NCBI GenBank assembly: GCA_043809245.1
Contig: JAZDDZ010000049.1
Location: 13,864 to 77,863 of the forward strand
Reading direction: 5' to 3'
Source: Candidatus Iainarchaeum sp.
Lineage (GTDB): Archaea; Iainarchaeota; Iainarchaeia; Iainarchaeales; JAZDDZ01
Length of the DNA stretch: 64,000 nucleotides
Shown: positions 1-64,000 of the stretch, piece by piece
Layout of the letters: each line of letters begins with the position of its first letter
Position numbering within the stretch: the stretch's first letter is position 1
Notes under the pieces: generated by a model
Database searches by the model: none
Seen by the model: the letters and a program-made list of their open reading frames with translations, nothing else
What the model was told of the DNA's origin: nothing
Position numbers and translations under genes: made by a program

Positions 1-125
1 GGAATCAGCAAAAGAGATAAGGCTAGTAATAGGTTAGCCTAAGCCCGCGACGATTGAATGGGAGTAAAGCGATTTACTTTAAGTAAACATTATGTTTATA
101 AATAGTAAACATTTAAACTACCATT

Positions 126-695
126 ATGAGTGTATTGCCGAAACTGTTGGGCCCATTTAACCTTCAAATGGTTGAAGTGCTGGTTGATGAGAATGTTTCT
201 GCAAGGGCTTTGGCTGGCAAAGTCGGGTGTTCGCCTGCAAAGGTGACGCAGTTCATCAAACTTTTCAGGAGAAACGGCTTGATTGAAATCATTAAGGAGA
301 AAAACAGGAAAATTGTCGCACTTAACAGGCATAACCCGTTGATACGGGAGATTATTTCATTGCTGTTTGTTTACAAAATAATTGGCGCAAGGGCTTTTTC
401 CGAGCTAAGGGGAAAATCGGGTTCAGTGGGGCTTTATGGCAGCGCCGCAGAGGGCACAGTGGACAAAAAAAGCGACATAGATTTATGGGTGGTCAGCGAC
501 AAAAAGTTTTCCCTTGAAAAAGCAGGCGAGTTAAGGATGCGGATAAGCAAGGAGCTTGGAAGGGAAGTTAGCTTAAAATTCTTCACGGAAAAAGACGTTG
601 AAAACCTCAGGCAAAAGGACGCGATTTTTTTCAACGAGCTTGAATACAAGTCAAAGATTCTGGCGGGTGAAGGGTTTGGGCAAAAGCAAAGTTGA
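126..695 (+). CDS. wHTH + Pol-beta superfamily nucleotidyltransferase (MNT-like, minimal NTase of an HEPN/MNT pair)
   Basis: NTase signature GSAAEGTVDKKSDIDLWVV (GS..x9-13..DxD). An N-terminal helix-turn-helix-like segment precedes it. A HEPN homolog follows in the same frame. Confidence 0.7.
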   Translation: MSVLPKLLGPFNLQMVEVLVDENVSARALAGKVGCSPAKVTQFIKLFRRNGLIEIIKEKNRKIVALNRHNPLIREIISLLFVYKIIGARAFSELRGKSGSVGLYGSAAEGTVDKKSDIDLWVVSDKKFSLEKAGELRMRISKELGREVSLKFFTEKDVENLRQKDAIFFNELEYKSKILAGEGFGQKQS

Positions 696-824
696 GGAAT
701 GCTTTGAGCAGGGGCTGCTTAAAAAAATTCGGCCGAACCTCCGCTATTCCGAGCACAGAGCATTAAGCAGGCAGAGCACTTTCTGGATGAAGCATATGAT
801 TTAATAGAGGGCAAGATAAATGAC

Positions 825-1076
825 ATGGCATTCATTGCTTTGTATAACGCCTCGTTTCATGCGGCAAGGGCGATTCTTTTCAGGGACGGGGTAAAGGAAA
901 GAAGCCATTACTGCGTCAGCAAATACATTGAGGAAAAATACCAAGAAAAAGAGCTGATAACTTTGCGCCAGGCAGTGATTCTTGATTCTCTCAGGGAAAA
1001 ACGCAACAGCATCCAGTACTCGCTTGAACCGCCTGAAACCGGGGAAGACCTAAACGAAATCTATGACGAAGTGTAA
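825..1076 (+). CDS. HEPN domain protein (partner of the upstream NTase); homology extends upstream to about 723, before the first ATG
   Basis: AYNASFHAARAILFRDGVKERSHY matches the HEPN (PF05168-type) helix and the conserved R/H motif. The in-frame upstream translation AEHFLDEAYDLIEGKINDM also looks HEPN-like but contains no ATG/GTG/TTG start. Confidence 0.55.
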   Translation: MAFIALYNASFHAARAILFRDGVKERSHYCVSKYIEEKYQEKELITLRQAVILDSLREKRNSIQYSLEPPETGEDLNEIYDEV

Positions 1077-1224
1077 AAACTAATTGAACGAGTGAAAGAA
1101 ATAATCAAAAAAGGAAAAAAACCCGCGCATTAGGCATATGCCTTTTGCCCCAATTTTGTATGCCTAACCTGTTAGGCGGGCGGACTCTATATTGCGCGCG
1201 CGAACCGAAACGCTTTAAAAGTTT

Positions 1225-1246
1225 AGTATATACTGTAGTATATACT
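1225..1246. promoter_or_regulatory. Two tandem copies of the perfect 10-bp palindrome AGTATATACT immediately before the ATG at 1247; putative operator. A TATA-like TTAAAAGT box lies about 27 nt upstream of the start codon.
   Basis: Read directly as AGTATATACT-GT-AGTATATACT-ATG. The downstream gene encodes an AbrB/SpoVT-like DNA-binding N-terminus. Confidence 0.45.
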
Positions 1247-2080
1247 ATGATAAAGCGTTTTGATGTCTTTGAGGAGGTTGTAAAGGAGGTTGTTCCTTTC
1301 GGCAACGGCAGCATTGTTTACACCCCGAAAAAATGGGTTGGCCAGACTGTAAGGGTTATTCTTGAAGGCGAGCCGCTTAACTTAAGGGAAAGCATTATGG
1401 AACCGCTTCAGCCTTTTTTGGAGCACGTTAAAGGCGTTTTCCTTCACGGGAGTTTTGCGAGGAACGAGCAATCAAGAGAGTCGGACATTGACGTGCTAGT
1501 GGTTGCTGATGAAAAATTCGTGCCGGAGAAAAAAGGCCGGCTTGATTTTACCGTGATTAGCGAGGCTGTTTTACGGAAAGAATTGGCGGGAAAAGACCCC
1601 TTCTATGTTTACAATATTTTGCAGGAAGCCAGGCCAATTTTAAACGAAAGCCTGTTAAAAGAGTTGAAGGGAATTAAAATTGACAAGCGGAACTTTAAGT
1701 GGCTTTTGGATGAAAGCGAAAGCGCGTTAAAGATAGCCAAGGAATTCCTGGAATTGGACAGGCAGCAGAAAAGGGAAACGCTTGACTCAACAGCGATAAT
1801 TTACACAATGGTTTTAAGGCTTAAAAGGCTTTTCATGGTTCAACGCGTTTTGGAAAACAAGAAATACTCAAACAAGGGTTTTAAGGAATTCATGGAAAGC
1901 AAGGGCTTGGCAAAAGAACTGGTTGAACGCACCCATAAAATCTACGGGGCGGAAAGGGATGAAAGAAAAGCCGCTGAAAGCATTTCCATTCAGGAAACCG
2001 GACAACTTTATGAAGTGGTTGAAAACGAGTTAAAGAAAATGAAAGGGGAATACAGGTGCCGTCAAAAAAGAAAAAACTGA
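1247..2080 (+). CDS. Fusion protein: AbrB/SpoVT-like swapped-hairpin N-terminus, Pol-beta nucleotidyltransferase, and a C-terminal HEPN-like helical domain
   Basis: VYTPKKWVGQTVRVILEG is an AbrB/MazE-type motif. GSFARNEQSRESDIDVLVV is an NTase motif. The C-terminal 120 aa is helical and HEPN-like. The track ORF begins at 1145, but the first 34 codons are just a translation of the palindromic promoter region. Confidence 0.6.
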   Translation: MIKRFDVFEEVVKEVVPFGNGSIVYTPKKWVGQTVRVILEGEPLNLRESIMEPLQPFLEHVKGVFLHGSFARNEQSRESDIDVLVVADEKFVPEKKGRLDFTVISEAVLRKELAGKDPFYVYNILQEARPILNESLLKELKGIKIDKRNFKWLLDESESALKIAKEFLELDRQQKRETLDSTAIIYTMVLRLKRLFMVQRVLENKKYSNKGFKEFMESKGLAKELVERTHKIYGAERDERKAAESISIQETGQLYEVVENELKKMKGEYRCRQKRKN

Positions 2081-2435
2081 AAGGAATAGCATCAATTGAA
2101 AAAAGGATAAAAGAGCACGAATTGAAGCTGGCGCAGGCAATCTCCGAAGAAGGAAGGCAATATTTGGTTAAGGATATCAACCGCCTTAAAAAACAAAAAG
2201 AAAGAAAAGAAAGCCAAATTTAGCGCGGGCAAGCGAAAACCCCCTTAAAGGCAAAGGTTCATTAAATTAACTTCCCTTAAATTTAGCGAGGTGTGGTTAA
2301 TGGACTACGATGAGGCCAAAGGGATTCTTGGCGAGTACAGGAGGGGCACGACTTTCCCGAGAAGCGTTTTAGAGGAAGCAAGGGAAACAATCCGTAAAAA
2401 AGAATCGCTTGGCTCGGTAATGGGAAGAATCTGAA

Positions 2436-3800
2436 TCAGCACAATTCCAAGCAAAACTTTTTCGCTTCGGAAAGCTTATCCATCAAATCGTCCGCGTTAA
2501 ACATTTCGCCTTTTTCTTCCAACAACAAATCACCTGCAAAGCCGTTCAAAAACGCAGCAGCCAAAGCGCTATGCAACAAATCATTCTTTGCGGCAAAGCC
2601 AACCAGCAAGCCGGCAAGCACATCGCCTGTTCCGCCAGAAGTCATCATAGCGTTGCCTGAAAAATTCCTGTAAACGCGTTTTCCGTCGCTGACCAAATCC
2701 ACTTCGCCCTTCAGCAGAATCGCGCAGCCGAATTTCTTCGCCATCGCCTTCACATTCGCCTCGGTTGCGGCAACTCCAAACAATACCTTGAACTCGCCTG
2801 CATGAGGCGTCAGGCAGCAATTCTTCGTCAACAATTTTTTGTCCAGCAGGTGAAGCGCGGAGGCATCCAAAACGAATTTTTTAGAGGCGCCAAATTTTTT
2901 TAACAAGCCGTTAACAGTTTTCTTGGTTTTTTTATCCAAGGGAAGCCCGGGACCGACCAAAACAGCATCCGCTCCCTTTGCGATTTTTTCAGCTTCTTTC
3001 AGTTCCGAGACAATGAATTCAGGGGAAAACTTTTTCACAACCGAAACATTTTCTTTTTCCGTTGCAAAGAAAACCAAATCCACCAAGCGCGAGGCCGTGA
3101 TTCCCGAGAAAAGCGCTGCACCGTGCCATTTTTTGGAGCCTGCAACAATCAGCACTTTTCCGTTTTCACCCTTATGGCTTCCCGCTTTCCTTTGCGCCAA
3201 AAACTTCACATACCCTGGACCTGCAATGGATTCCAGTTCCTTGGGAATGCCAATGCCAACAACCACTGCGCCCTGCACTTTTTTTTCATGCAGCGAAATA
3301 ACCAAATCCGCATTGAAGCCAGGCGCTGGGGCGTCCACTGCTATTTTTTTTGCGCGCAAGGAATTAATTCGCTTGATGATTGAATTAAATGGTTCTTTCA
3401 GTTTTCCTTTCACGCCAACGCCAAACAATGCTTCAACAACCAAATCAGCTTTCACTGCCTTTGGACTATCCGCCGCGTTTATTAAAACAATTTTTTTCAC
3501 TTTCTTTATTTTTTTAAGGCGTTCCCAATTGCTTCGCGCTTCAATTGTCTTTATTTCAGAAGGTTTTCCCGCCAAAAAAACCGTCACCCTATTTTTTCCG
3601 CTTAAATATCGCGCTGCAACGAATCCGTCGCCTCCGTTGTTTCCCAAGCCGCAGAAAATCGCGATGCTTTTGCCTGAGCCGAACCTTTTTTCAATCTCTC
3701 GCGCAATGCCTTTGCCTGCGTTATCCATCAATTGCTCAACAGGATAGCCGTAGAACTGCGCATTGCAGTCAAGGATTTTGGTTGAAAGCAATAGGTTCAA
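2436..3800 (-). CDS. nnr: Bifunctional NAD(P)H-hydrate repair enzyme (YjeF-N epimerase + ADP-dependent dehydratase)
   Basis: The N-terminal half carries the YjeF-N motif FCGLGNNGGDGFVAARYL. The C-terminal half carries the carbohydrate-kinase-like motifs VLVGPGL and GGTGDVLAGLL. Confidence 0.85.
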   Translation of the reverse strand: MNLLLSTKILDCNAQFYGYPVEQLMDNAGKGIAREIEKRFGSGKSIAIFCGLGNNGGDGFVAARYLSGKNRVTVFLAGKPSEIKTIEARSNWERLKKIKKVKKIVLINAADSPKAVKADLVVEALFGVGVKGKLKEPFNSIIKRINSLRAKKIAVDAPAPGFNADLVISLHEKKVQGAVVVGIGIPKELESIAGPGYVKFLAQRKAGSHKGENGKVLIVAGSKKWHGAALFSGITASRLVDLVFFATEKENVSVVKKFSPEFIVSELKEAEKIAKGADAVLVGPGLPLDKKTKKTVNGLLKKFGASKKFVLDASALHLLDKKLLTKNCCLTPHAGEFKVLFGVAATEANVKAMAKKFGCAILLKGEVDLVSDGKRVYRNFSGNAMMTSGGTGDVLAGLLVGFAAKNDLLHSALAAAFLNGFAGDLLLEEKGEMFNADDLMDKLSEAKKFCLELC

Positions 3801-3871
3801 GTTTTTTCACCCGCAGTAAGTAGATTAGCGTAATAAATTGAATAAAAAGCCTTGCCTTAAAGGGGAGTAAA

Positions 3872-3890
3872 AAGCAATATCTTTATAATA
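3872..3890 (+). promoter_or_regulatory. Archaeal TATA box (TTTATAATA) about 25 nt upstream of the ATG at 3913; implies a leaderless mRNA
   Basis: AAAGCAATATCTTTATAATAAC then about 22 nt to ATGGAG. The spacing fits an archaeal BRE/TATA promoter. Confidence 0.4.
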
Positions 3891-3912
3891 ACATTTCGTG
3901 TTACATTGTGTT

Positions 3913-4206
3913 ATGGAGTACGTTTCGTTCAAGCTGGAAAAAAACGTTTTGGAGCAGATTGACAGGGACATGAAGGCGTTTCATTACAGCACGCGCTCGG
4001 ATTTTTTCAGGGAAGCCGTAAGGGAAAAGCTGAAAAGCCTTGGCGAGGACAAGGAAAGGAAAAAGGCATTTAAGGCGCTTTACGCTACAAGAGGCATTTT
4101 CAAAGGAAAGGGCAAGTCAAAAACAGACGAGGAATTCAGGGCTTTAAGGGAAGAGGCTGGAAAGGAATTCATGGAGATTCTTGGCAAAAGATTCAATCAA
4201 AAATGA
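3913..4206 (+). CDS. Ribbon-helix-helix (CopG/VapB-like) DNA-binding protein
   Basis: MEYVSFKLEKNVLEQIDRDMKAFHYSTRSDFFREAVREKL fits the RHH beta-strand plus two helices. The C-terminal tail is basic. Confidence 0.55.
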   Translation: MEYVSFKLEKNVLEQIDRDMKAFHYSTRSDFFREAVREKLKSLGEDKERKKAFKALYATRGIFKGKGKSKTDEEFRALREEAGKEFMEILGKRFNQK

Positions 4207-4615
4207 CTTCTTCCGGAGCCAAAACGCCAATCAAATCATTCAAGCACTCAAAATGCCTGTCCCTCGTGACAAGAACTGCGTTATTGTCCCTTGCAAGTAT
4301 TGCGTGAAGCGCGTCAGATTCATGCGTTTCCCTTCTTTTAGCGGCAATCAGTTTTGCCTCCCTGTATTGTTTGGGATAAATGCTTACACACTCGAGGAAT
4401 GCGCTGAAAAAAGAAAAGGCATCTTTTATCCTTTCGGCAGAATACTCTTTCCTTAGCTCGAAAACTACAAGCTCGGAATAAAGCGCCCTGCACCCGAACA
4501 TTTCACAGTTCTTCAGGAACCTGAATGCGAATTCCCCCAAAGGCCTTAACCCGTCGCTTCTGCCCTCAAAGTAATCCCGCCAGATTGCAGTATCCAAATA
4601 AAACTTTTTAGCCAT
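4193..4615 (-). CDS. PIN-domain (VapC-like) ribonuclease
   Basis: The N-terminus YLDTAIW carries the conserved Asp. Central acidic residues are present, and the C-terminus VLVTRDRHF is the PIN motif. Confidence 0.7.
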   Translation of the reverse strand: MAKKFYLDTAIWRDYFEGRSDGLRPLGEFAFRFLKNCEMFGCRALYSELVVFELRKEYSAERIKDAFSFFSAFLECVSIYPKQYREAKLIAAKRRETHESDALHAILARDNNAVLVTRDRHFECLNDLIGVLAPEEVIFD

Positions 4616-4691
4616 GAAAAAACTGCTGCAATCACGCGCTTAAAAACCTCTCTAGACAGTGCGTTGCCGGTGCGAAAAGAGAAAATACAAT

Positions 4692-5519
4692 TCAAATCTC
4701 CGCAAAAACATTCGCGCCTTCAAACACGCTTTCAGGGTTATAGCCCCCCTCCAAAACCATGAAGTGCGGGTATTTTGCCAGAATTTCTTTTATTTTTTCA
4801 TAAGAGCGTTTTGTGAGTTCAAAGCCAGTGTTCGGGCCTAAAACTCCTTTGTCCTTGTAATAGGAGTCAAAGCCAGCGCTGACTGCGACAATGTCAGGCG
4901 CGAATTCCTTTAACGCAGGCGCAAGCTTTTGCTCCAAGAGGCGAACATAGGTTACGTCAAGGACTGTTCCATGCAAAGGGTAATTGGAGAAATTTTTTCC
5001 GGATTCAGTGCCTGTTCCGGGAAAAGCATCAGCCTGGTGGATGGAAAAATAATGGCAGTTCTCCTCGGATTCAAGGATTGCCTGTGTTCCGTTGCCGTGA
5101 TGCAAGTCAAAGTCAAAAACAAAAACCCTTTTGCCTTTTTTCAGAAGATATTTTGCGGCAATCGCAATGTTGTTGAATAAGCAGAAGCCCATGCCGTTGT
5201 TTTCCGAGGCGTGGTGGCCTGGGGGGCGCACCAAAGCAAATGACTGGGTTTCAGCCGCGCCAATTGCAGCGCCAACCGCATAACATGCGACTTCAAAGCT
5301 TTTCTCGCTTAACGGAGTGTCCTGGCTCAAAGAGCCCTTTTCTTTCGCGGTTTTTTTCACGTATTCAATGTAGGCGTCAGAGTGCGTGAGCTTGAGGTAG
5401 CCTTCGCCGTTCACTATCCTTGAATCCTTCAAATGGGAAAACATTGAAAGGCGAGCGGGGTTCTCTGGATGAGAGCCTGTGTCGTGCTGGAGGAAAATGG
5501 AGTTATAGATGATGCGCAT
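4692..5519 (-). CDS. Histone deacetylase-family (class I/II HDAC / AcuC-like) Zn-amidohydrolase, compact 275-aa form
   Basis: RPPGHHA and DFDLHHGNGTQ are the HDAC catalytic/Zn motifs. GGYNPES sits near the C-terminus. Confidence 0.8.
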   Translation of the reverse strand: MRIIYNSIFLQHDTGSHPENPARLSMFSHLKDSRIVNGEGYLKLTHSDAYIEYVKKTAKEKGSLSQDTPLSEKSFEVACYAVGAAIGAAETQSFALVRPPGHHASENNGMGFCLFNNIAIAAKYLLKKGKRVFVFDFDLHHGNGTQAILESEENCHYFSIHQADAFPGTGTESGKNFSNYPLHGTVLDVTYVRLLEQKLAPALKEFAPDIVAVSAGFDSYYKDKGVLGPNTGFELTKRSYEKIKEILAKYPHFMVLEGGYNPESVFEGANVFAEI

Positions 5520-5597
5520 GAGAAAAGAAAGGGATTAATTGAATAAAAAACTATCCTGAAGTGCCATCAGAAAAATAGGTGTGTTTTTTGCAAAGCA

Positions 5598-5951
5598 TTA
5601 TGCAAATAAATTAACATTACTTGTAATCACCCAAATAGAAACCATAACGGCGAGTAAATGGAATATTACGGCAATAAAAAAATATAACAGCTGCTTTTTT
5701 CTGTCAACATAAATTGGGGGAATCAACGGCTCCCAAATGTTCAAATCTAAAATTCCAGTCTTAATACTTTTAATCAGGCTATAGGAAAAAAACAGCAAAA
5801 GAATTATGCCAACAAAAAAGGAGATATTTGACCCATGCGGCTTAAAGAAAGGGATTACAAAAATAACAAGAAAAAAGGAAATAGCCGAAACCAAAACAAG
5901 GATAACCGTGCCGGAAATTGAAGGCCTTAAGTCCGCTAAGTCCGCTGTCAT
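5598..5951 (-). CDS. Small integral membrane protein, function unknown
   Basis: Three hydrophobic segments; no recognizable motif. Confidence 0.35.
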   Translation of the reverse strand: MTADLADLRPSISGTVILVLVSAISFFLVIFVIPFFKPHGSNISFFVGIILLLFFSYSLIKSIKTGILDLNIWEPLIPPIYVDRKKQLLYFFIAVIFHLLAVMVSIWVITSNVNLFA

Positions 5952-5990
5952 AGCAAATTAAATGGAAAAAAGGGGATAAAAAGGCTTTTG

Positions 5991-6296
5991 CTAGCCGCGC
6001 TTCTCTTCCTTTATGGCTTTCCCTTCCTTTGTATAAATTCGTCTCACAGCCATTCCTTTTTCAGGGTGCTTTGGGTGCATGCTTTCAGCCCTGAATGCAA
6101 CAAGGCCGCTTCCAGGGAATTGCCGATAGGTTATTCTTCCAACCTTGACTCCTTCAGGCGAAGAAGCAATTTTTTTAATGAAACGACTGGACAAACGGCG
6201 CTTAACCCACATGAAAAAATCAAGCGCAAACCAATATTTATTGCTTTTGCCACAGGCATATCTTATATTATGCCTGAACGCGGAAACCCTGTTCAC
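5991..6296 (-). CDS. Possible ribosomal protein L35Ae (weak); a basic 74-101 aa protein
   Basis: GRITYRQFPGSGLVAFRAE...KGMAVRRIY resembles the L35Ae core (GK[IV]xRxHGxxGxVRAxF...G). The real start may be the internal Met at 6212. It overlaps the compositionally poor 5' part of the plus-strand ORF 5988..6869. Confidence 0.4.
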   Translation of the reverse strand: MNRVSAFRHNIRYACGKSNKYWFALDFFMWVKRRLSSRFIKKIASSPEGVKVGRITYRQFPGSGLVAFRAESMHPKHPEKGMAVRRIYTKEGKAIKEEKRG

Positions 6297-6305
6297 GGGA
6301 TAAAA

Positions 6306-6869
6306 ATGGTTCCATTAACCACCCTAGAGAAAAAAGGCGAGCTAAAAATTTCTTTTGAAATTGCGAAAGGCAGCAGGCCAAGCAATTCTTTCCTGACAAG
6401 CCCCTGGCTTTCGGGCTTGATTGAAAAAACATGCCTTGCAGAGGGAACAAAAGTCGGCTTCGTAGAATTGAAAAACACTGGCTACAAGCTTTATTCCTTG
6501 GACATCCACCCTTTCGTTTACGCACCCGAGGAAGCGCAGGACCTTTTAATGGGTAAAAGGTTCGGTGAAAAACTCAGCGAAATGGCTTTGGTTGAGGCAA
6601 GAAAAAGATTGGGAGAAGTTAAAATCAGCCCCTACCACGCGGGAACCTCGGGGCCAATGCAAAAGCTTCTCAAAAGATGGGGTGTAAAAGTCAGGCCAAG
6701 CGGTTCATTTGAAGCGGGCATCACAGGCATGATTGAAGGCGCAAGAAAATCGTTAAACGAATTCAAAAGCAAGCGCAGCCAAATTCAAAAAATGGCCAAC
6801 GCACTAACCAATTTAAAGCAAAAAAAAGCAGGCTTTTCTTACGTGAAAAGAAAAGCGCCGAGAAAGTAG
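6306..6869 (+). CDS. Conserved-looking hypothetical protein (about 188 aa), function unknown
   Basis: The clean ORF portion begins MVPLTTLEKKGELKISFEIAKG. The upstream part of the track ORF (5988..) is low-complexity and overlaps the L35Ae-like gene, so it was trimmed. Confidence 0.4.
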   Translation: MVPLTTLEKKGELKISFEIAKGSRPSNSFLTSPWLSGLIEKTCLAEGTKVGFVELKNTGYKLYSLDIHPFVYAPEEAQDLLMGKRFGEKLSEMALVEARKRLGEVKISPYHAGTSGPMQKLLKRWGVKVRPSGSFEAGITGMIEGARKSLNEFKSKRSQIQKMANALTNLKQKKAGFSYVKRKAPRK

Positions 6870-6926
6870 CTACATTTCCCAAGCCGTAGGCTTGGGCTTT
6901 TTTGATAAACCTTTTTTTAAAAAGGT

Positions 6927-6951
6927 TTGGACCCAGCGGGAATTGAACCCG
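6927..6951. repeat. attL-like 25-bp direct repeat TTGGACCCAGCGGGAATTGAACCCG. It is a duplicate of the 3' end (T-arm + acceptor) of tRNA-Ala at 22864..22888.
   Basis: An exact 25/25 match was read in both places. It defines the left boundary of the integrated element. Confidence 0.8.
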
Positions 6952-7033
6952 GTCATTTTCGGTAGTTTGTAGGCAGTTCACGGGTTCGGTTTTTTGAGAT
7001 GTTTTAGTTATTTTATTCATTTTTACCTACCTC

Positions 7034-7864
7034 CTAATTTTCTTTTACTTTTTTATTTCCTTCATCATCCCAGCATTTGTCCCTAGTTTTTTCCAGTTCA
7101 AAGTGGAGTTCTACTAATGATTTGTTAAATCCAGGTTTTTTAACAATGAAATCAGCGAAAATTGGTACGAATGCCCCCAAGGTTTTGTCCATCAAGTCTA
7201 ATGTAAAATATATACAATCAGCAGCCATTTCTTTGTCGAATGTGTTAGTTCGCAATCCTGTTAAGGAAGGATGAGAGTAACTACCTGAGAGCCCATGGTA
7301 AACCGATTCAAAATTCTTGCCTATGTCTACTTCATAGAGTTCTTTGATTATGTATGAGTGCCAAAATTGTTTTTCCTTTAGCTTCCCGGTTTTCATGAAC
7401 ACATTTATTTCCTCTTTCGAGTATTTGTTTTTTCTTAACCATTCTTCAACTTTACCTGGATTTTTTCTTAGGTATTCCATTGTTACAAATACTTCATAAG
7501 CAAGCCGCAGATTGTTGTAACAAGCTCCGTAGTGTGCATCGCATAACGCACGATATATTGCTAAAAAAAGGTCGGCATTTTTACTTAACAAAAGTTGGCT
7601 TGTCTGTAAAAGAAGATTTTCCTTAAATATTTCAATATCTAAGCTAGGGAGATGCGTAGCCTGGTAAATATGTGCCAACGCCTTCTTGAACAAAAACGAT
7701 TCTTTAGGGAAGGTATTTTCAAATGTTGTCTGTTCCGTCTCTAACCTTCGTAAAATACTTTGGAAATTTTTATTGAAGTTAAGGGGGCTTAGGCCATCCC
7801 AGTATGTGGCGAGTAGAACATTAGATTCTTCTTTAGAGCACTGCTTTGAATTCCCGTTCTTCAT
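7034..7864 (-). CDS. Hypothetical protein (276 aa), third gene of a tight three-gene operon at the left end of the element
   Basis: Long ORF 4 nt after the upstream gene. No recognized motif. Confidence 0.4.
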   Translation of the reverse strand: MKNGNSKQCSKEESNVLLATYWDGLSPLNFNKNFQSILRRLETEQTTFENTFPKESFLFKKALAHIYQATHLPSLDIEIFKENLLLQTSQLLLSKNADLFLAIYRALCDAHYGACYNNLRLAYEVFVTMEYLRKNPGKVEEWLRKNKYSKEEINVFMKTGKLKEKQFWHSYIIKELYEVDIGKNFESVYHGLSGSYSHPSLTGLRTNTFDKEMAADCIYFTLDLMDKTLGAFVPIFADFIVKKPGFNKSLVELHFELEKTRDKCWDDEGNKKVKEN

Positions 7865-7868
7865 CTTG

Positions 7869-8612
7869 TTACCTTCTCTTTTTTTCTATCAAATAGTTTA
7901 CATTAAAATTGATGAATGAGCAGACGTTCTCTTTTGTTTCTCTGATAAAACTATCTAATGGTTTTCCGTCAATTTGCATCGGTATGCAATCTATTCTTGT
8001 TGGCGAGCCAACTTCTTTTTCCATGCAGCTCCAAAAAGCAGTCGCTTTTACTTCATATTTGTTCATTATGAAGTAATGCACTATGTCAACTCTTTTTTTG
8101 TTGAGTCCTTCAACCCAGGTTTGCCATTGTTCAATATAATATTTCTTAAGTTCTGGTTCTTGTTTTTCGAGCCTTTCAGATATAGCATTATATTTCTCAG
8201 TGTTCTCAATTAGTGCCTTCATTAGTTTTTGTAATGATTCAACCTCATCGCCAAGTAATACTTCCAATGAAAGTTTTATCTGATATCGAACAGCTCTAAT
8301 GCAAGTTTCAATAAAAGAATCAAACGAAAAAGCGAAGTCGGTGAATACTCTCACATGGCCTGAATGTACTACTTTGTGTTGTACTGCGGTGCTAAACTTA
8401 AAATCGTCTTTATTTTTTTGTAATCTACGCATCATGTCGTTAATTGCATTTTCTTTAATCTTTTCAAAAACAAAGTTATGGGTTGCTAAGCATTGCTTTT
8501 CCAAAAATTTTGTTTTTTCCAGCAGAAAATTAATGTCATCTACTTTATAGGAATATTCCTGCGTGCCTAACCTTGCCTTTAGTTCGGGGAAAAAGATTGT
8601 TTCTTCTGTCAT
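7869..8612 (-). CDS. Hypothetical protein (247 aa), middle gene of the three-gene operon
   Basis: Its start overlaps the stop of the upstream gene by 4 nt (ATGA). No recognized motif. Confidence 0.4.
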   Translation of the reverse strand: MTEETIFFPELKARLGTQEYSYKVDDINFLLEKTKFLEKQCLATHNFVFEKIKENAINDMMRRLQKNKDDFKFSTAVQHKVVHSGHVRVFTDFAFSFDSFIETCIRAVRYQIKLSLEVLLGDEVESLQKLMKALIENTEKYNAISERLEKQEPELKKYYIEQWQTWVEGLNKKRVDIVHYFIMNKYEVKATAFWSCMEKEVGSPTRIDCIPMQIDGKPLDSFIRETKENVCSFINFNVNYLIEKKRR

Positions 8613-9202
8613 CCTTTGCTCACCACTGCTTTGATATGGATTCCAACAACGTCTCTTAATTTGAAATAAGTATTTACTTCCATTGCTTTCCTGAGCAGTG
8701 CCTTAATTTTCTTGAACTTTTTTTCATCATCTTCTTCGTGCACACCAAGCGGATAACTTTCCATAATAAGCTGGTAAAACATGTTCCTTATGGTCTTCTG
8801 TACTAAAACTTCATGCCTTTTTGTATAGTGTCTAATATATGCTTCGAATTCTTCGGCTTCTTTGTCTGAAAATTCTTCCATCAGCAGTTTCCATTTTCCC
8901 CATATCTTAATATAGCGAAATTCCTCAAACAAAAAGTGCGAAAAGTATACTGCAAGTCGGCTATAGTCTATATAGTAGCGATTTTCTTTTTGCCCCGGCA
9001 CTTTTTCAATGCTTACAATGCCACGACTTTCAAGATTGTTCATTTTTCTTAGAATATTTTTCCTTTCAACAGTTTTTTTACTTTTTAACAAATCCGAAGT
9101 TGTAATTTGTTTTTTCTCGAGGACTGTTTTAAACAGGATTGCGTATTCTGGGTTGTCATTCAGATTTGGCCTTGTCATATCTTCCCACTTATAATAAGAC
9201 AA
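8609..9202 (-). CDS. Hypothetical protein with an N-terminal winged-HTH-like segment (197 aa), first gene of the operon
   Basis: ITTSDLLKSKKTVERKNILRKMNNLESRGIVSIEKV resembles a wHTH recognition helix plus wing. Confidence 0.4.
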   Translation of the reverse strand: MSYYKWEDMTRPNLNDNPEYAILFKTVLEKKQITTSDLLKSKKTVERKNILRKMNNLESRGIVSIEKVPGQKENRYYIDYSRLAVYFSHFLFEEFRYIKIWGKWKLLMEEFSDKEAEEFEAYIRHYTKRHEVLVQKTIRNMFYQLIMESYPLGVHEEDDEKKFKKIKALLRKAMEVNTYFKLRDVVGIHIKAVVSKG

Positions 9203-9524
9203 AGTGAGAACCTATTAAAAAAGGTATCCTTTGATTCATACTTTTCTATGGACATAACAACAATAAAGATTCATAGAGAGACCTTGGGACTTCTAAAAGA
9301 ACATAAACCTGTCGGGTGCAGTTATGACTATTTTTTGAAGCAGTTGCTGCGTCTTTGTGAAAAGAAAGGTGATTAGGTGCTCATTCAAGACCATGAAAAG
9401 ACTTCATTCAAATGTTGTCGCTGTGGCAAAAAAGCAGTCTTGGACTTTGACCTGAATTTCTATTGCAAGTGCTGTGTTCTGCAATTGCTTTCCGCTATTA
9501 TCCACGACTTGCAGAGGCTGGAGC

Positions 9525-10388
9525 ATGAAAAATGATACATTTTTGCCCGAACAAAAAAGCCGAACAGCCCCAATACGCAGAGCAGACTTGCGAGTCCTTT
9601 TTACTATCAGAAAGGGAATAAATTCGGTAACGATGATTTCAAAGGAGATTGGGCGAGGCAAGTCTTCCGTGTCTGAACGGCTGGGAAAGCTTGTTAAGCA
9701 GGAGCTCGTAAAAAAGAAAGATTCGCTCTTTTACCTTACTACACCCGGCAAAATGGCTTGTTCGGCTTTGGCAGGACTACCTTGCAATAAACCTATTGTT
9801 TTCCGTTTGCATAAGTATACTTCCTCTGCTCCTTTTTTGAGGAAGTCTGCTGAATTGGAGGCACAGTTAGCTTCAGATAAGCGATTCTCAAGGAATTATT
9901 GTTTTGATAGAGCTAAGTTTAATGCAAAGTACGATTCTGTTACCGTTCAGTTTCATCCAAATTCTGTTAGCTTTGTATTGCCCCCTGTTTATTCCCCTGA
10001 TTTAATTATCGCTGAAGCTTATGCTGTTAGGTTGTTGAATGCGGTTATTGATTTGCTTGAGCAGGATTTTCCCGGGACTAAGATTGGAGTTCCTAAGGTA
10101 ACTTCACATCTTGATGATAACCATATTGCTGTTGTTAATCATCCTCTTTCTATTGAATTTGCCAAGTTTCGTGAGAATTTTGGTGAGACATACTGCTTCA
10201 AAGGGGATAAAATCGAAGTTGATTTTTCCGATGGCTCTGTTGAATTGGAGTGTGTTGACAAGCTCAATGCGAAGGAGGATTGCTATAAATTGGCAAGATT
10301 TTGTAATCTTCTAGTAACTGGGGATAATTTCAAGAAGTTTGAGGCATTGCTCCAGAACCTTGATTCTTTTGGTAATATTGAGAAGTAA
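9525..10388 (+). CDS. wHTH-containing protein (about 287 aa) upstream of the terminase-like gene
   Basis: ADLRVLFTIRKGINSVTMISKEIGRGKSSVSERLGKLVKQELV is MarR/ArsR-like. The track ORF starts at 9474; the internal Met at 9525 is more likely. Confidence 0.4.
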   Translation: MKNDTFLPEQKSRTAPIRRADLRVLFTIRKGINSVTMISKEIGRGKSSVSERLGKLVKQELVKKKDSLFYLTTPGKMACSALAGLPCNKPIVFRLHKYTSSAPFLRKSAELEAQLASDKRFSRNYCFDRAKFNAKYDSVTVQFHPNSVSFVLPPVYSPDLIIAEAYAVRLLNAVIDLLEQDFPGTKIGVPKVTSHLDDNHIAVVNHPLSIEFAKFRENFGETYCFKGDKIEVDFSDGSVELECVDKLNAKEDCYKLARFCNLLVTGDNFKKFEALLQNLDSFGNIEK

Positions 10389-10397
10389 TAGGTAACA

Positions 10398-11948
10398 GTG
10401 ATTTTCGTGGACTGGACTCCTGAGCGAATTGACAAATTCTCGGAGCTGTTGGCCGAGGGCAAGGATTTGAGTTACGTTGCTGATTATTTTGGCGTAAGTT
10501 ATGTTGCTGCAAAGCAAGCCAAGTACTTCCATAGCTTGAAGGATAGGTTAAAGCCTGGAAGAAAGAATGTCAAATTGAAACAGGCCAAGGAGCTTAATAA
10601 GTGTGATTTGGCTACTCGAATTCGCGTGCTCCGTGGCGAGGAAGTGCGAAAAGAAGAGGCGGTTTTTGGTTTTTCAGATGACCAGTTAAAGGAATGGTTT
10701 GACGGAGCAAGTGGAGTAGCTAAATTCTGTCAGGACGTTCTTGGATTAGAATTGCAGCCTTATCAGCTTGAAATGATTGAATTAATGCTTTCCCATAAGC
10801 GTTGTTGTTTTGTTCTTGGAAGGCAGTCGGGGAAGGATTTCACTATTTCGTGTTTTGTTTTGTGGTTGGCTTTAGTGCATTCCAATCAAAGAATTTTATT
10901 GGTTTCCGCGGCTCAAAGGCAGAGCGATTTGTTGTTTAACCGAATAATGCAGTTTATTGCCAATTCAACCGAGTTGTTTGACTCCGTGCAAAAATCAAAC
11001 ATGGAAGTAATCCAGTTCACTAATGCATCAGAGGTTTATTCTCTTCCAAGCACTACCTTTATTCGCGGTTTTACAGAGGTAACCCATGTTTTTCTCAACG
11101 AAGCAGCTCATGGAATCACAGAGGAAGCGCTTCAGGCCGTTGAACCAATGCTTGCAATCAAGCACGGCGCGCTGATAATGATGAGCTCTCCTTTGGGCAC
11201 TTCTGGCGTGCTCTGGGATGCCTTCAATAACCCAATGTACGCAAAATTAAAGCTCCCCAGCTCCGTTAACAAGTATATTTCTAAAGAATGGCTTGAAGAG
11301 CAAAGAAAAACCATGTCATCAATTGCCTACGAATGCGAAATAGAGGCTAATTTCTCCCAAGCAATCGACTCTTTCTTTAAAATTGAAACAATCAAAGCTT
11401 GCTCTCAAGAGTACGCACTACGAAGCACTTGCCCAAAAGAAGACGGCAAAAACTATTTCGCCGGCATTGACTGGGGTCGAATACAAGATTCAAGCGCTAT
11501 AACCATTATTTCTAAATACCAAGAAGACCAGTTAAAAGTTGAAGCAATAATTGAAATGTTCAACACTCCGTTTAAAGCCCAAGAAGAAAGAATCAAATCA
11601 CTCTACAAAGAATGGGGCTTGGAAAGAATAGTATCCGAATACGCCGGTTTAAGCATTAATTCCTGTGAAAACCTAAAAACTGCTGGCCTAAGTGTAGAAT
11701 TCTTCAAACCCACAATTGATTCCAAAGCCGAAGCCTACAATTACTTACTCAACAAAATGGAAAACGGGGCAATAACAATCCCCCTGCACGACAAACTCCA
11801 ATACGAGTTAAGAGTATTCAAATTCCAGTTAACCATGCAAGGAAAAATGAAACTCCACCACACAGAAGGCGGGTCAGACGACTTCGTAGACTCCTTATGC
11901 TATGCTGTTTGGGCAACTAAATCAAAATTTATTTGTGCACTGGTGTGA
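10398..11948 (+). CDS. Terminase large subunit-like protein (N-terminal HTH, P-loop ATPase, C-terminal RNase-H-like nuclease)
   Basis: Walker A VLGRQSGKDFT. Walker B/catalytic HVFLNEAAH. The C-terminal acidic cluster AGIDWGRIQDSSAITI plus SDDFVDS is typical of the TerL nuclease. Confidence 0.6.
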   Translation: MIFVDWTPERIDKFSELLAEGKDLSYVADYFGVSYVAAKQAKYFHSLKDRLKPGRKNVKLKQAKELNKCDLATRIRVLRGEEVRKEEAVFGFSDDQLKEWFDGASGVAKFCQDVLGLELQPYQLEMIELMLSHKRCCFVLGRQSGKDFTISCFVLWLALVHSNQRILLVSAAQRQSDLLFNRIMQFIANSTELFDSVQKSNMEVIQFTNASEVYSLPSTTFIRGFTEVTHVFLNEAAHGITEEALQAVEPMLAIKHGALIMMSSPLGTSGVLWDAFNNPMYAKLKLPSSVNKYISKEWLEEQRKTMSSIAYECEIEANFSQAIDSFFKIETIKACSQEYALRSTCPKEDGKNYFAGIDWGRIQDSSAITIISKYQEDQLKVEAIIEMFNTPFKAQEERIKSLYKEWGLERIVSEYAGLSINSCENLKTAGLSVEFFKPTIDSKAEAYNYLLNKMENGAITIPLHDKLQYELRVFKFQLTMQGKMKLHHTEGGSDDFVDSLCYAVWATKSKFICALV

Positions 11949-11951
11949 GGA

Positions 11952-12302
11952 ATGCAAGATTTCAAGCGATTAGAAGTTTGGAAGAGGGCCCATAATTTTG
12001 TTTTGGATATTTATAAAGCCACTGAATTTTTTCCAAAAAGCGAAAAATTTGGCATGATTTCACAAATTAGGCGAGCCTCTGCTTCAATTGTTGCAAACAT
12101 TTGTGAAGGCTGCGGCCGGGAAAGCAAAAGAGAATTTCAGAGATTTCTTTTCATTTCACTTGGATCTGCAAAAGAAACAGAAGGATTTCTACTATTAGCT
12201 GAAGATTTAGGTTATTGCAAAGAAAAAAGGTTGATTGAAGAATTACAAATTATAAGCAGAATGCTTAGCGGACTCATTAAGAGTCTTAACCAAAACAGTT
12301 AA
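11952..12302 (+). CDS. Four-helix-bundle protein (TIGR02436 family, formerly called 23S rRNA intervening-sequence protein)
   Basis: NICEG...SKREFQRFLFISLGSAKE..EGFLLLAEDLGY matches this family closely. Confidence 0.7.
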   Translation: MQDFKRLEVWKRAHNFVLDIYKATEFFPKSEKFGMISQIRRASASIVANICEGCGRESKREFQRFLFISLGSAKETEGFLLLAEDLGYCKEKRLIEELQIISRMLSGLIKSLNQNS

Positions 12303-12392
12303 AGAAAATTGCACGCGATTGAAATGAGCGGGGATCCTTCTTGTTAAGCCAGTAGAAGGCCGCTTATTAAAAACGTCTAAAAAGATGCCAGT

Positions 12393-14993
12393 TCATTTAT
12401 AGCCTAACTTTTTCTTTACCTTTGCTAAATTACCCCAATATGAAAAGCAGGCGGATACTAACGAACCAAAACCATTTTTGATTAATTTTTTAGCAGTTAA
12501 TCTTCCCTTGATTTCTTTACTTGCTTTTTTAAATTCTTTCTTTACGTTCGCCCATTTTTTCCAATAATTGGCCTCTTTATGTAACACTCCTTTTTTACCA
12601 AATCGGCCATATTTCAAACCACACATTTTTGCAACAACCCCAAAACCACCAAACTTCAATATTGCGGACTCTAAATCTTGCTGTCCAGATTTTCTTAATT
12701 CCCTGGATGTCGGCATAATCCTGGCTTTTGCAATTTTTTTTATTTCCTTAATTAGTTCCTTCTTTGTCCAAATTCTCCGTACTATTGGGCAACCTATTAT
12801 CCTTCTTGCCTCATTAACGCTGCCAAAAAACCGATAGATCTTTGGGTAGAGTCCGCTTTTACCTGACTTCCTTGCTTCTTCTTGTGTTATAAAATGGCCT
12901 TGCTTGTCGTAAAACGCCTTTAATTCTGCGACAACTTCTTCCTTTGCCCAATGCTTTCTTATAATTGGATAACCCATTTTTTCTCGTACTGTATTAATGC
13001 TGCCATAATGTTTTACTGCATGAGCGTATAACTTATATTTGCCTAATTTTTTGAACTCAGTTTCTTTTGGAAAATGTTTTATTTCCTTTATAATTTTATT
13101 GAAATCTCTCTCAATATTTTCCCAAATAGCATAACTACCTCTCTTTGTGTAATATGTGATGGGATAACCGCACTTATCTGAAAAATAAAATGGCCCTCCA
13201 TTTCTATCAATAGCAACTATAAGGTCAAACCGTTTAGCTTCTTCCAAGTGCTTTCTTGATGGGAAACGCCCTAACCTTTTACAAATCGGGGTTAGCCCCT
13301 CAATTATCTCCTGCTCTGTCCACCCATCAGATTTTATTAAGTGCTTTTTCAGGAATGCCATTTCTTCAAGGAATGATTTTTTCTTATACAATTTTTCGTT
13401 GTGTTTTACTCTCTTACCCGCTTGATAGAAATCTAATTCCAATGGCTCAAGTAAACCAGTTTCTTTATGTATTTTACCTTTATGAATGTTGGATAGTTTT
13501 TTTTCTTTCTCGACCTTTTCAACAAAGTCTTGAATTATTAATAGGTGCCCGAATGCATTAATTACTTTTTTAATCTTGGTTACAGTTCCAACGAAATCTA
13601 AAACCCGCAAATAATTTTTTCCAGAAGCTTTTCTTAATCCCCGACCCAATTGCTGGAAAAAAATTGTGGGGCTATAAGTTGTCCGTAAGAAAACAACCAA
13701 GTTGGCACCAGGAATGTCAATGCCTTCATTGAATAAATCGACCACTAAAATTGTTCTTATTTTTCCCGTTTTAAACCTGTGAAAAATTATCTCTCGTTTT
13801 TGATCATCCATATTGGAATGATAAACTTCCGCGTCTGAAAACAAACCAATTGATTTAACGGAGTTAATATACTTTATTGTTGGGCAAAAAACAATTGTTT
13901 TTGGGTTATCAATTTTGTTCATCTCCCCGTAAATTATTTTTTCAATATCTTCGTCTTTTGTGGGAATAAAAAATTGTTTATTCAACTGCTCCACGGAAAG
14001 CTTTTTGTTTATCGTTTTGAGTTTAGCATAGTCGATGTTGTCAGAAAAAACAGAAAATTTTACAGGAGACAAATAACCTCTAATTAATGATTCAGCTAAA
14101 CCCAAATCAACTAATGGTTTTCCGAAAATACTTTCAATGAATTCATTGTCTTTTCGTGCAGCTCTAAGCGGAGTTGCAGTAATTCCGAGAATAAATTTCG
14201 GCTTGAAATAGGATAATATGTTAGCATAAGTTTGCGCAGGAGAATGGTGTGCTTCATCGATTATGATATAATCAAAATAATCTTTCGAGATTTTTTTGTA
14301 ATGTCTTTTCATTGTCTGGAATGTTGAGAAAACAATATCCTCTTTCCGGAACTTTTTTCCCCCAAAATAAACGCCGAATTTGAACTTTCCTTTTTTCTCA
14401 TTTAGTATGAAGTTAAATTTTTCAGCATTATCAACAAGAATGTCAGTTCGGTGAACCAAAAACAAGGCCTTTTGTCCTTTCTTAATTTGGCTTTTTAAAT
14501 CCCAGGCCGCAACCAATGTTTTACCTAAACCTGTTGCCAAAACCAATAATGCTGCTTTGTTGCCTTTTTCTCTGTGTTCAATAAGGCAGTTTAAAATCTT
14601 TTGTTGATATGGAAACGGCCTATACTTTACAGATTTGGATTTAAATTTTTTCCATTCTTTTAATTCTTCCAAGCCGATTAAATCGATAGGTTTATCGAAT
14701 TTATTTTTTGCCTTGTAAACGGCTTTGGAAAAAACAGTGTCACAGACCAACATTCCTCTATCTGCTTTATAAAAATCCATTGCAGCTGAAACATCCTTTA
14801 ACGCGCTATATCCCACAGTTCCTTTGTATTTTTTGCATTGAACAACATATTCTAAACCATCCTTTAAAGCTAAAATATCGGCACCATAATCGCTTGAAGC
14901 CTTTGTAACCTTAACGTGGTAAAAGCCCTGAGCCTTCAGCTTCTCAGCTACATACTTTTCGAAATCAAAACCAGCCTTCTGTGCTGTCGTCAT
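12393..14993 (-). CDS. Single-polypeptide Mrr-like PD-(D/E)xK nuclease + SF2 (DEAH) helicase + four or five C-terminal homing-endonuclease-associated (HNH_repeat-like) repeats
   Basis: The N-terminus DYGADILALKDGLEYVVQCKKY is the Mrr_cat motif. Helicase motifs I, II and VI are ATGLGKT, IIIDEAHH and QQLGRGLR. The C-terminal 300 aa consist of about 55-aa repeats with W...fGS...A...G periodicity. Confidence 0.75.
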   Translation of the reverse strand: MTTAQKAGFDFEKYVAEKLKAQGFYHVKVTKASSDYGADILALKDGLEYVVQCKKYKGTVGYSALKDVSAAMDFYKADRGMLVCDTVFSKAVYKAKNKFDKPIDLIGLEELKEWKKFKSKSVKYRPFPYQQKILNCLIEHREKGNKAALLVLATGLGKTLVAAWDLKSQIKKGQKALFLVHRTDILVDNAEKFNFILNEKKGKFKFGVYFGGKKFRKEDIVFSTFQTMKRHYKKISKDYFDYIIIDEAHHSPAQTYANILSYFKPKFILGITATPLRAARKDNEFIESIFGKPLVDLGLAESLIRGYLSPVKFSVFSDNIDYAKLKTINKKLSVEQLNKQFFIPTKDEDIEKIIYGEMNKIDNPKTIVFCPTIKYINSVKSIGLFSDAEVYHSNMDDQKREIIFHRFKTGKIRTILVVDLFNEGIDIPGANLVVFLRTTYSPTIFFQQLGRGLRKASGKNYLRVLDFVGTVTKIKKVINAFGHLLIIQDFVEKVEKEKKLSNIHKGKIHKETGLLEPLELDFYQAGKRVKHNEKLYKKKSFLEEMAFLKKHLIKSDGWTEQEIIEGLTPICKRLGRFPSRKHLEEAKRFDLIVAIDRNGGPFYFSDKCGYPITYYTKRGSYAIWENIERDFNKIIKEIKHFPKETEFKKLGKYKLYAHAVKHYGSINTVREKMGYPIIRKHWAKEEVVAELKAFYDKQGHFITQEEARKSGKSGLYPKIYRFFGSVNEARRIIGCPIVRRIWTKKELIKEIKKIAKARIMPTSRELRKSGQQDLESAILKFGGFGVVAKMCGLKYGRFGKKGVLHKEANYWKKWANVKKEFKKASKEIKGRLTAKKLIKNGFGSLVSACFSYWGNLAKVKKKLGYK

Positions 14994-15148
14994 CTTAAAG
15001 CAAATTTCATCAAAAACGAGTTTAAAATGATTTGTTATTGACTGTTCTCCCGCCTTAAAAAAGCCTAAATACGAGCCTCAATTCATAGATGGCAAAGAGC
15101 GGAAAGATAATTAAATTCAACAAAAAGCAGCAGCATTATTATTTTTGT

Positions 15149-15913
15149 TTAATTTTGCCTGCTGCCTAAATTTTTTCTAAGGCTATCTTCTATTATTTTT
15201 TTAGAAACGCGTTTTCTCATCTCAACAGTCAGGCGTTCCGAGTCGACGCCATTATCACTCATGAACTCCAAAATGCCCTTGGAAGTAAATTCCCCATATT
15301 TATTAATGAGCTCTGACTCGGAGATACCTTGAGCACATTCAATCAATTTACTTTCTTTTAATCTGCCTAAAAAACCAACAAGGACTTTGCTTGAATTCAT
15401 ATATTGGTTTATAGGAATAAGCTGATCCCAGAAAAATAAGGCGGAAAATTTTTTATCGCTAAAATATTCTTCATCAAGACCTTTCAATGCAGTACACCAT
15501 CTGCTTTTTTTAAAATCTGGTTCGCATGGCGTAAGTGGCCACGCTTTACATAACAAAGGCCGGTATTTATAGATTCCACACTTATTATTTGACAAAGCAG
15601 GACATGGCTGACCTAAAAGCTTCCAAAGTTGAACAATTCTTGTTTTACTTTTTAAGTCAAAAAGGTATACTTCTGGGATTAATTCGGCTTTAATGGAATT
15701 TTCGTTTAATCCTTTTTTTACGGTTTCTCTTTCAAAATCAGTCAGTATAGTGCCAGGCTTAATGGCTGGCGGCATATAAACTGGGCCATACTGAAATTTT
15801 TTTATTTTTTCATCATCTTCTTGTTCGGTTTTCAAAATATCTTCGTTGCAACAGCGCCCGCATTTTACACAGGAAAATCGCGCTAAATTCTTGGCCATAT
15901 AAAATACTCGCAA
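15149..15913 (-). CDS. YkgJ/UPF0153 family Fe-S/Zn-cluster protein (CxxCxxCC)
   Basis: The N-terminus FSCVKCGRCCNE is the family signature. Additional conserved Cys residues are present. Confidence 0.55.
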   Translation of the reverse strand: MRVFYMAKNLARFSCVKCGRCCNEDILKTEQEDDEKIKKFQYGPVYMPPAIKPGTILTDFERETVKKGLNENSIKAELIPEVYLFDLKSKTRIVQLWKLLGQPCPALSNNKCGIYKYRPLLCKAWPLTPCEPDFKKSRWCTALKGLDEEYFSDKKFSALFFWDQLIPINQYMNSSKVLVGFLGRLKESKLIECAQGISESELINKYGEFTSKGILEFMSDNGVDSERLTVEMRKRVSKKIIEDSLRKNLGSRQN

Positions 15914-15950
15914 GAAAAAGGTTAAAATCTGTTGTACAATTAATTCACAG

Positions 15951-17027
15951 TTATCTTAATGTGACTGTTTTGCTTGTTGAAGCCACTGCTTGAATTGCTA
16001 CGCCAGATTTTAAATTAACCTTCAAAGTATACGTTCCGGGCGAGATTTCTGTTTTGTTATCATACCCAATATAAGTTGCCTTGTAAATTCCATCATAACC
16101 TACTGGAATTTCAGATAAAGCATAGCTTTGTTCATCCACATCTCTGCTCAGTACTTGGTCGCCTTCATATATATAAAAATCAAACATAGGATTTTGAAGA
16201 ATGGCTTCTCCGTTATTTTTTATTCCAATCTTTACGTAATCTAAAAAGCATTCATTGTTGTAACATGTCGGGTTATAATCTACTATGCTCAATTCTATCT
16301 GGAATCCTTCTTTTACCAATTCTAAGGCTTTTTCTTCTTTTGGAATATCCATCTCTAAGTAGCTCTGCCTTTCCAAAATATCATATTCGAACTTAGAGTT
16401 GATTTGCTTAATATCCTCTTCAGAAAAACCTTTAAGGCGCTCAAGTTCTTGTTTATCCAAATTTATAATTTGCTGATACAATTCTATAAATTTTTCTTCA
16501 TCATTTTCTACTGCGGTTTTTTCAACCAACGCGTTTCTATTTACATTCCATTCTCTTCTATCGCGCCTATACTTAACATAGGTTTTCTCTAAATTAACAT
16601 CAAAGCTACCTTCTAATTCCGAAACAGCTCTTTCCATCTGCTCAATCTTAGTCAGTATGAAATCATAGTCAATTAAAGCGCTCTCTTTATCGTATTCCGC
16701 AGATTCTGCGTCTAAAAACTTTATAATATCCTTGTACTGCTTGGTTTCCTCCAACTTCTGCTTAGCACAAGTATTTACTTTTTGTCCTCCTGATTCTAAT
16801 TCTTTACAATCAAAAAATTGCGGGCATGCAACATCCAAACAACAATTTTCGGCAATCTCCCCGGGCTCTGCAATTCCATTACCGCAAATAGCGTTCGCGC
16901 TTAGGTCTGATGAAGGCAAACTATTATCGCTGTTAGACAATGCAGCCGGCGAGCCTACATCTTGTGTGCACCCGCTGAGAATCAACAATAAAATAAATGC
17001 CGGAACAACTAATTTCAGGCCAAGCAT
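15951..17027 (-). CDS. Secreted lipoprotein, function unknown
   Basis: Signal peptide with a lipobox-like LLILSGCTQD. Acidic and coiled-coil-rich. Confidence 0.5.
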   Translation of the reverse strand: MLGLKLVVPAFILLLILSGCTQDVGSPAALSNSDNSLPSSDLSANAICGNGIAEPGEIAENCCLDVACPQFFDCKELESGGQKVNTCAKQKLEETKQYKDIIKFLDAESAEYDKESALIDYDFILTKIEQMERAVSELEGSFDVNLEKTYVKYRRDRREWNVNRNALVEKTAVENDEEKFIELYQQIINLDKQELERLKGFSEEDIKQINSKFEYDILERQSYLEMDIPKEEKALELVKEGFQIELSIVDYNPTCYNNECFLDYVKIGIKNNGEAILQNPMFDFYIYEGDQVLSRDVDEQSYALSEIPVGYDGIYKATYIGYDNKTEISPGTYTLKVNLKSGVAIQAVASTSKTVTLR

Positions 17028-17087
17028 AATAGCAAGTTATTGCTACGAAAATCATATAAATATGTTATGAGCGTGTTATGATAGTAT

Positions 17088-17360
17088 TTGAATGGGCCTG
17101 CAGCCTCTATTTTAATGTACGAAGAAATAGCTGGCCTCAAACGGAGCAAGACAAAAATAGACATTCTCAAAAGGCTTGCATCAAAGCCCATGACGCCAAC
17201 GGAGCTATCAAAAGAGCTTAAGCTCCACCAGTCAAGCATCTCACGGAGCATTAAACAGCTTGAACAGCAAAAACTAGTGGAATGCTTAACGCCAAAACAA
17301 TACAACTATAGGCATTATCAGGCAACAGAGAAAGGAAAAAAAATTCTGAAACAAATTTAA
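17088..17360 (+). CDS. Small winged-helix transcriptional regulator (ArsR/MarR-like)
   Basis: KTKIDILKRLASKPMTPTELSKELKLHQSSISRSIKQLEQQKLV is a classic wHTH. Confidence 0.55.
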   Translation: MNGPAASILMYEEIAGLKRSKTKIDILKRLASKPMTPTELSKELKLHQSSISRSIKQLEQQKLVECLTPKQYNYRHYQATEKGKKILKQI

Positions 17361-17364
17361 TTTG

Positions 17365-19008
17365 TTATCCTTTTAATCTTTCTCCACAAGAAGTGCAGAA
17401 ATTTACTGTTGCTTTTTGTTGCGAGTTACATTTCGGGCAAATTATAGCGTTAACATTTGTTGGCGCTTGTTGTGGTTTCAAATAAAAGAAATAAGCTGCT
17501 ACTCCCACTAATCCGACTATAATTAAAACAATAATAATCGGCAATGCGGAAGATAGCGAGTTCTCAGAGCTTAGAACCGCCGATCCAGTATTAGGCAGTG
17601 CTGAAGCTTCAGATCCTTCAGCAATAACTTTTACCGGTTCACAGCTATCCTTGCATTGACCCACATAACTTCCTTCTGCTTTACAGCATTCTTGCCCAGA
17701 TGCACAATCTTGTGCTTTATAATTTCTGCCTTCAGAGCAACAACTGCTATAAGGACAATCCTGCAAGGTATAACGTGCCTTACAGCCTTCAGTTCTATTG
17801 CAAACCTCGTTAGGCCCACATTCTGAATCTGAACAACATAACACTTTATTTGTTGATTTAGTACATGAGCCATTTTTACTGGGCCAAATTTTATGAGTTA
17901 AATCACAACTCCAGATTGTTTCAGTATTATTTAGACATGTCACTTGTCCTGGAACTTGACAATCTATATCTGTGTCACAAGGTTTTGAATCAGTACATGA
18001 AAAAGTATTTGGATCGCATAATAATGCTCCTGTGGGGTCTTTCCACTTACAATCTTCATTATAACAGCATTCAACAACACTTTTGACGCTTGTGGGAATT
18101 AAATAGCACGCCCCCGACACAGTATCTATTTTAGAAAAGGACATCAAATTCCTATTCCCTGGAGAGCCGCCCATACAATAGCCATTTGGCATATTATCTT
18201 TATCATAAATAATTCCTATATCCGGTATTATTTTCCAGCCAGATAAAAAGGTATAAGTTTCACCAGCATGTAAATTTGTTGGATTATTCGCGAATGAATA
18301 TGAAATCTGATTTATTGATTTATACTGGCCACTTAGACTTTTTGTAGTGGTAGAAGTCTCAAAATAAGTAGTAGGTAAATTTTCTGAAACTGCTTTTTGC
18401 GGATAATATTTTGAAACAAAATCGGTTGGGACACAACCCACAGTACCTGGCATCATAACGAAATTTGTAGTATTGTCTGGATTTTCATACAAATAGATTT
18501 TTCTGGTATCAACTTTTATTTTAGATCCTGATCTGAGTGGGTGTTCATCTCCCAGAACTCCAATGCAAGTTCCGACTATTTTCAAAGTTTTCGGGTATCC
18601 AAAGGTTATTGGGAAGCCGCCAATCTGTTTTTCCTTTAAATCTTTGTAGTATCTTCTCCATACAATATTATCTCCGTCTAAAATTCTTAAGTCAAGCCGC
18701 CATAAAAAATCTTCACAAAATTTATTATTGGGATCATTCAAAGAACGACCTTCTGGATCTGTTATTGATGAGCGGTCTGATATATTGCATTGTGACACGC
18801 AAGGAAGGTCCACTACAGATGAAGTTGCACCAGTTTGAATTTCATATTCTGGATAGTCGTATTGTTCAGTATTCGCAGAATCACACAATACCACCCCGAA
18901 GACTGGTGCAGCGATTGAACAGTGCTCATTCTCTGCTAAAACTAAAAAATTGAATATCAAAATAAAAATAAGCAAAATCAATAATTTTTTCATATTTTTT
19001 CCCCGCAT
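17365..19008 (-). CDS. Cys-rich secreted protein with a C-terminal TM anchor and cytoplasmic double zinc ribbon
   Basis: Signal peptide. More than 40 Cys in the ectodomain. A C-terminal TM helix is followed by CPKCNSQQKATVNFCTSCGERL. Confidence 0.5.
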   Translation of the reverse strand: MRGKNMKKLLILLIFILIFNFLVLAENEHCSIAAPVFGVVLCDSANTEQYDYPEYEIQTGATSSVVDLPCVSQCNISDRSSITDPEGRSLNDPNNKFCEDFLWRLDLRILDGDNIVWRRYYKDLKEKQIGGFPITFGYPKTLKIVGTCIGVLGDEHPLRSGSKIKVDTRKIYLYENPDNTTNFVMMPGTVGCVPTDFVSKYYPQKAVSENLPTTYFETSTTTKSLSGQYKSINQISYSFANNPTNLHAGETYTFLSGWKIIPDIGIIYDKDNMPNGYCMGGSPGNRNLMSFSKIDTVSGACYLIPTSVKSVVECCYNEDCKWKDPTGALLCDPNTFSCTDSKPCDTDIDCQVPGQVTCLNNTETIWSCDLTHKIWPSKNGSCTKSTNKVLCCSDSECGPNEVCNRTEGCKARYTLQDCPYSSCCSEGRNYKAQDCASGQECCKAEGSYVGQCKDSCEPVKVIAEGSEASALPNTGSAVLSSENSLSSALPIIIVLIIVGLVGVAAYFFYLKPQQAPTNVNAIICPKCNSQQKATVNFCTSCGERLKG

Positions 19009-19274
19009 TTCTCGCAGAATTTTGAATTCTGGCTATTTTTTGCTCCGCATGCTCTACAAAATATTGCTTTTTCATTTGGTTGAGTAGCCTGAATTTGTTG
19101 GCTTGGTTTTGAATCAGCTTTAATCATAAACAAGCCAATAACAAATAGAATCGCAAATACTATTGTTGCAATGAGTGAAACGTCTGTGAAAAATTTTATT
19201 AAAGTTAAAACGTTTTTTAAAGAAGCCGAGCTGTCTTTAACCATGGCCATAATTCGCCAATACTGCCGCCCCAT
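18990..19274 (-). CDS. Small membrane protein with a C-terminal zinc ribbon
   Basis: One TM helix, then CRACGAKNSQNSKFCEKCGEKI. Same tail architecture as the neighbouring large protein. Confidence 0.4.
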   Translation of the reverse strand: MGRQYWRIMAMVKDSSASLKNVLTLIKFFTDVSLIATIVFAILFVIGLFMIKADSKPSQQIQATQPNEKAIFCRACGAKNSQNSKFCEKCGEKI

Positions 19275-19504
19275 CCCGCGGCCTCTCCAATCACTGGAAC
19301 CCAGTTAAGGCCTTTAACTGTTTGCAAAAAAGAAGTAGCAGAAGTATACCAATCCGAATGCGATATTGAATAGATTTGCTCATTAGCCTGGTACGCGCTG
19401 TTAATAGTTCCGGAGAGAGGAGTTAGATAAATAAAGAAGGTTAAGAAAATGATTAACATGGCTAAGGAAAAGCCCGCTAAGAACGCCCCACCCACTTTTC
19501 CCAT
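19217..19504 (-). CDS. Small membrane protein
   Basis: Two hydrophobic helices. Weak call; overlaps the previous ORF by about 58 nt. Confidence 0.3.
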   Translation of the reverse strand: MGKVGGAFLAGFSLAMLIIFLTFFIYLTPLSGTINSAYQANEQIYSISHSDWYTSATSFLQTVKGLNWVPVIGEAAGWGGSIGELWPWLKTARLL

Positions 19505-19564
19505 AGTACTATTTTTGGCCTTGAAATGCCTTTAAAATCTATCGTAATGGCAAAATGGCTTTAG

Positions 19565-20224
19565 TTGAAAAAGGCTTTGTTTGAGTACTATTTAATGGAT
19601 AACAACTATCAGAACCGAACGCGGGTCAATGATATTCAAGCTAGAATAAGTCACGAGATATACTTAGAGGTAAGTGAAAAAATTAAAGAAGGAGATATTT
19701 CTAAAGCAAAAGAACTTTTTTTAGAAAATTTTAGACTAATTATCCATGAGATAAGTCAATTTGGCGGTATTAAAGAAAGAAAGCATTTATTTGGAAGAGT
19801 AGCTCAAGGAATTAATTTTTTAAAGGACACGTATTTTTTTGACATTAAATATGGAGAAATTAATGATGCAAAGAAAGAATTATTTACAATATTTAATGAA
19901 CATTTGGTAGTGGTAATTGCGCTAATATTAAAAGATGAGGAAGATTTTGGGGCAATAGAATATATTGACAGAATGATTCACCCATTATTTTATATTGAAA
20001 AGAGAGATGCTCCAGATTATGCGGGCTTTACTGTATCCCGAGTTGATGAAAAATATTTTTTCGATGTTTTCAGATTTCGTTTTAAAAATGCGTCAAAAGA
20101 TTATGACGAACTAAAGTTTGAAATTGAAAAATACAAAAACTGGGTTGAAGAAAAAAACAAAAAGTTTGCTGATTTACTTAAAAATCGTGGTATAAATGCC
20201 GAGTATAAAAAAGCGAAAGAATAA
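19565..20224 (+). CDS. Hypothetical protein
   Basis: ORF only. AT-rich; no motif recognized. Confidence 0.35.
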   Translation: MKKALFEYYLMDNNYQNRTRVNDIQARISHEIYLEVSEKIKEGDISKAKELFLENFRLIIHEISQFGGIKERKHLFGRVAQGINFLKDTYFFDIKYGEINDAKKELFTIFNEHLVVVIALILKDEEDFGAIEYIDRMIHPLFYIEKRDAPDYAGFTVSRVDEKYFFDVFRFRFKNASKDYDELKFEIEKYKNWVEEKNKKFADLLKNRGINAEYKKAKE

Positions 20225-20843
20225 ACAAAGGTATCTAGAGCTAAAAAAGCTTGACGATTATTTAGCCTCTTGGATAGAACAAAAAAATAAAGAATTCAGA
20301 GAGTTCACAGACCAGAACGTAGCGTTGATGCGAGAAGAAAACATTCGCTTAAGAAAAGATGCTGCAGAAGTTTACCAAAAAGCTGAAAAGAAACTTGACG
20401 AACAGCAAATAAGACTAGTAGAAGTATTGGGAATATTTACTGCAATACTTGCTTTTGTTATAACATTTGTCCAAATCTCTGTAAGTTTTTCGGCTATAGA
20501 AGCATTTGGCTTAATTATTGCCATTGGCATCATCTTGATAATATTTATATTTTTGTTAAAGAAAATAATAGAACCTAAAGCGCAAAATGAGAAAATGATT
20601 AGTATCCCGAAAGAAAAAAAATTCGATTGGCCCCGAGAAATAAGGCGCATTTTAAATCCTTTTCTTACAGTATTTATTTCTATATCTATATCGATTTTGG
20701 TTTATTCAGAAGTAATAATAAGAAATGAAATAGATGCTAACTTTTGGATTTTACTTTTTTTCGGTACTTTAGCAATTTTTATTTTAATTAATTCTCCGAT
20801 TTTCTATTTAATATCTTGGCAAAACAAAGGGCTACTCAAATGA
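20196..20843 (+). CDS. Hypothetical membrane protein
   Basis: Coiled-coil N-terminus and three C-terminal TM helices. Confidence 0.35.
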   Translation: MPSIKKRKNKQRYLELKKLDDYLASWIEQKNKEFREFTDQNVALMREENIRLRKDAAEVYQKAEKKLDEQQIRLVEVLGIFTAILAFVITFVQISVSFSAIEAFGLIIAIGIILIIFIFLLKKIIEPKAQNEKMISIPKEKKFDWPREIRRILNPFLTVFISISISILVYSEVIIRNEIDANFWILLFFGTLAIFILINSPIFYLISWQNKGLLK

Positions 20844-20849
20844 ACTGAT

Positions 20850-22001
20850 CTAAGTTGGAGTTTGAGGAGTTTTTTTATTAATGGCTTCATACAATTTGCT
20901 AAACTTTTTTTCTTGCCAGTCATAAAATATTTTTCCGAAAACACGCACCAGAATAGCGTGTAAAATTATACCTATAAAAAAAGCAAGGGCAAAAGCAAAA
21001 ATTAATTGCATAGAAAGTAATATCTGAACCGCCATTGAATTAGCATAAATGCTAGGCAGGTTCTGCACAATGGCGTTTATGGAATACTGTATTAATAAAA
21101 TATAGAATATTACAAGAAACAAAATTGTGGAAATTGCCCACACAATCCAGGAAGTCCAGTGCCTTTGAAAATGAATAAGCGGGACCATTCTTTCTAAAGG
21201 CCAAAATTTTTCATTAGGAATATTTTTGATTATTTTTACTTCTTCAATAGCGTTTAGCTGGTTTTTTAAAGCTGCTTTAATTATCTCCTTGTCATCTTTC
21301 CAATCTGCAAGTATTTTTTTCATAGTTTCAAGATTTATTAGGTTTGGGAAATAGGAAATAAGTCGAATAGTATCTTTCTTACTTAACTTTAGTTTATATA
21401 ATTCATCTATTGCATCCGGGTTTAATTCTTGTTGAGTAAGCAGAGAATCAATTAGCACGGGGCTGTTCCAACTATTTTTAACTAATAGAGATATTGTTTT
21501 AGTTAGCTCTATACCAATAATATTGTAACTATCTATTTCTTGTATTATACTTGTTTGGGCCTCTTTTTTTATTTCCGCAAAAATTTTTTCCTTCCTTAAT
21601 TTCCTAGCTATTGCGCCCCAATTCTCAATTGCTATATCGATGACCGTTAAAACTGCAAGCACTGCAACAATAATAACAAAAATAGTATTCTGTAGGTCTC
21701 CGCTTTTCCAAAGCACCATTAAAAAGGCAATTGCTAAAATACTTTTCCAAGCAGTATCCGAAATTTTCAAAAAACGTGTCAAGACTGATCGTAGTAATTC
21801 AGTAATTGTTTCTAAAAAATCGAAAAATTTTGTGATTGGTCGATTATCCTCGGGTCTTCTGAAAATTCTGCTGCCGATATCAACACTAACGTCAGGCAAC
21901 GTAAATAAGTCATTAGGCATTAATCTTGTAGGTATTTTCTCTTTTCCCATAGCTATATATCGCATAATAATCTTTTTATAGTGCAAAGATAGCTGCTTCA
22001 C
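20850..22001 (-). CDS. Hypothetical polytopic membrane protein
   Basis: Several TM helices at both ends; no motif recognized. Confidence 0.4.
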   Translation of the reverse strand: MKQLSLHYKKIIMRYIAMGKEKIPTRLMPNDLFTLPDVSVDIGSRIFRRPEDNRPITKFFDFLETITELLRSVLTRFLKISDTAWKSILAIAFLMVLWKSGDLQNTIFVIIVAVLAVLTVIDIAIENWGAIARKLRKEKIFAEIKKEAQTSIIQEIDSYNIIGIELTKTISLLVKNSWNSPVLIDSLLTQQELNPDAIDELYKLKLSKKDTIRLISYFPNLINLETMKKILADWKDDKEIIKAALKNQLNAIEEVKIIKNIPNEKFWPLERMVPLIHFQRHWTSWIVWAISTILFLVIFYILLIQYSINAIVQNLPSIYANSMAVQILLSMQLIFAFALAFFIGIILHAILVRVFGKIFYDWQEKKFSKLYEAINKKTPQTPT

Positions 22002-22864
22002 ATCTTCTCAATCAACTCCTTTGCAATCGATTCATACGATTCTGAGTTGAAGACCTTGTTAACCAACTCGAGCTGCTCTTGGTGTGAGAAGAAAATGTAT
22101 TGGTCAGTTGTGTCTTCTTTTTTGTGCCTGGCCAGAACTTTGACTAATTCTTTTTGCTTGCAGAATTGATATAGCCTTGTCAGATAGGTTCGCCTAAAGG
22201 AGTGAGTTGATAGCTTGAATAGCTTCTTTTTGCATGGGTTTTCGTGGCTTGGAGTGAAAGCCTCTGCGTAAATGTTTGTTAGGCCGGCTTTCTGCCTGCA
22301 TTTGCCGAAAAAGTTTCTCAAGTGGTCGACTGAGATTCTTTCTCTTTTCTGGAATGGATTCAACGAAAAGAAAAGAAAGCCATTGGCCTGCTTTATCTCT
22401 TCTTTATAGCGCTCCGCATACATTTGAATGCACTCTAATGCTATTTGAGGCATTGGTTGGTCGGATGGCAGTTCTGCTTTCTCTGTGAGAAGAGAGATTA
22501 CGCCTCTTTCAAAGTCACAGTCTTGCAGCCTTATTTTCACTACTTCTCCGACTCTGAAGCCGCCTGTGAGCATTAAGAACATTGCAAGGCCTTGCTTTGC
22601 TCTTTTAGCGGGAATCGCTGAAAACAGTTTCATTAAGTCAAGGTCAGAGAATACTCTGTAGACGTTTCTGCTTTTAGGCGAAGAACGCTTTTTAATAGAC
22701 GGAAATTTTTCCTTTAACACTTCGCCAGTTATTTTTCGCAGCATTTTCAAATCAGATGCTGCAAGCTGTGTCAGGAATTCGCTCCATTGTTTTTCGAAGC
22801 CAACAATCGACCTTGGCTTCCTTCTGCTAACCGAAAACCGATTGCCTGCTTCCAGACCCGAAAT
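21998..22864 (-). CDS. Tyrosine recombinase/integrase (XerC/D-phage integrase family)
   Basis: The catalytic-domain motifs are LMLTGGFRVGEV (Arg I), HSFRRTYLTRL (His-x-x-Arg) and LARHKKEDTTDQYI (His/Tyr region). The track ORF runs to 22897 but its first 11 codons overlap the tRNA, so the true start is internal. Confidence 0.8.
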   Translation of the reverse strand: MSGLEAGNRFSVSRRKPRSIVGFEKQWSEFLTQLAASDLKMLRKITGEVLKEKFPSIKKRSSPKSRNVYRVFSDLDLMKLFSAIPAKRAKQGLAMFLMLTGGFRVGEVVKIRLQDCDFERGVISLLTEKAELPSDQPMPQIALECIQMYAERYKEEIKQANGFLFFSLNPFQKRERISVDHLRNFFGKCRQKAGLTNIYAEAFTPSHENPCKKKLFKLSTHSFRRTYLTRLYQFCKQKELVKVLARHKKEDTTDQYIFFSHQEQLELVNKVFNSESYESIAKELIEKM

Positions 22865-22936
22865 TGGACCCAGCGGGAATTGAACCCGCGACCTCATCCT
22901 TGCGAAGGATGCGTCCTACCACTAGACTATGGGCCC
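22865..22936 (-). tRNA. tRNA-Ala: tRNA-Ala(CGC)
   Basis: Manual fold: acceptor GGGCCCA/TGGGTCC with a G3:U70 pair, anticodon loop TTCGCAA, T-loop TTCAATT. 72 nt; no encoded CCA. Confidence 0.85.
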
Positions 22937-23000
22937 TTTTTTTGGCGCTTATTGATTTTTTGATGGCTTAACTGTTAAATATCTTTTCATTGGCTGTATT

Positions 23001-23690
23001 TTATTGCTTATCAAAGTGCAGGTCAAAGGCAAGCATTATTTTTCTTCGGGGATCATAAAAGCAGTTATGGTTCTCCAAGTCAGCAATTCCTAATGCTTCT
23101 AGTTTTTTGCACGCACGCGCCCTTCTTTTATCAAGTGCATCAAACAATCCCTCGTCAGAATATTGTATTTCTTCAACGGTTTTAAAGCTGTAAAACCTTG
23201 ATACTAGGAAAGATTGTTTGCCTGATTTGAAAGCAAATTCGTACTGGATTGGCTCAATGCCTTGTTTTAACAAAATTTTTTCCGCCTTATGCATTGCAGC
23301 TATTTGCTGGGGCGCATAATGCATGGGCCTATCGCCAGGAAAGACAACATTGCCAGGCAATTGAGTAAATTCTTTTACGAATAATCTTTTTCCTCCGCGG
23401 CGAAGAAGAAATCCATTCGTATCACCTATTTCCCGTTTAAATTTCACAGTTGTTTCACCGACAGTAATGGAAGCGCCTTTGCCTTCAACTAAAAGTCTTG
23501 CCCATGCCTGAAGAAAATCCTTAATTACCCCTGGGTTCTGCCTGATAAATTTCCTTGCCCTTTCAGTGTAAGCAAAGCTTCTTCCGCTCTTCTTCCCCTC
23601 AACAAAAGTCAAAGGCAGCAGGCTTCTTGGTTTTCCTGGAATGCGGGGCTTGTTTCCCTTGCCTATAGCCATGAAATGAATTATTGCCAC
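23001..23690 (-). CDS. Hypothetical protein transcribed divergently from the intein-containing ATPase
   Basis: ORF with a basic N-terminus; no motif recognized. The 46-bp shared intergenic region contains a TTAATATAATTG TATA-like element. Confidence 0.4.
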   Translation of the reverse strand: MAIIHFMAIGKGNKPRIPGKPRSLLPLTFVEGKKSGRSFAYTERARKFIRQNPGVIKDFLQAWARLLVEGKGASITVGETTVKFKREIGDTNGFLLRRGGKRLFVKEFTQLPGNVVFPGDRPMHYAPQQIAAMHKAEKILLKQGIEPIQYEFAFKSGKQSFLVSRFYSFKTVEEIQYSDEGLFDALDKRRARACKKLEALGIADLENHNCFYDPRRKIMLAFDLHFDKQ

Positions 23691-23736
23691 AATAAATTAA
23701 TATAATTGTTTACTGTAATAATATCGGGCGCTATTT

Positions 23737-26700
23737 ATGGCTGAAGAGACCGCGGAAAAAGAGGAAGAGGAAAGGCCTTTCGGGGCAGAGGAACGTGTCA
23801 AGGTTTTGAAGAATTCCTCTGAGAAAGACTTGTTTGAGGAAATGCTCGGCGAAGAAAAAAAAGCAAAGCCAAAAGAGGCAAAAGTAGAAATCACGCAGAA
23901 CAAGGAAGCGGGTTTCATTGCGATAAAAGAGCATAAAAAGCCGCGCAAGAAAAGGGCGGAGAAAAGCGTGTTAAAGGACGCCGAAAAGATTGATGAAAAA
24001 TCTATGGAGGAGGGGGGTCAGGAAGAACCAGTAACTGGGGGGGAAACTAGGTTCCCCCGCGGTTCGGAAGAAGAATCAGGCGGTGATGAATGGGGCGAGC
24101 ACCACGATGCCTTGGCTGAATTGGCTGTTGAGAACGGAACAAGGGAGATTGGCACAAAGGAAAAGGACTGGGATTTATACGAAAAGCCTGAAAGGGAAAA
24201 AATAAGGCAGACTCTGATTGAAAAAGCGAAAAAAGCAGGCGAAGAGGATTCAAGCAGTGGCGGAGGAGCGATTGCATTAAAGTTTTTGGACGATGTGGAA
24301 AAAAACTCAGTTTTCATCGGCAGAAAAAAATCAGTGCACAAAAAATTCGGGTACGAGGGCGCGCTGATGGTTGGCAAGGTCAACGAAGACGATTACAAGG
24401 AATCAAAAGTGCATTTGGATTCACTGAACCCGCACGTGATATTCGTTTGCGGCGCGAGGGGAAGCGGCAAATGCCTTACAGGGGGCACGCTGATAACGCT
24501 TGAATCAGGCGAAGTAATCCCAATAAAAGAACTGGAAGAAAGGAACGAAAAACTGTTTGCATTAAACCATGAACTAAAAATAGGGGCAACTAACAGAACG
24601 GAATTCTTTAAGAGAACCGTTAACCGCACACTTTCTTTAAGATTGAAAAGCGGAAAAGAAATAGAGTTAACGCCCGAACACCCCCTTTTCACAATCAACG
24701 GGTGGCTGCCTGCGGAAGAACTGGGAAAAGGCGACAGGATTGCCACGCCGAGGGTTTTGCCCGCATTCGGAAGCAGGAAAATGAAGGAATGCGACGTAAA
24801 ATTATTGGCTTATCTGTTGGCTGAAGGGCATTTGAGCAACCACTTTGTGCTGTTCAGCAACATGGATGAAAAAATCATCTCCGATTTCATGTTAGGCGTT
24901 AGGGAATTTGATGAGGGATTGAAAATAGAGGGTCACGGAGCGCTAGGCTGTTTTAGGGTTGCACAGAAAAAGAAAAAAGTGGACACAAGCCACATTGTAA
25001 GGAATGAACAAGGGCAGTTCACTGATAAGGGATTCATTGTTGCGCAGAAAAGCTCTTTGATGCAGTGGCTTGAAAGCATAGGAATTTACGGCAAGCTGTC
25101 TGCGGAAAAATTCATCCCAAAAGAAGTAATGGAACTGGAGAAAGCACAGCTGGCTTTGTTCTTGAACAGGCTTTTCAGCTGCGATGGAACAATTCACAGG
25201 GTCAGCAGGACAACTAACTGGAGCATTTCAATCGGGTTCAGTTCCGAGAAAATGACAAGGCAGGTGCAGCATCTGCTGTTAAGGTTTGGGATTCTTTCTA
25301 GGTTCAGGAAAAAACAAAGCAAGTTAAAAGGAAAAATATTCAAAAGCTTTGAAACAGTTTTATACGCTGAAAACGTAATTAAGTACCTTAACGAAATTGG
25401 TTTTTACGGCGAAAAAGAAGAAAGGGCTGCAATTGCCTTGCCTGAAATGAATGCAAAGAAAAGGAACCCGAATTTTGACACGGTTCCAAAAGACGTTTGG
25501 GAAAGGTTTCCGTCAGGCAACTGGAAAACAATCGGGAGAGAGTTAGGCTATGCGCCCCAGTCATTCCACAATACAAAACTTTATGCGCCTTCAAGGGAAA
25601 AATTGCTAAAAATTGCCACAATAGCGCAAAACAAGGGCGCACAAATGCTTGCAGAGGCTGACATTTACTGGGATACAATTGAAGAAATCAAGGAAAACCT
25701 TGAAGAAAAAGAAGTATTCGATATTTCCGTGCCCGAGTTCCATAATTTTGTAGCAAATGATATAATTGTGCACAATTCGTACATCCTTGGAGTGATAGCG
25801 GAGGAAATAGCAAAGCACAATCCGAATATAGGTGCTGTTGTGATTGACCCTGTTGGTGTTTTTTGGAGCATGAAATTTCCGAACAAGGAAGAAAAAGAAC
25901 TCCAGATTTTAAGCGAATGGGGATTGCAGGCAAACGGATTGGATAACTTGAAAGTGTTCATCCCTGAGGGAATGAAAAGCGAAACACCGAAAAACACTTA
26001 TGATGGAACCTTTTCGATTCCGCCTTCCTTGCTGACGCCGGATGACTGGTGCTTAACGTACGGAATTGAAAGGTTTTCGCCGACTGGATTGCTGCTTGAC
26101 AAAGTGATTAAAAAAGTCGGCCACGGGCATAAGACCCTTGACGGAAAATATGTGAAAGGAAAAGACAAGGCATTCGGCTTGAATGACTTGATTAATTGCC
26201 TTGAATTTGACGCGGAACTGAATTCACGCGAGAAAGGATACAAGCAGGACTCAATCCGTGCCTTGACCACGAGGTTTGAGGCAGCAAAGACCTGGGGAAT
26301 TTTTTCTGACAGGGGAACTCCTTTGGCGGAACTTTCAAGGGAAGGGCAGCTGACAGTAATTGACACTAGCTTTTTGGAGGACAATGTGACTGCATTGGTG
26401 ATTGGAATTTTGGCGAGAAGGATTCTTGCTGCGAGAAAAATCACGACAAGAAAGGAAGCCGCAAGCCAGTTTAAGTCAGAGGGGGGCATGAAGGAAATTT
26501 TGGAGTTGGAGATTCCGCCGACATGGCTTTTCATTGACGAAGCCCATACGCTTATGCCGAGCGGGAACCAGAAGACTGCGGCAACCGATTCACTGGTTGA
26601 ATATGTGAAGCAGGGAAGAAGGCCGGGCTGTTCCTTGGTTGCGGCAACACAGCAGCCGAGCGCAATTGACACGAAAGTTTTAAGCCAGCTGGACATTTTG

Positions 26701-27978
26701 ATTGCGCATAAATTGATTTTTGACGACGACATAAAAGCGGTGTTCAAGCGCGCGCCGACAATTGTGCCTTCAAGGTACAAGAAAGGCAATTTCATCAAAA
26801 CGCTTCCGGTTGGAACTGCATTGGTTGCAGACAGGAGTGAGGAAACAAGCCGCGCATTCATTATGAAAATCAGGCCGAGGATGAGCCAGCATGAGGGAAG
26901 GGAAGCCGAGGCAACAGACAGGGACATCACCTTGAAGCCCGAGCAAGTGGAAAAATTCGCTTCCGAGGCGATTCTGAGGCAGCTGGAAAGCGATGGAACA
27001 GTTGAGATAAGGGAAATTGATAGAGTTGTTGCCACAATGAGCGCAAAATACAAGGCAAAGGCGCAGCTGTCAAAGGTATTGGATTTATTGGAGAAGAAAG
27101 GCGCAATAGTGGAGAAAGACATTGTGAGGCTGCCTGGAGTGCAGGCGGAAAAAGAAGAAGAGGAAAAAGAGGAAATGAAAAGGGAAGCCGGGGAAGAGGC
27201 ACCTGCAGAGAAAGAGGCACCGCAGAAAGTCGCTGAAGCCGTTGAGATTCTCGCGTTCCAGAACCGATTGGGGGAGAAAGAGGCAAAGACAGCTGTTGAC
27301 AGGTTCAGGAAAAAGAAGGTTTTGGGATTCCTTGGCTCGGAAGAGGAAGTGAAGGCGTTAAGGCTGAAGCATGCAACTGTTTGGAAGGTTTACTTTGAGG
27401 AATTCGGGCCAAAAAACGAGTTCTACCCAAGGGAGTGCTACATAAATTCTTTGGATGGGGAAATGCTGCACTTTGATGGAAAGAAGTTCGTTGAATCAAA
27501 GGGCTTCAGCTTGTTTTATGATTTGGGCGAAGAGCAGTTAAAGGTTGCAAGGGAGTTAAGGGGCAACGTGAAGTACTCCTTGCCGCAGATTGTGGAGAAA
27601 ACAGGCGTTGAGGAGTCAAAAGTGAAGAGGTCATTGGATAACCTCATTTCATTGAAGCTGGCTGGAACAGGCAAGGACCAGAAATCTGGAAAAAATTATT
27701 ATTTCCTTAAAGCGGAAATGGATTTGCCTCCGCGCTCAGACCATGAAATGGTTTCATCGCCGAAAAAAGTTCCATTGGTGAGAAGCGAGGCGGTTGAAAA
27801 GGAAAGGGAGAATATTTCAAGGGAAAAACTGCCTGAAGTGCTGAGAAGGCTTTGGCCAAATGCGCTTGTGAAAAAGGTTTCCGAGATTCACAGGCCTTTC
27901 TGGGAGGCAACGCTTGCTGAAAAAGGAAAGGAAAGGAAGATATGGGTTGACGCGGTCAGCGGGGAAAGGATAAAGTGA
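23737..27978 (+). CDS. FtsK/HerA-superfamily P-loop ATPase (HerA/VirB4-like) with a K/E-rich N-terminal extension, an intein in the Walker A loop, and C-terminal wHTH-like domains
   Basis: Extein Walker A VIFVCGARGSGK|...|SYILGV. Walker B WLFIDEAHTL. A HerA-type AATQQPSAIDTKVLSQLDILIAHKL motif is present. Confidence 0.75.
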   Translation: MAEETAEKEEEERPFGAEERVKVLKNSSEKDLFEEMLGEEKKAKPKEAKVEITQNKEAGFIAIKEHKKPRKKRAEKSVLKDAEKIDEKSMEEGGQEEPVTGGETRFPRGSEEESGGDEWGEHHDALAELAVENGTREIGTKEKDWDLYEKPEREKIRQTLIEKAKKAGEEDSSSGGGAIALKFLDDVEKNSVFIGRKKSVHKKFGYEGALMVGKVNEDDYKESKVHLDSLNPHVIFVCGARGSGKCLTGGTLITLESGEVIPIKELEERNEKLFALNHELKIGATNRTEFFKRTVNRTLSLRLKSGKEIELTPEHPLFTINGWLPAEELGKGDRIATPRVLPAFGSRKMKECDVKLLAYLLAEGHLSNHFVLFSNMDEKIISDFMLGVREFDEGLKIEGHGALGCFRVAQKKKKVDTSHIVRNEQGQFTDKGFIVAQKSSLMQWLESIGIYGKLSAEKFIPKEVMELEKAQLALFLNRLFSCDGTIHRVSRTTNWSISIGFSSEKMTRQVQHLLLRFGILSRFRKKQSKLKGKIFKSFETVLYAENVIKYLNEIGFYGEKEERAAIALPEMNAKKRNPNFDTVPKDVWERFPSGNWKTIGRELGYAPQSFHNTKLYAPSREKLLKIATIAQNKGAQMLAEADIYWDTIEEIKENLEEKEVFDISVPEFHNFVANDIIVHNSYILGVIAEEIAKHNPNIGAVVIDPVGVFWSMKFPNKEEKELQILSEWGLQANGLDNLKVFIPEGMKSETPKNTYDGTFSIPPSLLTPDDWCLTYGIERFSPTGLLLDKVIKKVGHGHKTLDGKYVKGKDKAFGLNDLINCLEFDAELNSREKGYKQDSIRALTTRFEAAKTWGIFSDRGTPLAELSREGQLTVIDTSFLEDNVTALVIGILARRILAARKITTRKEAASQFKSEGGMKEILELEIPPTWLFIDEAHTLMPSGNQKTAATDSLVEYVKQGRRPGCSLVAATQQPSAIDTKVLSQLDILIAHKLIFDDDIKAVFKRAPTIVPSRYKKGNFIKTLPVGTALVADRSEETSRAFIMKIRPRMSQHEGREAEATDRDITLKPEQVEKFASEAILRQLESDGTVEIREIDRVVATMSAKYKAKAQLSKVLDLLEKKGAIVEKDIVRLPGVQAEKEEEEKEEMKREAGEEAPAEKEAPQKVAEAVEILAFQNRLGEKEAKTAVDRFRKKKVLGFLGSEEEVKALRLKHATVWKVYFEEFGPKNEFYPRECYINSLDGEMLHFDGKKFVESKGFSLFYDLGEEQLKVARELRGNVKYSLPQIVEKTGVEESKVKRSLDNLISLKLAGTGKDQKSGKNYYFLKAEMDLPPRSDHEMVSSPKKVPLVRSEAVEKERENISREKLPEVLRRLWPNALVKKVSEIHRPFWEATLAEKGKERKIWVDAVSGERIK
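24472..25776 (+). other. Intein (435 aa) with a LAGLIDADG homing-endonuclease domain, inserted in the P-loop of the ATPase
   Basis: N-terminal splice junction CLTGGTLITL (Cys1). The two LAGLIDADG motifs are LLAYLLAEGHLS and LALFLNRLFSCDGTI. The C-terminal junction is IIVHN|S (His-Asn then Ser+1). Confidence 0.7.
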
Positions 27979-27985
27979 GCGCGGT

Positions 27986-28267
27986 TTACCTTTTGTAAAT
28001 CTCGTCGTGATGGTCAAAGTCAATGAATAAAATGAATTTTTTTTCCCTGTCGAATTTGAATGTTAAAACAAAGCTTTTGTCTATGTGGACTCTTTTCCTG
28101 TCGCTTAAGCCGTGCTTAAGGTTCTTGAAATGCCCAATTGTAAATTCATCCGATTCTATAACGCTTTCAATTTTTTTCATTAAAATTTCATAGCGTCTTC
28201 GGTCAGCCCTGAAAAGCTTTTTCAGTTTTACCTTTAACTCTTCTGAAAAATCGTGGGCTAATGGCAT
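27986..28267 (-). CDS. RelE/ParE-family toxin
   Basis: KNLKHGLSDRKRVHIDKSFVLTFKFD...IDFDHHDEIY matches the RelE/StbE pattern. Confidence 0.65.
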   Translation of the reverse strand: MPLAHDFSEELKVKLKKLFRADRRRYEILMKKIESVIESDEFTIGHFKNLKHGLSDRKRVHIDKSFVLTFKFDREKKFILFIDFDHHDEIYKR

Positions 28268-28522
28268 TCAGTCGCCTTCAATTTCTTTCCTTAAGTCTTT
28301 AATGCTTGTGTGCCTATAGCCGTATTTTTTGAAGTGTTCTTGCTCTATTTTGAGGATTTTCCTGATATAACTTTCCTTTACTTCGGGCTCAACCTCGTTT
28401 TCGCCGTAATCCCCAATGAATTTGTTCAAAGCCTCGCTTTTGTCCTTTAGGTCATACTTTGCCTTTACAACAGTCAAAACCCTATTAGAATATTTGTTCA
28501 AGCTAACCCTTGCATCAACCAT
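28268..28522 (-). CDS. Putative antitoxin of the RelE-like toxin
   Basis: Small acidic ORF whose stop abuts the toxin start (ATG 1 nt after). N-terminus VSLNKYSNRVLTVVKAKYDL. Confidence 0.5.
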   Translation of the reverse strand: MVDARVSLNKYSNRVLTVVKAKYDLKDKSEALNKFIGDYGENEVEPEVKESYIRKILKIEQEHFKKYGYRHTSIKDLRKEIEGD

Positions 28523-28603
28523 AAATACACCTCAATGCACATTATATGCATGTGGTGTGCATCAATTAATTTAAACCTTTCCATTAGCATATTATTAGTG
28601 TAA

Positions 28604-28801
28604 ATGATGGACTGCCGCAAGGAAGCAAACTTAAAGAACTGCAATTGCACTTACTCCAATTGTTCAAGGAAAGGAATCTGCTGCGAGTGCATCGCCTTCC
28701 ACAGGAAAAGCGGCGAGCTTCCCGCGTGCTTTTTTGACGCGAAAACGGAAAGAAGCTACGACAGAAGTGTTGAGAAGTTCATTGAAATGAAGTCAGGTTA
28801 A
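28604..28801 (+). CDS. Small Cys-rich protein (CNCTYSNCSRKGICCECIAFH...LPACFF family)
   Basis: Eight Cys in 40 aa in a pattern recurring in a conserved bacterial/archaeal small-protein family. Confidence 0.45.
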   Translation: MMDCRKEANLKNCNCTYSNCSRKGICCECIAFHRKSGELPACFFDAKTERSYDRSVEKFIEMKSG

Positions 28802-29020
28802 GTGCTTCAAATAATCCTTTGAATTGTCTTCCGATTGAAGCGCATTCAACGAAGATTCTTTCAACTGCTTTTCAAGGCGAGCGGATTTTTCCCCAACGAA
28901 ATGCTCTTTTCCAAAATGCGTTATCGCCAGGCGAATGGCTTCGGACAGGGAATTAGCATAGCCTGCCTCAATCATCAATTCAAGGGTTTCCTTGGATTTG
29001 CCGCGCAAAATCACATTCAA
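28793..29020 (-). CDS. Ribbon-helix-helix-like small protein
   Basis: ETLELMIEAGYANSLSEAIRLAI is RHH/CopG-like. Confidence 0.35.
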   Translation of the reverse strand: MNVILRGKSKETLELMIEAGYANSLSEAIRLAITHFGKEHFVGEKSARLEKQLKESSLNALQSEDNSKDYLKHLT

Positions 29021-29126
29021 TTAAATCAACTCCTGAAAAACTGCACAAATAAAGGCATTAAGTGATTAATATATGTATCTATTAGGGTTATCTAATGATT
29101 CAAATTGAAGCAAAAAAAGAGCAGGT

Positions 29127-29657
29127 TCAGCGGCGCAATAGCCCTGATTCAAAGTTAAGGATATTTGGGTAGATTTTTCTCACGGCAATTTTGTGAATCT
29201 CTTCAATAAGCAAATTGTGTGCACTTTCAGTCAGTTGCTTTGGATCCGCGGAGAATTCAGGCTCGTTTCCGCTGTGAAGACCAAGATCATAATCACAAAC
29301 CCTAACACCCATTATTTTGAAATTTTCCTTTTTCTCATGCGGCCCAGTTAGAGTGAAAGTGATATACAAATCGTACGCCTTGTTACCTTCTTTTCCGGTT
29401 ACATGTGTAATCAGCGTGCCTTTTTCCCCAGGCATTATCAGAGTCCAAGGGCATTTCATTTTATGCTCAACTAGCAACTCACCACACCATTTATTCCCAG
29501 CTGCAACCTCTTTCTCTTGAGCTGAAAATCTGGAAACAACTCTGGCTCGTTTGAGTTTTTCTATTGTTTCAATTGGCAGGGAGCCACCAATTGTGAAGCT
29601 ACAAGGCTGTTTTATTCTTCCGCTAAATCTTCCCCTTCGCTTATTTGGCCGGACCAT
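29127..29657 (-). CDS. Hypothetical protein
   Basis: ORF only. Confidence 0.35.
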   Translation of the reverse strand: MVRPNKRRGRFSGRIKQPCSFTIGGSLPIETIEKLKRARVVSRFSAQEKEVAAGNKWCGELLVEHKMKCPWTLIMPGEKGTLITHVTGKEGNKAYDLYITFTLTGPHEKKENFKIMGVRVCDYDLGLHSGNEPEFSADPKQLTESAHNLLIEEIHKIAVRKIYPNILNFESGLLRR

Positions 29658-29700
29658 GATAGAAATTACTTCAATACTTTTTTATTGATTCCCATCAACT

Positions 29701-30351
29701 TCATCGGTTCTTTTTCACGAATTCGCCCGGAAGCACGCAGGAATTGTTTGAAAGAATTACGCCGCAGTTAATGGATGCGTTTATTCCGATTTTCACGCTG
29801 TTCCCAATGCATGCCCCTAATTTTCGCCTGCCTGAACTGGTTTTGACTCCGCGCAATTCAACTTTCACGCTTGAATTGTCGTGGCGAAGGTTAGCGATTT
29901 TTGTTCCAGCACCAAGGTTAACGTTTTCCCCGAGGATTGAGTCTCCGACGTAAGAAAAATGCGGCACATTTGAGTCACTGAGAATAATTGAATTCTTTAC
30001 CTCGGAGTTCGCAATATGGGAACCGCAGGCAACAAGCGTTGTGCCTCTCAGGTAAGCATTCGGGCCAATTGTGCAGTCCGCGCCGATGTAATTGTTTCCC
30101 TCCAAGTAAGAGCCTGATTTGATTACAGAGTTTTTGCCGAGGAAAAGCTTTCCCTTGATTACAACATTTTTTTCAATTAAGCCAAAGCGCGCGTCAGGAA
30201 TCTTTTTTCCCAAAGCATCAAGGCGGTTAATGAAATACCAGAACCTGAAGCGTTTTCCAGAGGCAAGCATTTCCTTTAATTCGCAAAAAAAATCAATGAA
30301 AGGCTGGATCTGCTTTCTCGCCTTTTCCTTCCTCGCCTTTAATGAAGCCAT
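29701..30351 (-). CDS. Left-handed beta-helix (hexapeptide-repeat) acyltransferase, GlmU C-terminal-domain-like
   Basis: Repeated [LIV]G.... hexapeptides: IGADCTIGPNAYLRG, LGENVNLGAGTKI, IGNSVKIGINASI. Confidence 0.6.
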   Translation of the reverse strand: MASLKARKEKARKQIQPFIDFFCELKEMLASGKRFRFWYFINRLDALGKKIPDARFGLIEKNVVIKGKLFLGKNSVIKSGSYLEGNNYIGADCTIGPNAYLRGTTLVACGSHIANSEVKNSIILSDSNVPHFSYVGDSILGENVNLGAGTKIANLRHDNSSVKVELRGVKTSSGRRKLGACIGNSVKIGINASINCGVILSNNSCVLPGEFVKKNR

Positions 30352-30359
30352 GAAAACAC

Positions 30360-31712
30360 CTAAGCGCCAATCTCCTTTTTTATTTCATTTAATATATCGT
30401 GCATTAAGGCATTAATTTGCTTTTTATTTTTGCCTTCAACCATCACGCGGGCAAGGTTTTCCGTGCCAGAATACCGCACAAGAAGCCTGCCTTTTCCCTT
30501 AAGTTTTTTCTCTGCTTTGGATATTTTTGCCTTAACCGAATGCATTTTTTCGAAAGGAATCTTTTCGCGTACCTTGACATTGCCCAATAGCTGAGGCACT
30601 GGAGAAAAAACATTGCTTAAATCGCTTAATTTTTTACCGCTTTTCTTGAGTATCCGCAAAAGCTGCAAAGCGGAAATAATGCCATCGCCTGCTGTTGAAA
30701 ACTCGGAAAAAATAATGTGGCCTGACTGCTCTCCGCCCAAAACCGCGCCGGATTTCCTCATCTCCTGAATCACTGGAATATCGCCGACAGCGGTGCGTAG
30801 AAGCCTGATTCCTTTTTTCTTTAACGCCAATTCAAAGCCGTAATTGCTCATGACTGTTGCGACAACCTTTTTTCCCTTCAGCTTTCCCTTTGAAAGCAAA
30901 TCAAAGGCGAATAATGCCATTAGCCTGTCGCCGTCCAAAACATTTCCTTTCTCATCGCAGACAATTAAGCGGTCTGCGTCGCCGTCCAGGGCAATCCCGG
31001 CATCAGCGTGAAATTTTTTCACCGCGGCGCTTATGACCTCTGGGTGAAGCGCGCCGGAATTTTTGTTGATGTTCAGCCCATCAGGGGAAAGGTTCAATGC
31101 AATTACTTCCGCGCCGAGTTCCTTGAAAACCCATTTCGCTATATCATAGGCGGCTCCGTTTGCGCAGTCAACAACAAGCTTTAATCCCTCAAGGCCCTGG
31201 TTTTCAATGCTTGATTTCACGAATTCAATGTACCTTCCTTTTGCATCGTCAATGCGGAAAGCCTTGCCTATCTGCGCTCCGTTTGCGGGAATTGCATCAG
31301 ACTCAAGGAGCGCCTCAATTTCCCTCTCAGTCCTGTCATCCAGCTTGAAGCCATCAGAATCAAAAATTTTTATGCCGTTATCCTCCGCAGGATTATGCGA
31401 GGCGCTGATTACAATGCCAGCGCATGCGTCAAAGGAACGCGTCAAGTGAGCGATTGCGGGAGTGGGCATTGGCCCCAAAAGCAATACATCGGCGCCAATT
31501 GAAACAAGGCCAGAGGTCAGGGCGGTTTCAAACATGTAGCCGCTCAATCGCGTGTCCTTTCCGATAACGATTTTCGCGTTCTTTTTTTTCTCGCGCTTCA
31601 AAACAATTGCAATGGCTTTGCCGAGCTTCAATGCAACCTCAGGAGTCATAGGGTAAACGTTCGCCCTGCCGCGAATTCCGTCGGTTCCGAAAAATTTTTT
31701 CATAAAAATCAT
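30360..31712 (-). CDS. glmM: Phosphoglucosamine mutase / phosphohexomutase
   Basis: FGTDGIRG N-terminus and the active-site loop SASHNPAEDNG. Confidence 0.8.
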   Translation of the reverse strand: MIFMKKFFGTDGIRGRANVYPMTPEVALKLGKAIAIVLKREKKKNAKIVIGKDTRLSGYMFETALTSGLVSIGADVLLLGPMPTPAIAHLTRSFDACAGIVISASHNPAEDNGIKIFDSDGFKLDDRTEREIEALLESDAIPANGAQIGKAFRIDDAKGRYIEFVKSSIENQGLEGLKLVVDCANGAAYDIAKWVFKELGAEVIALNLSPDGLNINKNSGALHPEVISAAVKKFHADAGIALDGDADRLIVCDEKGNVLDGDRLMALFAFDLLSKGKLKGKKVVATVMSNYGFELALKKKGIRLLRTAVGDIPVIQEMRKSGAVLGGEQSGHIIFSEFSTAGDGIISALQLLRILKKSGKKLSDLSNVFSPVPQLLGNVKVREKIPFEKMHSVKAKISKAEKKLKGKGRLLVRYSGTENLARVMVEGKNKKQINALMHDILNEIKKEIGA

Positions 31713-32455
31713 ATTTTCTGTAAAATCATTATACCATCATAAAGTATATGTTTTGTTTTAAGTATAGTTTTTGGAACCAAAATCCTGAAACCCGCTTTTC
31801 TCAGCATAGCCTCATCAAAGTTTAGGTGCGCAGTACTTGATGAAAGAACCAAAAAACCCCCCTTGTTTAGTTTACCATGAAGTGTTTTAGCCGTGAAAAG
31901 ATTAAGATCAGGATAGCCCCTTGCAGAGGTAATGCAGTCTTTAGAATAAATAACATCAAAGCGGCCTTTAAAACTTTTGTTTAATCCATCTGCATAACCC
32001 CACTCAGCCCTTAATCCTTTAACTTGTTTTTGCTGACTTGGGCTCTCGTCAATGCCAAACATTTTTGCCCCCTGCTCTTTTAATAGTTCCATGAATTCAG
32101 TTGAACCAAAACCAATCTCACAGATTTTTTTACCTTTTAGATTGCCTTTGTAAATGCTTCTAATAAAAGCCATTATAGGGCCATAACCGCGGAGGCTATA
32201 CGGCTCTCCAGAGTTCAGGGTTTTTGATTCCGGCATCATCTCGTAGAATTTTTTCGCCCAATAATCAATTTTTTCTCGGGCCAGTCCCAAACGGTTCATC
32301 TCCCGCTCATATCTGACAACCTGCTTATCAGTTAAAACAAGTTGTCCATTTCTGGCTTTTGCGCCTCCACGCATTAAAGCCCGCGTTGAAAGTTTTGCTT
32401 CTTTCGGCACTGAAAAATGAAATGCTTTTTTCTCAAAACTGGTCCTGGCAGGCAT
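31709..32455 (-). CDS. Class I SAM-dependent methyltransferase
   Basis: Motif I ICEIGFGS. Motif post-I FGIDES. Confidence 0.5.
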   Translation of the reverse strand: MPARTSFEKKAFHFSVPKEAKLSTRALMRGGAKARNGQLVLTDKQVVRYEREMNRLGLAREKIDYWAKKFYEMMPESKTLNSGEPYSLRGYGPIMAFIRSIYKGNLKGKKICEIGFGSTEFMELLKEQGAKMFGIDESPSQQKQVKGLRAEWGYADGLNKSFKGRFDVIYSKDCITSARGYPDLNLFTAKTLHGKLNKGGFLVLSSSTAHLNFDEAMLRKAGFRILVPKTILKTKHILYDGIMILQKI

Positions 32456-32462
32456 TAAAAAA

Positions 32463-34229
32463 TCACTTCACCGTAACGCTTTTAGCGAGATTGCGCGGCT
32501 TGTCTGGATTGCATTTGCGTTCAACCGCAAGGTAATAGGATAGGAGCTGTATGGGAATGATGTCAACAATCGGGCTGGCGTCAAGAAATTCCTTTACCTT
32601 GATGAATTCGTGGAAAACCTCGTTTGGCTTGGAGTCAATTCCGATGATGAATGCGCCGCGGCTTTTGAGTTCGGTTGCGTTGCTTAGAATGAGTTCGCGA
32701 GTCCTGTCAGTTGAGATAACAATGCACGGCGTTCCCTTTTCAATTAAAGCGATTGTGCCGTGCTTTAATTCCGCGCCCGCAAAGCCTTCGGCGTGAATGT
32801 AGCAGATTTCCTTGACCTTCAATGCCCCTTCAAGCGCTGTGGGAAAAGCGAGGTCTCGGCCGATCAAAAACATGTGACCCGCGCGCTTTATTTTTTTCGC
32901 AAGTCGCCTGATGCCAGGCTCGGTTGACCTGATAATCGATGGAACTGCAGCCGATGCAGATGAAACCAGTTTTTTTCCCTGCTGTTTTTTTCCGGCAACA
33001 GCGTAAGCCAAAAGCAAAAGAATTGCAAGCTGTGCGGTGTAGCTTTTCGTTGAGACAACCCCTATTTCAGGCCCTGAGTTCATCAAAAGTGTTTTTTCGC
33101 TTAAGCGCATCAGGCTGGAGCCCATCACGTTTACAATGGAAATCACTTTGCAGCGCTTTTTTTTCGCGAACTTGACAGCGTCAAGCAAGTCAGCGGTTTC
33201 ACCGCTCTGCGAAACCGCTACAACAAGTGTTTTTGGCGTCAAAAAATGCTCGTAGTTGCGGAATTCCGAGGCAATTACAACATTAACGTGTTTTTTCGCA
33301 ACCTTGGAGAAAACATATGAAGCGGAAACACAGGAATGATAGCTTGTTCCGCAGCCCACAAAGAAAACGCCGAAAGCCGAGCGGATGCTTTTTGCTACAT
33401 CGTCAACCAAGCCAGTGGGCTGCTCCAATGCCTCTTTTATGGTGAAAGCCTGCTCGTTGATTTCCTTAAGCGTGAAATGCTTGTATTTTCCCTTTTTTGC
33501 CTGCTCAACAGACCACTTGATGCTTTGGATTTTTTTGCTTACTTTTTTGTTTTTTTTGAGGCCAATAATCTTTGTTCCTTCCGCTCCAACGATTGCCATT
33601 TCATTGTCATCCAAAAAAATTGTTTTATGGGTGAATTCAAGGAATGCAGTGACGTCGGATGCGAGGAAAAATTCGCTGTTTCCGATGCCTAAAACAAGCG
33701 GGCTGCCGTTCCTGGCACCAATTAAGCCGGAAAAGTTTTTTTGCATTGCGACAACCGCGTAATAGCCCTTCATTTTTTTCAGGGAAAGCTTTACTGCTTC
33801 GGGAAAATTTTTTCCGCGCGATTTCATGAAGAACTGAATCATGTTTGGAATGACTTCAGTATCTGTTTCGCTGCGGAATCGGTAGCCTTTTTTCTTCAGG
33901 AATTTTTTGAGTTCCAAATAATTTTCAACTATCCCGTTGTGGACAACTGCAATGCTTTTGTCGTTTGAGAGGTGGGGATGTGCGTTTTTTTCCGAGACCC
34001 CGCCGTGCGTGGCCCAGCGCGTGTGAGCCAAGGCAAGCGAGGAAGGGGAAAGCCTTCCCTTAAAGTTTTCAATTGCACCCACTTTTTTTAAAACCGTGAA
34101 CTGAGCACCGGTTTTTTTTTGGAGGGCAAAGCCAAAGGAGTCATAACCCCTGTATTCAAGGCGCCTTAATCCTTTCAATGCGATTTCCGAGGCGTTTTTT
34201 CCGCCGAAATAGCCGATTATTCCGCACAT
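32463..34229 (-). CDS. glmS: Glutamine--fructose-6-phosphate aminotransferase (isomerizing)
   Basis: MCGIIGY N-terminal nucleophile (class II GATase). Two SIS domains. The C-terminus ends in KSVTV. Confidence 0.9.
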   Translation of the reverse strand: MCGIIGYFGGKNASEIALKGLRRLEYRGYDSFGFALQKKTGAQFTVLKKVGAIENFKGRLSPSSLALAHTRWATHGGVSEKNAHPHLSNDKSIAVVHNGIVENYLELKKFLKKKGYRFRSETDTEVIPNMIQFFMKSRGKNFPEAVKLSLKKMKGYYAVVAMQKNFSGLIGARNGSPLVLGIGNSEFFLASDVTAFLEFTHKTIFLDDNEMAIVGAEGTKIIGLKKNKKVSKKIQSIKWSVEQAKKGKYKHFTLKEINEQAFTIKEALEQPTGLVDDVAKSIRSAFGVFFVGCGTSYHSCVSASYVFSKVAKKHVNVVIASEFRNYEHFLTPKTLVVAVSQSGETADLLDAVKFAKKKRCKVISIVNVMGSSLMRLSEKTLLMNSGPEIGVVSTKSYTAQLAILLLLAYAVAGKKQQGKKLVSSASAAVPSIIRSTEPGIRRLAKKIKRAGHMFLIGRDLAFPTALEGALKVKEICYIHAEGFAGAELKHGTIALIEKGTPCIVISTDRTRELILSNATELKSRGAFIIGIDSKPNEVFHEFIKVKEFLDASPIVDIIPIQLLSYYLAVERKCNPDKPRNLAKSVTVK

Positions 34230-34344
34230 GGATTACTATTTTCTGGAGTTAAGGCTATTTAACTTTTACCTTGTATTCGGATAATGCACCAGAAAAAAAG
34301 CGCGAAAACAAGGTTTAATATTGTTCACTGCGGAAATTAGTTTT

Positions 34345-34986
34345 ATGGCGCAAAAAATTCTCTCACTCATCTCAGGAGGCATTGACAGCCCTGCGGCAAC
34401 CGCGCTTGCGTTGGATGCAGGCGCGGAGGTTGTGTGCCTGCATTTTGACAACAGGCCTTTCAGCGATGAAAAAAGCCTTGAAAAGGTGAAAAAAATTGTG
34501 AGGCATTTAAGCGAAAGCTTCGGGAAAAAAATCAGGCTCATTGTGGCGGAGCACGGGGAAGCACAGAAGCATATAGCGCAAAAAGTGGAGAGAAAGTTTC
34601 AATGCGTTTTGTGCAGGAGATTCATGCTGCGCGTTGCCTCGAAAGTTGCGGAAAAAGAAAAAGCCGCTGCACTGCTTACAGGCGAGAGTTTAGGGCAGGT
34701 TGCATCGCAGACATTAAGCAACATTGCCGCGGAATACGATGCGGCCTCAGTGCCGATTGCAAGGCCCTTGCTTGGAATGGACAAGCTTGAAATAGAGGCG
34801 CTTGCGAAAAAATTCGGAACCTATGCAACCTCAATAGAGCCTGGAATGTGCTGCGGTTTGGCGCCTGAAAGGCCAGCGACAAAGGCAACGAAAGAAAAAT
34901 TATTGGAAGAGGAGAAAAGGCTTGAAGTGGAAAAATTGGTTGAACGGGAAATTGATAGCGTGAAGGTGTTTGAGTTTGGAGCTTAG
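34345..34986 (+). CDS. PP-loop ATP pyrophosphatase, ThiI-like (tRNA s4U/thiamine sulfur-transfer family), lacking the THUMP domain
   Basis: SGGIDSP PP-loop and the CxxC...C motif (CVLCRR). Confidence 0.6.
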   Translation: MAQKILSLISGGIDSPAATALALDAGAEVVCLHFDNRPFSDEKSLEKVKKIVRHLSESFGKKIRLIVAEHGEAQKHIAQKVERKFQCVLCRRFMLRVASKVAEKEKAAALLTGESLGQVASQTLSNIAAEYDAASVPIARPLLGMDKLEIEALAKKFGTYATSIEPGMCCGLAPERPATKATKEKLLEEEKRLEVEKLVEREIDSVKVFEFGA

Positions 34987-35251
34987 CGATTTTGTCGGAA
35001 AGCCGTGCAAAAGCAGAACGGCATTTGAATTTATTCCGAAAAAAAAGCAGTCACTTGACCTGCAGGCAGTTGCAAAAAAAATGCACGCAAACGGCGTGTA
35101 CTTAGAGCTTGATTCCCCTTACCTTGTGATGGCGAAAATTGACGGAGCAAATGTCTCGCTTTTCAAGAGCGGGAAAATTGTCGTAAAAGAAATCCGCGAG
35201 GAAAAAAAAGCAAGGGAAACCGCGGAAAAACTGATTGGGAAAATGAAGTGA
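34970..35251 (+). CDS. Small hypothetical protein, co-oriented with the ThiI-like gene
   Basis: ORF overlapping the upstream stop by 17 nt. Confidence 0.3.
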   Translation: MSLELSDFVGKPCKSRTAFEFIPKKKQSLDLQAVAKKMHANGVYLELDSPYLVMAKIDGANVSLFKSGKIVVKEIREEKKARETAEKLIGKMK

Positions 35252-35577
35252 AGCGCAATTCAGTAAACGTATTTGATTCTGTATTTTTGCAGTATTGCGC
35301 GAATGCGCGCCTCTGCGCCGATTCCGTCTGTTGCCCCCATTGTGCGGTCCAGTTTTTTGCGGCGGCTTATTATCGCGCTTATTTCTGCCCTGTCATTTTT
35401 AGCAACGCCCCCTTGACCTTAAAACATTGGTAAAACTGCCTGTGTTTTTATAGGCGAGAATAGCCAAGGGAAGCCTTTTCATTGCGGGAGGCATAAGCGT
35501 CAAATAACAATGAAAAGAATGGTTTAAATTGCATTTCGTAGAGGAAATGCAGGCGTTGCGGGCAATAACTATTAAAA

Positions 35578-36171
35578 TTGATTTTTGCTAATATTTTCCT
35601 TATGCCTTACCATCATTTCAAGGGCCGGGATTTAAACAGGAGCGATAAAATTCAGGTTCTGGTTTTAAGGGAACTCATTGATTCAAGGATTCCGAACTCA
35701 AAAAGGGAAAGCTCCGTTGAATGGGAGATAAAGCACAGCAGCAGCTGCATTCAGATTGCAAGGATTCTGGCTGAAAAAAGGGGGCTGGATGTGGAGTTGG
35801 CGGAAATAATCGCGGCACTGCACGATATCTCAGTCATTGAAACAGGCAGTTATTCGAACCACGCGAAAGAAAGCTCAAAAATCGCGAAAAAAATTCTGGA
35901 AAAATCGCATGATTTCTCCGGCAAAGAAATAGAATTGGTTGCGGCAGCAATCGCGGAGCACAGCAGCAAGCAGGATTATTCGAAGAATGCTTACGCGGAG
36001 CTGATTAAAGACGCGGACACTCTGGATTGCTTTTTGTACGACAAGAGCAGGAACATTTACGATGAAAAGCCGCCGAAAATAAGGAAAGAGTATTTCAAAA
36101 GGGTTGTGAAAGTCAGGAAAGAGCTTGGTTTGCCTGTAAACAAATATTTTTTGGAGCAAGCGGGCGAATGA
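35578..36171 (+). CDS. HD-domain phosphohydrolase
   Basis: H...HD motif: IKHSSSCIQIA ... AALHDIS. A conserved downstream D is present. Confidence 0.6.
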   Translation: MIFANIFLMPYHHFKGRDLNRSDKIQVLVLRELIDSRIPNSKRESSVEWEIKHSSSCIQIARILAEKRGLDVELAEIIAALHDISVIETGSYSNHAKESSKIAKKILEKSHDFSGKEIELVAAAIAEHSSKQDYSKNAYAELIKDADTLDCFLYDKSRNIYDEKPPKIRKEYFKRVVKVRKELGLPVNKYFLEQAGE

Positions 36172-36172
36172 A

Positions 36173-37606
36173 ATGAAAGGCGAATGGTTTGAGTGGGAAA
36201 GGGAAAGCACTATCCACCCCCTGTTTATTCCCTTGGAAGCTGCAATGAAGCCCTTGCGCGACTATTTCGGCACAAGCTGGCCTGACTCCATCCTGGTTTA
36301 CAGGGGAAACATCGTTTTATGGTGCGGCAAAAATGAGAGCCTGCAAAGCCTCGGAAAAAAAATGCTGGAATTTTACCTTGTGGAAAAAAACAAGAACCAG
36401 TTATTGAAAGACATTGAAAATGCGACGCAAAAACTGAAGCTGGTTTCAGGGAAAATTGAGGCAACAAATTTGAATGCATTGGGCAATAACGAATTGCTGC
36501 CGCTCTACAGCGAATTAAGGCTGGATTACATTGACTGGTACAAGCTTGGCTGGACCACTGAGCCGATCGGCCTGCATGGCGAGCAATTAATCAAAAAAAT
36601 TGTGGAAGGTCAAAAGCAAAAGGTTTTTTCCATTCTCACTTCAACCACGAGAAAAAGTTTCAGTAGGAGAGCCGAAGAAGAATTGCTGGAAATTGCCGAA
36701 AATAAAAAATCCGGAGAAGACATTTCAAAAGGCATTGAAGAATATTCGGCAAACTATTACTGGCTGCATAACAGTTATTTCAAAACAGCGGTTTTAGGCA
36801 AAGCGTTTTTCGAAAAAGAGCTGGATTCAATGCTGAAAGAGCACCCAAATCCAAAGCAGTACCTGCAAGAATTGGCTGTTTTGTCGGAAAACCAGGCTAA
36901 AGAAAAACAGCGGACAATAAAAGAACTGGGATTAGAGGCGCACAGGAACCTCATTGAATTGCTTGACTTGTTTGCCTGGCTGCAGGACTTCAGAAAAGAA
37001 CACATAATGCGGACATGCCATTTCCTTGATTTGCTGCTTGGGGAAATCGGCAAAAGAGCGGGTTTTTCGTTATGGGAAATGAAATACACTTTGCCAAACG
37101 ATTTGCCTTTGGTGTTGGAGGGGCGCTTTGAAAAAAAAGAAATCGCCGCACGGCAAAAAAACTGCATCATCATATGGAAAGAATTCAGCGACAATTACGA
37201 ATTGTTCACAGGAGAAGAAGCAATAGCAAAGGAAAAAACAATTTTTGTAGAAAAAGAAAAAACAATTGAAATTGTGGAGATAGACGGAATGTCCGCTTCG
37301 CAGGGAAGGGTTAAAGGAGAAGCATTTGTTTCAATGAGCGCAGAGGAAGCGAAAGGCATGAAAGCAGGACAGATTCTTGTAACATCTATGACCTCTCCGG
37401 ACTTTGTCATTGCAATCAAAAAAGCCGCGGCAATCGTTACAAATGAGGGGGGCATAACAAGCCATGCCGCAATCATTGCAAGGGAATTCGGGGTACCGTG
37501 CGTTGTGGGCACCAAAATCGCGACAAAGGCCCTGAAAACAGGCGACTACATTGAAGTGGACGGAATACACGGAAAAGTAAGAAAACTAACCGCCCGTGCA
37601 GAATAA
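36173..37606 (+). CDS. PEP-utilizing-enzyme mobile (phosphohistidine) domain protein with an uncharacterized 330-aa N-terminal region
   Basis: C-terminus GGITSHAAIIAREFGVPCVVG is the swivelling His-domain signature of PEP synthase/PPDK. Confidence 0.6.
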   Translation: MKGEWFEWERESTIHPLFIPLEAAMKPLRDYFGTSWPDSILVYRGNIVLWCGKNESLQSLGKKMLEFYLVEKNKNQLLKDIENATQKLKLVSGKIEATNLNALGNNELLPLYSELRLDYIDWYKLGWTTEPIGLHGEQLIKKIVEGQKQKVFSILTSTTRKSFSRRAEEELLEIAENKKSGEDISKGIEEYSANYYWLHNSYFKTAVLGKAFFEKELDSMLKEHPNPKQYLQELAVLSENQAKEKQRTIKELGLEAHRNLIELLDLFAWLQDFRKEHIMRTCHFLDLLLGEIGKRAGFSLWEMKYTLPNDLPLVLEGRFEKKEIAARQKNCIIIWKEFSDNYELFTGEEAIAKEKTIFVEKEKTIEIVEIDGMSASQGRVKGEAFVSMSAEEAKGMKAGQILVTSMTSPDFVIAIKKAAAIVTNEGGITSHAAIIAREFGVPCVVGTKIATKALKTGDYIEVDGIHGKVRKLTARAE

Positions 37607-37687
37607 GCAGGGAATACTGCATCCACAAACTGCAAAAACACCAGTTTTTAAATGGTTTTTCATTCATTTATGTTATAAGGTGACTGA

Positions 37688-38470
37688 TTGGCGTTAAGGC
37701 GTAAAAAACCTGTGGGAAAGCCGAAAAAGAGGCCTGCAAAGCCCGTGGTAAAAAGAGCCAAAAAGGAAGTGAAAGCCAAAGAGATAATCATCAGAGCGCA
37801 GGACCTTTTTAAGATTTACCAAATGGGTGAAATGCAGTTAAATGCGTTGAATGGCGTTTCATTGGAGTTAGAGAAGGGCAGGTTTTATTCCATTATGGGG
37901 CCAAGCGGTTCGGGAAAAACAACGCTTCTGGATGTTTTAAGCGCAATGCAGAAGCCCACAAAAGGAGAGGTTTTCATCGGGGGAAAAGCGATAAGCAAAA
38001 TGAGCAACAACGAGCTTGCAAGGCTGAGGGGCAAAAAAATCGGCTTTGTATTCCAGACATTCAACCTCATACCGAAATTGTCTGCATTGGAGAACGTTAT
38101 GATGCCTTTATGGTTTAATGGTGTGCCGAAAAACAAGAGAGCTGAGATTGCAAAGGCACGCCTTGCGGAAATGGGTTTGGAGGGACGGGAGAACTCAAAG
38201 CCAGGGCAGCTTTCAGGAGGCCAAAGGCAAAGGGTTGCGATCGCAAGGGCATTGGCAGTTGACCCCGAAATAATTGTAGCGGATGAGCCAACGGGAAACC
38301 TTGACTCTGTTTCAGGTGAACAGGTGCTTAAAATAATCCGGGACCTTCACAGGGAAAAGGGAAAAACAATCATTATGGTCACGCATGAAAAATTCGTAGC
38401 GGAAATGGCTCAGGAAATAATTTGCATTAAGGATGGAAAAATTTCAAGCAATGAAAAAATTTGCATTTAA
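37688..38470 (+). CDS. ABC transporter ATP-binding protein (MacB/LolD/FtsE-like)
   Basis: Walker A GPSGSGKTT. Signature LSGGQRQRVAIARAL. Walker B IIVADEPTGNLD. Confidence 0.85.
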   Translation: MALRRKKPVGKPKKRPAKPVVKRAKKEVKAKEIIIRAQDLFKIYQMGEMQLNALNGVSLELEKGRFYSIMGPSGSGKTTLLDVLSAMQKPTKGEVFIGGKAISKMSNNELARLRGKKIGFVFQTFNLIPKLSALENVMMPLWFNGVPKNKRAEIAKARLAEMGLEGRENSKPGQLSGGQRQRVAIARALAVDPEIIVADEPTGNLDSVSGEQVLKIIRDLHREKGKTIIMVTHEKFVAEMAQEIICIKDGKISSNEKICI

Positions 38471-38488
38471 TGGAGGAGGTATCAAACA

Positions 38489-39691
38489 ATGAAGAAAATA
38501 ATTCTGGTTTTGGCTGTACTGGCCTTGTTTGCAGTGCAGGCATGGGCTGTAAGCCTTGACGTCAGCTCAGTCAACTATGATCCTGTGCCAGTGGTGCCGG
38601 GAAAACTATTCAGCGTATGGGTGCAGGTGAAAAACACAAGCAAGGCTGAAGCCGAAAACGTTGTATTCAACCTTGACCTGAAATACCCTTTCAGCGTAAA
38701 GGACGGGGAAGCAAAGAAGTCAATTGGCTCGATTGCCGCGGACCAAACAGCACTGGTAAAATATGATGTGCTAGTCGCTGGAGACGCCCCGGGCGGAAGC
38801 TACGAGGTAAAATTCCAGTTCGGCGACAACAGCGGATTGGACAAGGAAATAAAGTACACCATTGACGTACAGGAAAGGGCACCACAAATAGAGGTTGTAA
38901 ACAGCTCTGTTGAAAGCGCTTCCCCTGGAAAAGACATTGACATTGCGTTAACGCTTGAAAACACAGGAAAAGGAAAAGCGACAGACGTAACCGTAACTAT
39001 TGGAAGCGGAACCCAAGCTGGCGCGGTTGCAGCAGACATACTCCCGCTTGGTTCCCCCACAAGGCATGTTGATGAAATAGAGGCAGGGGAAATGGCATTG
39101 GTTTCATTCAGGCTCAATGTATCGGACAATGCAGACCTTGCAACATACACTGTTCCGGTGAGCATTTCATTCAGCGATTATGCCTCGCAAAACCAGTTCA
39201 CTGCGCAGACATTCATCGGCTTAAAGGTCGCGGATTCGCCTGACCTTGGATTGGTGATAAGCTCTATCTCACCAGCAGCAGCTGCAGGAAAGACTTCAAC
39301 CGTAACCTTTGACATCTACAATACAGGCAACGGCGCCGCAAGATACCTTGTCATAGGCCTGGAAAGCAATAACGCGCAAATAAAGGACAGCGAAGTATTC
39401 ATCGGCACCTTGCAGGCAGACGACTTTGACTCGTTCAAAACCGATTTCACCTTTGACAGGAATTTCTCTGCGGACAACAAAATCACGGTGAAAATGATTT
39501 ACAGGGGCCAGGACAACGAGGTAAAGGAAATAGTGAAGGAACTGCCAGTTGAAGTGCAGAGCCTTTCCTCGGCAACAACAGGCTTTGCCGCTCTTTCAGG
39601 GGTTGCAGTGCCGATTGCAGCAGTAATCATAGTAATAGTGATTGCTGGGTTCTTCCTGTTGCGCGGAAGGAAAAAGAAAAGCCAGGAATGA
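38489..39691 (+). CDS. Secreted beta-rich surface protein with a C-terminal TM anchor (ABC-associated)
   Basis: Signal peptide. Repeated CARDB/DUF11-like beta segments. The C-terminal TM is followed by RGRKKK. Confidence 0.5.
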   Translation: MKKIILVLAVLALFAVQAWAVSLDVSSVNYDPVPVVPGKLFSVWVQVKNTSKAEAENVVFNLDLKYPFSVKDGEAKKSIGSIAADQTALVKYDVLVAGDAPGGSYEVKFQFGDNSGLDKEIKYTIDVQERAPQIEVVNSSVESASPGKDIDIALTLENTGKGKATDVTVTIGSGTQAGAVAADILPLGSPTRHVDEIEAGEMALVSFRLNVSDNADLATYTVPVSISFSDYASQNQFTAQTFIGLKVADSPDLGLVISSISPAAAAGKTSTVTFDIYNTGNGAARYLVIGLESNNAQIKDSEVFIGTLQADDFDSFKTDFTFDRNFSADNKITVKMIYRGQDNEVKEIVKELPVEVQSLSSATTGFAALSGVAVPIAAVIIVIVIAGFFLLRGRKKKSQE

Positions 39692-39695
39692 TTGA

Positions 39696-40901
39696 ATGCC
39701 TGACTTTGAAATATTCGCGGTGGCGCTCCGCAACCTGAGATACCAGGGCCTGCGGAGCTACCTTACTCTTCTCGGAGTAATCATCGGAATAGCCGCGATA
39801 GTTGCATTGCTTTCAATCAGCAACGGCTTCACGGCATCAATCTCAAACGAGATTGAATCCCTGGGAAGCAACACGATTTTCCTGATTCCCCTTGCAACGC
39901 AGACAGGGATTAGCTCTGCGGAAAACCTGCAGTTAAGGGACCCTGACCTTAGCAGGATTGAATCATTCACTGGGGTAAGCGCAGTTATCCCGCTTTACAG
40001 CACAAGGATGACCGTGGAACGGGGAACGGAAAAAATTACTGCGACAATTTTGGCAGGAGACCCTGATAAAACTGCGGAACTTTCAGACAGCGGCTACAAT
40101 CAAATTGCTGATGGAAGGGACCTGCAGGAAAGCGATGTTTTTTCCGTTGTAATAGGCTATGACTTTGCAAACAATGCGTTCAGCAGGGCGCTCTCAAACA
40201 AAACCTCTCTTACTATTGATGAAAAAAAATTCAGGGTTGTTGGCATACTGGAAGAAAGTTCGACTTCAATCGGCGGAGGCCCGAACTTCAACAACAGCAT
40301 TGTGATGACTGAAAAGGCATTCAAGCAGATAAGCAGCGTCACTTCACCCGCAATTGTCTTCATTAAAACCTTTTCCCCTGAGGACGTCAATTCGGTTCAG
40401 GAAAGGACGCAAAGATACTTCGACAGGAAATTCGGCGAAGGCAATTTTTTGGTGCAAAGCTCCACGCAAATACTTGAAGCAGTTAACTCTATTCTCGGGC
40501 TTGTATCACTTTTCCTTTTAGGCATTGCCGCAATCTCATTGGTGGTTGGCGGCGTTGGAATAATGAATTCAATGGTCACAGCGGCACTTGAAAGGACAAG
40601 GGAGATAGGCATAATGAAGGCAGTTGGTGCAACGGAAAACACAATAATGGGCTTGTTCCTCATAGAAGCAGGCATGATTGGATTGGTTGGAGGAATAATC
40701 GGCCTGGGCTTGGGTTACTTTGCATCGCTTTTGGTTGCGGCAATAGCGCAGTCCGCAAATTTCAGCCTAACCGCAGACCTGCCCATAGAACTGGCGCTCG
40801 GAGTGCTTGCCTTTGCAATGGTTGTGGGAATGGTTTCAGGCCTCTACCCCGCGAGAAGAGCCGCGAAATTAGACCCGGTTGAAGCGCTGAGATACGAATA
40901 G
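39696..40901 (+). CDS. ABC transporter permease, FtsX/MacB-like
   Basis: N-terminal TM, a large extracytoplasmic domain, and three C-terminal TM helices carrying the FtsX motifs. Confidence 0.8.
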   Translation: MPDFEIFAVALRNLRYQGLRSYLTLLGVIIGIAAIVALLSISNGFTASISNEIESLGSNTIFLIPLATQTGISSAENLQLRDPDLSRIESFTGVSAVIPLYSTRMTVERGTEKITATILAGDPDKTAELSDSGYNQIADGRDLQESDVFSVVIGYDFANNAFSRALSNKTSLTIDEKKFRVVGILEESSTSIGGGPNFNNSIVMTEKAFKQISSVTSPAIVFIKTFSPEDVNSVQERTQRYFDRKFGEGNFLVQSSTQILEAVNSILGLVSLFLLGIAAISLVVGGVGIMNSMVTAALERTREIGIMKAVGATENTIMGLFLIEAGMIGLVGGIIGLGLGYFASLLVAAIAQSANFSLTADLPIELALGVLAFAMVVGMVSGLYPARRAAKLDPVEALRYE

Positions 40902-41221
40902 TGCAAGCGGCAAACAGGCTTAAATCAAAATATCACCATCACTCGAAACAATCGCATTCAGCCAGCCCTCCCTGATGATTCTCGGATAGCCAACCACTGC
41001 AATCACACGGTTAAAATTACCGTTAACCTTAATGCAATCCACTTCATTCTCAACAAAAGAAGGCTTAATCAGCTGAGGCAACAAATTCTTCTGAACATCG
41101 CTATGCTTAGCGGCATTACCATTAAAACCGAACATAAAGAATAAGCGCAAACCCAAATATATAACGCTATTGGGACTATAGGTACGGATAAAGAGTAAAA
41201 ATATATTATGCGCCGCCAACC

Positions 41222-42755
41222 GTAAGTGCTAACCGCTTATGGCTTTTTTGAGGGTTGGGTAGAGGGGTTTGCCTTGTTGTTTCCATGTGGCGAACATGGA
41301 GGCGATTGTTTCGAATGTTCGTGCGCCGGTTTCGCGGCGCAGTCCGCCAATGATTTTTCTGATTACTATAAGTTCGCGTAGTGCTCTTTCTGCAATGTTG
41401 TTTGTTGGTTCTACAAACAAGTGAATGAGGCATGTGAAAAGTGAAGGTATTGCGTTTCGCAGTTTGACTGCGAATGTTCGGTATTCTTTGTGCCCGTCAA
41501 GCGCGTCAGCTATTTGTGTTGTCTTTGTTTCGAGTTCTTGTTTGAGTTGCAGTCTTTTTTGTAGTGGCGGCGGATTTGCGCGTATGCGTTTTATTGTTTT
41601 GAATATGTTGTCGAGGTTGGCGTGGTGGCATTTGTATAGGGTGTAGTTGTCGTTGAGTTCTTTTGATTCTCTGATAATGTGTGCCCAGCAGCGTTGTTGT
41701 CCTGAACCGATTTTTTTGTAGGCTGTGTGCCCGTCACTGCCCATTATTCCTGTGTAATTGTTGCCTAAGATTTCTTTTGGAATAGAATCGTTTCTGTGTT
41801 TGCGAATAACGTAAATGGTTTGTTGTTCGCCTACAAAAGTCCATAGCCAATGGGTTTTGCCGTTGATTTTGATTTCTGTTTCATCTCCGTTTACAACTCT
41901 TGATGCACGTAGTAACAGTATCTGCTTTTGGTATTCTGGTGTGAGGGCGCTTGCTGTTCTTTTGGAAATGTTGTGCACGCAGACATTTGTCAGGTTCAAT
42001 CCCTGGCGTTGCAGTGCAGTCACTGTTTTGCGCAGTGGCAATCTGTCTTCAAATCGAAACAAAACCGTAAGCGTTTCTGCATTGTGTCCAAACATGCCTT
42101 TTGGCAAACCGGTTTTGGCTCTGGCTTTTTTGTGGCAGTGAGGGCACGCGTAATGTGAAATCAAATGTTCAGTGGCTTGTATTGGTTGTGGCTTTGGAAT
42201 CTCCTCAATGATGCGGCGCTCTATTTTGAACGGTTTTTTCAGTTTGTGACTGCAGTGCGGGCAGGCATCGAGTTTGTGCTCAACGGTTTTTGTTGGTTCT
42301 GGTTGTTCACGCGCATACTTTGGATGCCCTTCGGGTGCACCGAGTTTTCCACTTGGTTCTTTTGGCTCGCGCTTTTTTTTGCTCAGGCTGGGGGGCGTGT
42401 GTGCATTCTCGTATGCAAGTAATCTGCGTTCAAGTCCTATTATTTTTTTCTGCATTGCCAAAAGTTGCTTTCTCAGTTCCAAGTTCTCCGCTTCAAGCTG
42501 CTCTATCCTTTTGTAGAGTGCTTCCTCGTTCATTCTATCAACACCGCCCGCACTCTCTTGCCAATCCACTTTTTTGGAACGTAAATCCTGCCGCTGTTGC
42601 CGCTGGACTCGGCAACCTTTTCAAGAACCTCAAAACCCTCCATGCGCAGAGAAATTGTCTTTTTCATGGTAGCTACTTTGTAGCTACAATATGCGTTTAA
42701 ACATATCTATCAGCCAAAACAACCAAAAGGAAGTCAAAAATCGTTAGCAGTTACC
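41222..42755 (-). mobile_element. IS66-family insertion sequence (single-ORF type, 1534 bp) with imperfect terminal inverted repeats and an 8-bp target-site duplication CGCCAACC
   Basis: Left end GTAAGTGCTAAC... Right end ...GTTAGCAGTTAC (11/12 inverted match). Flanks CGCCAACC at 41214..41221 and at 42756..42763. Confidence 0.7.
41229..42569 (-). CDS. IS66-family transposase (TnpC-like DDE)
   Basis: N-terminal leucine zipper. Zn finger CPHC...CPHC. DDE region with VVNGDET, GSDGHTAY and CWAHIIRE. Confidence 0.8.
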   Translation of the reverse strand: MDWQESAGGVDRMNEEALYKRIEQLEAENLELRKQLLAMQKKIIGLERRLLAYENAHTPPSLSKKKREPKEPSGKLGAPEGHPKYAREQPEPTKTVEHKLDACPHCSHKLKKPFKIERRIIEEIPKPQPIQATEHLISHYACPHCHKKARAKTGLPKGMFGHNAETLTVLFRFEDRLPLRKTVTALQRQGLNLTNVCVHNISKRTASALTPEYQKQILLLRASRVVNGDETEIKINGKTHWLWTFVGEQQTIYVIRKHRNDSIPKEILGNNYTGIMGSDGHTAYKKIGSGQQRCWAHIIRESKELNDNYTLYKCHHANLDNIFKTIKRIRANPPPLQKRLQLKQELETKTTQIADALDGHKEYRTFAVKLRNAIPSLFTCLIHLFVEPTNNIAERALRELIVIRKIIGGLRRETGARTFETIASMFATWKQQGKPLYPTLKKAISG

Positions 42756-42798
42756 GCCAACCCAAAAAAATATTAATGGCATTAGTCATTGTTTTATC

Positions 42799-43788
42799 AT
42801 GGGACTAGCAAAAAATCGCGTAAGGGAACTTTATGGCAAATTAAGGCAAGGCGCAGCGGTTCATTCAAGGGCAGTAAGGCTCTTTGGCGAAACCCCCAGA
42901 AAACCAGTAAAAGAGCTTTTCAGGGAAGCGGTTTCCGGAACACAGTTGACACCAAACCAGAGGGCATATCTGCTGAATACTTTTAAACATTTAAAAGAAA
43001 ACCACCGTTTGGTTGAAAAAACCCGCAAAGAAGTATCCGCCGAAGAATTGCTGGCAATGTGCTTCAGGGGCCTTGGATTAAAACCGGAAAGCGTTGAAAA
43101 CCCTTTGAATGACTTAAAAATCAAAGAGCTTTTAGAAAGAAGCAAAGGAAAATCCGGCTTAATTCTTGTATCTGGCGAACAGTTAAGAAATAAGCCGAAA
43201 AGGTCAACAGACGCATTCGGGCTTACACTGACAATCGACAACCCAACGTATGAAAGATTGAAAAGCCGTGCACAGGAAATCGGCTTAATGACTGAAGGCT
43301 ATGTCGGGGCTTTCTGTTCGCCCCTGGTTTTTATGGACCCAATAACAAAAGAAGTCAATAAAGTGTTGCTGACAATAATGCCTGAAAAAATGGTGGTGCC
43401 TGAAGCAAGGTCTGAAGTAGAAGAACATGAAAGAATCCACAGGGAAAACGTTGCATTAGGAATCGGAAGAAAAAGCATAGGCGCGCCAAAAAACCGAACA
43501 GAAGCAAGGGAATGGGTAAGCAATCAACTGAAACAGGAATTCATAGCCTCAGCCAACGACGGGCACACGGCACCAGTCAGAGAAATAATGAGGCAATTAT
43601 TCGCCCAACAAGAAGACATTATCAGGGAATCACTAAGTGAACAAGAAATCCGGGATTTTTTGGAAATTCCCCGTTTGATTGACGAATCCTTCATTAAAAT
43701 ACCCAGAAACGAATTAGTGTCAATAATCAGGACAACGCCATTAACAAAACTACGGAAAAGGCTGCAGGGCGTATTAACTTACACCTAA
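42799..43788 (+). CDS. Hypothetical protein
   Basis: ORF begins 36 nt after the IS target duplication; no motif recognized. Confidence 0.4.
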   Translation: MGLAKNRVRELYGKLRQGAAVHSRAVRLFGETPRKPVKELFREAVSGTQLTPNQRAYLLNTFKHLKENHRLVEKTRKEVSAEELLAMCFRGLGLKPESVENPLNDLKIKELLERSKGKSGLILVSGEQLRNKPKRSTDAFGLTLTIDNPTYERLKSRAQEIGLMTEGYVGAFCSPLVFMDPITKEVNKVLLTIMPEKMVVPEARSEVEEHERIHRENVALGIGRKSIGAPKNRTEAREWVSNQLKQEFIASANDGHTAPVREIMRQLFAQQEDIIRESLSEQEIRDFLEIPRLIDESFIKIPRNELVSIIRTTPLTKLRKRLQGVLTYT

Positions 43789-44096
43789 ATCCTCTTTTTT
43801 CTGTTAACCAGTTCATTGAAATCCTCCTTATCCTGCCTTAACCTGTCAATTTTTACGTTCATTAACCCGTCGCCTATAACCGCGATGATTTTGTTCAGTT
43901 TTTTCAGCTCTACGGGAATCTCCTGTATTGCCTTCTTTGTTTTGCCATTAATTTTGCCCACTTTTCTTAGCCTCCGAAAATTTTTCAAGCAATGTAACAA
44001 GAAACACGCAGCCTTGTGAGAAAAACAAGCACCCTTATTCCTATCGGAATATTTAATTCAATAATTATTATTAAGCTTGGCTGCGTTTATTGCTTC

Positions 44097-45278
44097 ATGC
44101 CAAAGACTTTTTCTGAAATAAATGAACGCATAAGGAAAGGCGAAGCCATTGTCTTGACGGCGGAGGAAGCGATTGAAGCAGTTGAAAGAGATGGCTTGGA
44201 GAAGGCAGCTAAAGAAATTGATGTTGTAACCACTGCCACTTTTGGCCCGATGTGCAGCAGCGGAGCTTTTTTGAACACTGGGCACAGCAACCCGAGGATG
44301 AAGATTCAGTACGCTTGGCTGAATGACGTGAACGCTTACGCTGGAATTGCAGCAGTCGACCTGTACATTGGCGCAACGGAGCTGCAGAGGAATGATCCCG
44401 CGAACAGCAAGTATCCCGGCGAATTCCGTTACGGCGGCGGGCATGTAATCGAGGACTTGATTGCGGGAAAGGATGTTTTGCTGAAGGCGACTTCTTATGG
44501 AACGGATTGTTATCCGAGAAAAGAATTGGAGACATGGATTAACTTAAAGGATTTGAACGAGGCAGTGCTGGTCAATCCAAGGAATGCTTACCAGAACTAT
44601 AATGTCGCGGTGAATGTTTCAGGCAAAACGATTTACACTTACATGGGAAAGCTTTTGCCGAATTTAGGCAATGCGAATTATTGTTCCGCGGGGCAGTTGA
44701 GCCCTTTGCTTAAGGACCCTTATTACAAGACAATCGGGATTGGTTCAAGGATTTTTTTAGGCGGAGCGCAGGGATATGTTTACTGGCAGGGAACACAGCA
44801 TAATCCTGTAACGGAGAGAAACGAGAAAGGAATTCCAATTGGGGGCGCGGGAACAATTGCTGTTGCAGGAAACTTAAAGGAAATGAGTACAAAATTCATT
44901 CGCGGAGTGAGCATGACAGGATATGGAGTGAGCCTTGCAGTCGGAATAGGCTTGCCGATTCCAATCCTTGATGTGGAGATTTTGAAATCAGCTGCGGCAA
45001 AAGACGAGGACATTTTTGCGCCGGTCGTTGATTACAGCGGCGATTACCCAAACAACGTGAACAACATTCTTGGAAAGGTCAGTTACGCTGAACTAAAATC
45101 TGGGAGCATTGAGGTTAAGGGAAAAAAATTGCCTGTCGGCTGCCTGAGCAGCTATAAGAAGGCGCGCGAAATTGCCTTGTTGCTGAAGCGGCAGGTTTCA
45201 AAAGGGGATTTTTTGCTTTCAGAGCCAGTGCAGAAACTGCCTTTGGATTCCAAGTTCAAGGCATTGAAGCCGAGGTAA
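44097..45278 (+). CDS. Homocysteine biosynthesis protein, DUF39/COG1900 family (sulfide-dependent route, MA1821-like)
   Basis: Conserved GGAQGYV and GAGTIAVAGN regions. It is immediately followed by the NIL-ferredoxin partner gene. The track ORF starts at 44016; the Met at 44097 is preferred. Confidence 0.7.
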   Translation: MPKTFSEINERIRKGEAIVLTAEEAIEAVERDGLEKAAKEIDVVTTATFGPMCSSGAFLNTGHSNPRMKIQYAWLNDVNAYAGIAAVDLYIGATELQRNDPANSKYPGEFRYGGGHVIEDLIAGKDVLLKATSYGTDCYPRKELETWINLKDLNEAVLVNPRNAYQNYNVAVNVSGKTIYTYMGKLLPNLGNANYCSAGQLSPLLKDPYYKTIGIGSRIFLGGAQGYVYWQGTQHNPVTERNEKGIPIGGAGTIAVAGNLKEMSTKFIRGVSMTGYGVSLAVGIGLPIPILDVEILKSAAAKDEDIFAPVVDYSGDYPNNVNNILGKVSYAELKSGSIEVKGKKLPVGCLSSYKKAREIALLLKRQVSKGDFLLSEPVQKLPLDSKFKALKPR

Positions 45279-45344
45279 GCTTGGTGAATGGGTGAAAATG
45301 ATATGTTTATTTATTTGTTCAACAAGCTTAGGGGCGTGAAATGA

Positions 45345-45752
45345 ATGGCGAAAAAAAAACTTTTGCTTGATTTTCCACAGGACGTTGTTTCAAAGCCAAT
45401 CACTTACAGGCTGATAAAGGACTATGGCTTGATTGTCAACATCTTCAAGGCAAGGTTTACTCCGGAAGAAAAAGGGGAACTGGGCCTGGAGGTCGAAGGC
45501 GATTCGGGGAAAATAAGCGAAGCGCTTGAGTTTTTGAAGAAAGAAGGAGTGAAGGTCACGCCGCTTGAAAAACGCGTTGAGCAGTTGAAGGAATTATGCA
45601 CTGACTGCGGCGCCTGCTTAAGCCTCTGCCCGATAAAGGCAATTTCAAGGGACCCTAAAAGCTTTGACGTGAAGCTTGACAGCGAAAAATGCATTGCCTG
45701 CGAGTTATGCGTTGACGCATGCCCTTTGAACGCGATTAAGGTAAATTTTTAG
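45345..45752 (+). CDS. NIL domain + 2x[4Fe-4S] ferredoxin protein (MA1822-like partner of DUF39)
   Basis: NIL-like N-terminus. CTDCGACLSLCP and CIACELCVDACP cluster motifs. Confidence 0.7.
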   Translation: MAKKKLLLDFPQDVVSKPITYRLIKDYGLIVNIFKARFTPEEKGELGLEVEGDSGKISEALEFLKKEGVKVTPLEKRVEQLKELCTDCGACLSLCPIKAISRDPKSFDVKLDSEKCIACELCVDACPLNAIKVNF

Positions 45753-45757
45753 GTGCA

Positions 45758-46489
45758 TTGATGCCTGAACTGCTGCGTGAAGAATTCACTTTAAGGGAAA
45801 CGAAAGTGAAAATAATCAGCGATTCGCAGCAGGGAATAACCGCTGCAAAAGAGAAGATTTTTTCGGAAAGGAAAGCACTTGAAGCATACACCAAAATTCA
45901 CCCTGAATTCCTTTCATCGCTTAAGCCATTGAAATTAAAAAAAGGCGCGCCGAAAATCGCAAAAGAAATGGCTTCCGCTGCCTTGCTTGCGGGCGTTGGC
46001 CCAATGGCAGCGGTTGCAGGCGCAATAGCGGAGCACGCGTGCAAGGCAATGGTTGAAGCAGGAGCAAAAACCGCGCTGGTTGAAAATGGCGGAGACTGCT
46101 TTGCGGTTGCAAATCAACCAATTACTGTTGGGCTTTTTGCAGGAAACAATTTGTTGAAGGACAGGCTTGCGTTCAGGCTGGAGAAAGGAACGCGGATTTC
46201 TTTTTGTTCCAGCAGCGGAACAATGGGCCACAGCTTTAGCCTCGGAAAATGCGACTTGGCGACTGTTTTCGCAAAAAAAGGCGCGGTGGCTGACGCTTTC
46301 GCCACAGCGCTTGCAAACAGGATTAAAGGAGAAGAAGACATCGCTAAAGCGCTGCGCTGGCTGAAAAAAAGCAAAAAAGTAGCAGGCGCGATTGCGGTCA
46401 AGGCAGGAAAAATCGGTTTCTGCGGAAAAATTCCGCGCCTGGTGAAAAACGCTGACACCGCGCTTTCAGCAAAAATAACCTCGTTTTAA
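45758..46489 (+). CDS. UPF0280/ApbE-superfamily-like protein
   Basis: Gly/Ala-rich AAVAGAIAEHA and SSSGTMGHSFSLGKCD resemble the UPF0280 family. Confidence 0.45.
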   Translation: MMPELLREEFTLRETKVKIISDSQQGITAAKEKIFSERKALEAYTKIHPEFLSSLKPLKLKKGAPKIAKEMASAALLAGVGPMAAVAGAIAEHACKAMVEAGAKTALVENGGDCFAVANQPITVGLFAGNNLLKDRLAFRLEKGTRISFCSSSGTMGHSFSLGKCDLATVFAKKGAVADAFATALANRIKGEEDIAKALRWLKKSKKVAGAIAVKAGKIGFCGKIPRLVKNADTALSAKITSF

Positions 46490-46564
46490 GCGGGTGAAAA
46501 GCTTTAAATAGCACTAAAGCGTTTATCTTTTCAGTTAAATGCAAAATTAAAGGAGGTGAAATGA

Positions 46565-46870
46565 ATGCAAACTGTTAAAAAAATTGACCCAATGTCTTTG
46601 GCGAAGCTTGAAGCAGCAGTGATGGCGATAATCTACCTTATAGTTGGAATACTTTTCACGCTTTTCGCTGGCTTGCTTGGAGGGCTGATTTCAGTTCTGC
46701 CCGGGGCAAACGCAGGCGCTTTCGCAGGAGGCATTATTGGCGGATTGATTACGACTGTATTGCTGGTTATCTTCGGCTTGATTGCCGGGTTCATTGGCGG
46801 ATACATCGTGGCATTGATTTACAATTTCGCGGCAGACAAAGTGGGCGGGGTTCAGATAGAACTCGCCTGA
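46565..46870 (+). CDS. Small Gly-rich membrane protein
   Basis: Two or three TM helices with GG.IGG repeats. Confidence 0.4.
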   Translation: MQTVKKIDPMSLAKLEAAVMAIIYLIVGILFTLFAGLLGGLISVLPGANAGAFAGGIIGGLITTVLLVIFGLIAGFIGGYIVALIYNFAADKVGGVQIELA

Positions 46871-46959
46871 TTTTTATTGAAGCTAGCAAAAAGGGCTTTT
46901 GCCCTTTTCTTTTTCTTTTTTTCAATTGTTTTTTAAACATCTCACTGCCAAATTGATTT

Positions 46960-48060
46960 ATGCGCATTGCAAGGGTTTTCGGCATTTCCATTGAACTGCA
47001 CCAGACATTCATCTGGCTTATTGTTTTGGCTGCAGTGCTGCTCGCGGTTTTATCCCCTGAAATGTTCTTTTCAACAATGCTGCTTTTGTTTTTCCTATTC
47101 GCAAGCGTTTTGGTGCACGAATTGTTCCATTCCTTTGTGGCAATCGCAAGGGGAGGGAAAATTCAGAGAATCGTTTTGCTTCCAATTGGCGGGATATCCA
47201 TGGCGGATGAAATGCCTGACAAGCCATTGGATGAATTCCTTATAGCAATTGCAGGGCCATTGTTCAATTTCCTTGTGGTCATTGCAATCCTTTTGCTTGT
47301 TGCGATTTTTCCCCAACTGCCTTTCCCGCAAAACCTTTTCTCCGACCTTGCAGGAACAGGTTTGGAGGACGCGGTTTTCCAGTTCCCCTTGTTTGCATTG
47401 CTTTGGGTGAACCTGATTCTGGGGGCATTCAATTTGTTCCTTCCGGCTTTCCCTTTGGACGGCGGAAGGGTGTTAAGGGCAATTCTTGCAGCATTCCTCG
47501 GCAATGTCAAGGCGACAAGAATTGCCTCTATTATCGGACGGTTTCTTGCTGGCGTGCTTTTCATTGCGGGCTTTTTAATAGGCGACTTCATTGTTTTGAT
47601 AATCGCGGTCTTCATTTTTTTGGGCGCGGGGCAGGAAAACGAATTCGTTGAATTAAGGGAATTAATGAAGGGCATTGAACTGGAGCCAGTCATAAACAAA
47701 AGGCCACTGGTTTTGAACGGCAACACAAACCTTGAGGACGCATCCAAGTTAATGCAGCAAATGAACAAGCCTTTTCTTCTCGTTGACATGGGTGACGCAT
47801 TGGGCTTCATAAGCAGCGGAACGCTTTCATCGATTAAGAAAAGCGCCTGGTGGGAAACAAAGGCAATGGATGCATCCAAGAGGATTCCCATAATTGACCT
47901 CAAAAAGGACGCGAAAAAAATCGCCTTAAACCTGTTTGCAAAAAACTTTCCCGCGCTAGCGGTTGTTGGCGAAAAAAGCCATTTCATCGGAATAATAGAG
48001 GCCGAAGCGCTCCAGAACCTGATTGCACTGGCAAGGTTAAAAAACAAAACAGCGCAATAA
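46960..48060 (+). CDS. Site-2 protease (M50) family zinc metalloprotease with C-terminal CBS domain pair
   Basis: HELFHSF (HExxH) in a TM helix. LDGGRV motif. The C-terminal 120 aa are CBS-like. Confidence 0.8.
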   Translation: MRIARVFGISIELHQTFIWLIVLAAVLLAVLSPEMFFSTMLLLFFLFASVLVHELFHSFVAIARGGKIQRIVLLPIGGISMADEMPDKPLDEFLIAIAGPLFNFLVVIAILLLVAIFPQLPFPQNLFSDLAGTGLEDAVFQFPLFALLWVNLILGAFNLFLPAFPLDGGRVLRAILAAFLGNVKATRIASIIGRFLAGVLFIAGFLIGDFIVLIIAVFIFLGAGQENEFVELRELMKGIELEPVINKRPLVLNGNTNLEDASKLMQQMNKPFLLVDMGDALGFISSGTLSSIKKSAWWETKAMDASKRIPIIDLKKDAKKIALNLFAKNFPALAVVGEKSHFIGIIEAEALQNLIALARLKNKTAQ

Positions 48061-48086
48061 ATTGTTGCATAAGAGAGGCTAAAAGA

Positions 48087-48746
48087 ATGAGGCTATCAAG
48101 CAGAACTGGTAAGCTAAGAAAGATTAATATACGTGGAGAACACGCAAAAGTAAAGTCAGTCGGCTGGTTCAAACGCAGAAAAATAGGCGGGTTCCCGCCC
48201 ATTGAGCTTGTTAGGAGAAATGCTTTCGCAAAAAATCATCCCGCATACAGTGCGGCAATGTGCATCGCACATCTGCTTTACCCTGAAAATTTTATCGAAT
48301 TGATTTCAAGCGGCTTGGATAAAAAAACAACTTATTCCAAGAAAGTCGAGCTTAAGGAAGAAAGCCAGAAAGGAATAGAAGATGCATACCGTTTTTTAGG
48401 GAGCAAAGAAATATTTTACAAGCATTCCGAAGAAGTCAAAACAGAGGCAGAGGAATTGTCTAAAAAAATATTCAATAAAAGCGGAATCTTAGCAAATTTT
48501 AATGAAATTAACGTTGGCCGCAGAAAAGAAGGGAGGGCTTTAATTTTTTTTGAAGTGGAAGTAGTATACGTGCCCCGCTTGGGGAGAAAAATTAATTCAA
48601 TGCCAAATGGGCTAAAAAAGAAACAAGCACTCGCTTTGTTTGAATTAATTAAAAAAGAGGCTGGCTCTAAAGAATTAATTCAAGTGCATGCTGTCGGAGA
48701 AGGTGAGGTTTTAATATCGGAACTTAAACGCGAAGGGTTTTTATAA
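48087..48746 (+). CDS. Hypothetical protein
   Basis: ORF only. Confidence 0.35.
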   Translation: MRLSSRTGKLRKINIRGEHAKVKSVGWFKRRKIGGFPPIELVRRNAFAKNHPAYSAAMCIAHLLYPENFIELISSGLDKKTTYSKKVELKEESQKGIEDAYRFLGSKEIFYKHSEEVKTEAEELSKKIFNKSGILANFNEINVGRRKEGRALIFFEVEVVYVPRLGRKINSMPNGLKKKQALALFELIKKEAGSKELIQVHAVGEGEVLISELKREGFL

Positions 48747-48782
48747 AAACAGCACGCAAAACTAGTTATTTAGTGGTTTTTT

Positions 48783-48865
48783 GCCGGGGTAGGAAAGCGG
48801 CTTAATCCACCTGCCTCGAGAGCAGGAGTCCGAAAGGACACGTGGGTTCGAATCCCACCCCCGGC
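48783..48865 (+). tRNA. tRNA-Ser: tRNA-Ser(CGA), class II with a 14-nt variable arm
   Basis: Manual fold: acceptor GCCGGGG/CCCCGGC, anticodon loop CTCGAGA, variable stem GTCC/GGAC, T-loop TTCGAAT, discriminator G. Confidence 0.8.
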
Positions 48866-48910
48866 GCAGATTCTCTTTCTTTTGGTCAAGCTTTTCTTTA
48901 GAAAAGGTTG

Positions 48911-48938
48911 CGGGTGGTTTGCAATCCCACCCCCGGCG
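48911..48938 (+). repeat. Degenerate duplicate of the tRNA-Ser T-arm + 3' acceptor half (17 nt exact, AATCCCACCCCCGGCGC)
   Basis: GGGTGGTTTGCAATCCCACCCCCGGCGC versus tRNA GTGGGTTCGAATCCCACCCCCGGCGC, about 45 nt downstream of the tRNA. Confidence 0.65.
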
Positions 48939-49027
48939 CTGAGAAAAACACCTAACTTTTACCTAATCTTACTTATAAGAAATGCTTATATATCCCCTTG
49001 CGCAATATTTGTTATGGGGGTGAATCC

Positions 49028-49276
49028 ATGAGGCAAGTTTTAGAAACCACTAGAATGTCCACTAGGGGGCAGGTTGTAATCCCAAAGGATGCAAGGGAAT
49101 TCACTAACAGCAAAGAGGATACGATTTTCACTGTTTTTCCCGTGGACAGGAAAACAATCGTTTTGAAGAAAATTGACAGCCAGAAAATTGTTTCAGAATT
49201 CCGCGCATTAAGGGCAAAGGTCAAGAACAAAATTTCAGAGGCAGAGGTCAATGAAATCACCCATAAGACAAGATAG
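49028..49276 (+). CDS. AbrB/MazE/SpoVT-type antitoxin (VapB-like)
   Basis: STRGQVVIPKDAREF swapped-hairpin motif. GGGGTG RBS-like sequence before the ATG at 49028. Confidence 0.6.
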   Translation: MRQVLETTRMSTRGQVVIPKDAREFTNSKEDTIFTVFPVDRKTIVLKKIDSQKIVSEFRALRAKVKNKISEAEVNEITHKTR

Positions 49277-49685
49277 ACGCAGGGTTGTTTTGGATACAAA
49301 CATAATCGTTTCCGCCTTGATTGCAAAAGAGGGCGCGCCTGCAAAAACCTTTGAAAAACTGCTTTTAGGAGAGCTGGAAAACTACACAAGCAAGGAATGC
49401 ATCAAGGAATTAAAGGAAGTTTTAAGCAGGGAAGAAATAACCAAAAGAACCACAAAGAAAGCCAGAGAATTCATTTTGAGAAATTACCTGCAAAACTCCA
49501 TTCAGGTTGCGGCAAAAACACGCGTAAACGTGGTTGAACACGAATCAGACAACAAATTCATTGAAACTGCCCTTGACGCAGGGGCCGACTATATAATCAC
49601 GGGCGACAAGCATTTGCTGGAAATAAACGAATTCAAAGGAATCAGAATTTTGCGCGCAAAGGAATTTTTGGCTTGGATTGAATAA
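49251..49685 (+). CDS. PIN-domain toxin (VapC-like)
   Basis: VVLDTNIIVSAL N-terminal Asp motif. C-terminal ITGDKHLL motif. Overlaps the antitoxin by 26 nt. Confidence 0.75.
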   Translation: MKSPIRQDRRRVVLDTNIIVSALIAKEGAPAKTFEKLLLGELENYTSKECIKELKEVLSREEITKRTTKKAREFILRNYLQNSIQVAAKTRVNVVEHESDNKFIETALDAGADYIITGDKHLLEINEFKGIRILRAKEFLAWIE

Positions 49686-49767
49686 TTATTTAAACCCTTT
49701 CCACTTAATCTTAGTGGAATTGTTTTAAGGCAATTGTCTTCCACATAAAAACTTAGGGGTGAAATGT

Positions 49768-50130
49768 ATGCCGAACATCGCATTAGAGGTCAGCCTTTTT
49801 CCAATGAGAATAAGCTTAAGGGAAAGGCAGCCACAGGAATTAACCATAAAGATAACGAACAACGACGCGCAGGCAAAGGCGCTTGACTTCGAGTTATTGC
49901 TTCCGCCGGAAGTCGGCCTGGACAAGGGCGGATTGAACCGAGGCGTAAAGAAAAGGCTTGCGGCTCTGAGACCGAATGAAACAATCAAAATGGACTACAA
50001 TGTCTTTGTATCAAAAATGGCCGGGCCAGGCAATTACGAGGGAAGGGCTGTTCTAGCGGAGTGCTCGCCGAACTTTGAGTACACAAGCCATTCATACAAG
50101 AAAGAATTGCTGTTCAGGGTCACGGATTAA
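49768..50130 (+). CDS. Hypothetical protein
   Basis: ORF followed by a strong terminator. Confidence 0.35.
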   Translation: MPNIALEVSLFPMRISLRERQPQELTIKITNNDAQAKALDFELLLPPEVGLDKGGLNRGVKKRLAALRPNETIKMDYNVFVSKMAGPGNYEGRAVLAECSPNFEYTSHSYKKELLFRVTD

Positions 50131-50140
50131 AGCGCAAAAA

Positions 50141-50174
50141 GCGCGGCTTTTCAACCGCGCGGTTGCTTTTTTTT
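50141..50174 (+). terminator. GC hairpin (GCGCGG-8 nt loop-CCGCGC) followed by a T8 tract
   Basis: Read directly; lies 11 nt after the stop codon. Confidence 0.55.
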
Positions 50175-50234
50175 CGGCTCAATTAAAAAAACCTTCCACA
50201 CCCTAGTTATTATTCACTTTTTTCCTGGTGAGAT

Positions 50235-51329
50235 GTGGGGGTTATGCATAAGAAGCTATTTATTCCCGGGCCAATAGAGGTCAGAAGCGAGGTATTGCAG
50301 AAAATGTCCTCGCCAATGATTGGGCACAGGGACAAGGAATTCAGCGAATTATTCAATGAAATAATTCCAAAAATGCAGAAACTGCTTTACACGCAGAACA
50401 GGATTTTTTTAAGCACGAGTTCCGGCACAGGCTTAATGGAGGCCGCGGTAAGGAACTGCACTGACAAAAAATGCCTGAACCTTGTGTGCGGCGCTTTCTC
50501 CGACAGGTGGCATGGAATGACACAGGAAAATGGAAAGGAATGCGAAGCCGTGAAAGTGGAGTGGGGAAAGGCAATCAAGCCGGAAATGGTTCGGGAGAAA
50601 CTTGATACAGGGGAATTTGACGCAATAACTTTGGTGCACAACGAAACATCAACAGGAGTAATGAATCCCCTGCAGGAAATAGCGGAAGTGATGAAGGAGT
50701 TTCCTGAAACGCTTTTTTTGGTTGACACGGTTTCATCAATGGCTGGAGTGAAAATTGAAGTTGACAAGTTAGGCATTGATGTCTGCCTTTCATCTTCGCA
50801 GAAAGCACTTGGCTTGCCTCCAGGGCTTGCGGTCTGCTCGGTGAGCGAAAAGGCATTGGAGAAAGCCAAGACCGTGAAAAACAGGGGGCATTACTTTGAC
50901 TTTTTGGCGTTTTTGAAATCATACGAGAAAGGCCAGACCCCTACAACTCCTTGCATTCCGCATTTTTTCGCGCTCAACCACCAGCTGGACCACATACTCA
51001 AGGAAGGCCTGGACAACAGGTTTGCAAGGCATGAAAAAATGGCTGGCATTGGCAGGAAATGGGCCAAAGAAAACTTTGAATTGTTTCCAGAGAAAGGATA
51101 TGAGTCAGTTACATTGACTGCTGTGAAGAACAACAAGGGAATAGTTGTTGCGGATTTGAATGCAGAGCTTGCAAAAAAAGGATTCCTGATTTCAAACGGC
51201 TACAAGGAATTAAAGGAAAAGACTTTCAGAATAGCGCACATGGGCGACACGCAGCCGGAAGAACTGGAGGAATTGCTTAAAGTGATGGATGAAATCATTG
51301 CAGGGCTTCCAAAGGGGGCAAAAGCATGA
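50235..51329 (+). CDS. Class V aminotransferase (serine-pyruvate / phosphoserine aminotransferase type)
   Basis: Fold-type I PLP aminotransferase architecture. SSSQKALGLPPG is the Lys-PLP region (SxxK). It is cotranscribed with serA. Confidence 0.75.
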   Translation: MGVMHKKLFIPGPIEVRSEVLQKMSSPMIGHRDKEFSELFNEIIPKMQKLLYTQNRIFLSTSSGTGLMEAAVRNCTDKKCLNLVCGAFSDRWHGMTQENGKECEAVKVEWGKAIKPEMVREKLDTGEFDAITLVHNETSTGVMNPLQEIAEVMKEFPETLFLVDTVSSMAGVKIEVDKLGIDVCLSSSQKALGLPPGLAVCSVSEKALEKAKTVKNRGHYFDFLAFLKSYEKGQTPTTPCIPHFFALNHQLDHILKEGLDNRFARHEKMAGIGRKWAKENFELFPEKGYESVTLTAVKNNKGIVVADLNAELAKKGFLISNGYKELKEKTFRIAHMGDTQPEELEELLKVMDEIIAGLPKGAKA

Positions 51330-52279
51330 GCGAAAAATTCAGGGTATTGGTTGCAGACGGTGTTTCGCCTAAAGCCATTGCACTGCTGAAAAAAGAAAAT
51401 GATTTTGAAACGATTGAAAGCGCGAGCCTGAAAGAGCCTGAGCTGTTGGAAAAAATAAAGGGAATTGACGCAATCATTGTGCGCTCTGCGACAAAAATGC
51501 CTGCAAGCGTTATTGCCGCTGCGGATAAATTGAAAGTCATCGGGAGAGCCGGGGCGGGAGTTGATACGATTGATGTTAAAGCCGCGACAGCGAAAGGAAT
51601 CAAGGTTTTGAATACTCCCTCTGGAAACACGGTTAGCGTTGCGGAACTTACGATTGGAATGCTTATTTCGCTGAGCAGGAAAGTGCATGAAGCGCATTCC
51701 TCGATGAAGCAGAATAAATGGGAGAAAAAGCTTTTCAAGGGCGGAGAGCTATACGGCAAAACATTTGGAATAATCGGCATGGGAAAAATCGGGAGAGAGG
51801 TAGCGAAAAGAGCCAAGCCCTTTGGCGTGAAAATAATGGCTTATGAACCGTACCCAGACCATAACGCGATTGCGGAAATAGGCGGCGTGGAAATCGTTGC
51901 ACTGGAAAAATTGCTGAAGGAATCTGATTTCATTTCCATTCACGTTCCTCTAAATGATGCCACAAGAAACCTCATCGGCGAAAAGGAATTCGCGTTAATG
52001 AAACCCAATGCAAGGATTGCAAACATTGCGCGCGGGGGAATAGTTGACGAGGCAGCGCTTGCAAAAGCCCTTCGCGAGGGAAAGATTGCGGGCGCAGCAG
52101 TTGATGTTTTTGTGAAAGAGCCGCCTGAAGGAAACGAACTGCTTGGCACGCCAAACATTCTTTTGACTCCTCACATCGGGGCTTCAACGCATGAAGCCGA
52201 GGAAAGGTGCGGAGTGGAAATAGCCGAAGCGGTCATTGAAGCGTTAAAGGAAAAAGAGTACAGGAACGCGGTTAACTGA
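51326..52279 (+). CDS. serA: D-3-phosphoglycerate dehydrogenase / D-isomer 2-hydroxyacid dehydrogenase
   Basis: NAD motif GIIGMGKIGREVA. Catalytic residues R..E..H (ANIARGG...D, PHIGAST). Confidence 0.8.
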   Translation: MSEKFRVLVADGVSPKAIALLKKENDFETIESASLKEPELLEKIKGIDAIIVRSATKMPASVIAAADKLKVIGRAGAGVDTIDVKAATAKGIKVLNTPSGNTVSVAELTIGMLISLSRKVHEAHSSMKQNKWEKKLFKGGELYGKTFGIIGMGKIGREVAKRAKPFGVKIMAYEPYPDHNAIAEIGGVEIVALEKLLKESDFISIHVPLNDATRNLIGEKEFALMKPNARIANIARGGIVDEAALAKALREGKIAGAAVDVFVKEPPEGNELLGTPNILLTPHIGASTHEAEERCGVEIAEAVIEALKEKEYRNAVN

Positions 52280-52299
52280 TTACTCCAACCGGTTGCCAA

Positions 52300-53016
52300 T
52301 TAAAGCCTTTTCCATAAGAGGTTGAACGAGTTAAGGTATGTCCGCGCCAGGTCCCTGCTTTTGACTGAAACCACGACAGGGTTTTCCTGGAAAAAAACAA
52401 GGTAAATGTTATTTCCCTGCAGCCACCAGAAAGCAGGGCTGAGGTACTCCTCTTCAATGAATTTGTATGTTATTAGCGGAAGGCTTTTCACAAACGGCTT
52501 TACCTTAGGCGAATCAACAAAAATGCCCTTCACTTTTATGCCGCTTTTAAGGCGCTTGTTTGTCCATGGAAGATAATAGTATTCCAAAAAATCCTTTGCG
52601 GGCATGGCTCCGCCGTAAATATGGATTGTTTCCTTGCTTTCCAGCAGCCTTTCAAAAACTCCCTTCATTGAGTTCTTGCCTGAAAAAATTTCAATCAATG
52701 GCTCCTCCTGTTTCCTGACAAGGGTTTTTTTAAGCTCGGACTTTAATAACTCGGTTATCCTGCTTCTTTCATCCATTAGCGCGGAAAGGCTGTTGAGGTC
52801 GGTTGGCTGGAAAAGCTTTTTCTTTTCAACAACTGCATAATTCACAAGGCCCATTGAGACAAGCGATTCAAGGGAATCGTAGACGCTGCGCCTGTTAATG
52901 CCAGTGGAACGCGCTATCCTAATTACGGGAGAGGCTCCGCTTCTCACAAGCGTCAGGTATACGTTCGCTTCATTGGCTGACAGGCCGAGGCTCGCTAGGC
53001 CCTTCACTAAGTCCAT
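52300..53016 (-). CDS. TrmB-family transcriptional regulator
   Basis: N-terminus LGLSANEANVYLTLVRSGASPVIRIARSTGINRRSVYDSLESL is the TrmB wHTH. Confidence 0.6.
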   Translation of the reverse strand: MDLVKGLASLGLSANEANVYLTLVRSGASPVIRIARSTGINRRSVYDSLESLVSMGLVNYAVVEKKKLFQPTDLNSLSALMDERSRITELLKSELKKTLVRKQEEPLIEIFSGKNSMKGVFERLLESKETIHIYGGAMPAKDFLEYYYLPWTNKRLKSGIKVKGIFVDSPKVKPFVKSLPLITYKFIEEEYLSPAFWWLQGNNIYLVFFQENPVVVSVKSRDLARTYLNSFNLLWKRL

Positions 53017-53147
53017 AGCAAACCAATGCAGAGAAAAATATTTAAATGTGGTGGAATTTATCCCCACAAATAAATATTAAGCCGCCCAACAGCAATATAG
53101 TAAGGCAGTGGAACAGGGCAGCAGTCCGCACTGCAGGAGTTAAGACC

Positions 53148-53849
53148 ATGACAGCGTACAAGAGGCACATGCCAAGGATGAGCGGTGAAGAGGCTGAAAA
53201 GCTGAGGCAATTCCAGGAGTTTGTTTATGAAACCAGGGGCGCGCTGAAAAAGGAAATCACCATGGACGCCATGGGAAAGAAAATAACTGTAATGCACAGC
53301 GTTTTCTTTCCGATTTTTTCCGACACAGCGTCCCTTGGAAAAGCGGTCCTGAAAGAGGTAAAAAAAGGCGATGTTGTCCTTGACCTCGGCACTGGCACAG
53401 GCATCCAGGCAATTCTTGCAGCGGAAAAAGCGGAAAAAGTCCTGGCAGTAGACATTAACCCAAAGGCAGTTGAGTGCGCAAAAAGGAACGCGGAGCTTCA
53501 CGGTTTCAGCGGAAAAATAGAGGCAATTAAAAGCGATGTTTTTTCAGGCATTCAGGGAAAAAAATTTGACTTAATCGCGTTCAACCCGCCTTTCCGCTGG
53601 TTCAGGCCAAGGGACATTTCGGAATACGGGAGCACTGACGAGAATTATGGCGCGCTGAAAAGGTTTTTCTTGGAAGCAAAAGAACACCTTAACCCTAAAG
53701 GAAAGGTGCTGCTTGTTTTCTCCAACACGGGCGACATTGAATACCTCAAAGAGCTTATCAGGGAGTCGGGCATGAAGTCAGAAATTGTTCTTGAAAACCA
53801 GGAAATAGACTGGCGTTACTATGTTGTTTACAGGCTGACCGCGCAGTGA
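53148..53849 (+). CDS. HemK/PrmC-like SAM-dependent methyltransferase (NPPF motif)
   Basis: Motif I VLDLGTGTGIQAI. Motif IV FNPPF. Confidence 0.6.
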   Translation: MTAYKRHMPRMSGEEAEKLRQFQEFVYETRGALKKEITMDAMGKKITVMHSVFFPIFSDTASLGKAVLKEVKKGDVVLDLGTGTGIQAILAAEKAEKVLAVDINPKAVECAKRNAELHGFSGKIEAIKSDVFSGIQGKKFDLIAFNPPFRWFRPRDISEYGSTDENYGALKRFFLEAKEHLNPKGKVLLVFSNTGDIEYLKELIRESGMKSEIVLENQEIDWRYYVVYRLTAQ

Positions 53850-53866
53850 TTTTTTAGGCTAATGAT

Positions 53867-54688
53867 TCAGCGCTCAAGCTCATTTATCTTCGACGCGGGC
53901 GCAGTAAATAAAACGCTTGAGGCAGTGAATTCTATTTTTATCGGGGAAAGGAAAAGCGAGGCAGTGAATGGCTCGGGGCTTTTTGCTTTTTCCTGGATGA
54001 TTGAAAGGGTTTTTTCAATCAGTGAAATGGGCAAAGAGAAATGCGTTCCCTTTGGCTTTGATTCAAGCAATGCGCTTGCCTGTTCAAGCAATTGCGCGTC
54101 AGGTGATTCAAAGAAAAATTCATTAAGGGAAAGCCTTTTGGAGAGCCCTTTAACGAACGCGGTTGTTTTTTCATCGAATGGCATACTGACAGAATCATTG
54201 AAGTCCATTTCACGCAGGGAATTCATCTGCCCGCCAAGAACCGAAGAAATGTAATCAAGGTGCTTTACCCTGTGGCGGATTTTTTCGTTCAATTCGCTTA
54301 AATCATTTATGCCGAAAACCGCGCTGTTTCGCGCAATCTTTAAAAGGTCGGAATCTTTTTTGCTCCACTCAATAAGGGTATGCAAATGCTCGACAATCAA
54401 ATCCGCGGATTGATAACTTGCCTTGGATTTGAATAACTGGTTTAGCCTGAGCAAAAGCTTGTTCTCCATTTCCGAGCTGATCATGGAAGAAGCCTTATCG
54501 GTTACAAATAACTGGCTGCCTTTGCGTTCAATTTGCCCTAAAGCGGAAAGGTCTTTAAGCGAACGAGAAATTGCAGCTCGCGCGGAATTAACAGTCGCAT
54601 AATCAGCTGAAACCTTGTTAAGCAGGGCAGTGTATTCAATGCCTGGAGACTGCTTGATTATTAACAAAATAGCGTTCTTGGTTGTCAT
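53867..54688 (-). CDS. Hypothetical protein with an N-terminal wHTH-like segment
   Basis: ILLIIKQSPGIEYTALLNKV...AAISRSLKDLSALGQIERKGS. Confidence 0.35.
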   Translation of the reverse strand: MTTKNAILLIIKQSPGIEYTALLNKVSADYATVNSARAAISRSLKDLSALGQIERKGSQLFVTDKASSMISSEMENKLLLRLNQLFKSKASYQSADLIVEHLHTLIEWSKKDSDLLKIARNSAVFGINDLSELNEKIRHRVKHLDYISSVLGGQMNSLREMDFNDSVSMPFDEKTTAFVKGLSKRLSLNEFFFESPDAQLLEQASALLESKPKGTHFSLPISLIEKTLSIIQEKAKSPEPFTASLFLSPIKIEFTASSVLFTAPASKINELER

Positions 54689-54750
54689 GTTAAGTGAAGC
54701 TTGGCTGGAAGGGTTTAAAAAAAAGCAGGTTAATTGCCACGGCCTTGCTT

Positions 54751-55035
54751 TTAAGCCGCGCCCAAGTCGATTTTCTTCATTCTTTTGGGGATGACAAAAT
54801 AGTGTTTTCGCTTGCAAATAGTGCATTCAGCCAAAAAAGTCGGCTTTTTGGTCTGCTTTTTCGGCTTAATTGGAAACTTGGCTTTTCCGCCGTAACCGTG
54901 CTTTGTTTTCTTCAAGTGCTTTCTCTGGCCTTTTGAAGTGCTTCTAGTGGAGCCTGCCTTGAATGCCTTTAGCTTGTGCTCAGTGTGCTTGTTGCACTTT
55001 TTGCAGTAATCCTTGATGACCTTTGGAAAATTCAT
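54751..55035 (-). CDS. rpl44e: 50S ribosomal protein L44e
   Basis: CKKCNKHTEHK...KHGYGGKAK...CTICKRKH zinc-ribbon pattern of L44e. Confidence 0.8.
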   Translation of the reverse strand: MNFPKVIKDYCKKCNKHTEHKLKAFKAGSTRSTSKGQRKHLKKTKHGYGGKAKFPIKPKKQTKKPTFLAECTICKRKHYFVIPKRMKKIDLGAA

Positions 55036-55164
55036 AAAAACCACGAAAAATCGCGTGTTATTACATTTTTCGCCTAAAAAAGGTTTTTAAAACAGCTTGT
55101 TAAGCGCGGCAAGCTATTTAATTCCCTTTGGCTGAAAATATTTACTGGGAAGAGGGATTATTAT

Positions 55165-55713
55165 ATGGACCGAAGGGACAGGGGCTGCGTTTTCAATGCG
55201 CTTCCGCTTGAAATTCAGGCAGTGCAGAACTACCGCCGGCTCGCAGAACAGGTCAAGGACCTCGAAATGAAAAAATACCTTGAATTGTTTGAGGCAAACG
55301 AGCAAAGCCACATTGAGGCTTTAAAGGAAATAATTTCGAAATACGCAAATTCCGAGGGCATGCGTGAACTCGATGAAAAAATGAAAGAACCTATGAATAA
55401 CCCGGTTGATTTCAGCGCGGAGCTGAGGGAAATAATTACAAAGCTGCTTGAACTGGAGGAACTGCAGGTTAAAAAATACTCAAACTGCACTGCCGTGGCG
55501 CAGAACATTGAAATCCGGGAAATTTTCTACCACTTCATTGAAAACGAAAAGCTTCACGCGGAACTGCTTAAGAAAATGATTTTATCGCTGACAATAAAAG
55601 AGCCGCCAAAGGACAACAAATGCGAAATATGCGGAACGCAATTGGCTTCACATCTGCACATCTGCCATGGCTGCGCAAAAAAAGAAATGGAAAAAAGCAC
55701 CAGGCATAAATAA
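55165..55713 (+). CDS. Ferritin-like/rubrerythrin-like four-helix protein with a C-terminal zinc ribbon
   Basis: Paired E..H helices (EANEQSHIEAL, ENEKLHAELL). C-terminus CEICG...CHGC. Confidence 0.4.
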   Translation: MDRRDRGCVFNALPLEIQAVQNYRRLAEQVKDLEMKKYLELFEANEQSHIEALKEIISKYANSEGMRELDEKMKEPMNNPVDFSAELREIITKLLELEELQVKKYSNCTAVAQNIEIREIFYHFIENEKLHAELLKKMILSLTIKEPPKDNKCEICGTQLASHLHICHGCAKKEMEKSTRHK

Positions 55714-55717
55714 TGCG

Positions 55718-55891
55718 CTATGCTGAAAGCCCTTCAAAAACAAGCTCTGCTTCCTTTTGGTTCACGCGGATGTACTTGTGCATCTCGCCGCAAGTGGGGC
55801 AGATTTCCGGCGGCTTAACGCCAAAGTGAATGTCATTGCATACAGTGCAGCGCCAGAAAAACTTTGGTTCCCATAAGCCGTTAGACATTGC
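55718..55891 (-). CDS. Rubredoxin-like small protein
   Basis: WRCTVCNDIHFGVKPPEICPTCGE is a rubredoxin-type Cys knuckle pair. The track ORF extends to 55999 but overlaps the next gene. Confidence 0.5.
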   Translation of the reverse strand, partial: AMSNGLWEPKFFWRCTVCNDIHFGVKPPEICPTCGEMHKYIRVNQKEAELVFEGLSA

Positions 55892-56192
55892 CTTTCCCGC
55901 CTTTACCCTTTTTAAAAAATAACCCGCACCAGCACCTGTCCTGCTTTTTCCAGGTTTCCTGTACTTCAAAATTGCACGGGCACAAAAGCTCCAAATCATT
56001 TTTCCCGCCCAGCCTTAACCTGCACGGGCAGAAGCGGCCCCCGGTTTCCTTCTCCAAAGCAATTATTGAATTGTATAAAAAATCAAGGTGCTTTTTATTC
56101 TGGTTCAAGTCAAAGTTGTTTCTTTTAGCCCACTCGGCAAACAAGGCACTTAATTCATTGGATTCGGATGGCATGAACAAATTAAAGCGCAA
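55881..56192 (-). CDS. Ferredoxin:thioredoxin reductase catalytic-subunit-like protein
   Basis: CPCR...CPC...CWC spacing matches the FTR-B CPC/CPC/CHC cluster. Confidence 0.55.
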   Translation of the reverse strand: MRFNLFMPSESNELSALFAEWAKRNNFDLNQNKKHLDFLYNSIIALEKETGGRFCPCRLRLGGKNDLELLCPCNFEVQETWKKQDRCWCGLFFKKGKGGKGNV

Positions 56193-56233
56193 AAGAAATA
56201 AAATAGTGCGGTTATTCCCTTTTGGTTATTCCG

Positions 56234-57139
56234 CTAACAGGATACTTCAATGTTAGGGAGGCTGCTTTTCAGCTGTTCACAGGCAGCGCTTGAGGTGTCA
56301 GCGTCAATGCGGTCAAGATTTACTGTCTTTAAATTTTGGAAGTTTTTCAATGGCGAAACATCTGTAATTGGATTTACTGAAAGGCTTAAAGTCTTTAACC
56401 TCTTTAAAGCAGAGAGAGGAGAAACATCCGAGATATCCTGCCCGCCAATATACAATGTCCGTACATTTACAAGGCCGGATAAAGCAGAGGTGTCCTTGAT
56501 TTTTGTCTTGCTGTACAAGTCAAGATTATTCAGGTTAAGTGAAGTCAGGCACGTTAAAGCACTTATGCCGTCCAAGGCTGCATCACCTTGTGCTTTGACT
56601 GCTGCATCCAGTTTTGCCTGGCTTGCATCATCCAATCTAACGCTAGGGCTACTTTTCACGTTCTCGGCAATTGCAGTATACTCTGCGTTAGAACATACAA
56701 CATCCCCGTCTTTGGCCAAATATTCATCAGTGCACCTTTTTTCCTCGTAACCCATCCACCCGCCGTTAACGCAGTACATGTAATCGTTTAATTCATCGCA
56801 ATATGCGTCCCCTGTCCTGCACTTTCCGGAAACATCTCCGCGAATATATATTGCCTTACTGGTTCCTTCAAGGGGAATCAGAAAACCTATATCGGATGAC
56901 CAGTCGGTTGTTGTGCCTATGTGCGCTGTGGGGGCATCCTGTGGCGCTCCGGGCGGCCCGCCGCCTCCTGTTGGAGGAGTAGTTCCACCGCTTGGCGGAG
57001 TTGTTCCCCCTGACGGAGGAGTGCTTCCACCGCTTGGCGGCGTAGTGCCGCCATTACCGCCGTTATCCCCTCCATTAGGGCAACCGCTTAACAAAATCGC
57101 GGCAACCAAAAAAACAAAAAGCAAAACTTTTGCATTCAT
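56234..57139 (-). CDS. Leucine-rich-repeat lipoprotein with a (GGTTPPS)n linker
   Basis: Signal + LLSGCPNGG lipobox. Five GGTTPPS-type repeats. C-terminal 22-aa LRRs (LxxLxxLxLxxNxIxDVSPL). Confidence 0.65.
   Translation of the reverse strand: MNAKVLLFVFLVAAILLSGCPNGGDNGGNGGTTPPSGGSTPPSGGTTPPSGGTTPPTGGGGPPGAPQDAPTAHIGTTTDWSSDIGFLIPLEGTSKAIYIRGDVSGKCRTGDAYCDELNDYMYCVNGGWMGYEEKRCTDEYLAKDGDVVCSNAEYTAIAENVKSSPSVRLDDASQAKLDAAVKAQGDAALDGISALTCLTSLNLNNLDLYSKTKIKDTSALSGLVNVRTLYIGGQDISDVSPLSALKRLKTLSLSVNPITDVSPLKNFQNLKTVNLDRIDADTSSAACEQLKSSLPNIEVSC
56965..57060. repeat. Imperfect about 21-bp tandem repeats encoding the Gly/Thr/Pro linker
   Basis: GGAGGAGTAGTTCCACCGCTTGGC-like units repeated four to five times. 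Confidence 0.6.
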
Positions 57140-57197
57140 TTAAAACAATAAAAAGTAGAACAAAGGGATATAAAAAGGTTTCCCCGCCCAGGGCAAA

Positions 57198-58349
57198 TCA
57201 GGGTATACAGGTTTTGAGATTGGGCAGTTTGGCTTGCAAATCATCGCAAATATCTTGCGAATCATCGCCTATGAACAAATATTCCAGATTACTTAAACTA
57301 TATAGCGGGGAGAAATCCCTGCTTTCCTTGCTGCCTCCGCGAGCGCTCAGGCTCCTTAGCTCAGTAAGGCCTGAGAGCGGGGAGAGGTCTTTTACCTGTG
57401 TTTCAAGTATATCCAAAACCTTCAGGCTTTTCATATTTGAAACTGGCGAAATATCAGAAAAAGGATTTTGCGATAGATCCAAGTATTCCATCTTGGTCAT
57501 GCCTGATAAGGGCAAGATATCTGTGATTTTGTTTTTCTTCAATTCCAGCATCTTCATGTTTGTGTTCTTGGATAGGGGAGAGAGGTCTGCGATGACCGCG
57601 TATTCCGCCTTGAAAGACTCCAATGTTGTTAGGTTTGAAAGCTGGGAAATGGAATAGGTCTGATAGTCAGGATACATGTTTTCCATCTGCAATTCCAAAA
57701 CCCTGAGTTTTGGAAGGTCTGAGAGCGGGGAAAGGTCAAGGCCCGCGGGCTTGCCCAAGAAAACAATTTCAAGATTTTTAAGGCCGGAAATTATTGAGAG
57801 GTCACCAATGCCTTGGTGCAGCATATTTGCCTTGACATCTAGATAGGTTAGGCAGTCTAAGTCATTTATTCCTTCATATGCGCTGTTGGAATTACCCCCC
57901 TCCTTTATGGCCGCAGCGCTCGCAGCATCTAATTTTTTATCGCTGTCTTCATCAAGGGCAACAACAGATATTTTCTTATCCCACTCCGGGATTATTGTTA
58001 CAAAAAACGGGTTGTAAATCTCCGCACTTACTGCATTGTAGTCATCATTTGAGCAAATAACCTCTTCCTCAGGCGGCGTACTATCATCGTTTATACCAAC
58101 GCCGTCATCCGGAACTCCACACTTCCCCGGGACCTTGCCATACACAGTCCAACCCTCTGTTGAGGATTCGCATACTAGATAATTTGTTCCCTCGCACTTG
58201 GTAGTCCCTTTTTCACAAGGGGCTACATTAATTAAGTCCGAGCCCCCTCCATTGCCGCCGTCGCTAGGGCAACCACTCAGAAGAAGGGCTATCACAATAA
58301 AAACAAAGATTAAAACCTGGCACTTCATTTCATTGCACCCTAGTAACAC
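57198..58349 (-). CDS. Leucine-rich-repeat lipoprotein (paralog 2)
   Basis: LLLSGCPSDGGNGGG lipobox. More than 8 LRRs with the DLSPLS consensus. Confidence 0.65.
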   Translation of the reverse strand: MLLGCNEMKCQVLIFVFIVIALLLSGCPSDGGNGGGSDLINVAPCEKGTTKCEGTNYLVCESSTEGWTVYGKVPGKCGVPDDGVGINDDSTPPEEEVICSNDDYNAVSAEIYNPFFVTIIPEWDKKISVVALDEDSDKKLDAASAAAIKEGGNSNSAYEGINDLDCLTYLDVKANMLHQGIGDLSIISGLKNLEIVFLGKPAGLDLSPLSDLPKLRVLELQMENMYPDYQTYSISQLSNLTTLESFKAEYAVIADLSPLSKNTNMKMLELKKNKITDILPLSGMTKMEYLDLSQNPFSDISPVSNMKSLKVLDILETQVKDLSPLSGLTELRSLSARGGSKESRDFSPLYSLSNLEYLFIGDDSQDICDDLQAKLPNLKTCIP

Positions 58350-58385
58350 ATTGTCCTTGCATTGGACTGGTTGCTTTTCAAAAAT

Positions 58386-59048
58386 TCACTGTTGGAGAAC
58401 ACAACTTATCGTTACGTTTGGCAGTTCGCTTTTCAGCTTTTCACAATCTGAATCTAAAATTTTGTTGCCCTGCAAACTCATTTCTGTTAGTTTGCTGTTC
58501 CCTGACAGGGCGGAAAAGGGGCTAATATCAGTAATGCCGCTGTAAGTTATATCAAGCCTTTCAAGGTTTTTTAACTTTGAAAGGAATGCCAAATCAGCAC
58601 TACCAATGCCGTTGTGGGAAGCAAAATATAAGTATTTCAGGTTAGTTAAAGATTCAAGTGGCTGGTAATCCAAATCATATGTCTGGCCAAGCAGCAATCT
58701 AACTTCAAGATAGGTCAGGCAGGTTAAATCAGAGATTCCCTCAAAAGCGGAAGTGTCGCCATTGTTTATCTTATCCAATAATTTTTCCAGGCTCGCATTA
58801 TCCAATACAATTAATTCCTTAGTCCAAATGGTTAAACTCTTAGCAACCCTCGTGGAATATTCTGAGTTATGGCATAACTCCGCAGTGGGCTGTGTTCCAC
58901 CATCAGCAGGCGGCGCAGTGCCCCCATTTGTTGGCGGAGTTGTCCCGCCATTATTCGGAGGCGTTACCTGCGGATTTCCGTCACTCGGGCAGCCGCTTAA
59001 TAAAATCGCCATTGCCAAAAGACAGACAATCAAAATCTTTGCATTCAT
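58386..59048 (-). CDS. Leucine-rich-repeat lipoprotein (paralog 3)
   Basis: LLSGCPSDG lipobox. TPP-rich linker. LRRs. Confidence 0.65.
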   Translation of the reverse strand: MNAKILIVCLLAMAILLSGCPSDGNPQVTPPNNGGTTPPTNGGTAPPADGGTQPTAELCHNSEYSTRVAKSLTIWTKELIVLDNASLEKLLDKINNGDTSAFEGISDLTCLTYLEVRLLLGQTYDLDYQPLESLTNLKYLYFASHNGIGSADLAFLSKLKNLERLDITYSGITDISPFSALSGNSKLTEMSLQGNKILDSDCEKLKSELPNVTISCVLQQ

Positions 59049-59123
59049 TTCGAACAGTAATTAATAGATCAAAGTAATATAAAAAGGTTTTGGATTGCAA
59101 AAATTTGGCGGGTGAACGCGGGT

Positions 59124-59342
59124 TCACATGCGCTGCAAAGCGCAGTTCGCGCAAACGCCTTTCTTTTTTTCAATATCTAACTTTAATTCTGCCTTGCAGT
59201 ACTTGCATTTTTGCGCAATAACCTTGCCGACTTTGTCTGCATTGCGCTTAAGGCTCTCGGCGCTTCCAATCCCGCGGTCAACAACGTTTGCAGAGCGGCT
59301 TGCAGTGTTTGCAATTTTTTCAAAGCTTTCCAATAAACCCAT
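59124..59342 (-). CDS. Small zinc-ribbon protein
   Basis: CKYCKAELKLDIEKKKGVCANC. Confidence 0.35.
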   Translation of the reverse strand: MGLLESFEKIANTASRSANVVDRGIGSAESLKRNADKVGKVIAQKCKYCKAELKLDIEKKKGVCANCALQRM

Positions 59343-59560
59343 AAAGAAAATTAATTGCGCAAAGGAATATAAATATGTTTCTCTTTGTCAAGACGCGTAT
59401 TATCCCAAAATAATGCGCCCGGGGGATTTGGCAGCTGCGGCAAACCTTGCTGTCGGGGCATTAAATCACGGCAGCACAGCCGCGGATTGCAGCTGACGCT
59501 AAAAAATGTTAGATGAACTAAACATATACTTTTATATAATTTTGGTTGATTTAATTAATT

Positions 59561-60205
59561 ATGAGGATTCCGCTGTCCAAGAGGCTTAGGAAGAGGCTTC
59601 ACAGGGAATTGGCCCTATTGCAGGACGAGGTTGCTGACATAGTGTACGGAATCTCGCAGGGCGCGGTTCTGCACGGCGGCACCGCGATTTGGCGGTGCTA
59701 TCAGGGCAACAGGTTTTCCGAGGACCTTGATTTTTGCCTGAAAGCGGGAAAAAATTTCAGGCAGGAATTCAGCAGAAAGGCGGTTTCCTCCGGGCTTGAA
59801 CTGCGGAAATTCAGGCAGACTGCAAACACGATTTTTTCCGCGGTCAGCAATGGCGCTGCCGAGGTCAGGCTTGAAATAGCATTGCGGACAGTAAAAAACC
59901 CTGTTGTGAAGCCGTATGAGAAGGCTGACGGAAGCCATATGGATGTGTTTACCCTTTCCCCTGAATGCCTTTTATTGGAGAAAATAGCCGCATACTGCAA
60001 CAGGAAGCTTGCAAGGGATTTTTACGACATATATTTCCTTAACACAAAGATAACTGAAAGGAATGCGGTGAAAAAGGAAATCAGGGCCTTGCTTGCAAAA
60101 GGAATTAAGCCGGTTGATGAAAAAAATCTCCGCACATTAATTTATTCAGGGGCAATACCTTCCTATGGGCAGATGGTTAATGCACTGCAGGGCGGGGAAT
60201 CATAA
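59561..60205 (+). CDS. AbiEii/AbiGii-family nucleotidyltransferase (type IV TA toxin-like, DUF1814)
   Basis: VLHGGTAIWRCYQGNRFSEDLDF matches the AbiEii NTase core (hGGTAl...R.S.DlDf). Confidence 0.65.
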   Translation: MRIPLSKRLRKRLHRELALLQDEVADIVYGISQGAVLHGGTAIWRCYQGNRFSEDLDFCLKAGKNFRQEFSRKAVSSGLELRKFRQTANTIFSAVSNGAAEVRLEIALRTVKNPVVKPYEKADGSHMDVFTLSPECLLLEKIAAYCNRKLARDFYDIYFLNTKITERNAVKKEIRALLAKGIKPVDEKNLRTLIYSGAIPSYGQMVNALQGGES

Positions 60206-60775
60206 ATGAAATACATGAAATATGTCAGAGAGCATTTCGCAGACAAACCAGCATTCTCAATAAGGGATTTGAGGATATTCCTGGCAAAAAAAGGCATAAG
60301 CAGGGGCTATGCCCAGCTGCTTCTCCACAATCTGGAGAGAAGCGGCGAAGTGCAGAGGATAACACGCGGCTTTTACAGCTTCACTGATGATGCAAGCGTT
60401 TCAGGCTTTGCCTTTTCGCCATTTTATTACGGGCTCCAGGAAGCGCTTTCCCTGCGCAACCTCTGGGAACAGGAGACAAACCCAGTCATAATTACGCCGA
60501 AAAAAGTGCGCACAGGAGTGAGGGAAATTATGGGGGCCAATGCTTTGCTGAGGCACATAAACCGAAAAATGTTTTTTGGCTTTGAACCAGTCAAATACTA
60601 CGATTACTGGCTGCCGGTATCTGACATTGAAAAAACCCTCATAGATTTTGCCTATTTCCGCGAGCCGCTGCCAAAAGAAATTGAAAAAAAGCTGGCCAAA
60701 AAAAGCAACAAAGAGACACTCAAAAAATACCTTAAGAAATGCCCGCAATACGTGAAGGATAAAATTAAGCTGTGA
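60206..60775 (+). CDS. wHTH protein, possible AbiEi-like partner encoded downstream of the NTase
   Basis: FSIRDLRIFLAKKGISRGYAQLLLHNLERSGEVQRITRGFY is wHTH. The stop of the NTase abuts its start (TAAATG). Confidence 0.45.
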   Translation: MKYMKYVREHFADKPAFSIRDLRIFLAKKGISRGYAQLLLHNLERSGEVQRITRGFYSFTDDASVSGFAFSPFYYGLQEALSLRNLWEQETNPVIITPKKVRTGVREIMGANALLRHINRKMFFGFEPVKYYDYWLPVSDIEKTLIDFAYFREPLPKEIEKKLAKKSNKETLKKYLKKCPQYVKDKIKL

Positions 60776-63700
60776 ACTGCAGCACTCCCGCGGAGTTGGT
60801 GCTGGCGATTTTGTTTTGCGTTGTTCCAGTTGTCGTGTTCTCTATTTTGATGTCGTATGCTTTGCTTGCCTGCAGCCCATTGACTGTGTTATTCACTGTT
60901 GTTGTTGCGTTGAATTGGTAGATTAGGTTTTGCTGTGAGCAGGAATTGATGCTTCCCCCTGTAATGGAAATCGTGCACGGCGTCGCTATATTTACTGTGC
61001 ATTGTATTGCGGGTGTGCAGCTTGTTGTTTGCCAGGAGCCGTTACAGCAGTAACCGCTTGTGTAAACATTGCTTGAGTCTGTTGGTGAGGGAGTTCCTCC
61101 GCAATAGCAGGCGCCGACATTCTCTGGAGTGATTTCTGTTCCGTTCGGGCAGGGTTCGGGGCCGATGTAGTTGGTGCTTACTACAAAGTCGTCGGTCCAC
61201 ATTTGTTTTTCTTCGGGTGGAAGCCAGGGCACGCCTGAGCTTCCTGCTGCGTTTGTGTAAATTATATTGTCGGGGAAATTAATGCGGTTTATGTGTACAT
61301 TGCTTGTCCTGAATTCAACTTCCTCGCTGTGAAGCACTTTTTTTCCGTTTATCCAGGAGGTTAGGATTCCATTTGATTGCCCGACTGTGTTGAGTTTAAT
61401 GTAAATCTCTATGGGAATCCATTTTCCTGCCCCGTAATCGTACCAGTAGACTTTTGGGTCTGAAGTAACTATTAGGGGGTGGGTTTCAATCCTGTACTCC
61501 ATCTGGCCCCACTGCCATTTTGGCACAATGTATTCTTGCAGGTCTGGGCAGGATAGCCCTTCAGTGTTCCATCCGATTCTGGCGAGTTTTTGTGTGTTCT
61601 GGTTTGGCCACCAGCTCCATGTTTCATCATATTTCATGTACCATCTGAAGTATAGTTCGTCGTGGCTTTTATCAGGAAGCCAGCCGGTTAAACCAATGTG
61701 TGGCTGCACCCTTGACTCAACATTTCCAACAAAGGCATTGCTGTTCATTCTTCCCCCGCGGTTAACAATTTGCGAGTCCTGCAAGCCATATTCATTGAAA
61801 TTAGTTAAATCGCACCATTCACTCCCAGCGGGTCTGCAATCCGAAATATTGCTGTTTGGGTTGCACAAAACCAGCGGGTCATCAGGAACCTCATCATGCC
61901 ATCCCTCGAAATCATCCTCAAAAATCACGCCTTCTCCAGGAGGAGAGCAGCTCTGTGTTTCCGCGGGCTTGTTAACAGTTGTCCCGCAATCATTCGCATC
62001 TGTGCATGTGCGCGCCTGCTGGTTGTTGGTGCATTCACTCCATGCAGTGCATGACCAGTTTTCAGTGCAGCTTGTGGCTTGCGTTGTTGCGGAAGCAATG
62101 CTGGAGTAAGGGGATAGGTTTCCTGCCGCGTCTGCTGCTCTTATTCTATACCTGTAAGTCGTGCTTGCACTCAAACCAGTATTGTTGTAAGTTGTTCCTG
62201 TTGGTGAAGCGATTTGTGAAAAGTTTGAACAGCTTGCACCTGTGCAGCGCTCCAAGCGATAGCCTGTTACACCAACATTGTCAGTTGAAGCACTCCAAGA
62301 CAAATTAACCTGCGAGGAAGAAATCGCGGTGGCGAAAAGATTTGCAGGGGTTAAAGGAGGCGTTGTATCAGATGCGCCCCCGCATGAATTTGCCTGCCAT
62401 GAACCATTGCAACAATAACCTGAAGTGTAAACATTGCTTGAATCTGTTGGTGAAGGCACGCCGCCGCAATAGCAGGCGCCGACATTTTCAAGGGTTATTT
62501 GAGTTCCGCTCGGGCAGGGTTCGGGGCCAACATAATTGCCCGAAATCACATAATCATCCGCCCAGAAAGACTTTTCCTCAGGTTCAAACCAGGGAACGCC
62601 AGAGCTTCCTGCAGCGTTGGTGTATATTATGTTGTCCATGAGGTCCAGGGCGTTGATTCCACCTGCCGCGGTCCTAAGGATAATATTTTCTTCATTTATT
62701 ACAAGCTCGCCGTCTATCCATACTCTTGCAATGCCGTCGCTGCTGCCAAGAGTATTCAGCTTTATGTAGTCCTCAACCAGTATCCACTTGCCTGCGCCAT
62801 ATCTGTACCAGGTATAATCATTAGTGGCTTCAACAATGGCATCATCCACTGCCCAGCCATAAACCATTCTCCCCCATCTCCAAGCAGGAATTATATATGC
62901 GCGGCCTCCTGTCGGTATGTCCCCGCACGAGCCGCCATCAGGAACATGCCTGTACCTTGCAAGCTTGTGAATGTTTTGGTTCGGCCACCAGCTCCAAGTG
63001 GAATCGTATTTTATGTACCGCCTGATGTATAGTTCATCTTGTTGTTCAGGAAGCCAGTGCTTTATTCCTGATTCCGGCTGGACTCTTGACTCAATGTTTC
63101 CTTTCAAAGAATTGCTTCCCAGCCTTCCCTCTGAAGCCACAACGCCTGTATCCGGTTCCCCGTAATAGTTGTAAAAATTATGGAAACCGCACCATTCTGT
63201 TTTATCCAATGGCCTGCAGTTTGAGAAACTGTCGTCACCATCGCATAAAATCAGCGGGTCCGGGTTTGCATCCCTCCATCCCTCGAAATCATCCTCAAAA
63301 ATAACGCCTTGCCCTGGCGTGGAACAGCTTTGTATTTCGGCGGGCTTGTAAACGGTTGTTCCGCATCCAGCTGAATCAGTGCAGGTTCTTGTCTGCGTTC
63401 CGTTAACGCAGCTGCTCCATGTCGTGCAGTTCCAGTTTTCAATGCAAGTGCTTCCTGTGCTTGTAACCTCCAATCCGTTCAATATCATTCCGCCTCCAGT
63501 TGAACTGTAAATCCTTATCGTTAACTGTCCGTCCGTTACATTTGTTTGGCTTGTTCTTGTTATGTGTGTTGCGCTTGGAACGCTTAAATTGCTTATCGCG
63601 TTTGCCCCTTCAACGTCAACATTTATTCCGTTCTGCCCGAACACAGCGTCATAGAAATGAAAAGTAACATTGTATGTTCCGTTGGGAACATCCACAAAAA

Positions 63701-63956
63701 ACCTTTTTTCGGCATCTATCTGATGCATGTCGATTTCCAATTCATTCCCAGAAGACCTTGTGTCAGCGTACACGCCTGAAGTGTTCTCCCAGCCATAGCC
63801 GGTTGCAGCACTGTAAGCCGTTGCAGTGAAGCGAGTGTAACCAGCCATTACTGGGGAGGATGCCGTGCCAAAATCAAGTTTTAACGGAAGCGGGGCAGCC
63901 GCATAGGTTATTCCGGAAAGGAAGAGCAGTAAAGCCAACAATAATGCTTTTTTCAT
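60765..63956 (-). CDS. Large secreted surface protein with a fibronectin-III domain and an internally duplicated module of about 460 aa
   Basis: Signal peptide. An Fn3 segment with the YRYRIRA motif. Two near-identical modules; for example IIYTNAAGSSGVPW and YCCNGSWQ occur twice. Confidence 0.6.
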   Translation of the reverse strand: MKKALLLALLLFLSGITYAAAPLPLKLDFGTASSPVMAGYTRFTATAYSAATGYGWENTSGVYADTRSSGNELEIDMHQIDAEKRFFVDVPNGTYNVTFHFYDAVFGQNGINVDVEGANAISNLSVPSATHITRTSQTNVTDGQLTIRIYSSTGGGMILNGLEVTSTGSTCIENWNCTTWSSCVNGTQTRTCTDSAGCGTTVYKPAEIQSCSTPGQGVIFEDDFEGWRDANPDPLILCDGDDSFSNCRPLDKTEWCGFHNFYNYYGEPDTGVVASEGRLGSNSLKGNIESRVQPESGIKHWLPEQQDELYIRRYIKYDSTWSWWPNQNIHKLARYRHVPDGGSCGDIPTGGRAYIIPAWRWGRMVYGWAVDDAIVEATNDYTWYRYGAGKWILVEDYIKLNTLGSSDGIARVWIDGELVINEENIILRTAAGGINALDLMDNIIYTNAAGSSGVPWFEPEEKSFWADDYVISGNYVGPEPCPSGTQITLENVGACYCGGVPSPTDSSNVYTSGYCCNGSWQANSCGGASDTTPPLTPANLFATAISSSQVNLSWSASTDNVGVTGYRLERCTGASCSNFSQIASPTGTTYNNTGLSASTTYRYRIRAADAAGNLSPYSSIASATTQATSCTENWSCTAWSECTNNQQARTCTDANDCGTTVNKPAETQSCSPPGEGVIFEDDFEGWHDEVPDDPLVLCNPNSNISDCRPAGSEWCDLTNFNEYGLQDSQIVNRGGRMNSNAFVGNVESRVQPHIGLTGWLPDKSHDELYFRWYMKYDETWSWWPNQNTQKLARIGWNTEGLSCPDLQEYIVPKWQWGQMEYRIETHPLIVTSDPKVYWYDYGAGKWIPIEIYIKLNTVGQSNGILTSWINGKKVLHSEEVEFRTSNVHINRINFPDNIIYTNAAGSSGVPWLPPEEKQMWTDDFVVSTNYIGPEPCPNGTEITPENVGACYCGGTPSPTDSSNVYTSGYCCNGSWQTTSCTPAIQCTVNIATPCTISITGGSINSCSQQNLIYQFNATTTVNNTVNGLQASKAYDIKIENTTTGTTQNKIASTNSAGVLQFTA

Positions 63957-64000
63957 CGCTAATAATTAGCGCTTTCCACTATTTATGTTTAACTATTTGT

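What the first reader, a model, noticed from the sequence alone, without database searches (positions are those of the whole stretch)
126..2080. Two tandem MNT-HEPN modules: one split with no start codon for the HEPN part, one fully fused behind an AbrB-like domain
In gene pair 1 the NTase and the HEPN homology lie in the same reading frame. Three stop codons (693, 705, 720) and about 100 nt of HEPN-like coding sequence separate them, all before the first ATG at 825. This suggests a decayed fusion, a non-AUG start, or a truncated antitoxin-like partner. The second gene is an AbrB-NTase-HEPN triple fusion. It is preceded by two copies of the palindrome AGTATATACT located between a TATA-like box and the ATG, an ideal autoregulatory operator for its own AbrB domain.
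Basis: seen in the sequence. Interest (0 to 1): 0.5.

Follow-up and report, generated by a model that had tools for sequence, protein, structure and literature searches.

The report
Self-regulated DPANN nucleotidyltransferase operon, decayed neighbour
Two unrelated nucleotidyltransferase modules lie side by side in a DPANN archaeon: the first is an ordinary toxin-antitoxin-like pair whose HEPN gene is broken, and the second belongs to a DPANN-wide family whose promoter carries two deeply conserved 8-base boxes that its own N-terminal DNA-binding domain probably uses to repress itself.

Summary

**Pair 1 (126-1133)** is a wHTH-nucleotidyltransferase gene plus a HEPN pseudogene, not a decayed fusion.
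- The HEPN gene starts at GTG 667 or TTG 676 in the +1 frame.
- It carries a 2-nt CA insertion (754-755) that seven orthologues lack.
- It also has a GAA>TAA premature stop at 1074.
- Orthologues are intact, separate, overlapping genes of 145-155 aa.
- The pair matches the PADLOC candidate defence system PDC-M05.

**Gene 2 (ATG 1247-2080)** has three domains: DUF2080 (MazE/AbrB-like), an MNT nucleotidyltransferase, and a HEPN-fold helical domain without the Rx4-6H RNase motif.
- It belongs to a DPANN-wide family of about 194 clusters at 50% identity.

**The palindrome** is the main result.
- 65 of 67 family promoters (64 non-identical) carry two GT[A/C]TATAC boxes 10-12 bp apart, just after the TATA box.
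- The box pair occurs nowhere else in 459 kb of fetched loci.
- The box variant tracks the DNA-binding-domain subtype.
- Autorepression is therefore well supported but untested. The enzyme's substrate is unknown.

The two modules are not linked in any other genome examined.

The parts
71..111 (+). Gene-1 promoter with four alternating half-sites: GATTTAC 71-77, GTAAACA 83-89, TGTTTAT 93-99 and GTAAACA 105-111. They surround and overlap the TATA box TTTATAAATA (95-104). This is the probable operator for the gene's own wHTH domain.
   Evidence: The pattern TGTTTAC-N5-GTAAACA-N3-TGTTTATAAAT-N-GTAAACA is conserved upstream of 10 orthologous wHTH-MNT genes. The direct repeat AGTAAACATT occurs at 82-91 and 104-113. 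The TATA centre is about 27 nt from ATG 126, so the mRNA is probably leaderless (inference from standard archaeal promoter geometry).
126..695 (+). Gene 1: an intact 189-aa protein with an N-terminal winged-HTH and a minimal nucleotidyltransferase (MNT).
   Evidence: Pfam NTP_transf_2 E 1.9e-10 (residues 89-166), with weak HTH family hits over residues 4-68. PADLOC PDC-M05A E 2.9e-16 over residues 21-179. The GS...DID motif is intact. Full-length orthologues lie directly upstream of HEPN orthologues in dozens of loci.
667..1133 (+). HEPN (PF05168 / UPF0332-type) pseudogene. The start is GTG 667 or TTG 676 in the +1 frame, read to 753. A 2-nt CA insertion sits at 754-755. The remainder lies in the NTase frame, 756-1073. 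A premature TAA is at 1074-1076. The residual native tail runs 1077-1130, with the native stop TAG at 1131-1133.
   Evidence: Three-frame translations. The protein alignment with 20 orthologues reads 'IRPNLxY[AS]EQSIKQAEHFL' in one frame and ends 'EVxxFIERVKEIIKKGKKP'. The DNA alignment with 7 orthologues shows the CA insertion and GAA>TAA. Pfam HEPN E 6.6e-12 for the reconstruction. NCBI annotated only a 104-aa remnant starting at ATT 762 (P0097).
1214..1220 (+). TATA box (TTTAAAA) of the gene-2 operon.
   Evidence: A conserved TAAAtA block (0.6-1.5 bits per position) lies 6-11 nt upstream of box 1 in 64 non-identical family promoters. It sits about 27-33 nt upstream of the ATG, so the mRNA is probably leaderless (inference).
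1225..1246 (.). Twin operator: AGTATATACT at 1225-1234 and 1237-1246 (conserved cores GTATATAC at 1226-1233 and 1238-1245), spaced 12 bp start to start. The second copy abuts ATG 1247.
   Evidence: Exact copies occur only here in the window. Two GT[A/C]TATAC boxes 10-12 bp apart are present at 65 of 67 family promoters. Seven of the eight box positions carry 1.5-2.0 bits (most 2.0) while the non-TATA flanks mostly carry <0.5 bit. 61 twin sites lie at target promoters, and the only 2 others in 459 kb are paralogue promoters, against 0.007 expected by chance.
1247..2080 (+). Gene 2 (277 aa). Domains: DUF2080 (MazE/AbrB-like), residues ~1-44 (1247-1378); MNT nucleotidyltransferase, ~46-132 (1382-1642); HEPN-fold helical domain, ~134-277 (1646-2077).
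2056..2223 (+). Conserved partner ORF (55 aa, GTG start, overlapping the end of gene 2 by 25 nt). It is basic at the N-terminus and predicted to form a two-helix hairpin.
   Evidence: An equivalent same-strand ORF, mostly 54-63 aa (up to 70), starts within about -50 to 0 nt of the gene end after 61 of the 62 intact family genes checked. Invariant residues are M1, K4, K9, H21 and K24; near-invariant are I11, S13, I18, Y36 and K51. AF2 predicts helices 4-27 and 31-54 with pLDDT 92. No Pfam, NCBIfam, PADLOC or PDB relative was found.

Best explanation
The region holds two independent, self-contained modules that are adjacent only in this genome, a Candidatus Diapherotrites (DPANN) MAG.

Module 1 is a wHTH-MNT plus HEPN pair of the archaeal PDC-M05 / HEPN-MNT kind.
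- The HEPN gene has been inactivated by a 2-nt insertion and a nonsense mutation (shown).
- The wHTH-MNT gene and its conserved palindromic promoter are intact (shown).
- This leaves an orphan antitoxin-like regulator (inferred).

Module 2 is a two-gene, probably leaderless operon conserved across DPANN.
- Gene 2 encodes a DUF2080 DNA-binding domain fused to an active-looking MNT nucleotidyltransferase and a HEPN-fold helical domain. The arrangement is like ANT/KNTase-type enzymes (shown at domain and fold level).
- An overlapping ORF encodes a 55-aa helical hairpin (shown).

Proposed mechanism for module 2 (all steps inferred):
- The protein dimerises, and the paired DUF2080 halves form one symmetric DNA-binding unit.
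- Two dimers occupy the two quasi-palindromic GT[A/C]TATAC boxes, which are one helical turn apart between the TATA box and the start site.
- This blocks RNA polymerase recruitment, so the operon represses itself.
- The NTase/HEPN-like cleft nucleotidylylates a substrate. The likeliest candidates are the co-encoded small protein or the enzyme itself, by analogy with MntA AMPylating HepT. The modification state may feed back on repression.
- The HEPN-like domain lacks the RNase motif, so it is not a toxin. The module looks like a domesticated relative of type VII toxin-antitoxin systems.
For: Module 1:
- Frame analysis.
- 20 intact orthologues read through the break in one frame and extend past the window's stop.
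- The DNA alignment shows the CA insertion and GAA>TAA.
- wHTH-MNT orthologues lie directly upstream of, and overlap, the HEPN genes.
- PADLOC PDC-M05A and PDC-M05B both match.
- The gene-1 promoter repeats are conserved.

Module 2:
- Domain assignments.
- Invariant GS..D.D catalytic residues, and no conserved His in the C-terminal domain.
- Family size and fixed length.
- The partner ORF follows 61 of the 62 intact family genes checked.

Operator:
- Present at 65 of 67 promoters down to ~33% protein identity.
- Information content is confined to the 8-mers and the TATA box.
- It is exclusive to family promoters: 63 observed against 0.007 expected, while single boxes elsewhere number 14 against ~32 expected, so there is no regulon or general motif.
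- In six loci with a 27-51 nt leader the boxes stay with the TATA box rather than the ATG.
- F-type domains (FGNGSIVYTPK) go with GTATATAC at box 2 in 27 of 30 loci. S-type domains (SGNGGAVWVPK) go with GTCTATAC or its complement in 31 of 35 loci (Fisher p 2e-11, not corrected for phylogeny). F-type proteins inside Woesearchaeota MAGs still carry a GTATATAC box.
- DUF2080 is a validated antitoxin domain (PMC10440598).

Independence of the modules: neither is found next to the other in 149 other loci.
Against: - No binding, transcription or enzyme data exist.
- The AbrB/MazE relationship of DUF2080 is weak here (hhalign probability 16%; PF04014 E 0.011 in 2 of 24 sequences). No structural test of the isolated domain was possible.
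- The covariation is confounded by shared ancestry of gene and promoter.
- The boxes contain TATA-like sequence in the Diapherotrites type.
- The small protein has a basic N-terminus and could be the DNA binder.
- The substrate proposal rests only on analogy.
- The HEPN lesions come from a single MAG assembly and were not checked against reads.
- For PF05168-type HEPN proteins, toxicity has not, to my knowledge, been shown. Their motif here is RNxxxY rather than Rx4-6H.
Confidence: 0.7

Rival explanations
1. The pair-1 HEPN is still functional as a shortened protein from a non-canonical or internal start (ATT 762 as NCBI annotated it, or ATG 825), or is restored by programmed frameshifting.
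For: An open frame of 104 codons remains from 762 and still matches Pfam HEPN (ATG-825 version E 4.4e-6). NCBI called it a gene (P0097). The RNSIQY motif region is retained.
Against: The remnant lacks the first helix, which is nearly invariant in orthologues (C12, F13, G16, L17, L18, K19). It also lacks the C-terminal 'FIERVKEIIKKGKKP' helix, cut off by the nonsense codon. There is no slippery X XXY YYZ heptamer at 745-757 (read). Two independent lesions argue for decay.
Confidence: 0.1
2. The HEPN gene is intact in the organism. The CA insertion and the TAA are assembly or consensus errors, or minority alleles in the metagenome bin.
For: The sequence comes from a single MAG contig. No reads were available. 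The CA insertion creates a short CACA repeat.
Against: There are two unrelated lesions 320 nt apart, a 2-nt insertion and a G>T substitution. Neither is in a homopolymer, and such changes are atypical of short-read consensus errors. The MNT stop has also drifted by 5 codons relative to orthologues. Other truncated copies exist elsewhere, for example L083 with an 86-aa ORF.
Confidence: 0.1
3. The twin GT[A/C]TATAC boxes are real regulatory DNA but are not bound by the gene-2 DUF2080 domain. They might be bound by the small basic helical-hairpin protein, by an unlinked host factor, or act as core-promoter or initiator elements.
For: The small protein has an invariant K-rich N-terminus and is always co-encoded. 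The Diapherotrites-type box contains TATATA. There is no direct evidence for which protein binds.
Against: The box pair is found only at this family's promoters, not at other genes, which argues against a general promoter element or a global factor. The Woesearchaeota-type box GTCTATAC is a poor TATA box, and a canonical TATA box sits at the right distance upstream. The box variant tracks the DUF2080 subtype. DUF2080 is the only recognisable DNA-binding-type domain in the operon.
Confidence: 0.2
4. Module 2 is a true toxin-antitoxin or anti-virus module: a fused type VII system like FhepTA, or a Hailong-like signalling NTase. The HEPN-like domain or the small protein would be the toxic effector.
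Against: No Rx4-6H motif or conserved His is present. The HalB score is far below its cut-off (39 against 190), and no HalA-like membrane partner follows the gene; a soluble 55-aa hairpin does. PADLOC matches cover only the NTase motif. The family is broadly conserved in DPANN and often sits among housekeeping genes such as RpoK, S17e, EF1-beta and aS21. This agrees with the published remark on a conserved DPANN MNT-HEPN fusion (PMC6393860).
Confidence: 0.15

Closest known systems
Type VII HepT/MntA (HEPN-MNT) toxin-antitoxin systems (PMC7641770, PMC11586414) and the PADLOC candidate defence system PDC-M05 (PMC12988326)
   Same: Pair 1 is an MNT gene followed by an overlapping HEPN gene. Both proteins match the PDC-M05A and PDC-M05B models. 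The MNT has the GS..DxD motif.
   Different: The HEPN is of the PF05168/UPF0332 type with RNxxxY rather than the DUF86-type Rx4HxY. The MNT scores below the MntA equivalog cut-off (31.9 against 60) and carries an N-terminal wHTH with its own conserved operator. In this window the HEPN gene is a pseudogene.
Fused MNT-HEPN toxin-antitoxin proteins (FhepTA, Shewanella; PMC13000451)
   Same: Gene 2 has an MNT domain followed by a HEPN-fold domain in one polypeptide.
   Different: FhepTA keeps the RNase motif and the AMPylated Tyr next to it. The gene-2 family has only R237-D of that motif and no conserved His. The gene-2 family also has an extra N-terminal DUF2080 domain, a conserved small partner ORF and a conserved twin operator. 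It is archaeal and widely conserved rather than carried on mobile elements.
ANT/KNTase-type two-domain nucleotidyltransferases (ANT(9) 6sxj, ANT(4') 6nlt) and Hailong HalB (9dbh)
   Different: Sequence scores are far below family cut-offs (ANT(9) 21 against 340; HalB 39 against 190). There is no resistance or Hailong gene context. The N-terminal DNA-binding domain is absent from those enzymes.
[quoted passage not shown]
   Same: The description matches in architecture, in restriction to DPANN, in broad conservation and in housekeeping neighbours.
   Different: Identity with that cluster could not be verified, because no N. equitans sequence was reachable. The paper does not mention the DUF2080 domain, the partner ORF or the operator.
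AbrB/MazE-type antitoxin autorepressors and DUF2080 antitoxins (NetFlax SpnP2/DUF2080, PMC10440598)
   Same: A small N-terminal beta-rich domain with a G-N-G/S loop followed by 'V.xPK', as in MazE 'WGNSPAVRIP'. The operator lies in the gene's own promoter.
   Different: Here the domain is fused to an enzyme rather than to a toxin-neutralising tail. Superfamily membership is only weakly supported by sequence.

Membership tests
Type VII HepT/MntA TA (pair 1) | MNT antitoxin with GSx10DxD that reaches the MntA model threshold | tested here: not met
   The motif is present (GSAAEGTVDKKSDIDLW). However, NCBIfam MntA_antitoxin scores 31.9 bits against a cut-off of 60.
Type VII HepT/MntA TA (pair 1) | Intact HEPN toxin with Rx4-6H and an adjacent Tyr | tested here: not met
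   The gene is disrupted by a CA insertion and a nonsense codon. The orthologue motif is R113-N-D-I-Q-Y118, with no His.
Type VII HepT/MntA TA (pair 1) | MNT AMPylates HEPN | not testable with these tools
   This needs biochemistry.
PADLOC PDC-M05 (pair 1) | Adjacent M05A nucleotidyltransferase and M05B HEPN proteins | tested here: met
   PDC-M05A E 2.9e-16 over residues 21-179. PDC-M05B E 1e-5 for the reconstructed HEPN. The genes overlap. Caveat: the M05B gene is a pseudogene here.
DUF2080 (PF09853 / NF033496), gene-2 N-terminus | Score above the curated cut-off | tested here: met
   Pfam: 22.0 bits against 21.5 for the isolated domain, and 24 of 24 family N-termini match. NCBIfam: 33.1 bits against 22.
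AbrB/MazE swapped-hairpin superfamily, gene-2 N-terminus | Detectable homology or fold match to AbrB/MazE | tested here: inconclusive
   PF04014 E 0.011 in 2 of 24 sequences. hhalign to E. coli MazE aligns the GNG/GNS loop at 16% probability. A profile search of the PDB found nothing. The monomer model shows two beta strands only.
HEPN superfamily, gene-2 C-terminus | Four-helix up-down bundle resembling solved HEPN domains | tested here: met
HEPN superfamily, gene-2 C-terminus | Conserved Rx4-6H RNase motif | tested here: not met
   R237-D is conserved, but there is no conserved His or Tyr 4-6 residues later, and no invariant His anywhere in 69 sequences.
HEPN superfamily, gene-2 C-terminus | Sequence-profile similarity to a HEPN family | tested here: not met
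   There is no Pfam HEPN hit in 69 members. hhalign against the PF05168-type alignment gives probability 0.5%.
ANT/KNTase aminoglycoside nucleotidyltransferases | Family-level sequence score | tested here: not met
   ANT(9) scores 21 bits against a cut-off of 340. Only the fold is shared.
Hailong HalB | HalB equivalog score and an adjacent HalA effector | tested here: not met
   39.1 bits against a cut-off of 190. The downstream gene is a 55-aa soluble helical hairpin.
DPANN cluster cls.004259 (NEQ050) | Sequence homology to NEQ050 | not testable with these tools
The paper's supplement holds no entry, no N. equitans hit was listed, and the AFDB library was unavailable. The match rests on the published description only.

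The most novel reading that the evidence does not exclude
The gene-2 operon may be an ancient, DPANN-wide, self-repressing protein-nucleotidylylation switch. In this reading the DUF2080-MNT-HEPN-like enzyme AMPylates its co-encoded 55-63-aa helical-hairpin partner (invariant H21; near-invariant S13 and Y36) or itself (near-invariant Y233, next to R234xxR237D). The modification state then sets occupancy of the twin GT[A/C]TATAC operator. That would make it a domesticated descendant of type VII toxin-antitoxin systems, working as a housekeeping regulator in genome-reduced archaea.
Probability: 0.2. Interest if true: 0.7.

Novelty: new variant of a known kind. Interest (0 to 1): 0.5.

Why it matters
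A conserved MNT-HEPN fusion was flagged in 2019 as one of the few widely conserved DPANN-specific 'dark matter' genes, with no known function (PMC6393860). If gene 2 is that family, as the description suggests, this analysis adds three concrete, testable features.
- An N-terminal DUF2080 DNA-binding domain.
- A twin 8-bp operator conserved across Diapherotrites, Micrarchaeota, Woesearchaeota and Nanoarchaeota, with variants that track the binding domain.
- A partner ORF, predicted here to form a helical hairpin, that follows nearly every intact family gene checked.

Together these turn an opaque gene into a defined system of protein, DNA site and candidate substrate that can be tested in vitro without cultivating a DPANN organism. 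They also give a rare example of a cis-regulatory element traceable across archaeal phyla.

The pair-1 result is ordinary: a decaying HEPN-MNT module. It does correct the database annotation, which lists a 104-aa 'HEPN domain-containing protein'.

Tried and rejected
- **Decayed MNT-HEPN fusion in pair 1.** Rejected: orthologues are separate overlapping genes.
- **Programmed frameshift.** Rejected: there is no slippery heptamer, and there is a second lesion, the nonsense codon.
- **Frameshift in the A7 run at 721-727.** Rejected: orthologues match the +1 frame up to 'RYSE' (753).
- **Outer 10-nt inverted repeat, 1208-1217 / 1251-1260, bracketing the operator.** It is not conserved in any other locus and is treated as chance.
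- **tRNA or known RNA families in 1-6000 / 1-3000.** None found.
- **Exact-protein look-ups of gene 1 and gene 2.** Nothing on record, although a 100%-identical NCBI protein exists (P0001).
- **Small partner protein.** No Pfam, NCBIfam or PADLOC family and no PDB sequence relative was found. The best PDB sequence matches were a synthetic coiled coil (SYNZIP1, E 0.077) and a coiled-coil stretch of ClpE (E 0.59). Foldseek gave only generic helical hairpins, all with E>1.
- **Profile search of the DUF2080 domain against PDB sequences.** No hit.
- **hhalign of the gene-2 family against the pair-1 HEPN family.** No relationship.
- **Link to NEQ050/cls.004259.** The supplement search, a literature search and a third homologue search did not reach an N. 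equitans sequence. The AFDB fold library was not available.
- **Regulon search.** No further twin sites, and no excess of single boxes, in the window or in 459 kb of related loci.
- **Linkage of the two modules.** None in 149 other loci.
Full report
**Origin and layout.** Gene 2 is 100% identical to an NCBI protein from a Candidatus Diapherotrites (DPANN archaeon) MAG contig of 78,495 bp (P0001). The window has 42.6% G+C. The region contains:
- gene 1, 126-695 (wHTH + nucleotidyltransferase);
- HEPN-like sequence up to 1133;
- gene 2, ATG 1247-2080;
- an overlapping small ORF, 2056-2223.

**Checking the observation.** In the frame of ATG 126 there are stops at 693, 705 and 720, and the next ATG is at 825. 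The palindrome AGTATATACT occurs at 1225-1234 and 1237-1246 and nowhere else in 64 kb. It lies between TTTAAAA (1214-1220) and the ATG at 1247. These points are confirmed.

One point was missed. The beginning of the HEPN homology, '..KSKVEECFEQGLLKKIRPNLRYSE', is in the +1 frame. It starts at GTG 667 or TTG 676 and overlaps the end of gene 1.

**Pair 1 is a broken HEPN-MNT pair, not a decayed fusion.**
- A search with the reconstructed HEPN found 154 relatives. The closest are 75-82% identical, 145-155 aa long, and cover 96-100% of the reconstruction.
- Aligned, they read 'IRPNLxY[AS]EQSIKQAEHFL' in one frame. They continue beyond the window's 'EV*' with 'xxFIERVKEIIKKGKKP'.
- A DNA alignment with seven orthologous loci shows that the window alone has two extra bases, CA at 754-755 ('GAG CA CAG AGC').
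- It also shows that the TAA at 1074 replaces GAA or another sense codon. The window's own in-frame continuation, 'KLIERVKEIIKKGKKPAH*', runs to TAG 1131-1133.
- With two independent lesions and no slippery heptamer, a pseudogene is the simplest reading. NCBI annotated only a 104-aa remnant from ATT 762 (P0097).
- In orthologous loci a full-length wHTH-MNT gene lies immediately upstream and overlaps the HEPN start by 4-20 nt in most loci; the 80-89 nt values from the script reflect an upstream in-frame ATG. So the ancestral state is two genes.
- Gene 1 is intact (Pfam NTP_transf_2 E 1.9e-10, weak HTH hits over residues 4-68).
- The pair matches the PADLOC candidate system PDC-M05 (M05A E 2.9e-16 over nearly the whole protein; M05B E 1e-5). 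PMC12988326 describes PDC-M05 as an archaea-enriched NTase + HEPN module of TA type whose antiviral role is unconfirmed.
- It is not an MntA equivalog (31.9 against 60 bits). The HEPN is of the PF05168/UPF0332 type with RNxxxY rather than Rx4-6H.
- In the characterised HepT/MntA systems HEPN is the toxin and MNT the AMPylating antitoxin (PMC7641770). On that analogy, the toxin has decayed here and the regulator/antitoxin remains.

**Gene 1 has its own conserved operator.** Upstream of gene 1 and of ten orthologues the promoter reads TGTTTAC-N5-GTAAACA-N3-TGTTTATAAAT-N-GTAAACA. In the window the half-sites are at 71-77, 83-89, 93-99 and 105-111, with the TATA box at 95-104. These are alternating half-sites around the TATA box, about 27 nt from the ATG. 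This fits autoregulation by the wHTH domain on a leaderless transcript (inference).

**Gene 2: domain architecture.**
- The N-terminal ~44 residues match DUF2080. The isolated domain scores 22.0 bits against a Pfam cut-off of 21.5, and 24 of 24 family N-termini match. NCBIfam NF033496 scores 33.1 against 22.
- The next-best Pfam family is MazE_antitoxin (E 0.011 in 2 of 24 sequences). hhalign aligns 'VVPFGNGSIVYTPKK' with MazE 'VKRWGNSPAVRIPAT' at low probability (16%). So 'AbrB/MazE-like' is plausible but not established here.
- DUF2080 has been validated as an antitoxin domain (PMC10440598).
- Residues ~46-132 are a Pol-beta-type MNT (E 7.8e-9). G68, S69, D80 and D82 are invariant or near-invariant in 69 homologues.
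- An AlphaFold model built on that alignment is confident (pLDDT 91.7).
- The C-terminal domain therefore has the HEPN fold. It keeps only R237-D of the RNase signature, has no conserved His, gets no Pfam HEPN hit in 69 members, and shows no profile similarity to the pair-1 HEPN family.
- It is best described as an ANT/KNTase-like enzyme with a non-catalytic HEPN-type substrate-binding domain.

**Gene 2 belongs to a large DPANN family with a conserved partner.**
- Searches returned 93 and 165 full-length relatives of 250-283 aa. All named ones come from Diapherotrites, Micrarchaeota, Woesearchaeota, Pacearchaeota or Nanoarchaeota.
- An exhaustive profile search found 194 clusters at 50% identity with E<1e-30.
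- After 61 of the 62 intact family genes checked there is a same-strand ORF, mostly 54-63 aa (up to 70), starting within about -50 to 0 nt of the gene end.
- Its alignment has invariant K4, K9, H21 and K24 and near-invariant I11, S13, I18, Y36 and K51.
- The window copy is predicted to form a two-helix hairpin (pLDDT 92).
- It has no recognisable relatives.
- Neighbouring genes differ between loci and are often housekeeping: RpoK, S17e, EF1-beta and aS21.
- This matches the published description of DPANN cluster cls.004259 (NEQ050): 'MNT fused to HEPN ... typically in house-keeping context', present in 36 of 67 DPANN genomes (PMC6393860). I could not verify sequence identity with NEQ050.

**The operator.** I located the start codon in 67 family loci and read the upstream DNA.
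- 65 of the 67 have two boxes matching GT[A/C]TATAC (or the complement GTATAGAC) with 10-12 bp start-to-start spacing.
- In most loci the second box ends 0-3 nt before the ATG.
- The two exceptions (L061, L069) share one degenerate promoter, and the L069 gene is itself broken.
- Among 64 non-identical promoters, seven of the eight box positions carry 1.5-2.0 bits (most 2.0) and position 3 carries about 1 bit (A or C).
- A TATA block lies 6-11 nt upstream of box 1. Outside the TATA block and a short A-rich stretch upstream of it, flanking positions mostly carry <0.5 bit.
- The box pair is exclusive. 61 matches lie at the target promoters, and the only two others in 459 kb are promoters of tandem paralogues, against 0.007 expected.
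- Single boxes elsewhere are not enriched: 14 observed against about 32 expected.
- In six loci with a 27-51 nt leader the boxes remain next to the TATA box, not the ATG. So they belong to the promoter, not to translation initiation.
- The box type follows the DNA-binding-domain subtype. 'FGNGSIVYTPK' proteins have GTATATAC at box 2 in 27 of 30 loci. 'SGNGGAVWVPK' proteins have GTCTATAC or its complement in 31 of 35 loci. Fisher p is 2e-11, but this is not independent of phylogeny.
- F-type proteins from Woesearchaeota MAGs still carry at least one GTATATAC box.
- A subgroup with 'VARSGNG' has the two boxes in inverted orientation, GTCTATCC...GTATAGAC.
- The TATA box sits about 27-33 nt from the ATG, which implies a leaderless transcript, with the boxes between TATA and the start site. 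That is the position from which many archaeal repressors block polymerase recruitment (general knowledge; inference).

**Mechanism proposed.**
- Shown: the architecture, the conservation, and the exclusivity and position of the boxes.
- Inferred: dimers of the protein place a paired DUF2080 unit on each quasi-palindromic box, and two dimers one helical turn apart repress the operon.
- Inferred: the NTase with its HEPN-like domain modifies a substrate. By analogy with MntA/HepT and with self-AMPylating FhepTA (PMC7641770, PMC13000451), that substrate could be the small partner or the enzyme itself.
- The module lacks an evident toxin, so I do not file it as a toxin-antitoxin system.

**The tandem arrangement is coincidental.** No gene-2 relative occurs in 80 loci around pair-1 orthologues. 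No pair-1 relative occurs in 69 loci around gene-2 relatives, apart from cross-hits on the NTase motif.

**Verdict.** The pair-1 oddity is an ordinary pseudogene in a known kind of module. Gene 2 is a member of a family already noticed as conserved DPANN dark matter. Its three-domain make-up, its partner ORF and, above all, its phylum-spanning twin operator appear to be undescribed in the literature I could search, and they are directly testable. I rate it a new variant of a known kind, with interest 0.5.

Noticed in passing
window 71-111: The gene-1 promoter carries four alternating GTAAACA/TGTTTAC half-sites around the TATA box. They are conserved upstream of 10 orthologous wHTH-MNT genes and are probably the operator of the wHTH domain.
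   Followed up: partly
window 1118-1175: The intergenic DNA between the HEPN pseudogene and the gene-2 promoter contains the palindrome AGGCATATGCCT, the hairpin-like GCCTAACCTGTTAGGC and T-runs. These could be terminator-like or a relic of an insertion boundary.
   Followed up: no
window 1208-1217 and 1251-1260: A perfect 10-nt inverted repeat (AAACGCTTTA / TAAAGCGTTT) brackets the TATA box, both operator boxes and the ATG. It is not conserved in any related locus, so it is probably chance.
   Followed up: yes
L030, L035, L049 (also L051, L053, L054), upstream of the family gene: In a Woesearchaeota/Nanoarchaeota subgroup, 27-51 nt are inserted between the operator boxes and the ATG. In L030 they include a hairpin (CGAAAAAC-TTT-GTTTTTCG); L030, L035 and L049 share 'TTTTTCGTGGCTTTAAAA', a second TATA-like box. 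This may be a leader or an alternative promoter.
   Followed up: no
L003-L006 (about 4050 and 5440), L007 (about 3795), L075 (about 1930): Family genes occur as tandem paralogues, each with its own twin operator and small ORF. tRNA 3' ends lie directly upstream of several copies and of one pair-1 orthologue, which hints at insertion next to tRNA genes.
   Followed up: partly
L061 and L069 (about 2960-3130): These two loci share a promoter that has lost box 1. In L069 the family gene is also disrupted (a 45-aa ORF, then a frame change), so it is a decaying copy.
   Followed up: no
L003 4001-4906 (P0004): The database protein of 301 aa is over-extended at its N-terminus, across a tRNA 3' end and the operator. 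The true start is the ATG right after the second box (about 4073).
   Followed up: yes
window 1272-1293: The direct repeat AGGAGGTTGT x2 inside gene 2 reflects the repeated peptide EEVV-KEVV. It has no evident separate function.
   Followed up: no
window 661-695 compared with orthologues: The gene-1 stop codon has moved 5 codons downstream relative to orthologues ('GEGF*' became 'GEGFGQKQS*'). This lengthens the overlap with the HEPN start.
   Followed up: partly

Follow-up and report, generated by a model that had tools for sequence, protein, structure and literature searches.

A MAG of Candidatus Diapherotrites (DPANN) carries a small element integrated at a tRNA gene, near one end of which three genes, here called gA, gB and gC, follow one another on the minus strand, divergently from an operon that includes a large terminase. 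The window, that is the whole stretch of 64,000 nucleotides that was analysed, contains the following features in and around these genes.

6927-6951, no strand: integrase-distal copy of att, a perfect 25-nt direct repeat with 22864-22888
6952-7020, minus strand: Int(N), the N-terminal exon of the integrase, which starts at ATG 7020, encodes MNKITKTSQKTEPVNCLQTTEND and reads through att
7034-7864, minus strand: gC, 276 aa, predicted soluble all-alpha protein, marginal member of DUF5677 (PF18928), variable cargo; singleton MFH1256975.1
7869-8612, minus strand: gB, 247 aa, predicted helical orphan, variable cargo; singleton cluster MFH1256976.1
8609-9178, minus strand: gA, 189 aa, winged-helix protein whose C-terminal domain is conserved, candidate backbone regulator; MFH1256977.1
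9179-9250, no strand: putative divergent control region that separates gA from the rightward operon, with an AT-rich TATA-like block conserved in the alignment with the related element L007
9251-9376, plus strand: small protein of 42 aa, rightward backbone operon
9377-9535, plus strand: Zn-finger protein, rightward backbone operon
9474-10388, plus strand: 304-aa wHTH protein, rightward backbone operon, just upstream of TerL
10398-11948, plus strand: large terminase (TerL), PHROG match at 2.7e-31
21998-22888, minus strand: body of a tyrosine integrase, Int(C) (Pfam Phage_integrase; PHROG integrase), up to and including the att copy at 22864-22888; the integrase ORF as annotated spans 21998-22897

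A sequence-only reading of this DNA had described the trio as a tightly overlapping operon, and the three co-directional minus-strand open reading frames between 7034 and 9202 were confirmed. The ATGA overlaps that it reported hold for one junction: gA and gB share such a stop-start overlap at 8609-8612, whereas gB and gC do not overlap and are spaced by 4 nt (TAA caag ATG). For gA a length of 197 aa had been given, which corresponds to an alternative longer frame from TTG 9202 (8609-9202); the true start is most likely ATG 9178, yielding 189 aa, since the L007 homologue begins at the corresponding alignment position and NCBI calls the same gene (MFH1256977.1). With a stop probability per codon of 7.9% on this AT-rich strand, the chance probability of open frames of 189, 247 and 276 codons is 1e-7 to 1e-10. 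Codon-position base composition is uneven in gA, gB and gC, and SD-like purine motifs are found upstream of the starts of gB, gC and Int(N). The NCBI annotation lists all three products as hypothetical (locus tags V1494_06835 to V1494_06845), each in a singleton cluster; gB and gC are predicted to be soluble (GRAVY -0.46). In the integrated state the three genes form a short-spaced unit and are probably co-transcribed.

The element extends over 15.9 kb (~6952-22888) and has a GC content of ~0.35, compared to ~0.44 in its flanks. Its 25-nt att sequence duplicates the 3' end of a tRNA-Ala(cgc) at 22865-22936, an intact tRNA gene which Int(C) abuts. The terminase is 29% identical to TerL of Halogranum tailed virus 1, and no capsid or portal protein was recognized by Pfam or PHROGs among the element ORFs of at least 90 aa. 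Further genes encode a four-helix-bundle protein resembling 23S-rRNA-IVP/Avd, an 866-aa Mrr-ResIII-helicase-HNH-repeat protein (PADLOC type IV REase model, 3e-51), a CxxCxxCC protein and zinc-ribbon proteins. Using TerL as the query in collections of genomes and metagenomes, we found five sister elements with terminases that are 69-77% identical, namely L002 (= L006), L003, L004, L005 (= L008) and L007, while those more distant in TerL (45-56%) are laid out differently. TerL and the IVP-like protein are common to all close sisters, the 304-aa wHTH protein to L002, L003, L006 and L007, the Zn-finger to L002, L003 and L006, and the integrase to L003 and L005 (55% identity for the L005 copy); identity of the backbone proteins among sisters is 67-78%, and the rightward operon (9251-11948) is conserved in L002, L003, L006 and L007. 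As a family, these are tRNA-integrating DPANN elements of 7.8-16 kb with a split integrase, in which the terminase is the sole recognisable virion-related gene. Scans of viral contigs with TerL and with an alignment of gA returned nothing.

The trio had been placed immediately inside the left attachment repeat. The repeat is indeed perfect and gC ends 82 nt inside it, but the N-terminal exon of the integrase lies in between. Its ATG at 7020 is located 13 nt past the gC stop codon with a GGAGG motif ahead of it, and its frame through att is that of the integrase body through the other att copy. When the circular junction was joined in silico, one continuous integrase ORF was obtained across att in three of three elements (window, L005 and L007). 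The att sequences of these elements differ, that of L005 measuring 31 nt at a tRNA-Ser (6246-6276 and 18909-18939) and that of L007 21 nt (7085-7105 and 15800-15820), and their N-terminal exon peptides are similar (...KTEPVNCLQTT, ...KSEPTNYPLQTS and ...IPQTTNYLLTTT). Judged by these reading frames, the integrase arrangement is SSV-type, with attP within int. As the Int(N) exon lies beyond gC, the gene order of the circular form would be gA, cargo (gB-gC), int, and the trio seems att-proximal because the cut made by integration falls directly behind the start of the integrase, the exon comprising about 23 codons.

A winged helix-turn-helix had been noticed in gA, and this is borne out by several weak matches in profile searches: to Sta1 (23.4 bits, E 4.9e-5; NCBIfam, curated cut-off 80), to Lrs14 (16.5 bits, curated cut-off 90), to TrmB (14.4 bits, curated cut-off 25.6) and to the PADLOC model SoFic (E 2e-4), of which the C-terminal wHTH only is covered and the Fic domain is unmatched. 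The winged-helix region lies at about residues 23-80 (197-aa numbering). Because these independent matches coincide on approximately residues 19-84, they support a wHTH fold of archaeal type, without assignment to any one family. A full-length homologue of gA (40% identity, E 2e-40) is encoded at 8192-8785 of L007, in the same position and orientation as in the window, and the region upstream of the gene is conserved in the alignment of the two; a TATA element and an operator may be read into 9179-9250. We consider gA a candidate member of the element backbone with a putative regulatory role. The first slot genes of L002, L003, L004 and L005 are positional counterparts of gA only; homology to gA was unsupported (hhalign E 0.06-0.5), and among their products weak ArsR-type HTH matches were seen for the L004 and L005 proteins only.

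That the proteins have no recognizable domains, as had been stated, holds for gB, for which no family was found in PADLOC at E<=0.1 or in PHROGs, Pfam and NCBIfam, while gC just passes the threshold of one Pfam family. No homologue of gB came from a word-index search of 5.8 billion proteins, which returned the query only, nor from a scan of viral contigs, and when plasmids and phages were searched by tblastn with gB and gC, nothing but tape-measure noise at E 0.4 was obtained. A structure model of gB from the single sequence reached a pLDDT of 41 and was unusable. Two suspected kinships of gB were rejected, one as a paralogue of gC and one with a 248-aa protein at L011:7080-7826 that carries an RNSFFH motif.

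The family in question for gC is DUF5677 (PF18928), to which it scores 27.5 bits (E 3.9e-6) with a gathering cut-off of 27.1; the match is marginal, aligning residues 92-176 with positions 7-127 of the 166 in the profile, and PF18928 is also given for gC in the precomputed NCBI/Pfam annotation. PADLOC yielded no family for gC at E<=0.1, and PHROGs and NCBIfam gave no match. Searches of the PDB by sequence and by profile returned nothing. When 1.84 billion representatives were searched exhaustively by phmmer, three credible relatives of 237-256 aa were identified (P0004-P0006; E 1e-6 to 6e-5, 26-33% identity), which match DUF5677 weakly at 20-35 bits; a repetitive 2474-aa protein matched in the same search was judged spurious. 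With gC and an alignment of its family as queries, the word-index search of 5.8 billion proteins returned the query and one relative on a short contig only. In the alignment of the four sequences N96, R120, E124, Y131, P136, L192 and H198 are retained, with the motifs LRxxxE and LSxxxH, and the invariant set of Arg, Glu and His (R120, E124 and H198) suggests a catalytic or ligand site. HEPN-domain RNases, a candidate reading for gB and gC, are recognised by Rx4-6H as a conserved motif within a four-helix bundle; the Arg/Glu/His set of gC does not fit the motif pattern. An AlphaFold2 model of gC built from the four-sequence alignment is all-alpha (pLDDT 65, pTM 0.64), and its structural matches are generic helical bundles only. 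The sequence-only reading had also allowed for ordinary virion or replication proteins in the trio; this is unsupported, as PHROGs returned only noise at E>0.01.

The gC relatives do not occur consistently in defence-like surroundings. Before P0005 lies a gene for a 104-aa membrane protein, and a HicA toxin gene is nearby; P0006 stands by itself where an archaeal ribosomal-protein operon ends; and the 200 nt upstream of P0004 hold no gene. No gA- or gB-like neighbours were found at the loci of these relatives (L001, L021, L022 and L023).

More can be learned from the sister elements, all five of which lack gB and gC (blastp E<=1e-4; phmmer --max hits all below 7 bits). The slot that extends from the first leftward gene to Int(N)/att and that is filled by gB-gC in the window has other contents in the relatives: in L007 a gene for a 333-aa DUF4238 protein, 9 nt after the gA homologue; in L003 a DUF4238 gene that ends ~70 nt from an att copy; in L002 (= L006) a gene for a 118-aa membrane protein; and in L005 (= L008) nothing, the slot measuring ~270 nt. 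The two DUF4238 proteins match the PADLOC model DUF4238-Pers (E 1e-13 in L007, 6e-9 in L003); a match to DUF4238 of Pfam was seen at 3e-36. One DUF4238 protein encoded in a hotspot of a P2 prophage was sufficient to give E. coli strong resistance to T7 (PMC9122126). Across the small sample of six distinct elements the slot can thus be regarded as a variable cargo hotspot with known defence genes among its contents, and the earlier view of this place as one for accessory cargo is upheld by the variation among sisters. Other defence or addiction genes occur in the element family, namely the Mrr-ResIII helicase in the window, AbiTii in L005 and PemK in L002. Furthermore, a ThsB-TIR gene lies beside a QueC-like gene in L011, and a SoFic-like Fic gene lies just outside the att of L007, beside a degenerate att copy.

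We propose, with about even confidence, that the trio makes up the leftward operon of a small tRNA-integrating Diapherotrites element, in which gA is the regulator and gB-gC are accessory cargo that may act in exclusion or defence. According to this proposal, gA would be a winged-helix backbone regulator, divergent from the operon of the small protein, the Zn-finger protein, the wHTH protein and TerL, and gB-gC would be a two-gene accessory module occupying the variable slot between gA and the integrase start codon. Integration would cut the leftward operon right after the 23-codon integrase exon, and gB-gC would benefit the element or its host while it is integrated. Their likeliest role would be to exclude competing viruses or elements or to defend against them, comparable to lambda cI-rexAB and to the P2/P4 hotspots, with gC (DUF5677-type, with invariant Arg120, Glu124 and His198) as the candidate effector and gB as its partner or sensor. 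What makes such a cargo function plausible is the position in the slot together with the defence genes of the element family, i.e., guilt by location only.

Rather unlikely is that gB-gC serve the life cycle of the element, for example in excision directionality, in replication or copy number control, or in the manipulation of a helper virus, and replace analogous genes of the sisters. In the circular form they would lie directly upstream of the integrase start, a position in which accessory genes for excision or recombination are frequent, and with most genes of the element unannotated such functions must be encoded somewhere. However, the slot is empty in L005, which shares the backbone and has an integrase of 55% identity, and other sisters carry DUF4238 there, so that the slot content appears dispensable for the backbone; proteins of 247 and 276 aa are moreover far larger than typical directionality factors.

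We regard it as unlikely, too, that gB-gC form an addiction module of the toxin-antitoxin kind that stabilises the integrated element and is not antiviral as such. A cassette of two genes spaced by 4 nt on a mobile element would suit this, as would PemK in L002 and the HicA gene near one of the gC relatives. Yet gB and gC match no toxin or antitoxin family, each greatly exceeds the usual size of a type II partner, and the relatives of gC are single genes without a partner.

The original suggestion, that gA, gB and gC are components of one self-contained and undescribed (defence) system, drew on their tight co-directional spacing, the ATGA overlap of gA and gB and the cargo position, and it had been proposed to check that the trio is conserved as a unit. 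This is not the case: the gA homologue of L007 is followed by other genes, gC relatives stand alone, gB has no relatives, and the trio did not turn up a second time among 5.8 billion clustered proteins, among 1.84 billion representatives or in the collections of genomes, metagenomes, viruses, phages and plasmids searched. A three-gene system is thereby contradicted, and we consider it very improbable. Hardly credible, finally, is a decaying or non-functional remnant of a defective element, for which one could cite the singleton status of the genes and the disruption of the integrase by integration, given that the frames are long and intact in AT-rich DNA, that all three show codon-position bias with SD-like motifs before each start, and that gC retains the invariant residues of its family.

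Should gB-gC prove to act in exclusion or defence, an archaeal-specific system would be added to those known. To our knowledge, defence in DPANN archaea is almost unexplored, and culture-based study of it is not yet feasible. The bolder form of this claim, i.e., that gB-gC represent an undescribed two-protein module for virus or element exclusion in DPANN archaea, with very remote relatives for gC and none for gB, residing in the regulator-to-integrase hotspot of a new family of small elements that have a terminase without recognisable capsid genes and are possibly satellites of tailed archaeal viruses, seems fairly doubtful to us. Uncharacterised cargo cassettes such as this one are common on mobile elements, and the element family is arguably a more interesting lead than the trio.

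Several known systems invite comparison. As in the SSV-type (type I) archaeal integrases, att lies within the int frame and integration parts an N-terminal exon from the body of the enzyme, but the N-terminal fragment here has only ~23 codons before att, and the rest of the element, with TerL and wHTH proteins, is unlike that of fuselloviruses. In lambda, an exclusion module (rexA-rexB) is co-transcribed with the lysogeny regulator cI, divergently from the lytic operon. The layout at our locus resembles this, with a putative DNA-binding regulator followed by two accessory genes on one strand, divergent from an operon with a packaging gene, and by analogy one would expect gB-gC to be expressed from the integrated element. 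The likeness concerns layout and not sequence, so that a repressor role of gA would be by analogy only, and RexB is a membrane protein, unlike gB and gC, which are predicted to be soluble. With DUF5677, gC and its three nearest relatives share a match to the model as well as the motifs LRxxxE and LSxxxH. The only relevant paper that we found on this family describes its enrichment beside serine recombinases in Bacillota, and the representative tested there was absent from the set of genes conferring protection on Enterococcus (PMC12632615). A further parallel in organisation may be drawn to the variable anti-phage hotspots that Rousset et al. (2022, PMC9122126) described in P2-like prophages and P4-like satellites. 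The DPANN host differs, as does the location of the slot, which is flanked here by a wHTH regulator and the beginning of the split integrase gene, and gB-gC match no known defence family; in both cases a fixed slot between backbone genes varies in content among relatives, and two of the sister slots hold DUF4238, the family that gave T7 resistance from a P2 hotspot. The cargo slot of these Diapherotrites elements could be mined for more candidate systems as the P2/P4 hotspots were.

The elements of this family are small (7.8-16 kb), integrated, and hosted by Diapherotrites/Iainarchaeota MAGs. Besides the element of the window, those on three contigs with related large terminases (TerL) are placed by coordinates:

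Window, 6952-22888
L003, 6726-14519
L007, 7106-15820
L005, 6277-18939

TerL is the sole recognisable virion-related gene of the family, and it is preceded by a conserved 304-aa winged-helix (wHTH) protein that could represent the small terminase. No capsid or portal gene was found in the elements by Pfam and PHROGs, and the smallest of them leave scant space for such genes. Possible identities for these small elements are satellites of tailed archaeal viruses and cryptic proviruses. The L003 contig bears the label of a Chloroflexi bacterium MAG; since its element has the same archaeal type of backbone, the contig is probably misbinned. For the L003 element (L003 5433, 6214, 6726 and 14474-14519), several partial tandem copies of the tRNA-Arg 3' end are found at one boundary, pointing to more than one round of integration or to neighbouring elements that have decayed.

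Two further genes of the window element were assigned by their domains:

11952-12302, plus strand, 23S-rRNA-intervening-sequence (IVP)/Avd-like four-helix-bundle protein (Pfam, 1e-35)
12393-14993, minus strand, 866-aa protein with an Mrr-type nuclease domain, a ResIII/SF2 helicase and an HNH-associated repeat

The IVP/Avd-like gene lies immediately 3' of TerL in the window, and because it is conserved in L002, L003, L004, L005 and L007 (in L003 as an ORF of 56 aa, with just 48 residues aligned) it is a backbone gene of the element family. The 866-aa protein matches a type IV methyl-directed restriction enzyme (PADLOC, 3e-51) and probably represents further defence cargo within the element. Base composition separates the conserved wHTH-TerL module, with a GC content of 0.39-0.41 (window 9001-12000), from the minus-strand trio gA, gB and gC inside the left attachment site and most remaining element genes, with 0.31-0.38 (window 7001-9000 and 12001-22000), a difference consistent with the acquisition of cargo from lower-GC sources.

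Within the att bounds of L007 (11949-13981), a class IV aminotransferase and a PLP-dependent Orn/DAP/Arg decarboxylase are encoded; a mobile element here carries metabolic genes in a DPANN host with a reduced genome. In the more distant element of L011, whose TerL shows 47% identity, a gene for a ThsB-type TIR protein overlaps that of a QueC-like PP-loop ATPase (12233-13403), and the two may form a defence pair. P0006, a DUF5677-like relative of gC, is a single gene at an unusual location: its insertion point directly follows the gene for ribosomal protein L6, where an archaeal ribosomal-protein operon ends (L023 6001-6771). Adjoining the start of gA, the candidate winged-helix regulator, an imperfect inverted repeat was read by eye (window 9179-9215, TTCCCACTT-N11-AAGTGAGAA), which may serve as an operator for gA; in L007, the equivalent position (8784-8823) holds a 19-nt imperfect palindrome.

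The integrase gene of the window element is found in two parts:

6952-7020, integrase N-terminal exon
21998-22897, integrase body

In the window, L005 and L007, the attachment site lies inside the integrase ORF. In the in-silico circular form, the element's far end contributes a conserved exon of ~23 codons with which the ORF becomes continuous again, in all three elements although their tRNA or att sites differ. Integration thus cuts the gene in two, as in the archaeal SSV-type arrangement.

Follow-up and report, generated by a model that had tools for sequence, protein, structure and literature searches.

The closest characterized relatives of the protein described here are SauUSI, a Type IV restriction enzyme, and the nuclease-motor half of Type ISP enzymes. 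Both are described as nuclease-motor-recognition-domain proteins that translocate along dsDNA and cleave at a distance (10.1101/2025.10.16.682607, PMC4666363). The gene compared with them lies at 12393..14993 on the minus strand of a 64-kb stretch of DNA (the window); it encodes an 866-aa protein from an ATG start to a stop codon at 12393-12395, and all positions within it given below refer to the same strand. NCBI holds an identical protein (P0001) as [quoted passage not shown]. Pfam profile searches confirmed both the gene and the domain order that an earlier note had read from the DNA letters: an Mrr_cat nuclease (residues 8–114), an SF2 DEAH ATPase (residues 124–470), and HNH_repeat units, five in number (residues 558–865). 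The E-values of the Pfam matches, like an open frame of 866 codons in DNA of 34% GC, lie far outside what chance would produce. The Pfam scan of the protein found no HNH, GIY-YIG, or LAGLIDADG domain and no N6_Mtase or Eco57I match at E≤1. A scan for sigma-70 promoter and terminator sites, which does not cover archaeal promoters, gave no excess over chance expectation. Literature searches returned no paper on an Mrr nuclease-SF2 motor-HNH_repeat architecture.

The nuclease domain (14652..14972) matches Mrr_cat, a PD-(D/E)xK family, at 4.6e-21 and 75.5 bits against a Pfam gathering cut-off of 21. The full Mrr signature, consisting of (F)E, D-x-G-x-D, and Q-x-K, is present as motif I (F11-E12, with E12 at 14958-14960), motif II (D35-Y-G37-A-D39, 14877-14891), and motif III (Q52-C-K54, 14832-14840). 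This signature was previously defined and found to be needed for cleavage by LlaGI, in which D74, D78, and K94 are essential (PMC2790908). The catalytic residues, whose absence on alignment the earlier note had allowed for, are intact: E12, D39, Q52, and K54 fall on catalytic positions when aligned to Hjc, and in a family alignment of 13 members (A1), no variation occurs at D35, G37, D39, Q52, and K54, and conservation of E12 is 90% or higher. Nothing points to a self-protection mechanism for this predicted nuclease.

Two RecA-like lobes follow. Lobe 1 (ResIII/DEAD; residues 124–276, 14166..14624, Pfam 5.6e-37) contains motif I (ATGLGKT) and motif II (DEAH), both invariant in alignments A1 and A2, and lobe 2 (Helicase_C; residues 348–454, 13632..13952, Pfam 6.2e-19) contains motif VI (QQLGRGLR). 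Motifs I, II, and VI had been recognized before; motif III is present as well, and in the 13-member alignment motifs I (G155-K158-T159), II (D246-E-A-H249), III (T272-A-T-P), and VI (Q447-x-x-G-R451-G-x-R454) are all invariant, with Q447, Q448, G450, R451, G452, and R454 showing no variation in 54 sequences. By Foldseek, the fold of the motor matches RadD, XPB, and SauUSI. At the sequence level, a family profile searched against PDB sequences matched SauUSI (7clg) at 8.4e-59, and every replicative or repair helicase in that set was far more distant from the motor. The helicase core also matches PHROG_16, annotated "DNA helicase", at 2.4e-66, and replication-module helicases of temperate Streptococcus and Enterococcus phages are about 30% identical to the motor at a coverage of 40–49%. 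These two observations favor a reading in which the protein is a helicase-nuclease that serves the integrated element's own replication, recombination, or genome processing rather than defense. The phage helicases, however, lack the Mrr nuclease and the repeat array, and the proximity of the motor to SauUSI rather than to replicative or repair helicases also speaks against this reading, on which the element itself bears further (see below).

Between motor and repeats lies a family-specific linker (residues 471–556, 13326..13583), which in the AlphaFold model consists of a long helix (471–503), a low-confidence loop (501–520), a beta-hairpin (520–539), and a further helix (541–550). Its sequence is 48–72% identical inside the close family vs only 6–17% against other groups. 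The C-terminal 310 residues form helical repeats in the AlphaFold model. A count of four to five repeats of about 55 residues had been proposed; a family HMM and the structure resolve five units of about 52 residues, which align with the canonical HNH_repeat and begin with Trp at residues 558, 624, 682, 742, and 814. Every unit comprises four helices in AlphaFold models (pLDDT 82.8 and 90.3). Repeat 1 (residues 558–610, 13164..13322) shows this four-helix form in the models, and repeats 2 (624–675, 12969..13124) and 4 (742–792, 12618..12770) were delineated by the family HMM together with the model. Repeat 3 (682–734, 12792..12950) is the most canonical unit (…FGSVNEARRIIG) and contains the best Pfam stretch (684–734), and repeat 5 (814–865, 12399..12554) is the most basic, with a net charge of +15. 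Pfam calls two stretches for HNH_repeat (PF18780; 2.6e-13, 50.5 bits against a cut-off of 26), corresponding to just the two most canonical units, because pairwise identity from unit to unit is only 19–35%.

The earlier note had regarded the repeats as a type usually attached to homing endonucleases, an assignment that proved not to be specific. Saccharibacteria and related lineages commonly encode nuclease-less proteins composed of a helicase and HNH_repeat units. Those examined from CPR/Patescibacteria possess the same motor lineage (39–44% identical) followed by four to six canonical HNH_repeat units (3e-80 in P0018) that can be aligned with the units described here, but they lack the Mrr domain and reside in housekeeping neighborhoods (IF-2/RbfA; sigma-70/PriA/def-fmt). 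HNH_repeat arrays thus seem to be less a specialty of homing endonucleases than an accessory module of helicases in general, common in CPR bacteria. Every PF18780 carrier that we retrieved is a helicase, an outcome of how the search was built; a search with the C-terminal 312 residues alone gave one match, which is unannotated, and one with a 34-unit repeat profile gave none. Given the nuclease-less CPR relatives and the likeness to phage replication helicases, the combination of motor and repeats is not intrinsically defensive. In proteobacteria, a second group of relatives of about 730–750 aa combines Mrr_cat with the same motor lineage (37–40% identical) and is found in mobile islands. The proteobacterial module lacks a tandem array, P0100 having a single, sub-threshold HNH_repeat-like unit after the motor. 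It has a conserved downstream partner of about 820 aa that contains Sigma70_r4 and has no PADLOC match, and this partner is missing at the present locus. A simple origin of the C-terminus by fusion of that partner is not supported, as the partner is unlike the repeat region (BLASTP E≥2).

The gene is situated, as had been supposed, inside a mobile element, here integrated in the genome of a DPANN archaeon. This element is 15.9 kb long, low in GC (0.31–0.40 vs about 0.44 outside), and bounded by an exact 25-nt direct repeat (family D3) that represents the att sites. The distal copy occupies 6927..6951, and the proximal copy (22864..22888) lies inside the 3′ end of a tRNA-Ala(cgc) gene (22865-22936, minus strand) whose 3′ end matches the repeat; a tyrosine integrase gene (21998..22897, minus strand; Pfam Phage_integrase 1.1e-13) abuts the tRNA. 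Beside the slot that holds the nuclease-helicase gene, Pfam and PHROG identify two backbone genes on the plus strand, one for a terminase-large-subunit-like protein (10398-11948) and one for a 23S_rRNA_IVP four-helix protein (11952-12302), so that this pair (10398..12302) is convergent with the nuclease-helicase gene. A sibling element, L098, retains TerL (69% identical), IVP (49%), the integrase (54%), and the HTH gene. L098 has no nuclease-helicase; genes with DUF4145 and AbiTii domains occupy the corresponding region. Because L098 shares the backbone and has other genes in this slot, the nuclease-helicase gene is best regarded as cargo at a variable position. A gene upstream of it with a CxxCxxCC motif (15149-15913) was considered as a partner and rejected, since none of the homolog contexts contains it and PADLOC gives no match.

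The same comparison bears on whether the protein replicates its own element. Pfam and PHROG scans detected no recognizable replication protein in the window's element, while L098 carries a D5-like primase-helicase (D5_N/DUF5906), and a part for the nuclease-helicase in the DNA metabolism of its element is therefore conceivable. L098, however, manages with the shared backbone and no nuclease-helicase gene, and homologs occur in elements that already own replication proteins, namely Phage_rep_O and Rep_1. On balance, we consider a function in the element's own replication or processing unlikely, albeit the strongest of the alternatives to defense or inter-element conflict. A cellular DNA-repair helicase-nuclease of the RadD/XPB-Bax1 kind, present in the island by chance, is far less credible still and is the least probable reading that we considered. 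RadD and XPB do match the motor well in both structure and profile, and the nuclease-less helicase-repeat relatives do resemble CPR housekeeping genes, yet the gene lies within att-bounded, low-GC foreign DNA and is recurrently associated with integrases. The full architecture is, moreover, extremely rare and patchy: it occurs in 1 of 185,579 species representatives, and only three clusters at 50% identity possess all three parts among 1.84 billion representatives.

The distribution is patchy and takes in an archaeon and bacteria, and four of the six homolog contexts are other integrase-bearing elements. The homolog neighborhoods include a position beside a ThsB-type TIR gene, an island with AlpA and an integrase, an element with Rep_1 and an integrase, and a position beside an NTase/HEPN-like pair; these contexts, about six in number, are too few for a statistical test of defense-island association. 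In viral and plasmid collections, an IMG/VR scan found only helicases of 25% identity, and among INPHARED phages and PLSDB plasmids no match reached a coverage of 80% of the protein. The ThsB-type TIR neighbor and the AbiTii-domain gene in the corresponding slot of L098 fit defense cargo better than a host-directed or addiction-type weapon that degrades the DNA of the host or of a rival element upon induction, or that penalizes loss of the element. In favor of such a weapon, the nuclease has no evident self-protection and is carried by a TerL-bearing integrated element, and toxin-antitoxin-like pairs adjoin the gene in one homolog context; against it, the homolog contexts share no antitoxin or immunity partner. 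We therefore judge a weapon to be improbable. Mechanistically it overlaps with the explanation that we prefer, the sole difference being who benefits. The proposal that the gene is a single-protein defense system carried as cargo accordingly holds for its cargo status, as the L098 comparison indicates, and its defensive part is suggested by genomic context.

The absence of a nearby methyltransferase or specificity gene, also proposed earlier, was borne out. Among the scanned ORFs of the 64-kb window, which included part of the host flanks, there is no DNA methyltransferase (N6_Mtase, N6_N4_Mtase, Dcm, or Mod), no specificity subunit (HsdS), and no GHKL partner. The only methyltransferases found are in the host flanks, an MTS-type gene 38 kb away (53046-53849) and a Methyltransf_23 gene (31709-32455). 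Likewise, no DNA methyltransferase, specificity gene, or conserved partner lies beside the six homologs, where the only methyltransferases are Methyltransf_23 genes of the small-molecule type. ORFs of about 200–340 aa downstream of three homologs were considered as a conserved partner and rejected, being mutually unrelated and missing from the window. The protein thus stands alone. It could nevertheless be the R subunit of an ordinary Type I, III, ISP-like, or MORC-type R-M system with its methyltransferase elsewhere in the genome, given that ResIII and HsdR-type profiles match the motor, that plasmid-borne Mrr-helicase relatives occur in clusters with a GHKL ATPase, Dcm, and Vsr, and that the genome was inspected over these 64 kb. 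In addition to the lack of DNA methyltransferase, HsdS, and GHKL genes in the window and beside the homologs, every NCBIfam R-subunit model scores far under its cut-off, and the protein brings along a putative DNA-recognition array and is encoded by a lone gene that passes from element to element. An R subunit with a distant methyltransferase is consequently very improbable in our view.

We regard it as reasonably probable that the protein is a single-chain, ATP-driven, DNA-translocating endonuclease of the restriction-enzyme type, carried as an accessory gene by diverse integrative elements and directed against incoming or competing foreign DNA, in defense or in inter-element conflict. In the mechanism that we propose, the five HTH-like HNH_repeat units that make up the basic C-terminal array would bind duplex DNA and provide any target selectivity, the SauUSI-type SF2 motor would hydrolyze ATP and translocate on dsDNA, probably reeling the DNA against the anchored array, and the N-terminal Mrr nuclease would cut upon a translocation stall, a collision, or an encounter with a second site. 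With no methyltransferase taking part, the enzyme must have some other means of leaving self DNA intact. Such DNA may be spared, for example, if cleavage requires a modification or DNA feature foreign to the host, as in Type IV logic, or alternatively if the array is selective for sequence or structure. The analysis shows the domain composition, the intact catalytic and ATPase motifs, the fold, the lack of partner genes, and the position in a variable cargo slot of a mobile element; that the repeats bind DNA, that the motor travels along dsDNA, what triggers cleavage, how self is told from non-self, and that the protein acts in defense are features that we infer.

A more specific and rather doubtful possibility is that the tandem array acts as a modular DNA-reading head, in which each HTH-like unit of about 52 residues would contact a few base pairs and the number of units (4–9 in the family), together with their rapid divergence, would set the target. 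A literature search found no solved or biochemical precedent for DNA binding by HNH_repeat units. If the array does read DNA in this manner, the protein would be a motor-driven restriction enzyme that has no methylase and evolves new specificities by shuffling its repeats, and a repeat family widespread in CPR and DPANN helicases would acquire its first function. Given the spread of HNH_repeat arrays as a helicase accessory module, their possible role in DNA binding is worth testing. Should the general mechanism be true, single-chain motor-driven restriction enzymes such as SauUSI and Type ISP would gain a methyltransferase-free form as well as a different, repeat-based DNA-recognition module, and the gene would be a candidate defense gene in mobile elements of DPANN archaea and Omnitrophota, in which, to our knowledge, almost no defense genes have been studied. 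It would also raise the question of how a methylase-free translocating nuclease spares its own genome.

The term HsdR-like, used in the earlier note, designates the wrong nearest neighbor: the NCBIfam HsdR models are unmet (EcoAI/FtnUII 132 bits vs 550; PRK11448 68 bits vs 729), no hsdM or hsdS was found among the scanned element and window ORFs or in the homolog contexts, and Foldseek ranks LlaBIII (Type ISP) best at 4.8e-22, followed by SauUSI at 1.3e-20. Type III Res subunits have a C-terminal nuclease and an adjacent Mod, whereas here the nuclease is N-terminal and no Mod was found; PADLOC REase_III scores only 8.6e-5. In Zorya, ZorD is an SNF2 helicase with a C-terminal Mrr-like nuclease and is accompanied by zorABC. 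Here the domains come in the opposite order, the match to the ZorD C-terminus is confined to the Mrr part (5.2e-13, PADLOC), and no ZorA/B-like genes were found in the element and window ORFs scanned. The MORC/paraMORC-associated Rad25-like helicase-nucleases fuse Mrr_cat to ResIII/Helicase_C and are about 31–33% identical over residues 1–479, but they are about 560 aa long, lack the repeat array, and lie in operons with a GHKL ATPase, Dcm, and Vsr. Such clusters adjoin shorter Mrr-helicases on Ruegeria and Rhodococcus plasmids, an arrangement predicted to be R-M by Iyer, Abhiman & Aravind 2008 (PMC2292703); no GHKL ATPase, Dcm, or Vsr was found in the present element or in close-homolog contexts. 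Because Mrr-helicase relatives occur in methylase-containing clusters, the R-M connection is real at the family level, and it is absent at 12393..14993.

Among PADLOC models, the strongest matches are to those of SauUSI size for mREase_IV, which align with the helicase region (PDLC03658/9 at 3e-51 and 1.7e-47) over only profile positions 216–561 of 953. The nuclease-less CPR protein P0018 matches the same models, and the match therefore marks the motor lineage only. None of the PADLOC models spans the protein from end to end, so it does not figure among catalogued defense systems. SauUSI of Staphylococcus aureus (PDB 7CLG) is an ATP- and modification-dependent Type IV enzyme with a PLD-family nuclease and a DUF3427 recognition domain that reads 5mC and 5hmC; in their places the present protein has Mrr_cat and five HNH_repeat units, and the Pfam scan found neither a PLD-family nuclease nor DUF3427 in its 866 residues. 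With Type ISP enzymes it shares a single chain in which an N-terminal Mrr nuclease (D-x-G-x-D / Q-x-K) directly precedes an SF2 translocase (PMC2790908). Type ISP enzymes add a coupler, a gamma-class N6-adenine methyltransferase, and a TRD, all of which are missing here, and since the protein has no methyltransferase, it would not protect its own DNA by methylation. Every part of the protein has precedents, and the family is tiny. The gene most likely encodes a methylase-free variant of known motor-driven restriction enzymes and not a new principle.

The ORF at 12393-14993 on the reverse strand is real, comprising 866 codons, and its product carries Mrr_cat (aa 8-114; Pfam 4.6e-21), ResIII (aa 124-276; 5.6e-37), Helicase_C (aa 348-454; 6.2e-19) and, C-terminal to Helicase_C, HNH_repeat PF18780 (2.6e-13, two stretches), in the order nuclease, helicase, repeats described in an earlier note. 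Where that note had counted four to five repeats, we find five, all in the C-terminal third and starting at W558, W624, W682, W742, and W814. Because these units are only 19-35% identical to one another in pairwise comparison, Pfam calls just two of them, and the remainder were recovered with an HMM seeded on the two strong ones. In AlphaFold models the array likewise folds into five equivalent units of four helices, one of them long and three short (pLDDT of 82.8 for the whole protein and 90.3 for the array modelled separately).

In an alignment to Hjc resolvases, E12, D39, Q52, and K54 fall on the catalytic positions of the PD-(D/E)xK fold, so the nuclease residues whose possible absence had been raised earlier are present. 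Mutagenesis of LlaGI defined an Mrr-family signature of Motif I (F-E), Motif II (D-x-G-x-D), and Motif III (Q-x-K), in which the extra Motif II aspartate marks Mrr enzymes specifically and LlaGI cleavage requires both aspartates as well as the Motif III lysine (PMC2790908). The 866-aa protein displays this signature as F11-E12, D35-Y-G37-A-D39, and Q52-C-K54; in an alignment of 13 family members there is no variation at D35, G37, D39, Q52, or K54, and E12 reaches 90% conservation or more. The helicase part shows motifs I (GxGKT), II (DEAH), III (TATP), and VI (QQxGRGxR), all invariant in 54 sequences.

The full architecture is rare: it occurs in 1 of 185,579 species-representative genomes, in approximately 13 proteins of 49-59% identity among 5.8 billion 90%-identity clusters, and in three 50%-identity clusters (P0005, P0123, and P0124) plus fragments among 1.84 billion representatives. 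Within this close family, identity is 52-72% in the Mrr domain, 68-76% in the motor, 48-72% in the linker, and 30-36% in the repeat array, whose unit number ranges from 4 to 9. The family units align with canonical units of CPR bacteria via a shared L-G-[RHK]-x-P-[ST] … [FG]-G … G core. In CPR bacteria, a helicase with 4-6 canonical HNH_repeat units and no nuclease is common in Saccharibacteria and related groups and lies in housekeeping neighbourhoods (L009:8001-10379; L010 and L011:8001-10001; L019-L053). It is also found in Colwellbacteria and others, with IF-2/RbfA or sigma-70, PriA, and def/fmt as neighbours, and one relative (P0044, 1250 aa) has added RNase III and dsRBD domains.

The motor lineage turns up in three settings besides that of the CPR bacteria. 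Temperate phages carry replication-module helicases that match the core only. In Proteobacteria, an Mrr-helicase of ~740 aa (range ~730-750) on mobile islands is always followed by a conserved ~820-aa partner (~812-827) with a Sigma70_r4 HTH, as in the Photobacterium and Pseudomonas loci L005:10001-14639 and L006, L007, and L008:10001-15250; in Pseudomonas the series continues with a 134-aa Mrr_cat protein that stands alone, and the module resides in ICE-like islands (RadC, YqaJ, DUF932). PADLOC has no system entry for this Mrr-helicase or its large partner, and the partner matches none of its models, so the module may form a system of two or three genes that is yet to be catalogued. Ruegeria and Rhodococcus plasmids place a ~560-aa Mrr-helicase within clusters of Vsr, Dcm, (GIY-YIG), a ~780-aa GHKL ATPase (HATPase_c_3), and a small hypothetical protein (L012:886-8096; L013:3611-9929), an arrangement described as a MORC/paraMORC-type predicted R-M system (Iyer et al. 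2008; PMC2292703).

The gene lies in a ~15.9-kb element bounded by an exact 25-nt direct repeat (6927-6951 and 22864-22888) that corresponds to the 3' end of tRNA-Ala(cgc) (22865-22936), which a tyrosine integrase adjoins; GC is 0.31-0.40 between the repeats vs ~0.44 outside. The longest integrase ORF as listed begins within the tRNA 3' end (overlap 22865-22897), and translation probably begins at a codon further along the gene. The element codes for a terminase-large-subunit homolog (TerL; PHROG_2, 2.7e-31) followed by a 23S_rRNA_IVP four-helix protein. It also encodes HTH proteins and several membrane or secreted proteins of unknown kind, whereas none of its ORFs could be recognised as a capsid, portal, or replication gene. 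Two sibling elements were reached via the terminase gene. L097 shares an HTH gene (69% identity) and TerL (78%), its contig stopping just after TerL, while L098 shares TerL (69%), IVP (49%), a small HTH protein (58%), and the integrase (54%), and has a D5_N/DUF5906 primase-helicase upstream of TerL. The nuclease-helicase is absent from L098, where a DUF4145-domain protein and two unknown ORFs fill the slot between IVP and HTH; the gene thus sits at a point in the conserved backbone where the content varies, as expected of the cargo that the first reading had proposed. At least one alternative occupant of the cargo region bears an abortive-infection domain, namely the AbiTii-domain protein that comes after the HTH gene in L098. 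This tRNA-Ala family may represent small provirus remnants or satellite-like elements in DPANN archaea.

Several other genes surround the element. Just outside it, adjoining tRNA-Ala, a 1413-aa HerA-like ATPase (23737-27978, forward; DUF87/HerA_C) is split by an intein that contains a LAGLIDADG homing-endonuclease domain (Intein_splicing 3.8e-26). The host region carries an IS66-family transposase (41229-42569, reverse; DDE_Tnp_IS66, 7.9e-39) and an AbiEii toxin/AbiEi antitoxin pair (59561-60775, forward; Type IV TA/abortive infection). A 1063-aa secreted protein (60765-63956, reverse) has, judged only by eye from the translation, two long duplicated halves around a fibronectin-like segment. 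On the left flank, a nucleotidyltransferase (1145-2080, forward; NTP_transf_2/Polbeta, weak DUF2080 match) and a PIN-domain protein (4193-4615, reverse) may be toxin-antitoxin-type genes.

Among the ORFs scanned, no METHYLTRANSFERASE, specificity subunit, or partner was found at the locus or in homolog contexts. DNA methyltransferase, HsdS, and GHKL ATPase genes were absent from the scanned element and host-flank ORFs (some other host-flank ORFs were classed as housekeeping from sequence alone) and likewise from six homolog contexts (P0004, P0006, P0011, P0013, P0124, and the window itself), in agreement with the original reading that no methyltransferase or specificity subunit is nearby. The only methyltransferases in the window, an MTS-type protein (53046-53849; N6_Mtase score below threshold) and a Methyltransf_23 protein (31709-32455), are well outside the element. 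Judged from the 64 kb inspected, it is unlikely that the protein serves as R subunit to a methyltransferase encoded at a distance. Among its homologs, P0004 shares an Omnitrophota island with Phage_rep_O, an integrase, and a TIR gene of ThsB type (PADLOC 1.1e-70), P0011 neighbours an NTase/HEPN-like pair, P0013 belongs to an AlpA and integrase island, and P0124 is flanked by Rep_1/RHH and DUF2779/integrase; the neighbours of P0006 are uninformative. The ORFs directly downstream of three homologs are mutually unrelated, and a conserved downstream partner was rejected. The family is a stand-alone gene travelling on different integrative elements.

No PADLOC model covers the whole protein. Its best matches (mREase_IV PDLC03658/9, 3e-51) span the motor only, against a SauUSI-sized profile, and because the nuclease-less CPR protein P0018 matches equally well, they mark a motor lineage and not a system. 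NCBIfam R-subunit and repair-helicase equivalogs all score far below their cut-offs; the HsdR likeness suggested at first does not hold (EcoAI HsdR, 132 bits vs a cut-off of 550). Against PDB sequences, the family profile finds SauUSI (8.4e-59), an HsdR fragment (1e-26), RadD (2e-23), and XPB (1e-15), while Foldseek ranks LlaBIII (Type ISP) first for the full model (4.8e-22), followed by SauUSI (1.3e-20), then RadD and XPB. The most serious rival explanation is that the helicase-nuclease serves the element's own replication or recombination, since no replicase is recognisable in the element and relatives of the motor occur in phage replication modules. Against this, a sibling element does without the gene, several homologs reside on elements with replication proteins of their own, and it is a restriction enzyme that the motor most resembles.

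We conclude that the 866-aa protein is quite probably an ATP-dependent nuclease-translocase with a DNA-binding array, and we favour, with somewhat less confidence, a role in defence or inter-element conflict; an anti-host weapon and a housekeeping-repair helicase-nuclease are less well supported readings. On the model of SauUSI and Type ISP enzymes, a putative DNA-binding and selectivity module, the array, would hold the enzyme on DNA, and the motor would move along the duplex at the cost of ATP. Cleavage by the Mrr nuclease would follow a stall, a collision, or an encounter with another site. As there is no methyltransferase, self DNA must be spared by other means. The enzyme might depend, in Type IV fashion, on a modification or feature of foreign DNA, the array might be selective, or expression or activity might be controlled. 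The interest of the protein lies in its methylase-free design and repeat-based putative recognition module, in its DPANN and Omnitrophota mobile-element setting, and in a revised view of HNH_repeat as an accessory of helicases. The family has few members, and the finding leaves current views standing.

Our literature and model searches found no paper or database model of the Mrr-motor-repeat architecture, and the identical protein at NCBI is named only 'DEAD/DEAH box helicase family protein'. Precedents are clear for every part and for the overall logic. SauUSI carries a PLD-family nuclease and a DUF3427 recognition domain. Type ISP enzymes are single chains of Mrr nuclease, SF2 ATPase, coupler, methyltransferase, and TRD (PMC4666363), and SauUSI is described as an ATP-dependent Type IV enzyme that has a helicase-like motor and a target recognition domain and moves along dsDNA, bringing its nuclease to distant cleavage sites (10.1101/2025.10.16.682607). 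The N-terminal half of Type ISP enzymes has the same layout as the 866-aa protein and the SauUSI motor is of the same lineage as its motor, whereas its third part, the repeat array, belongs to neither.
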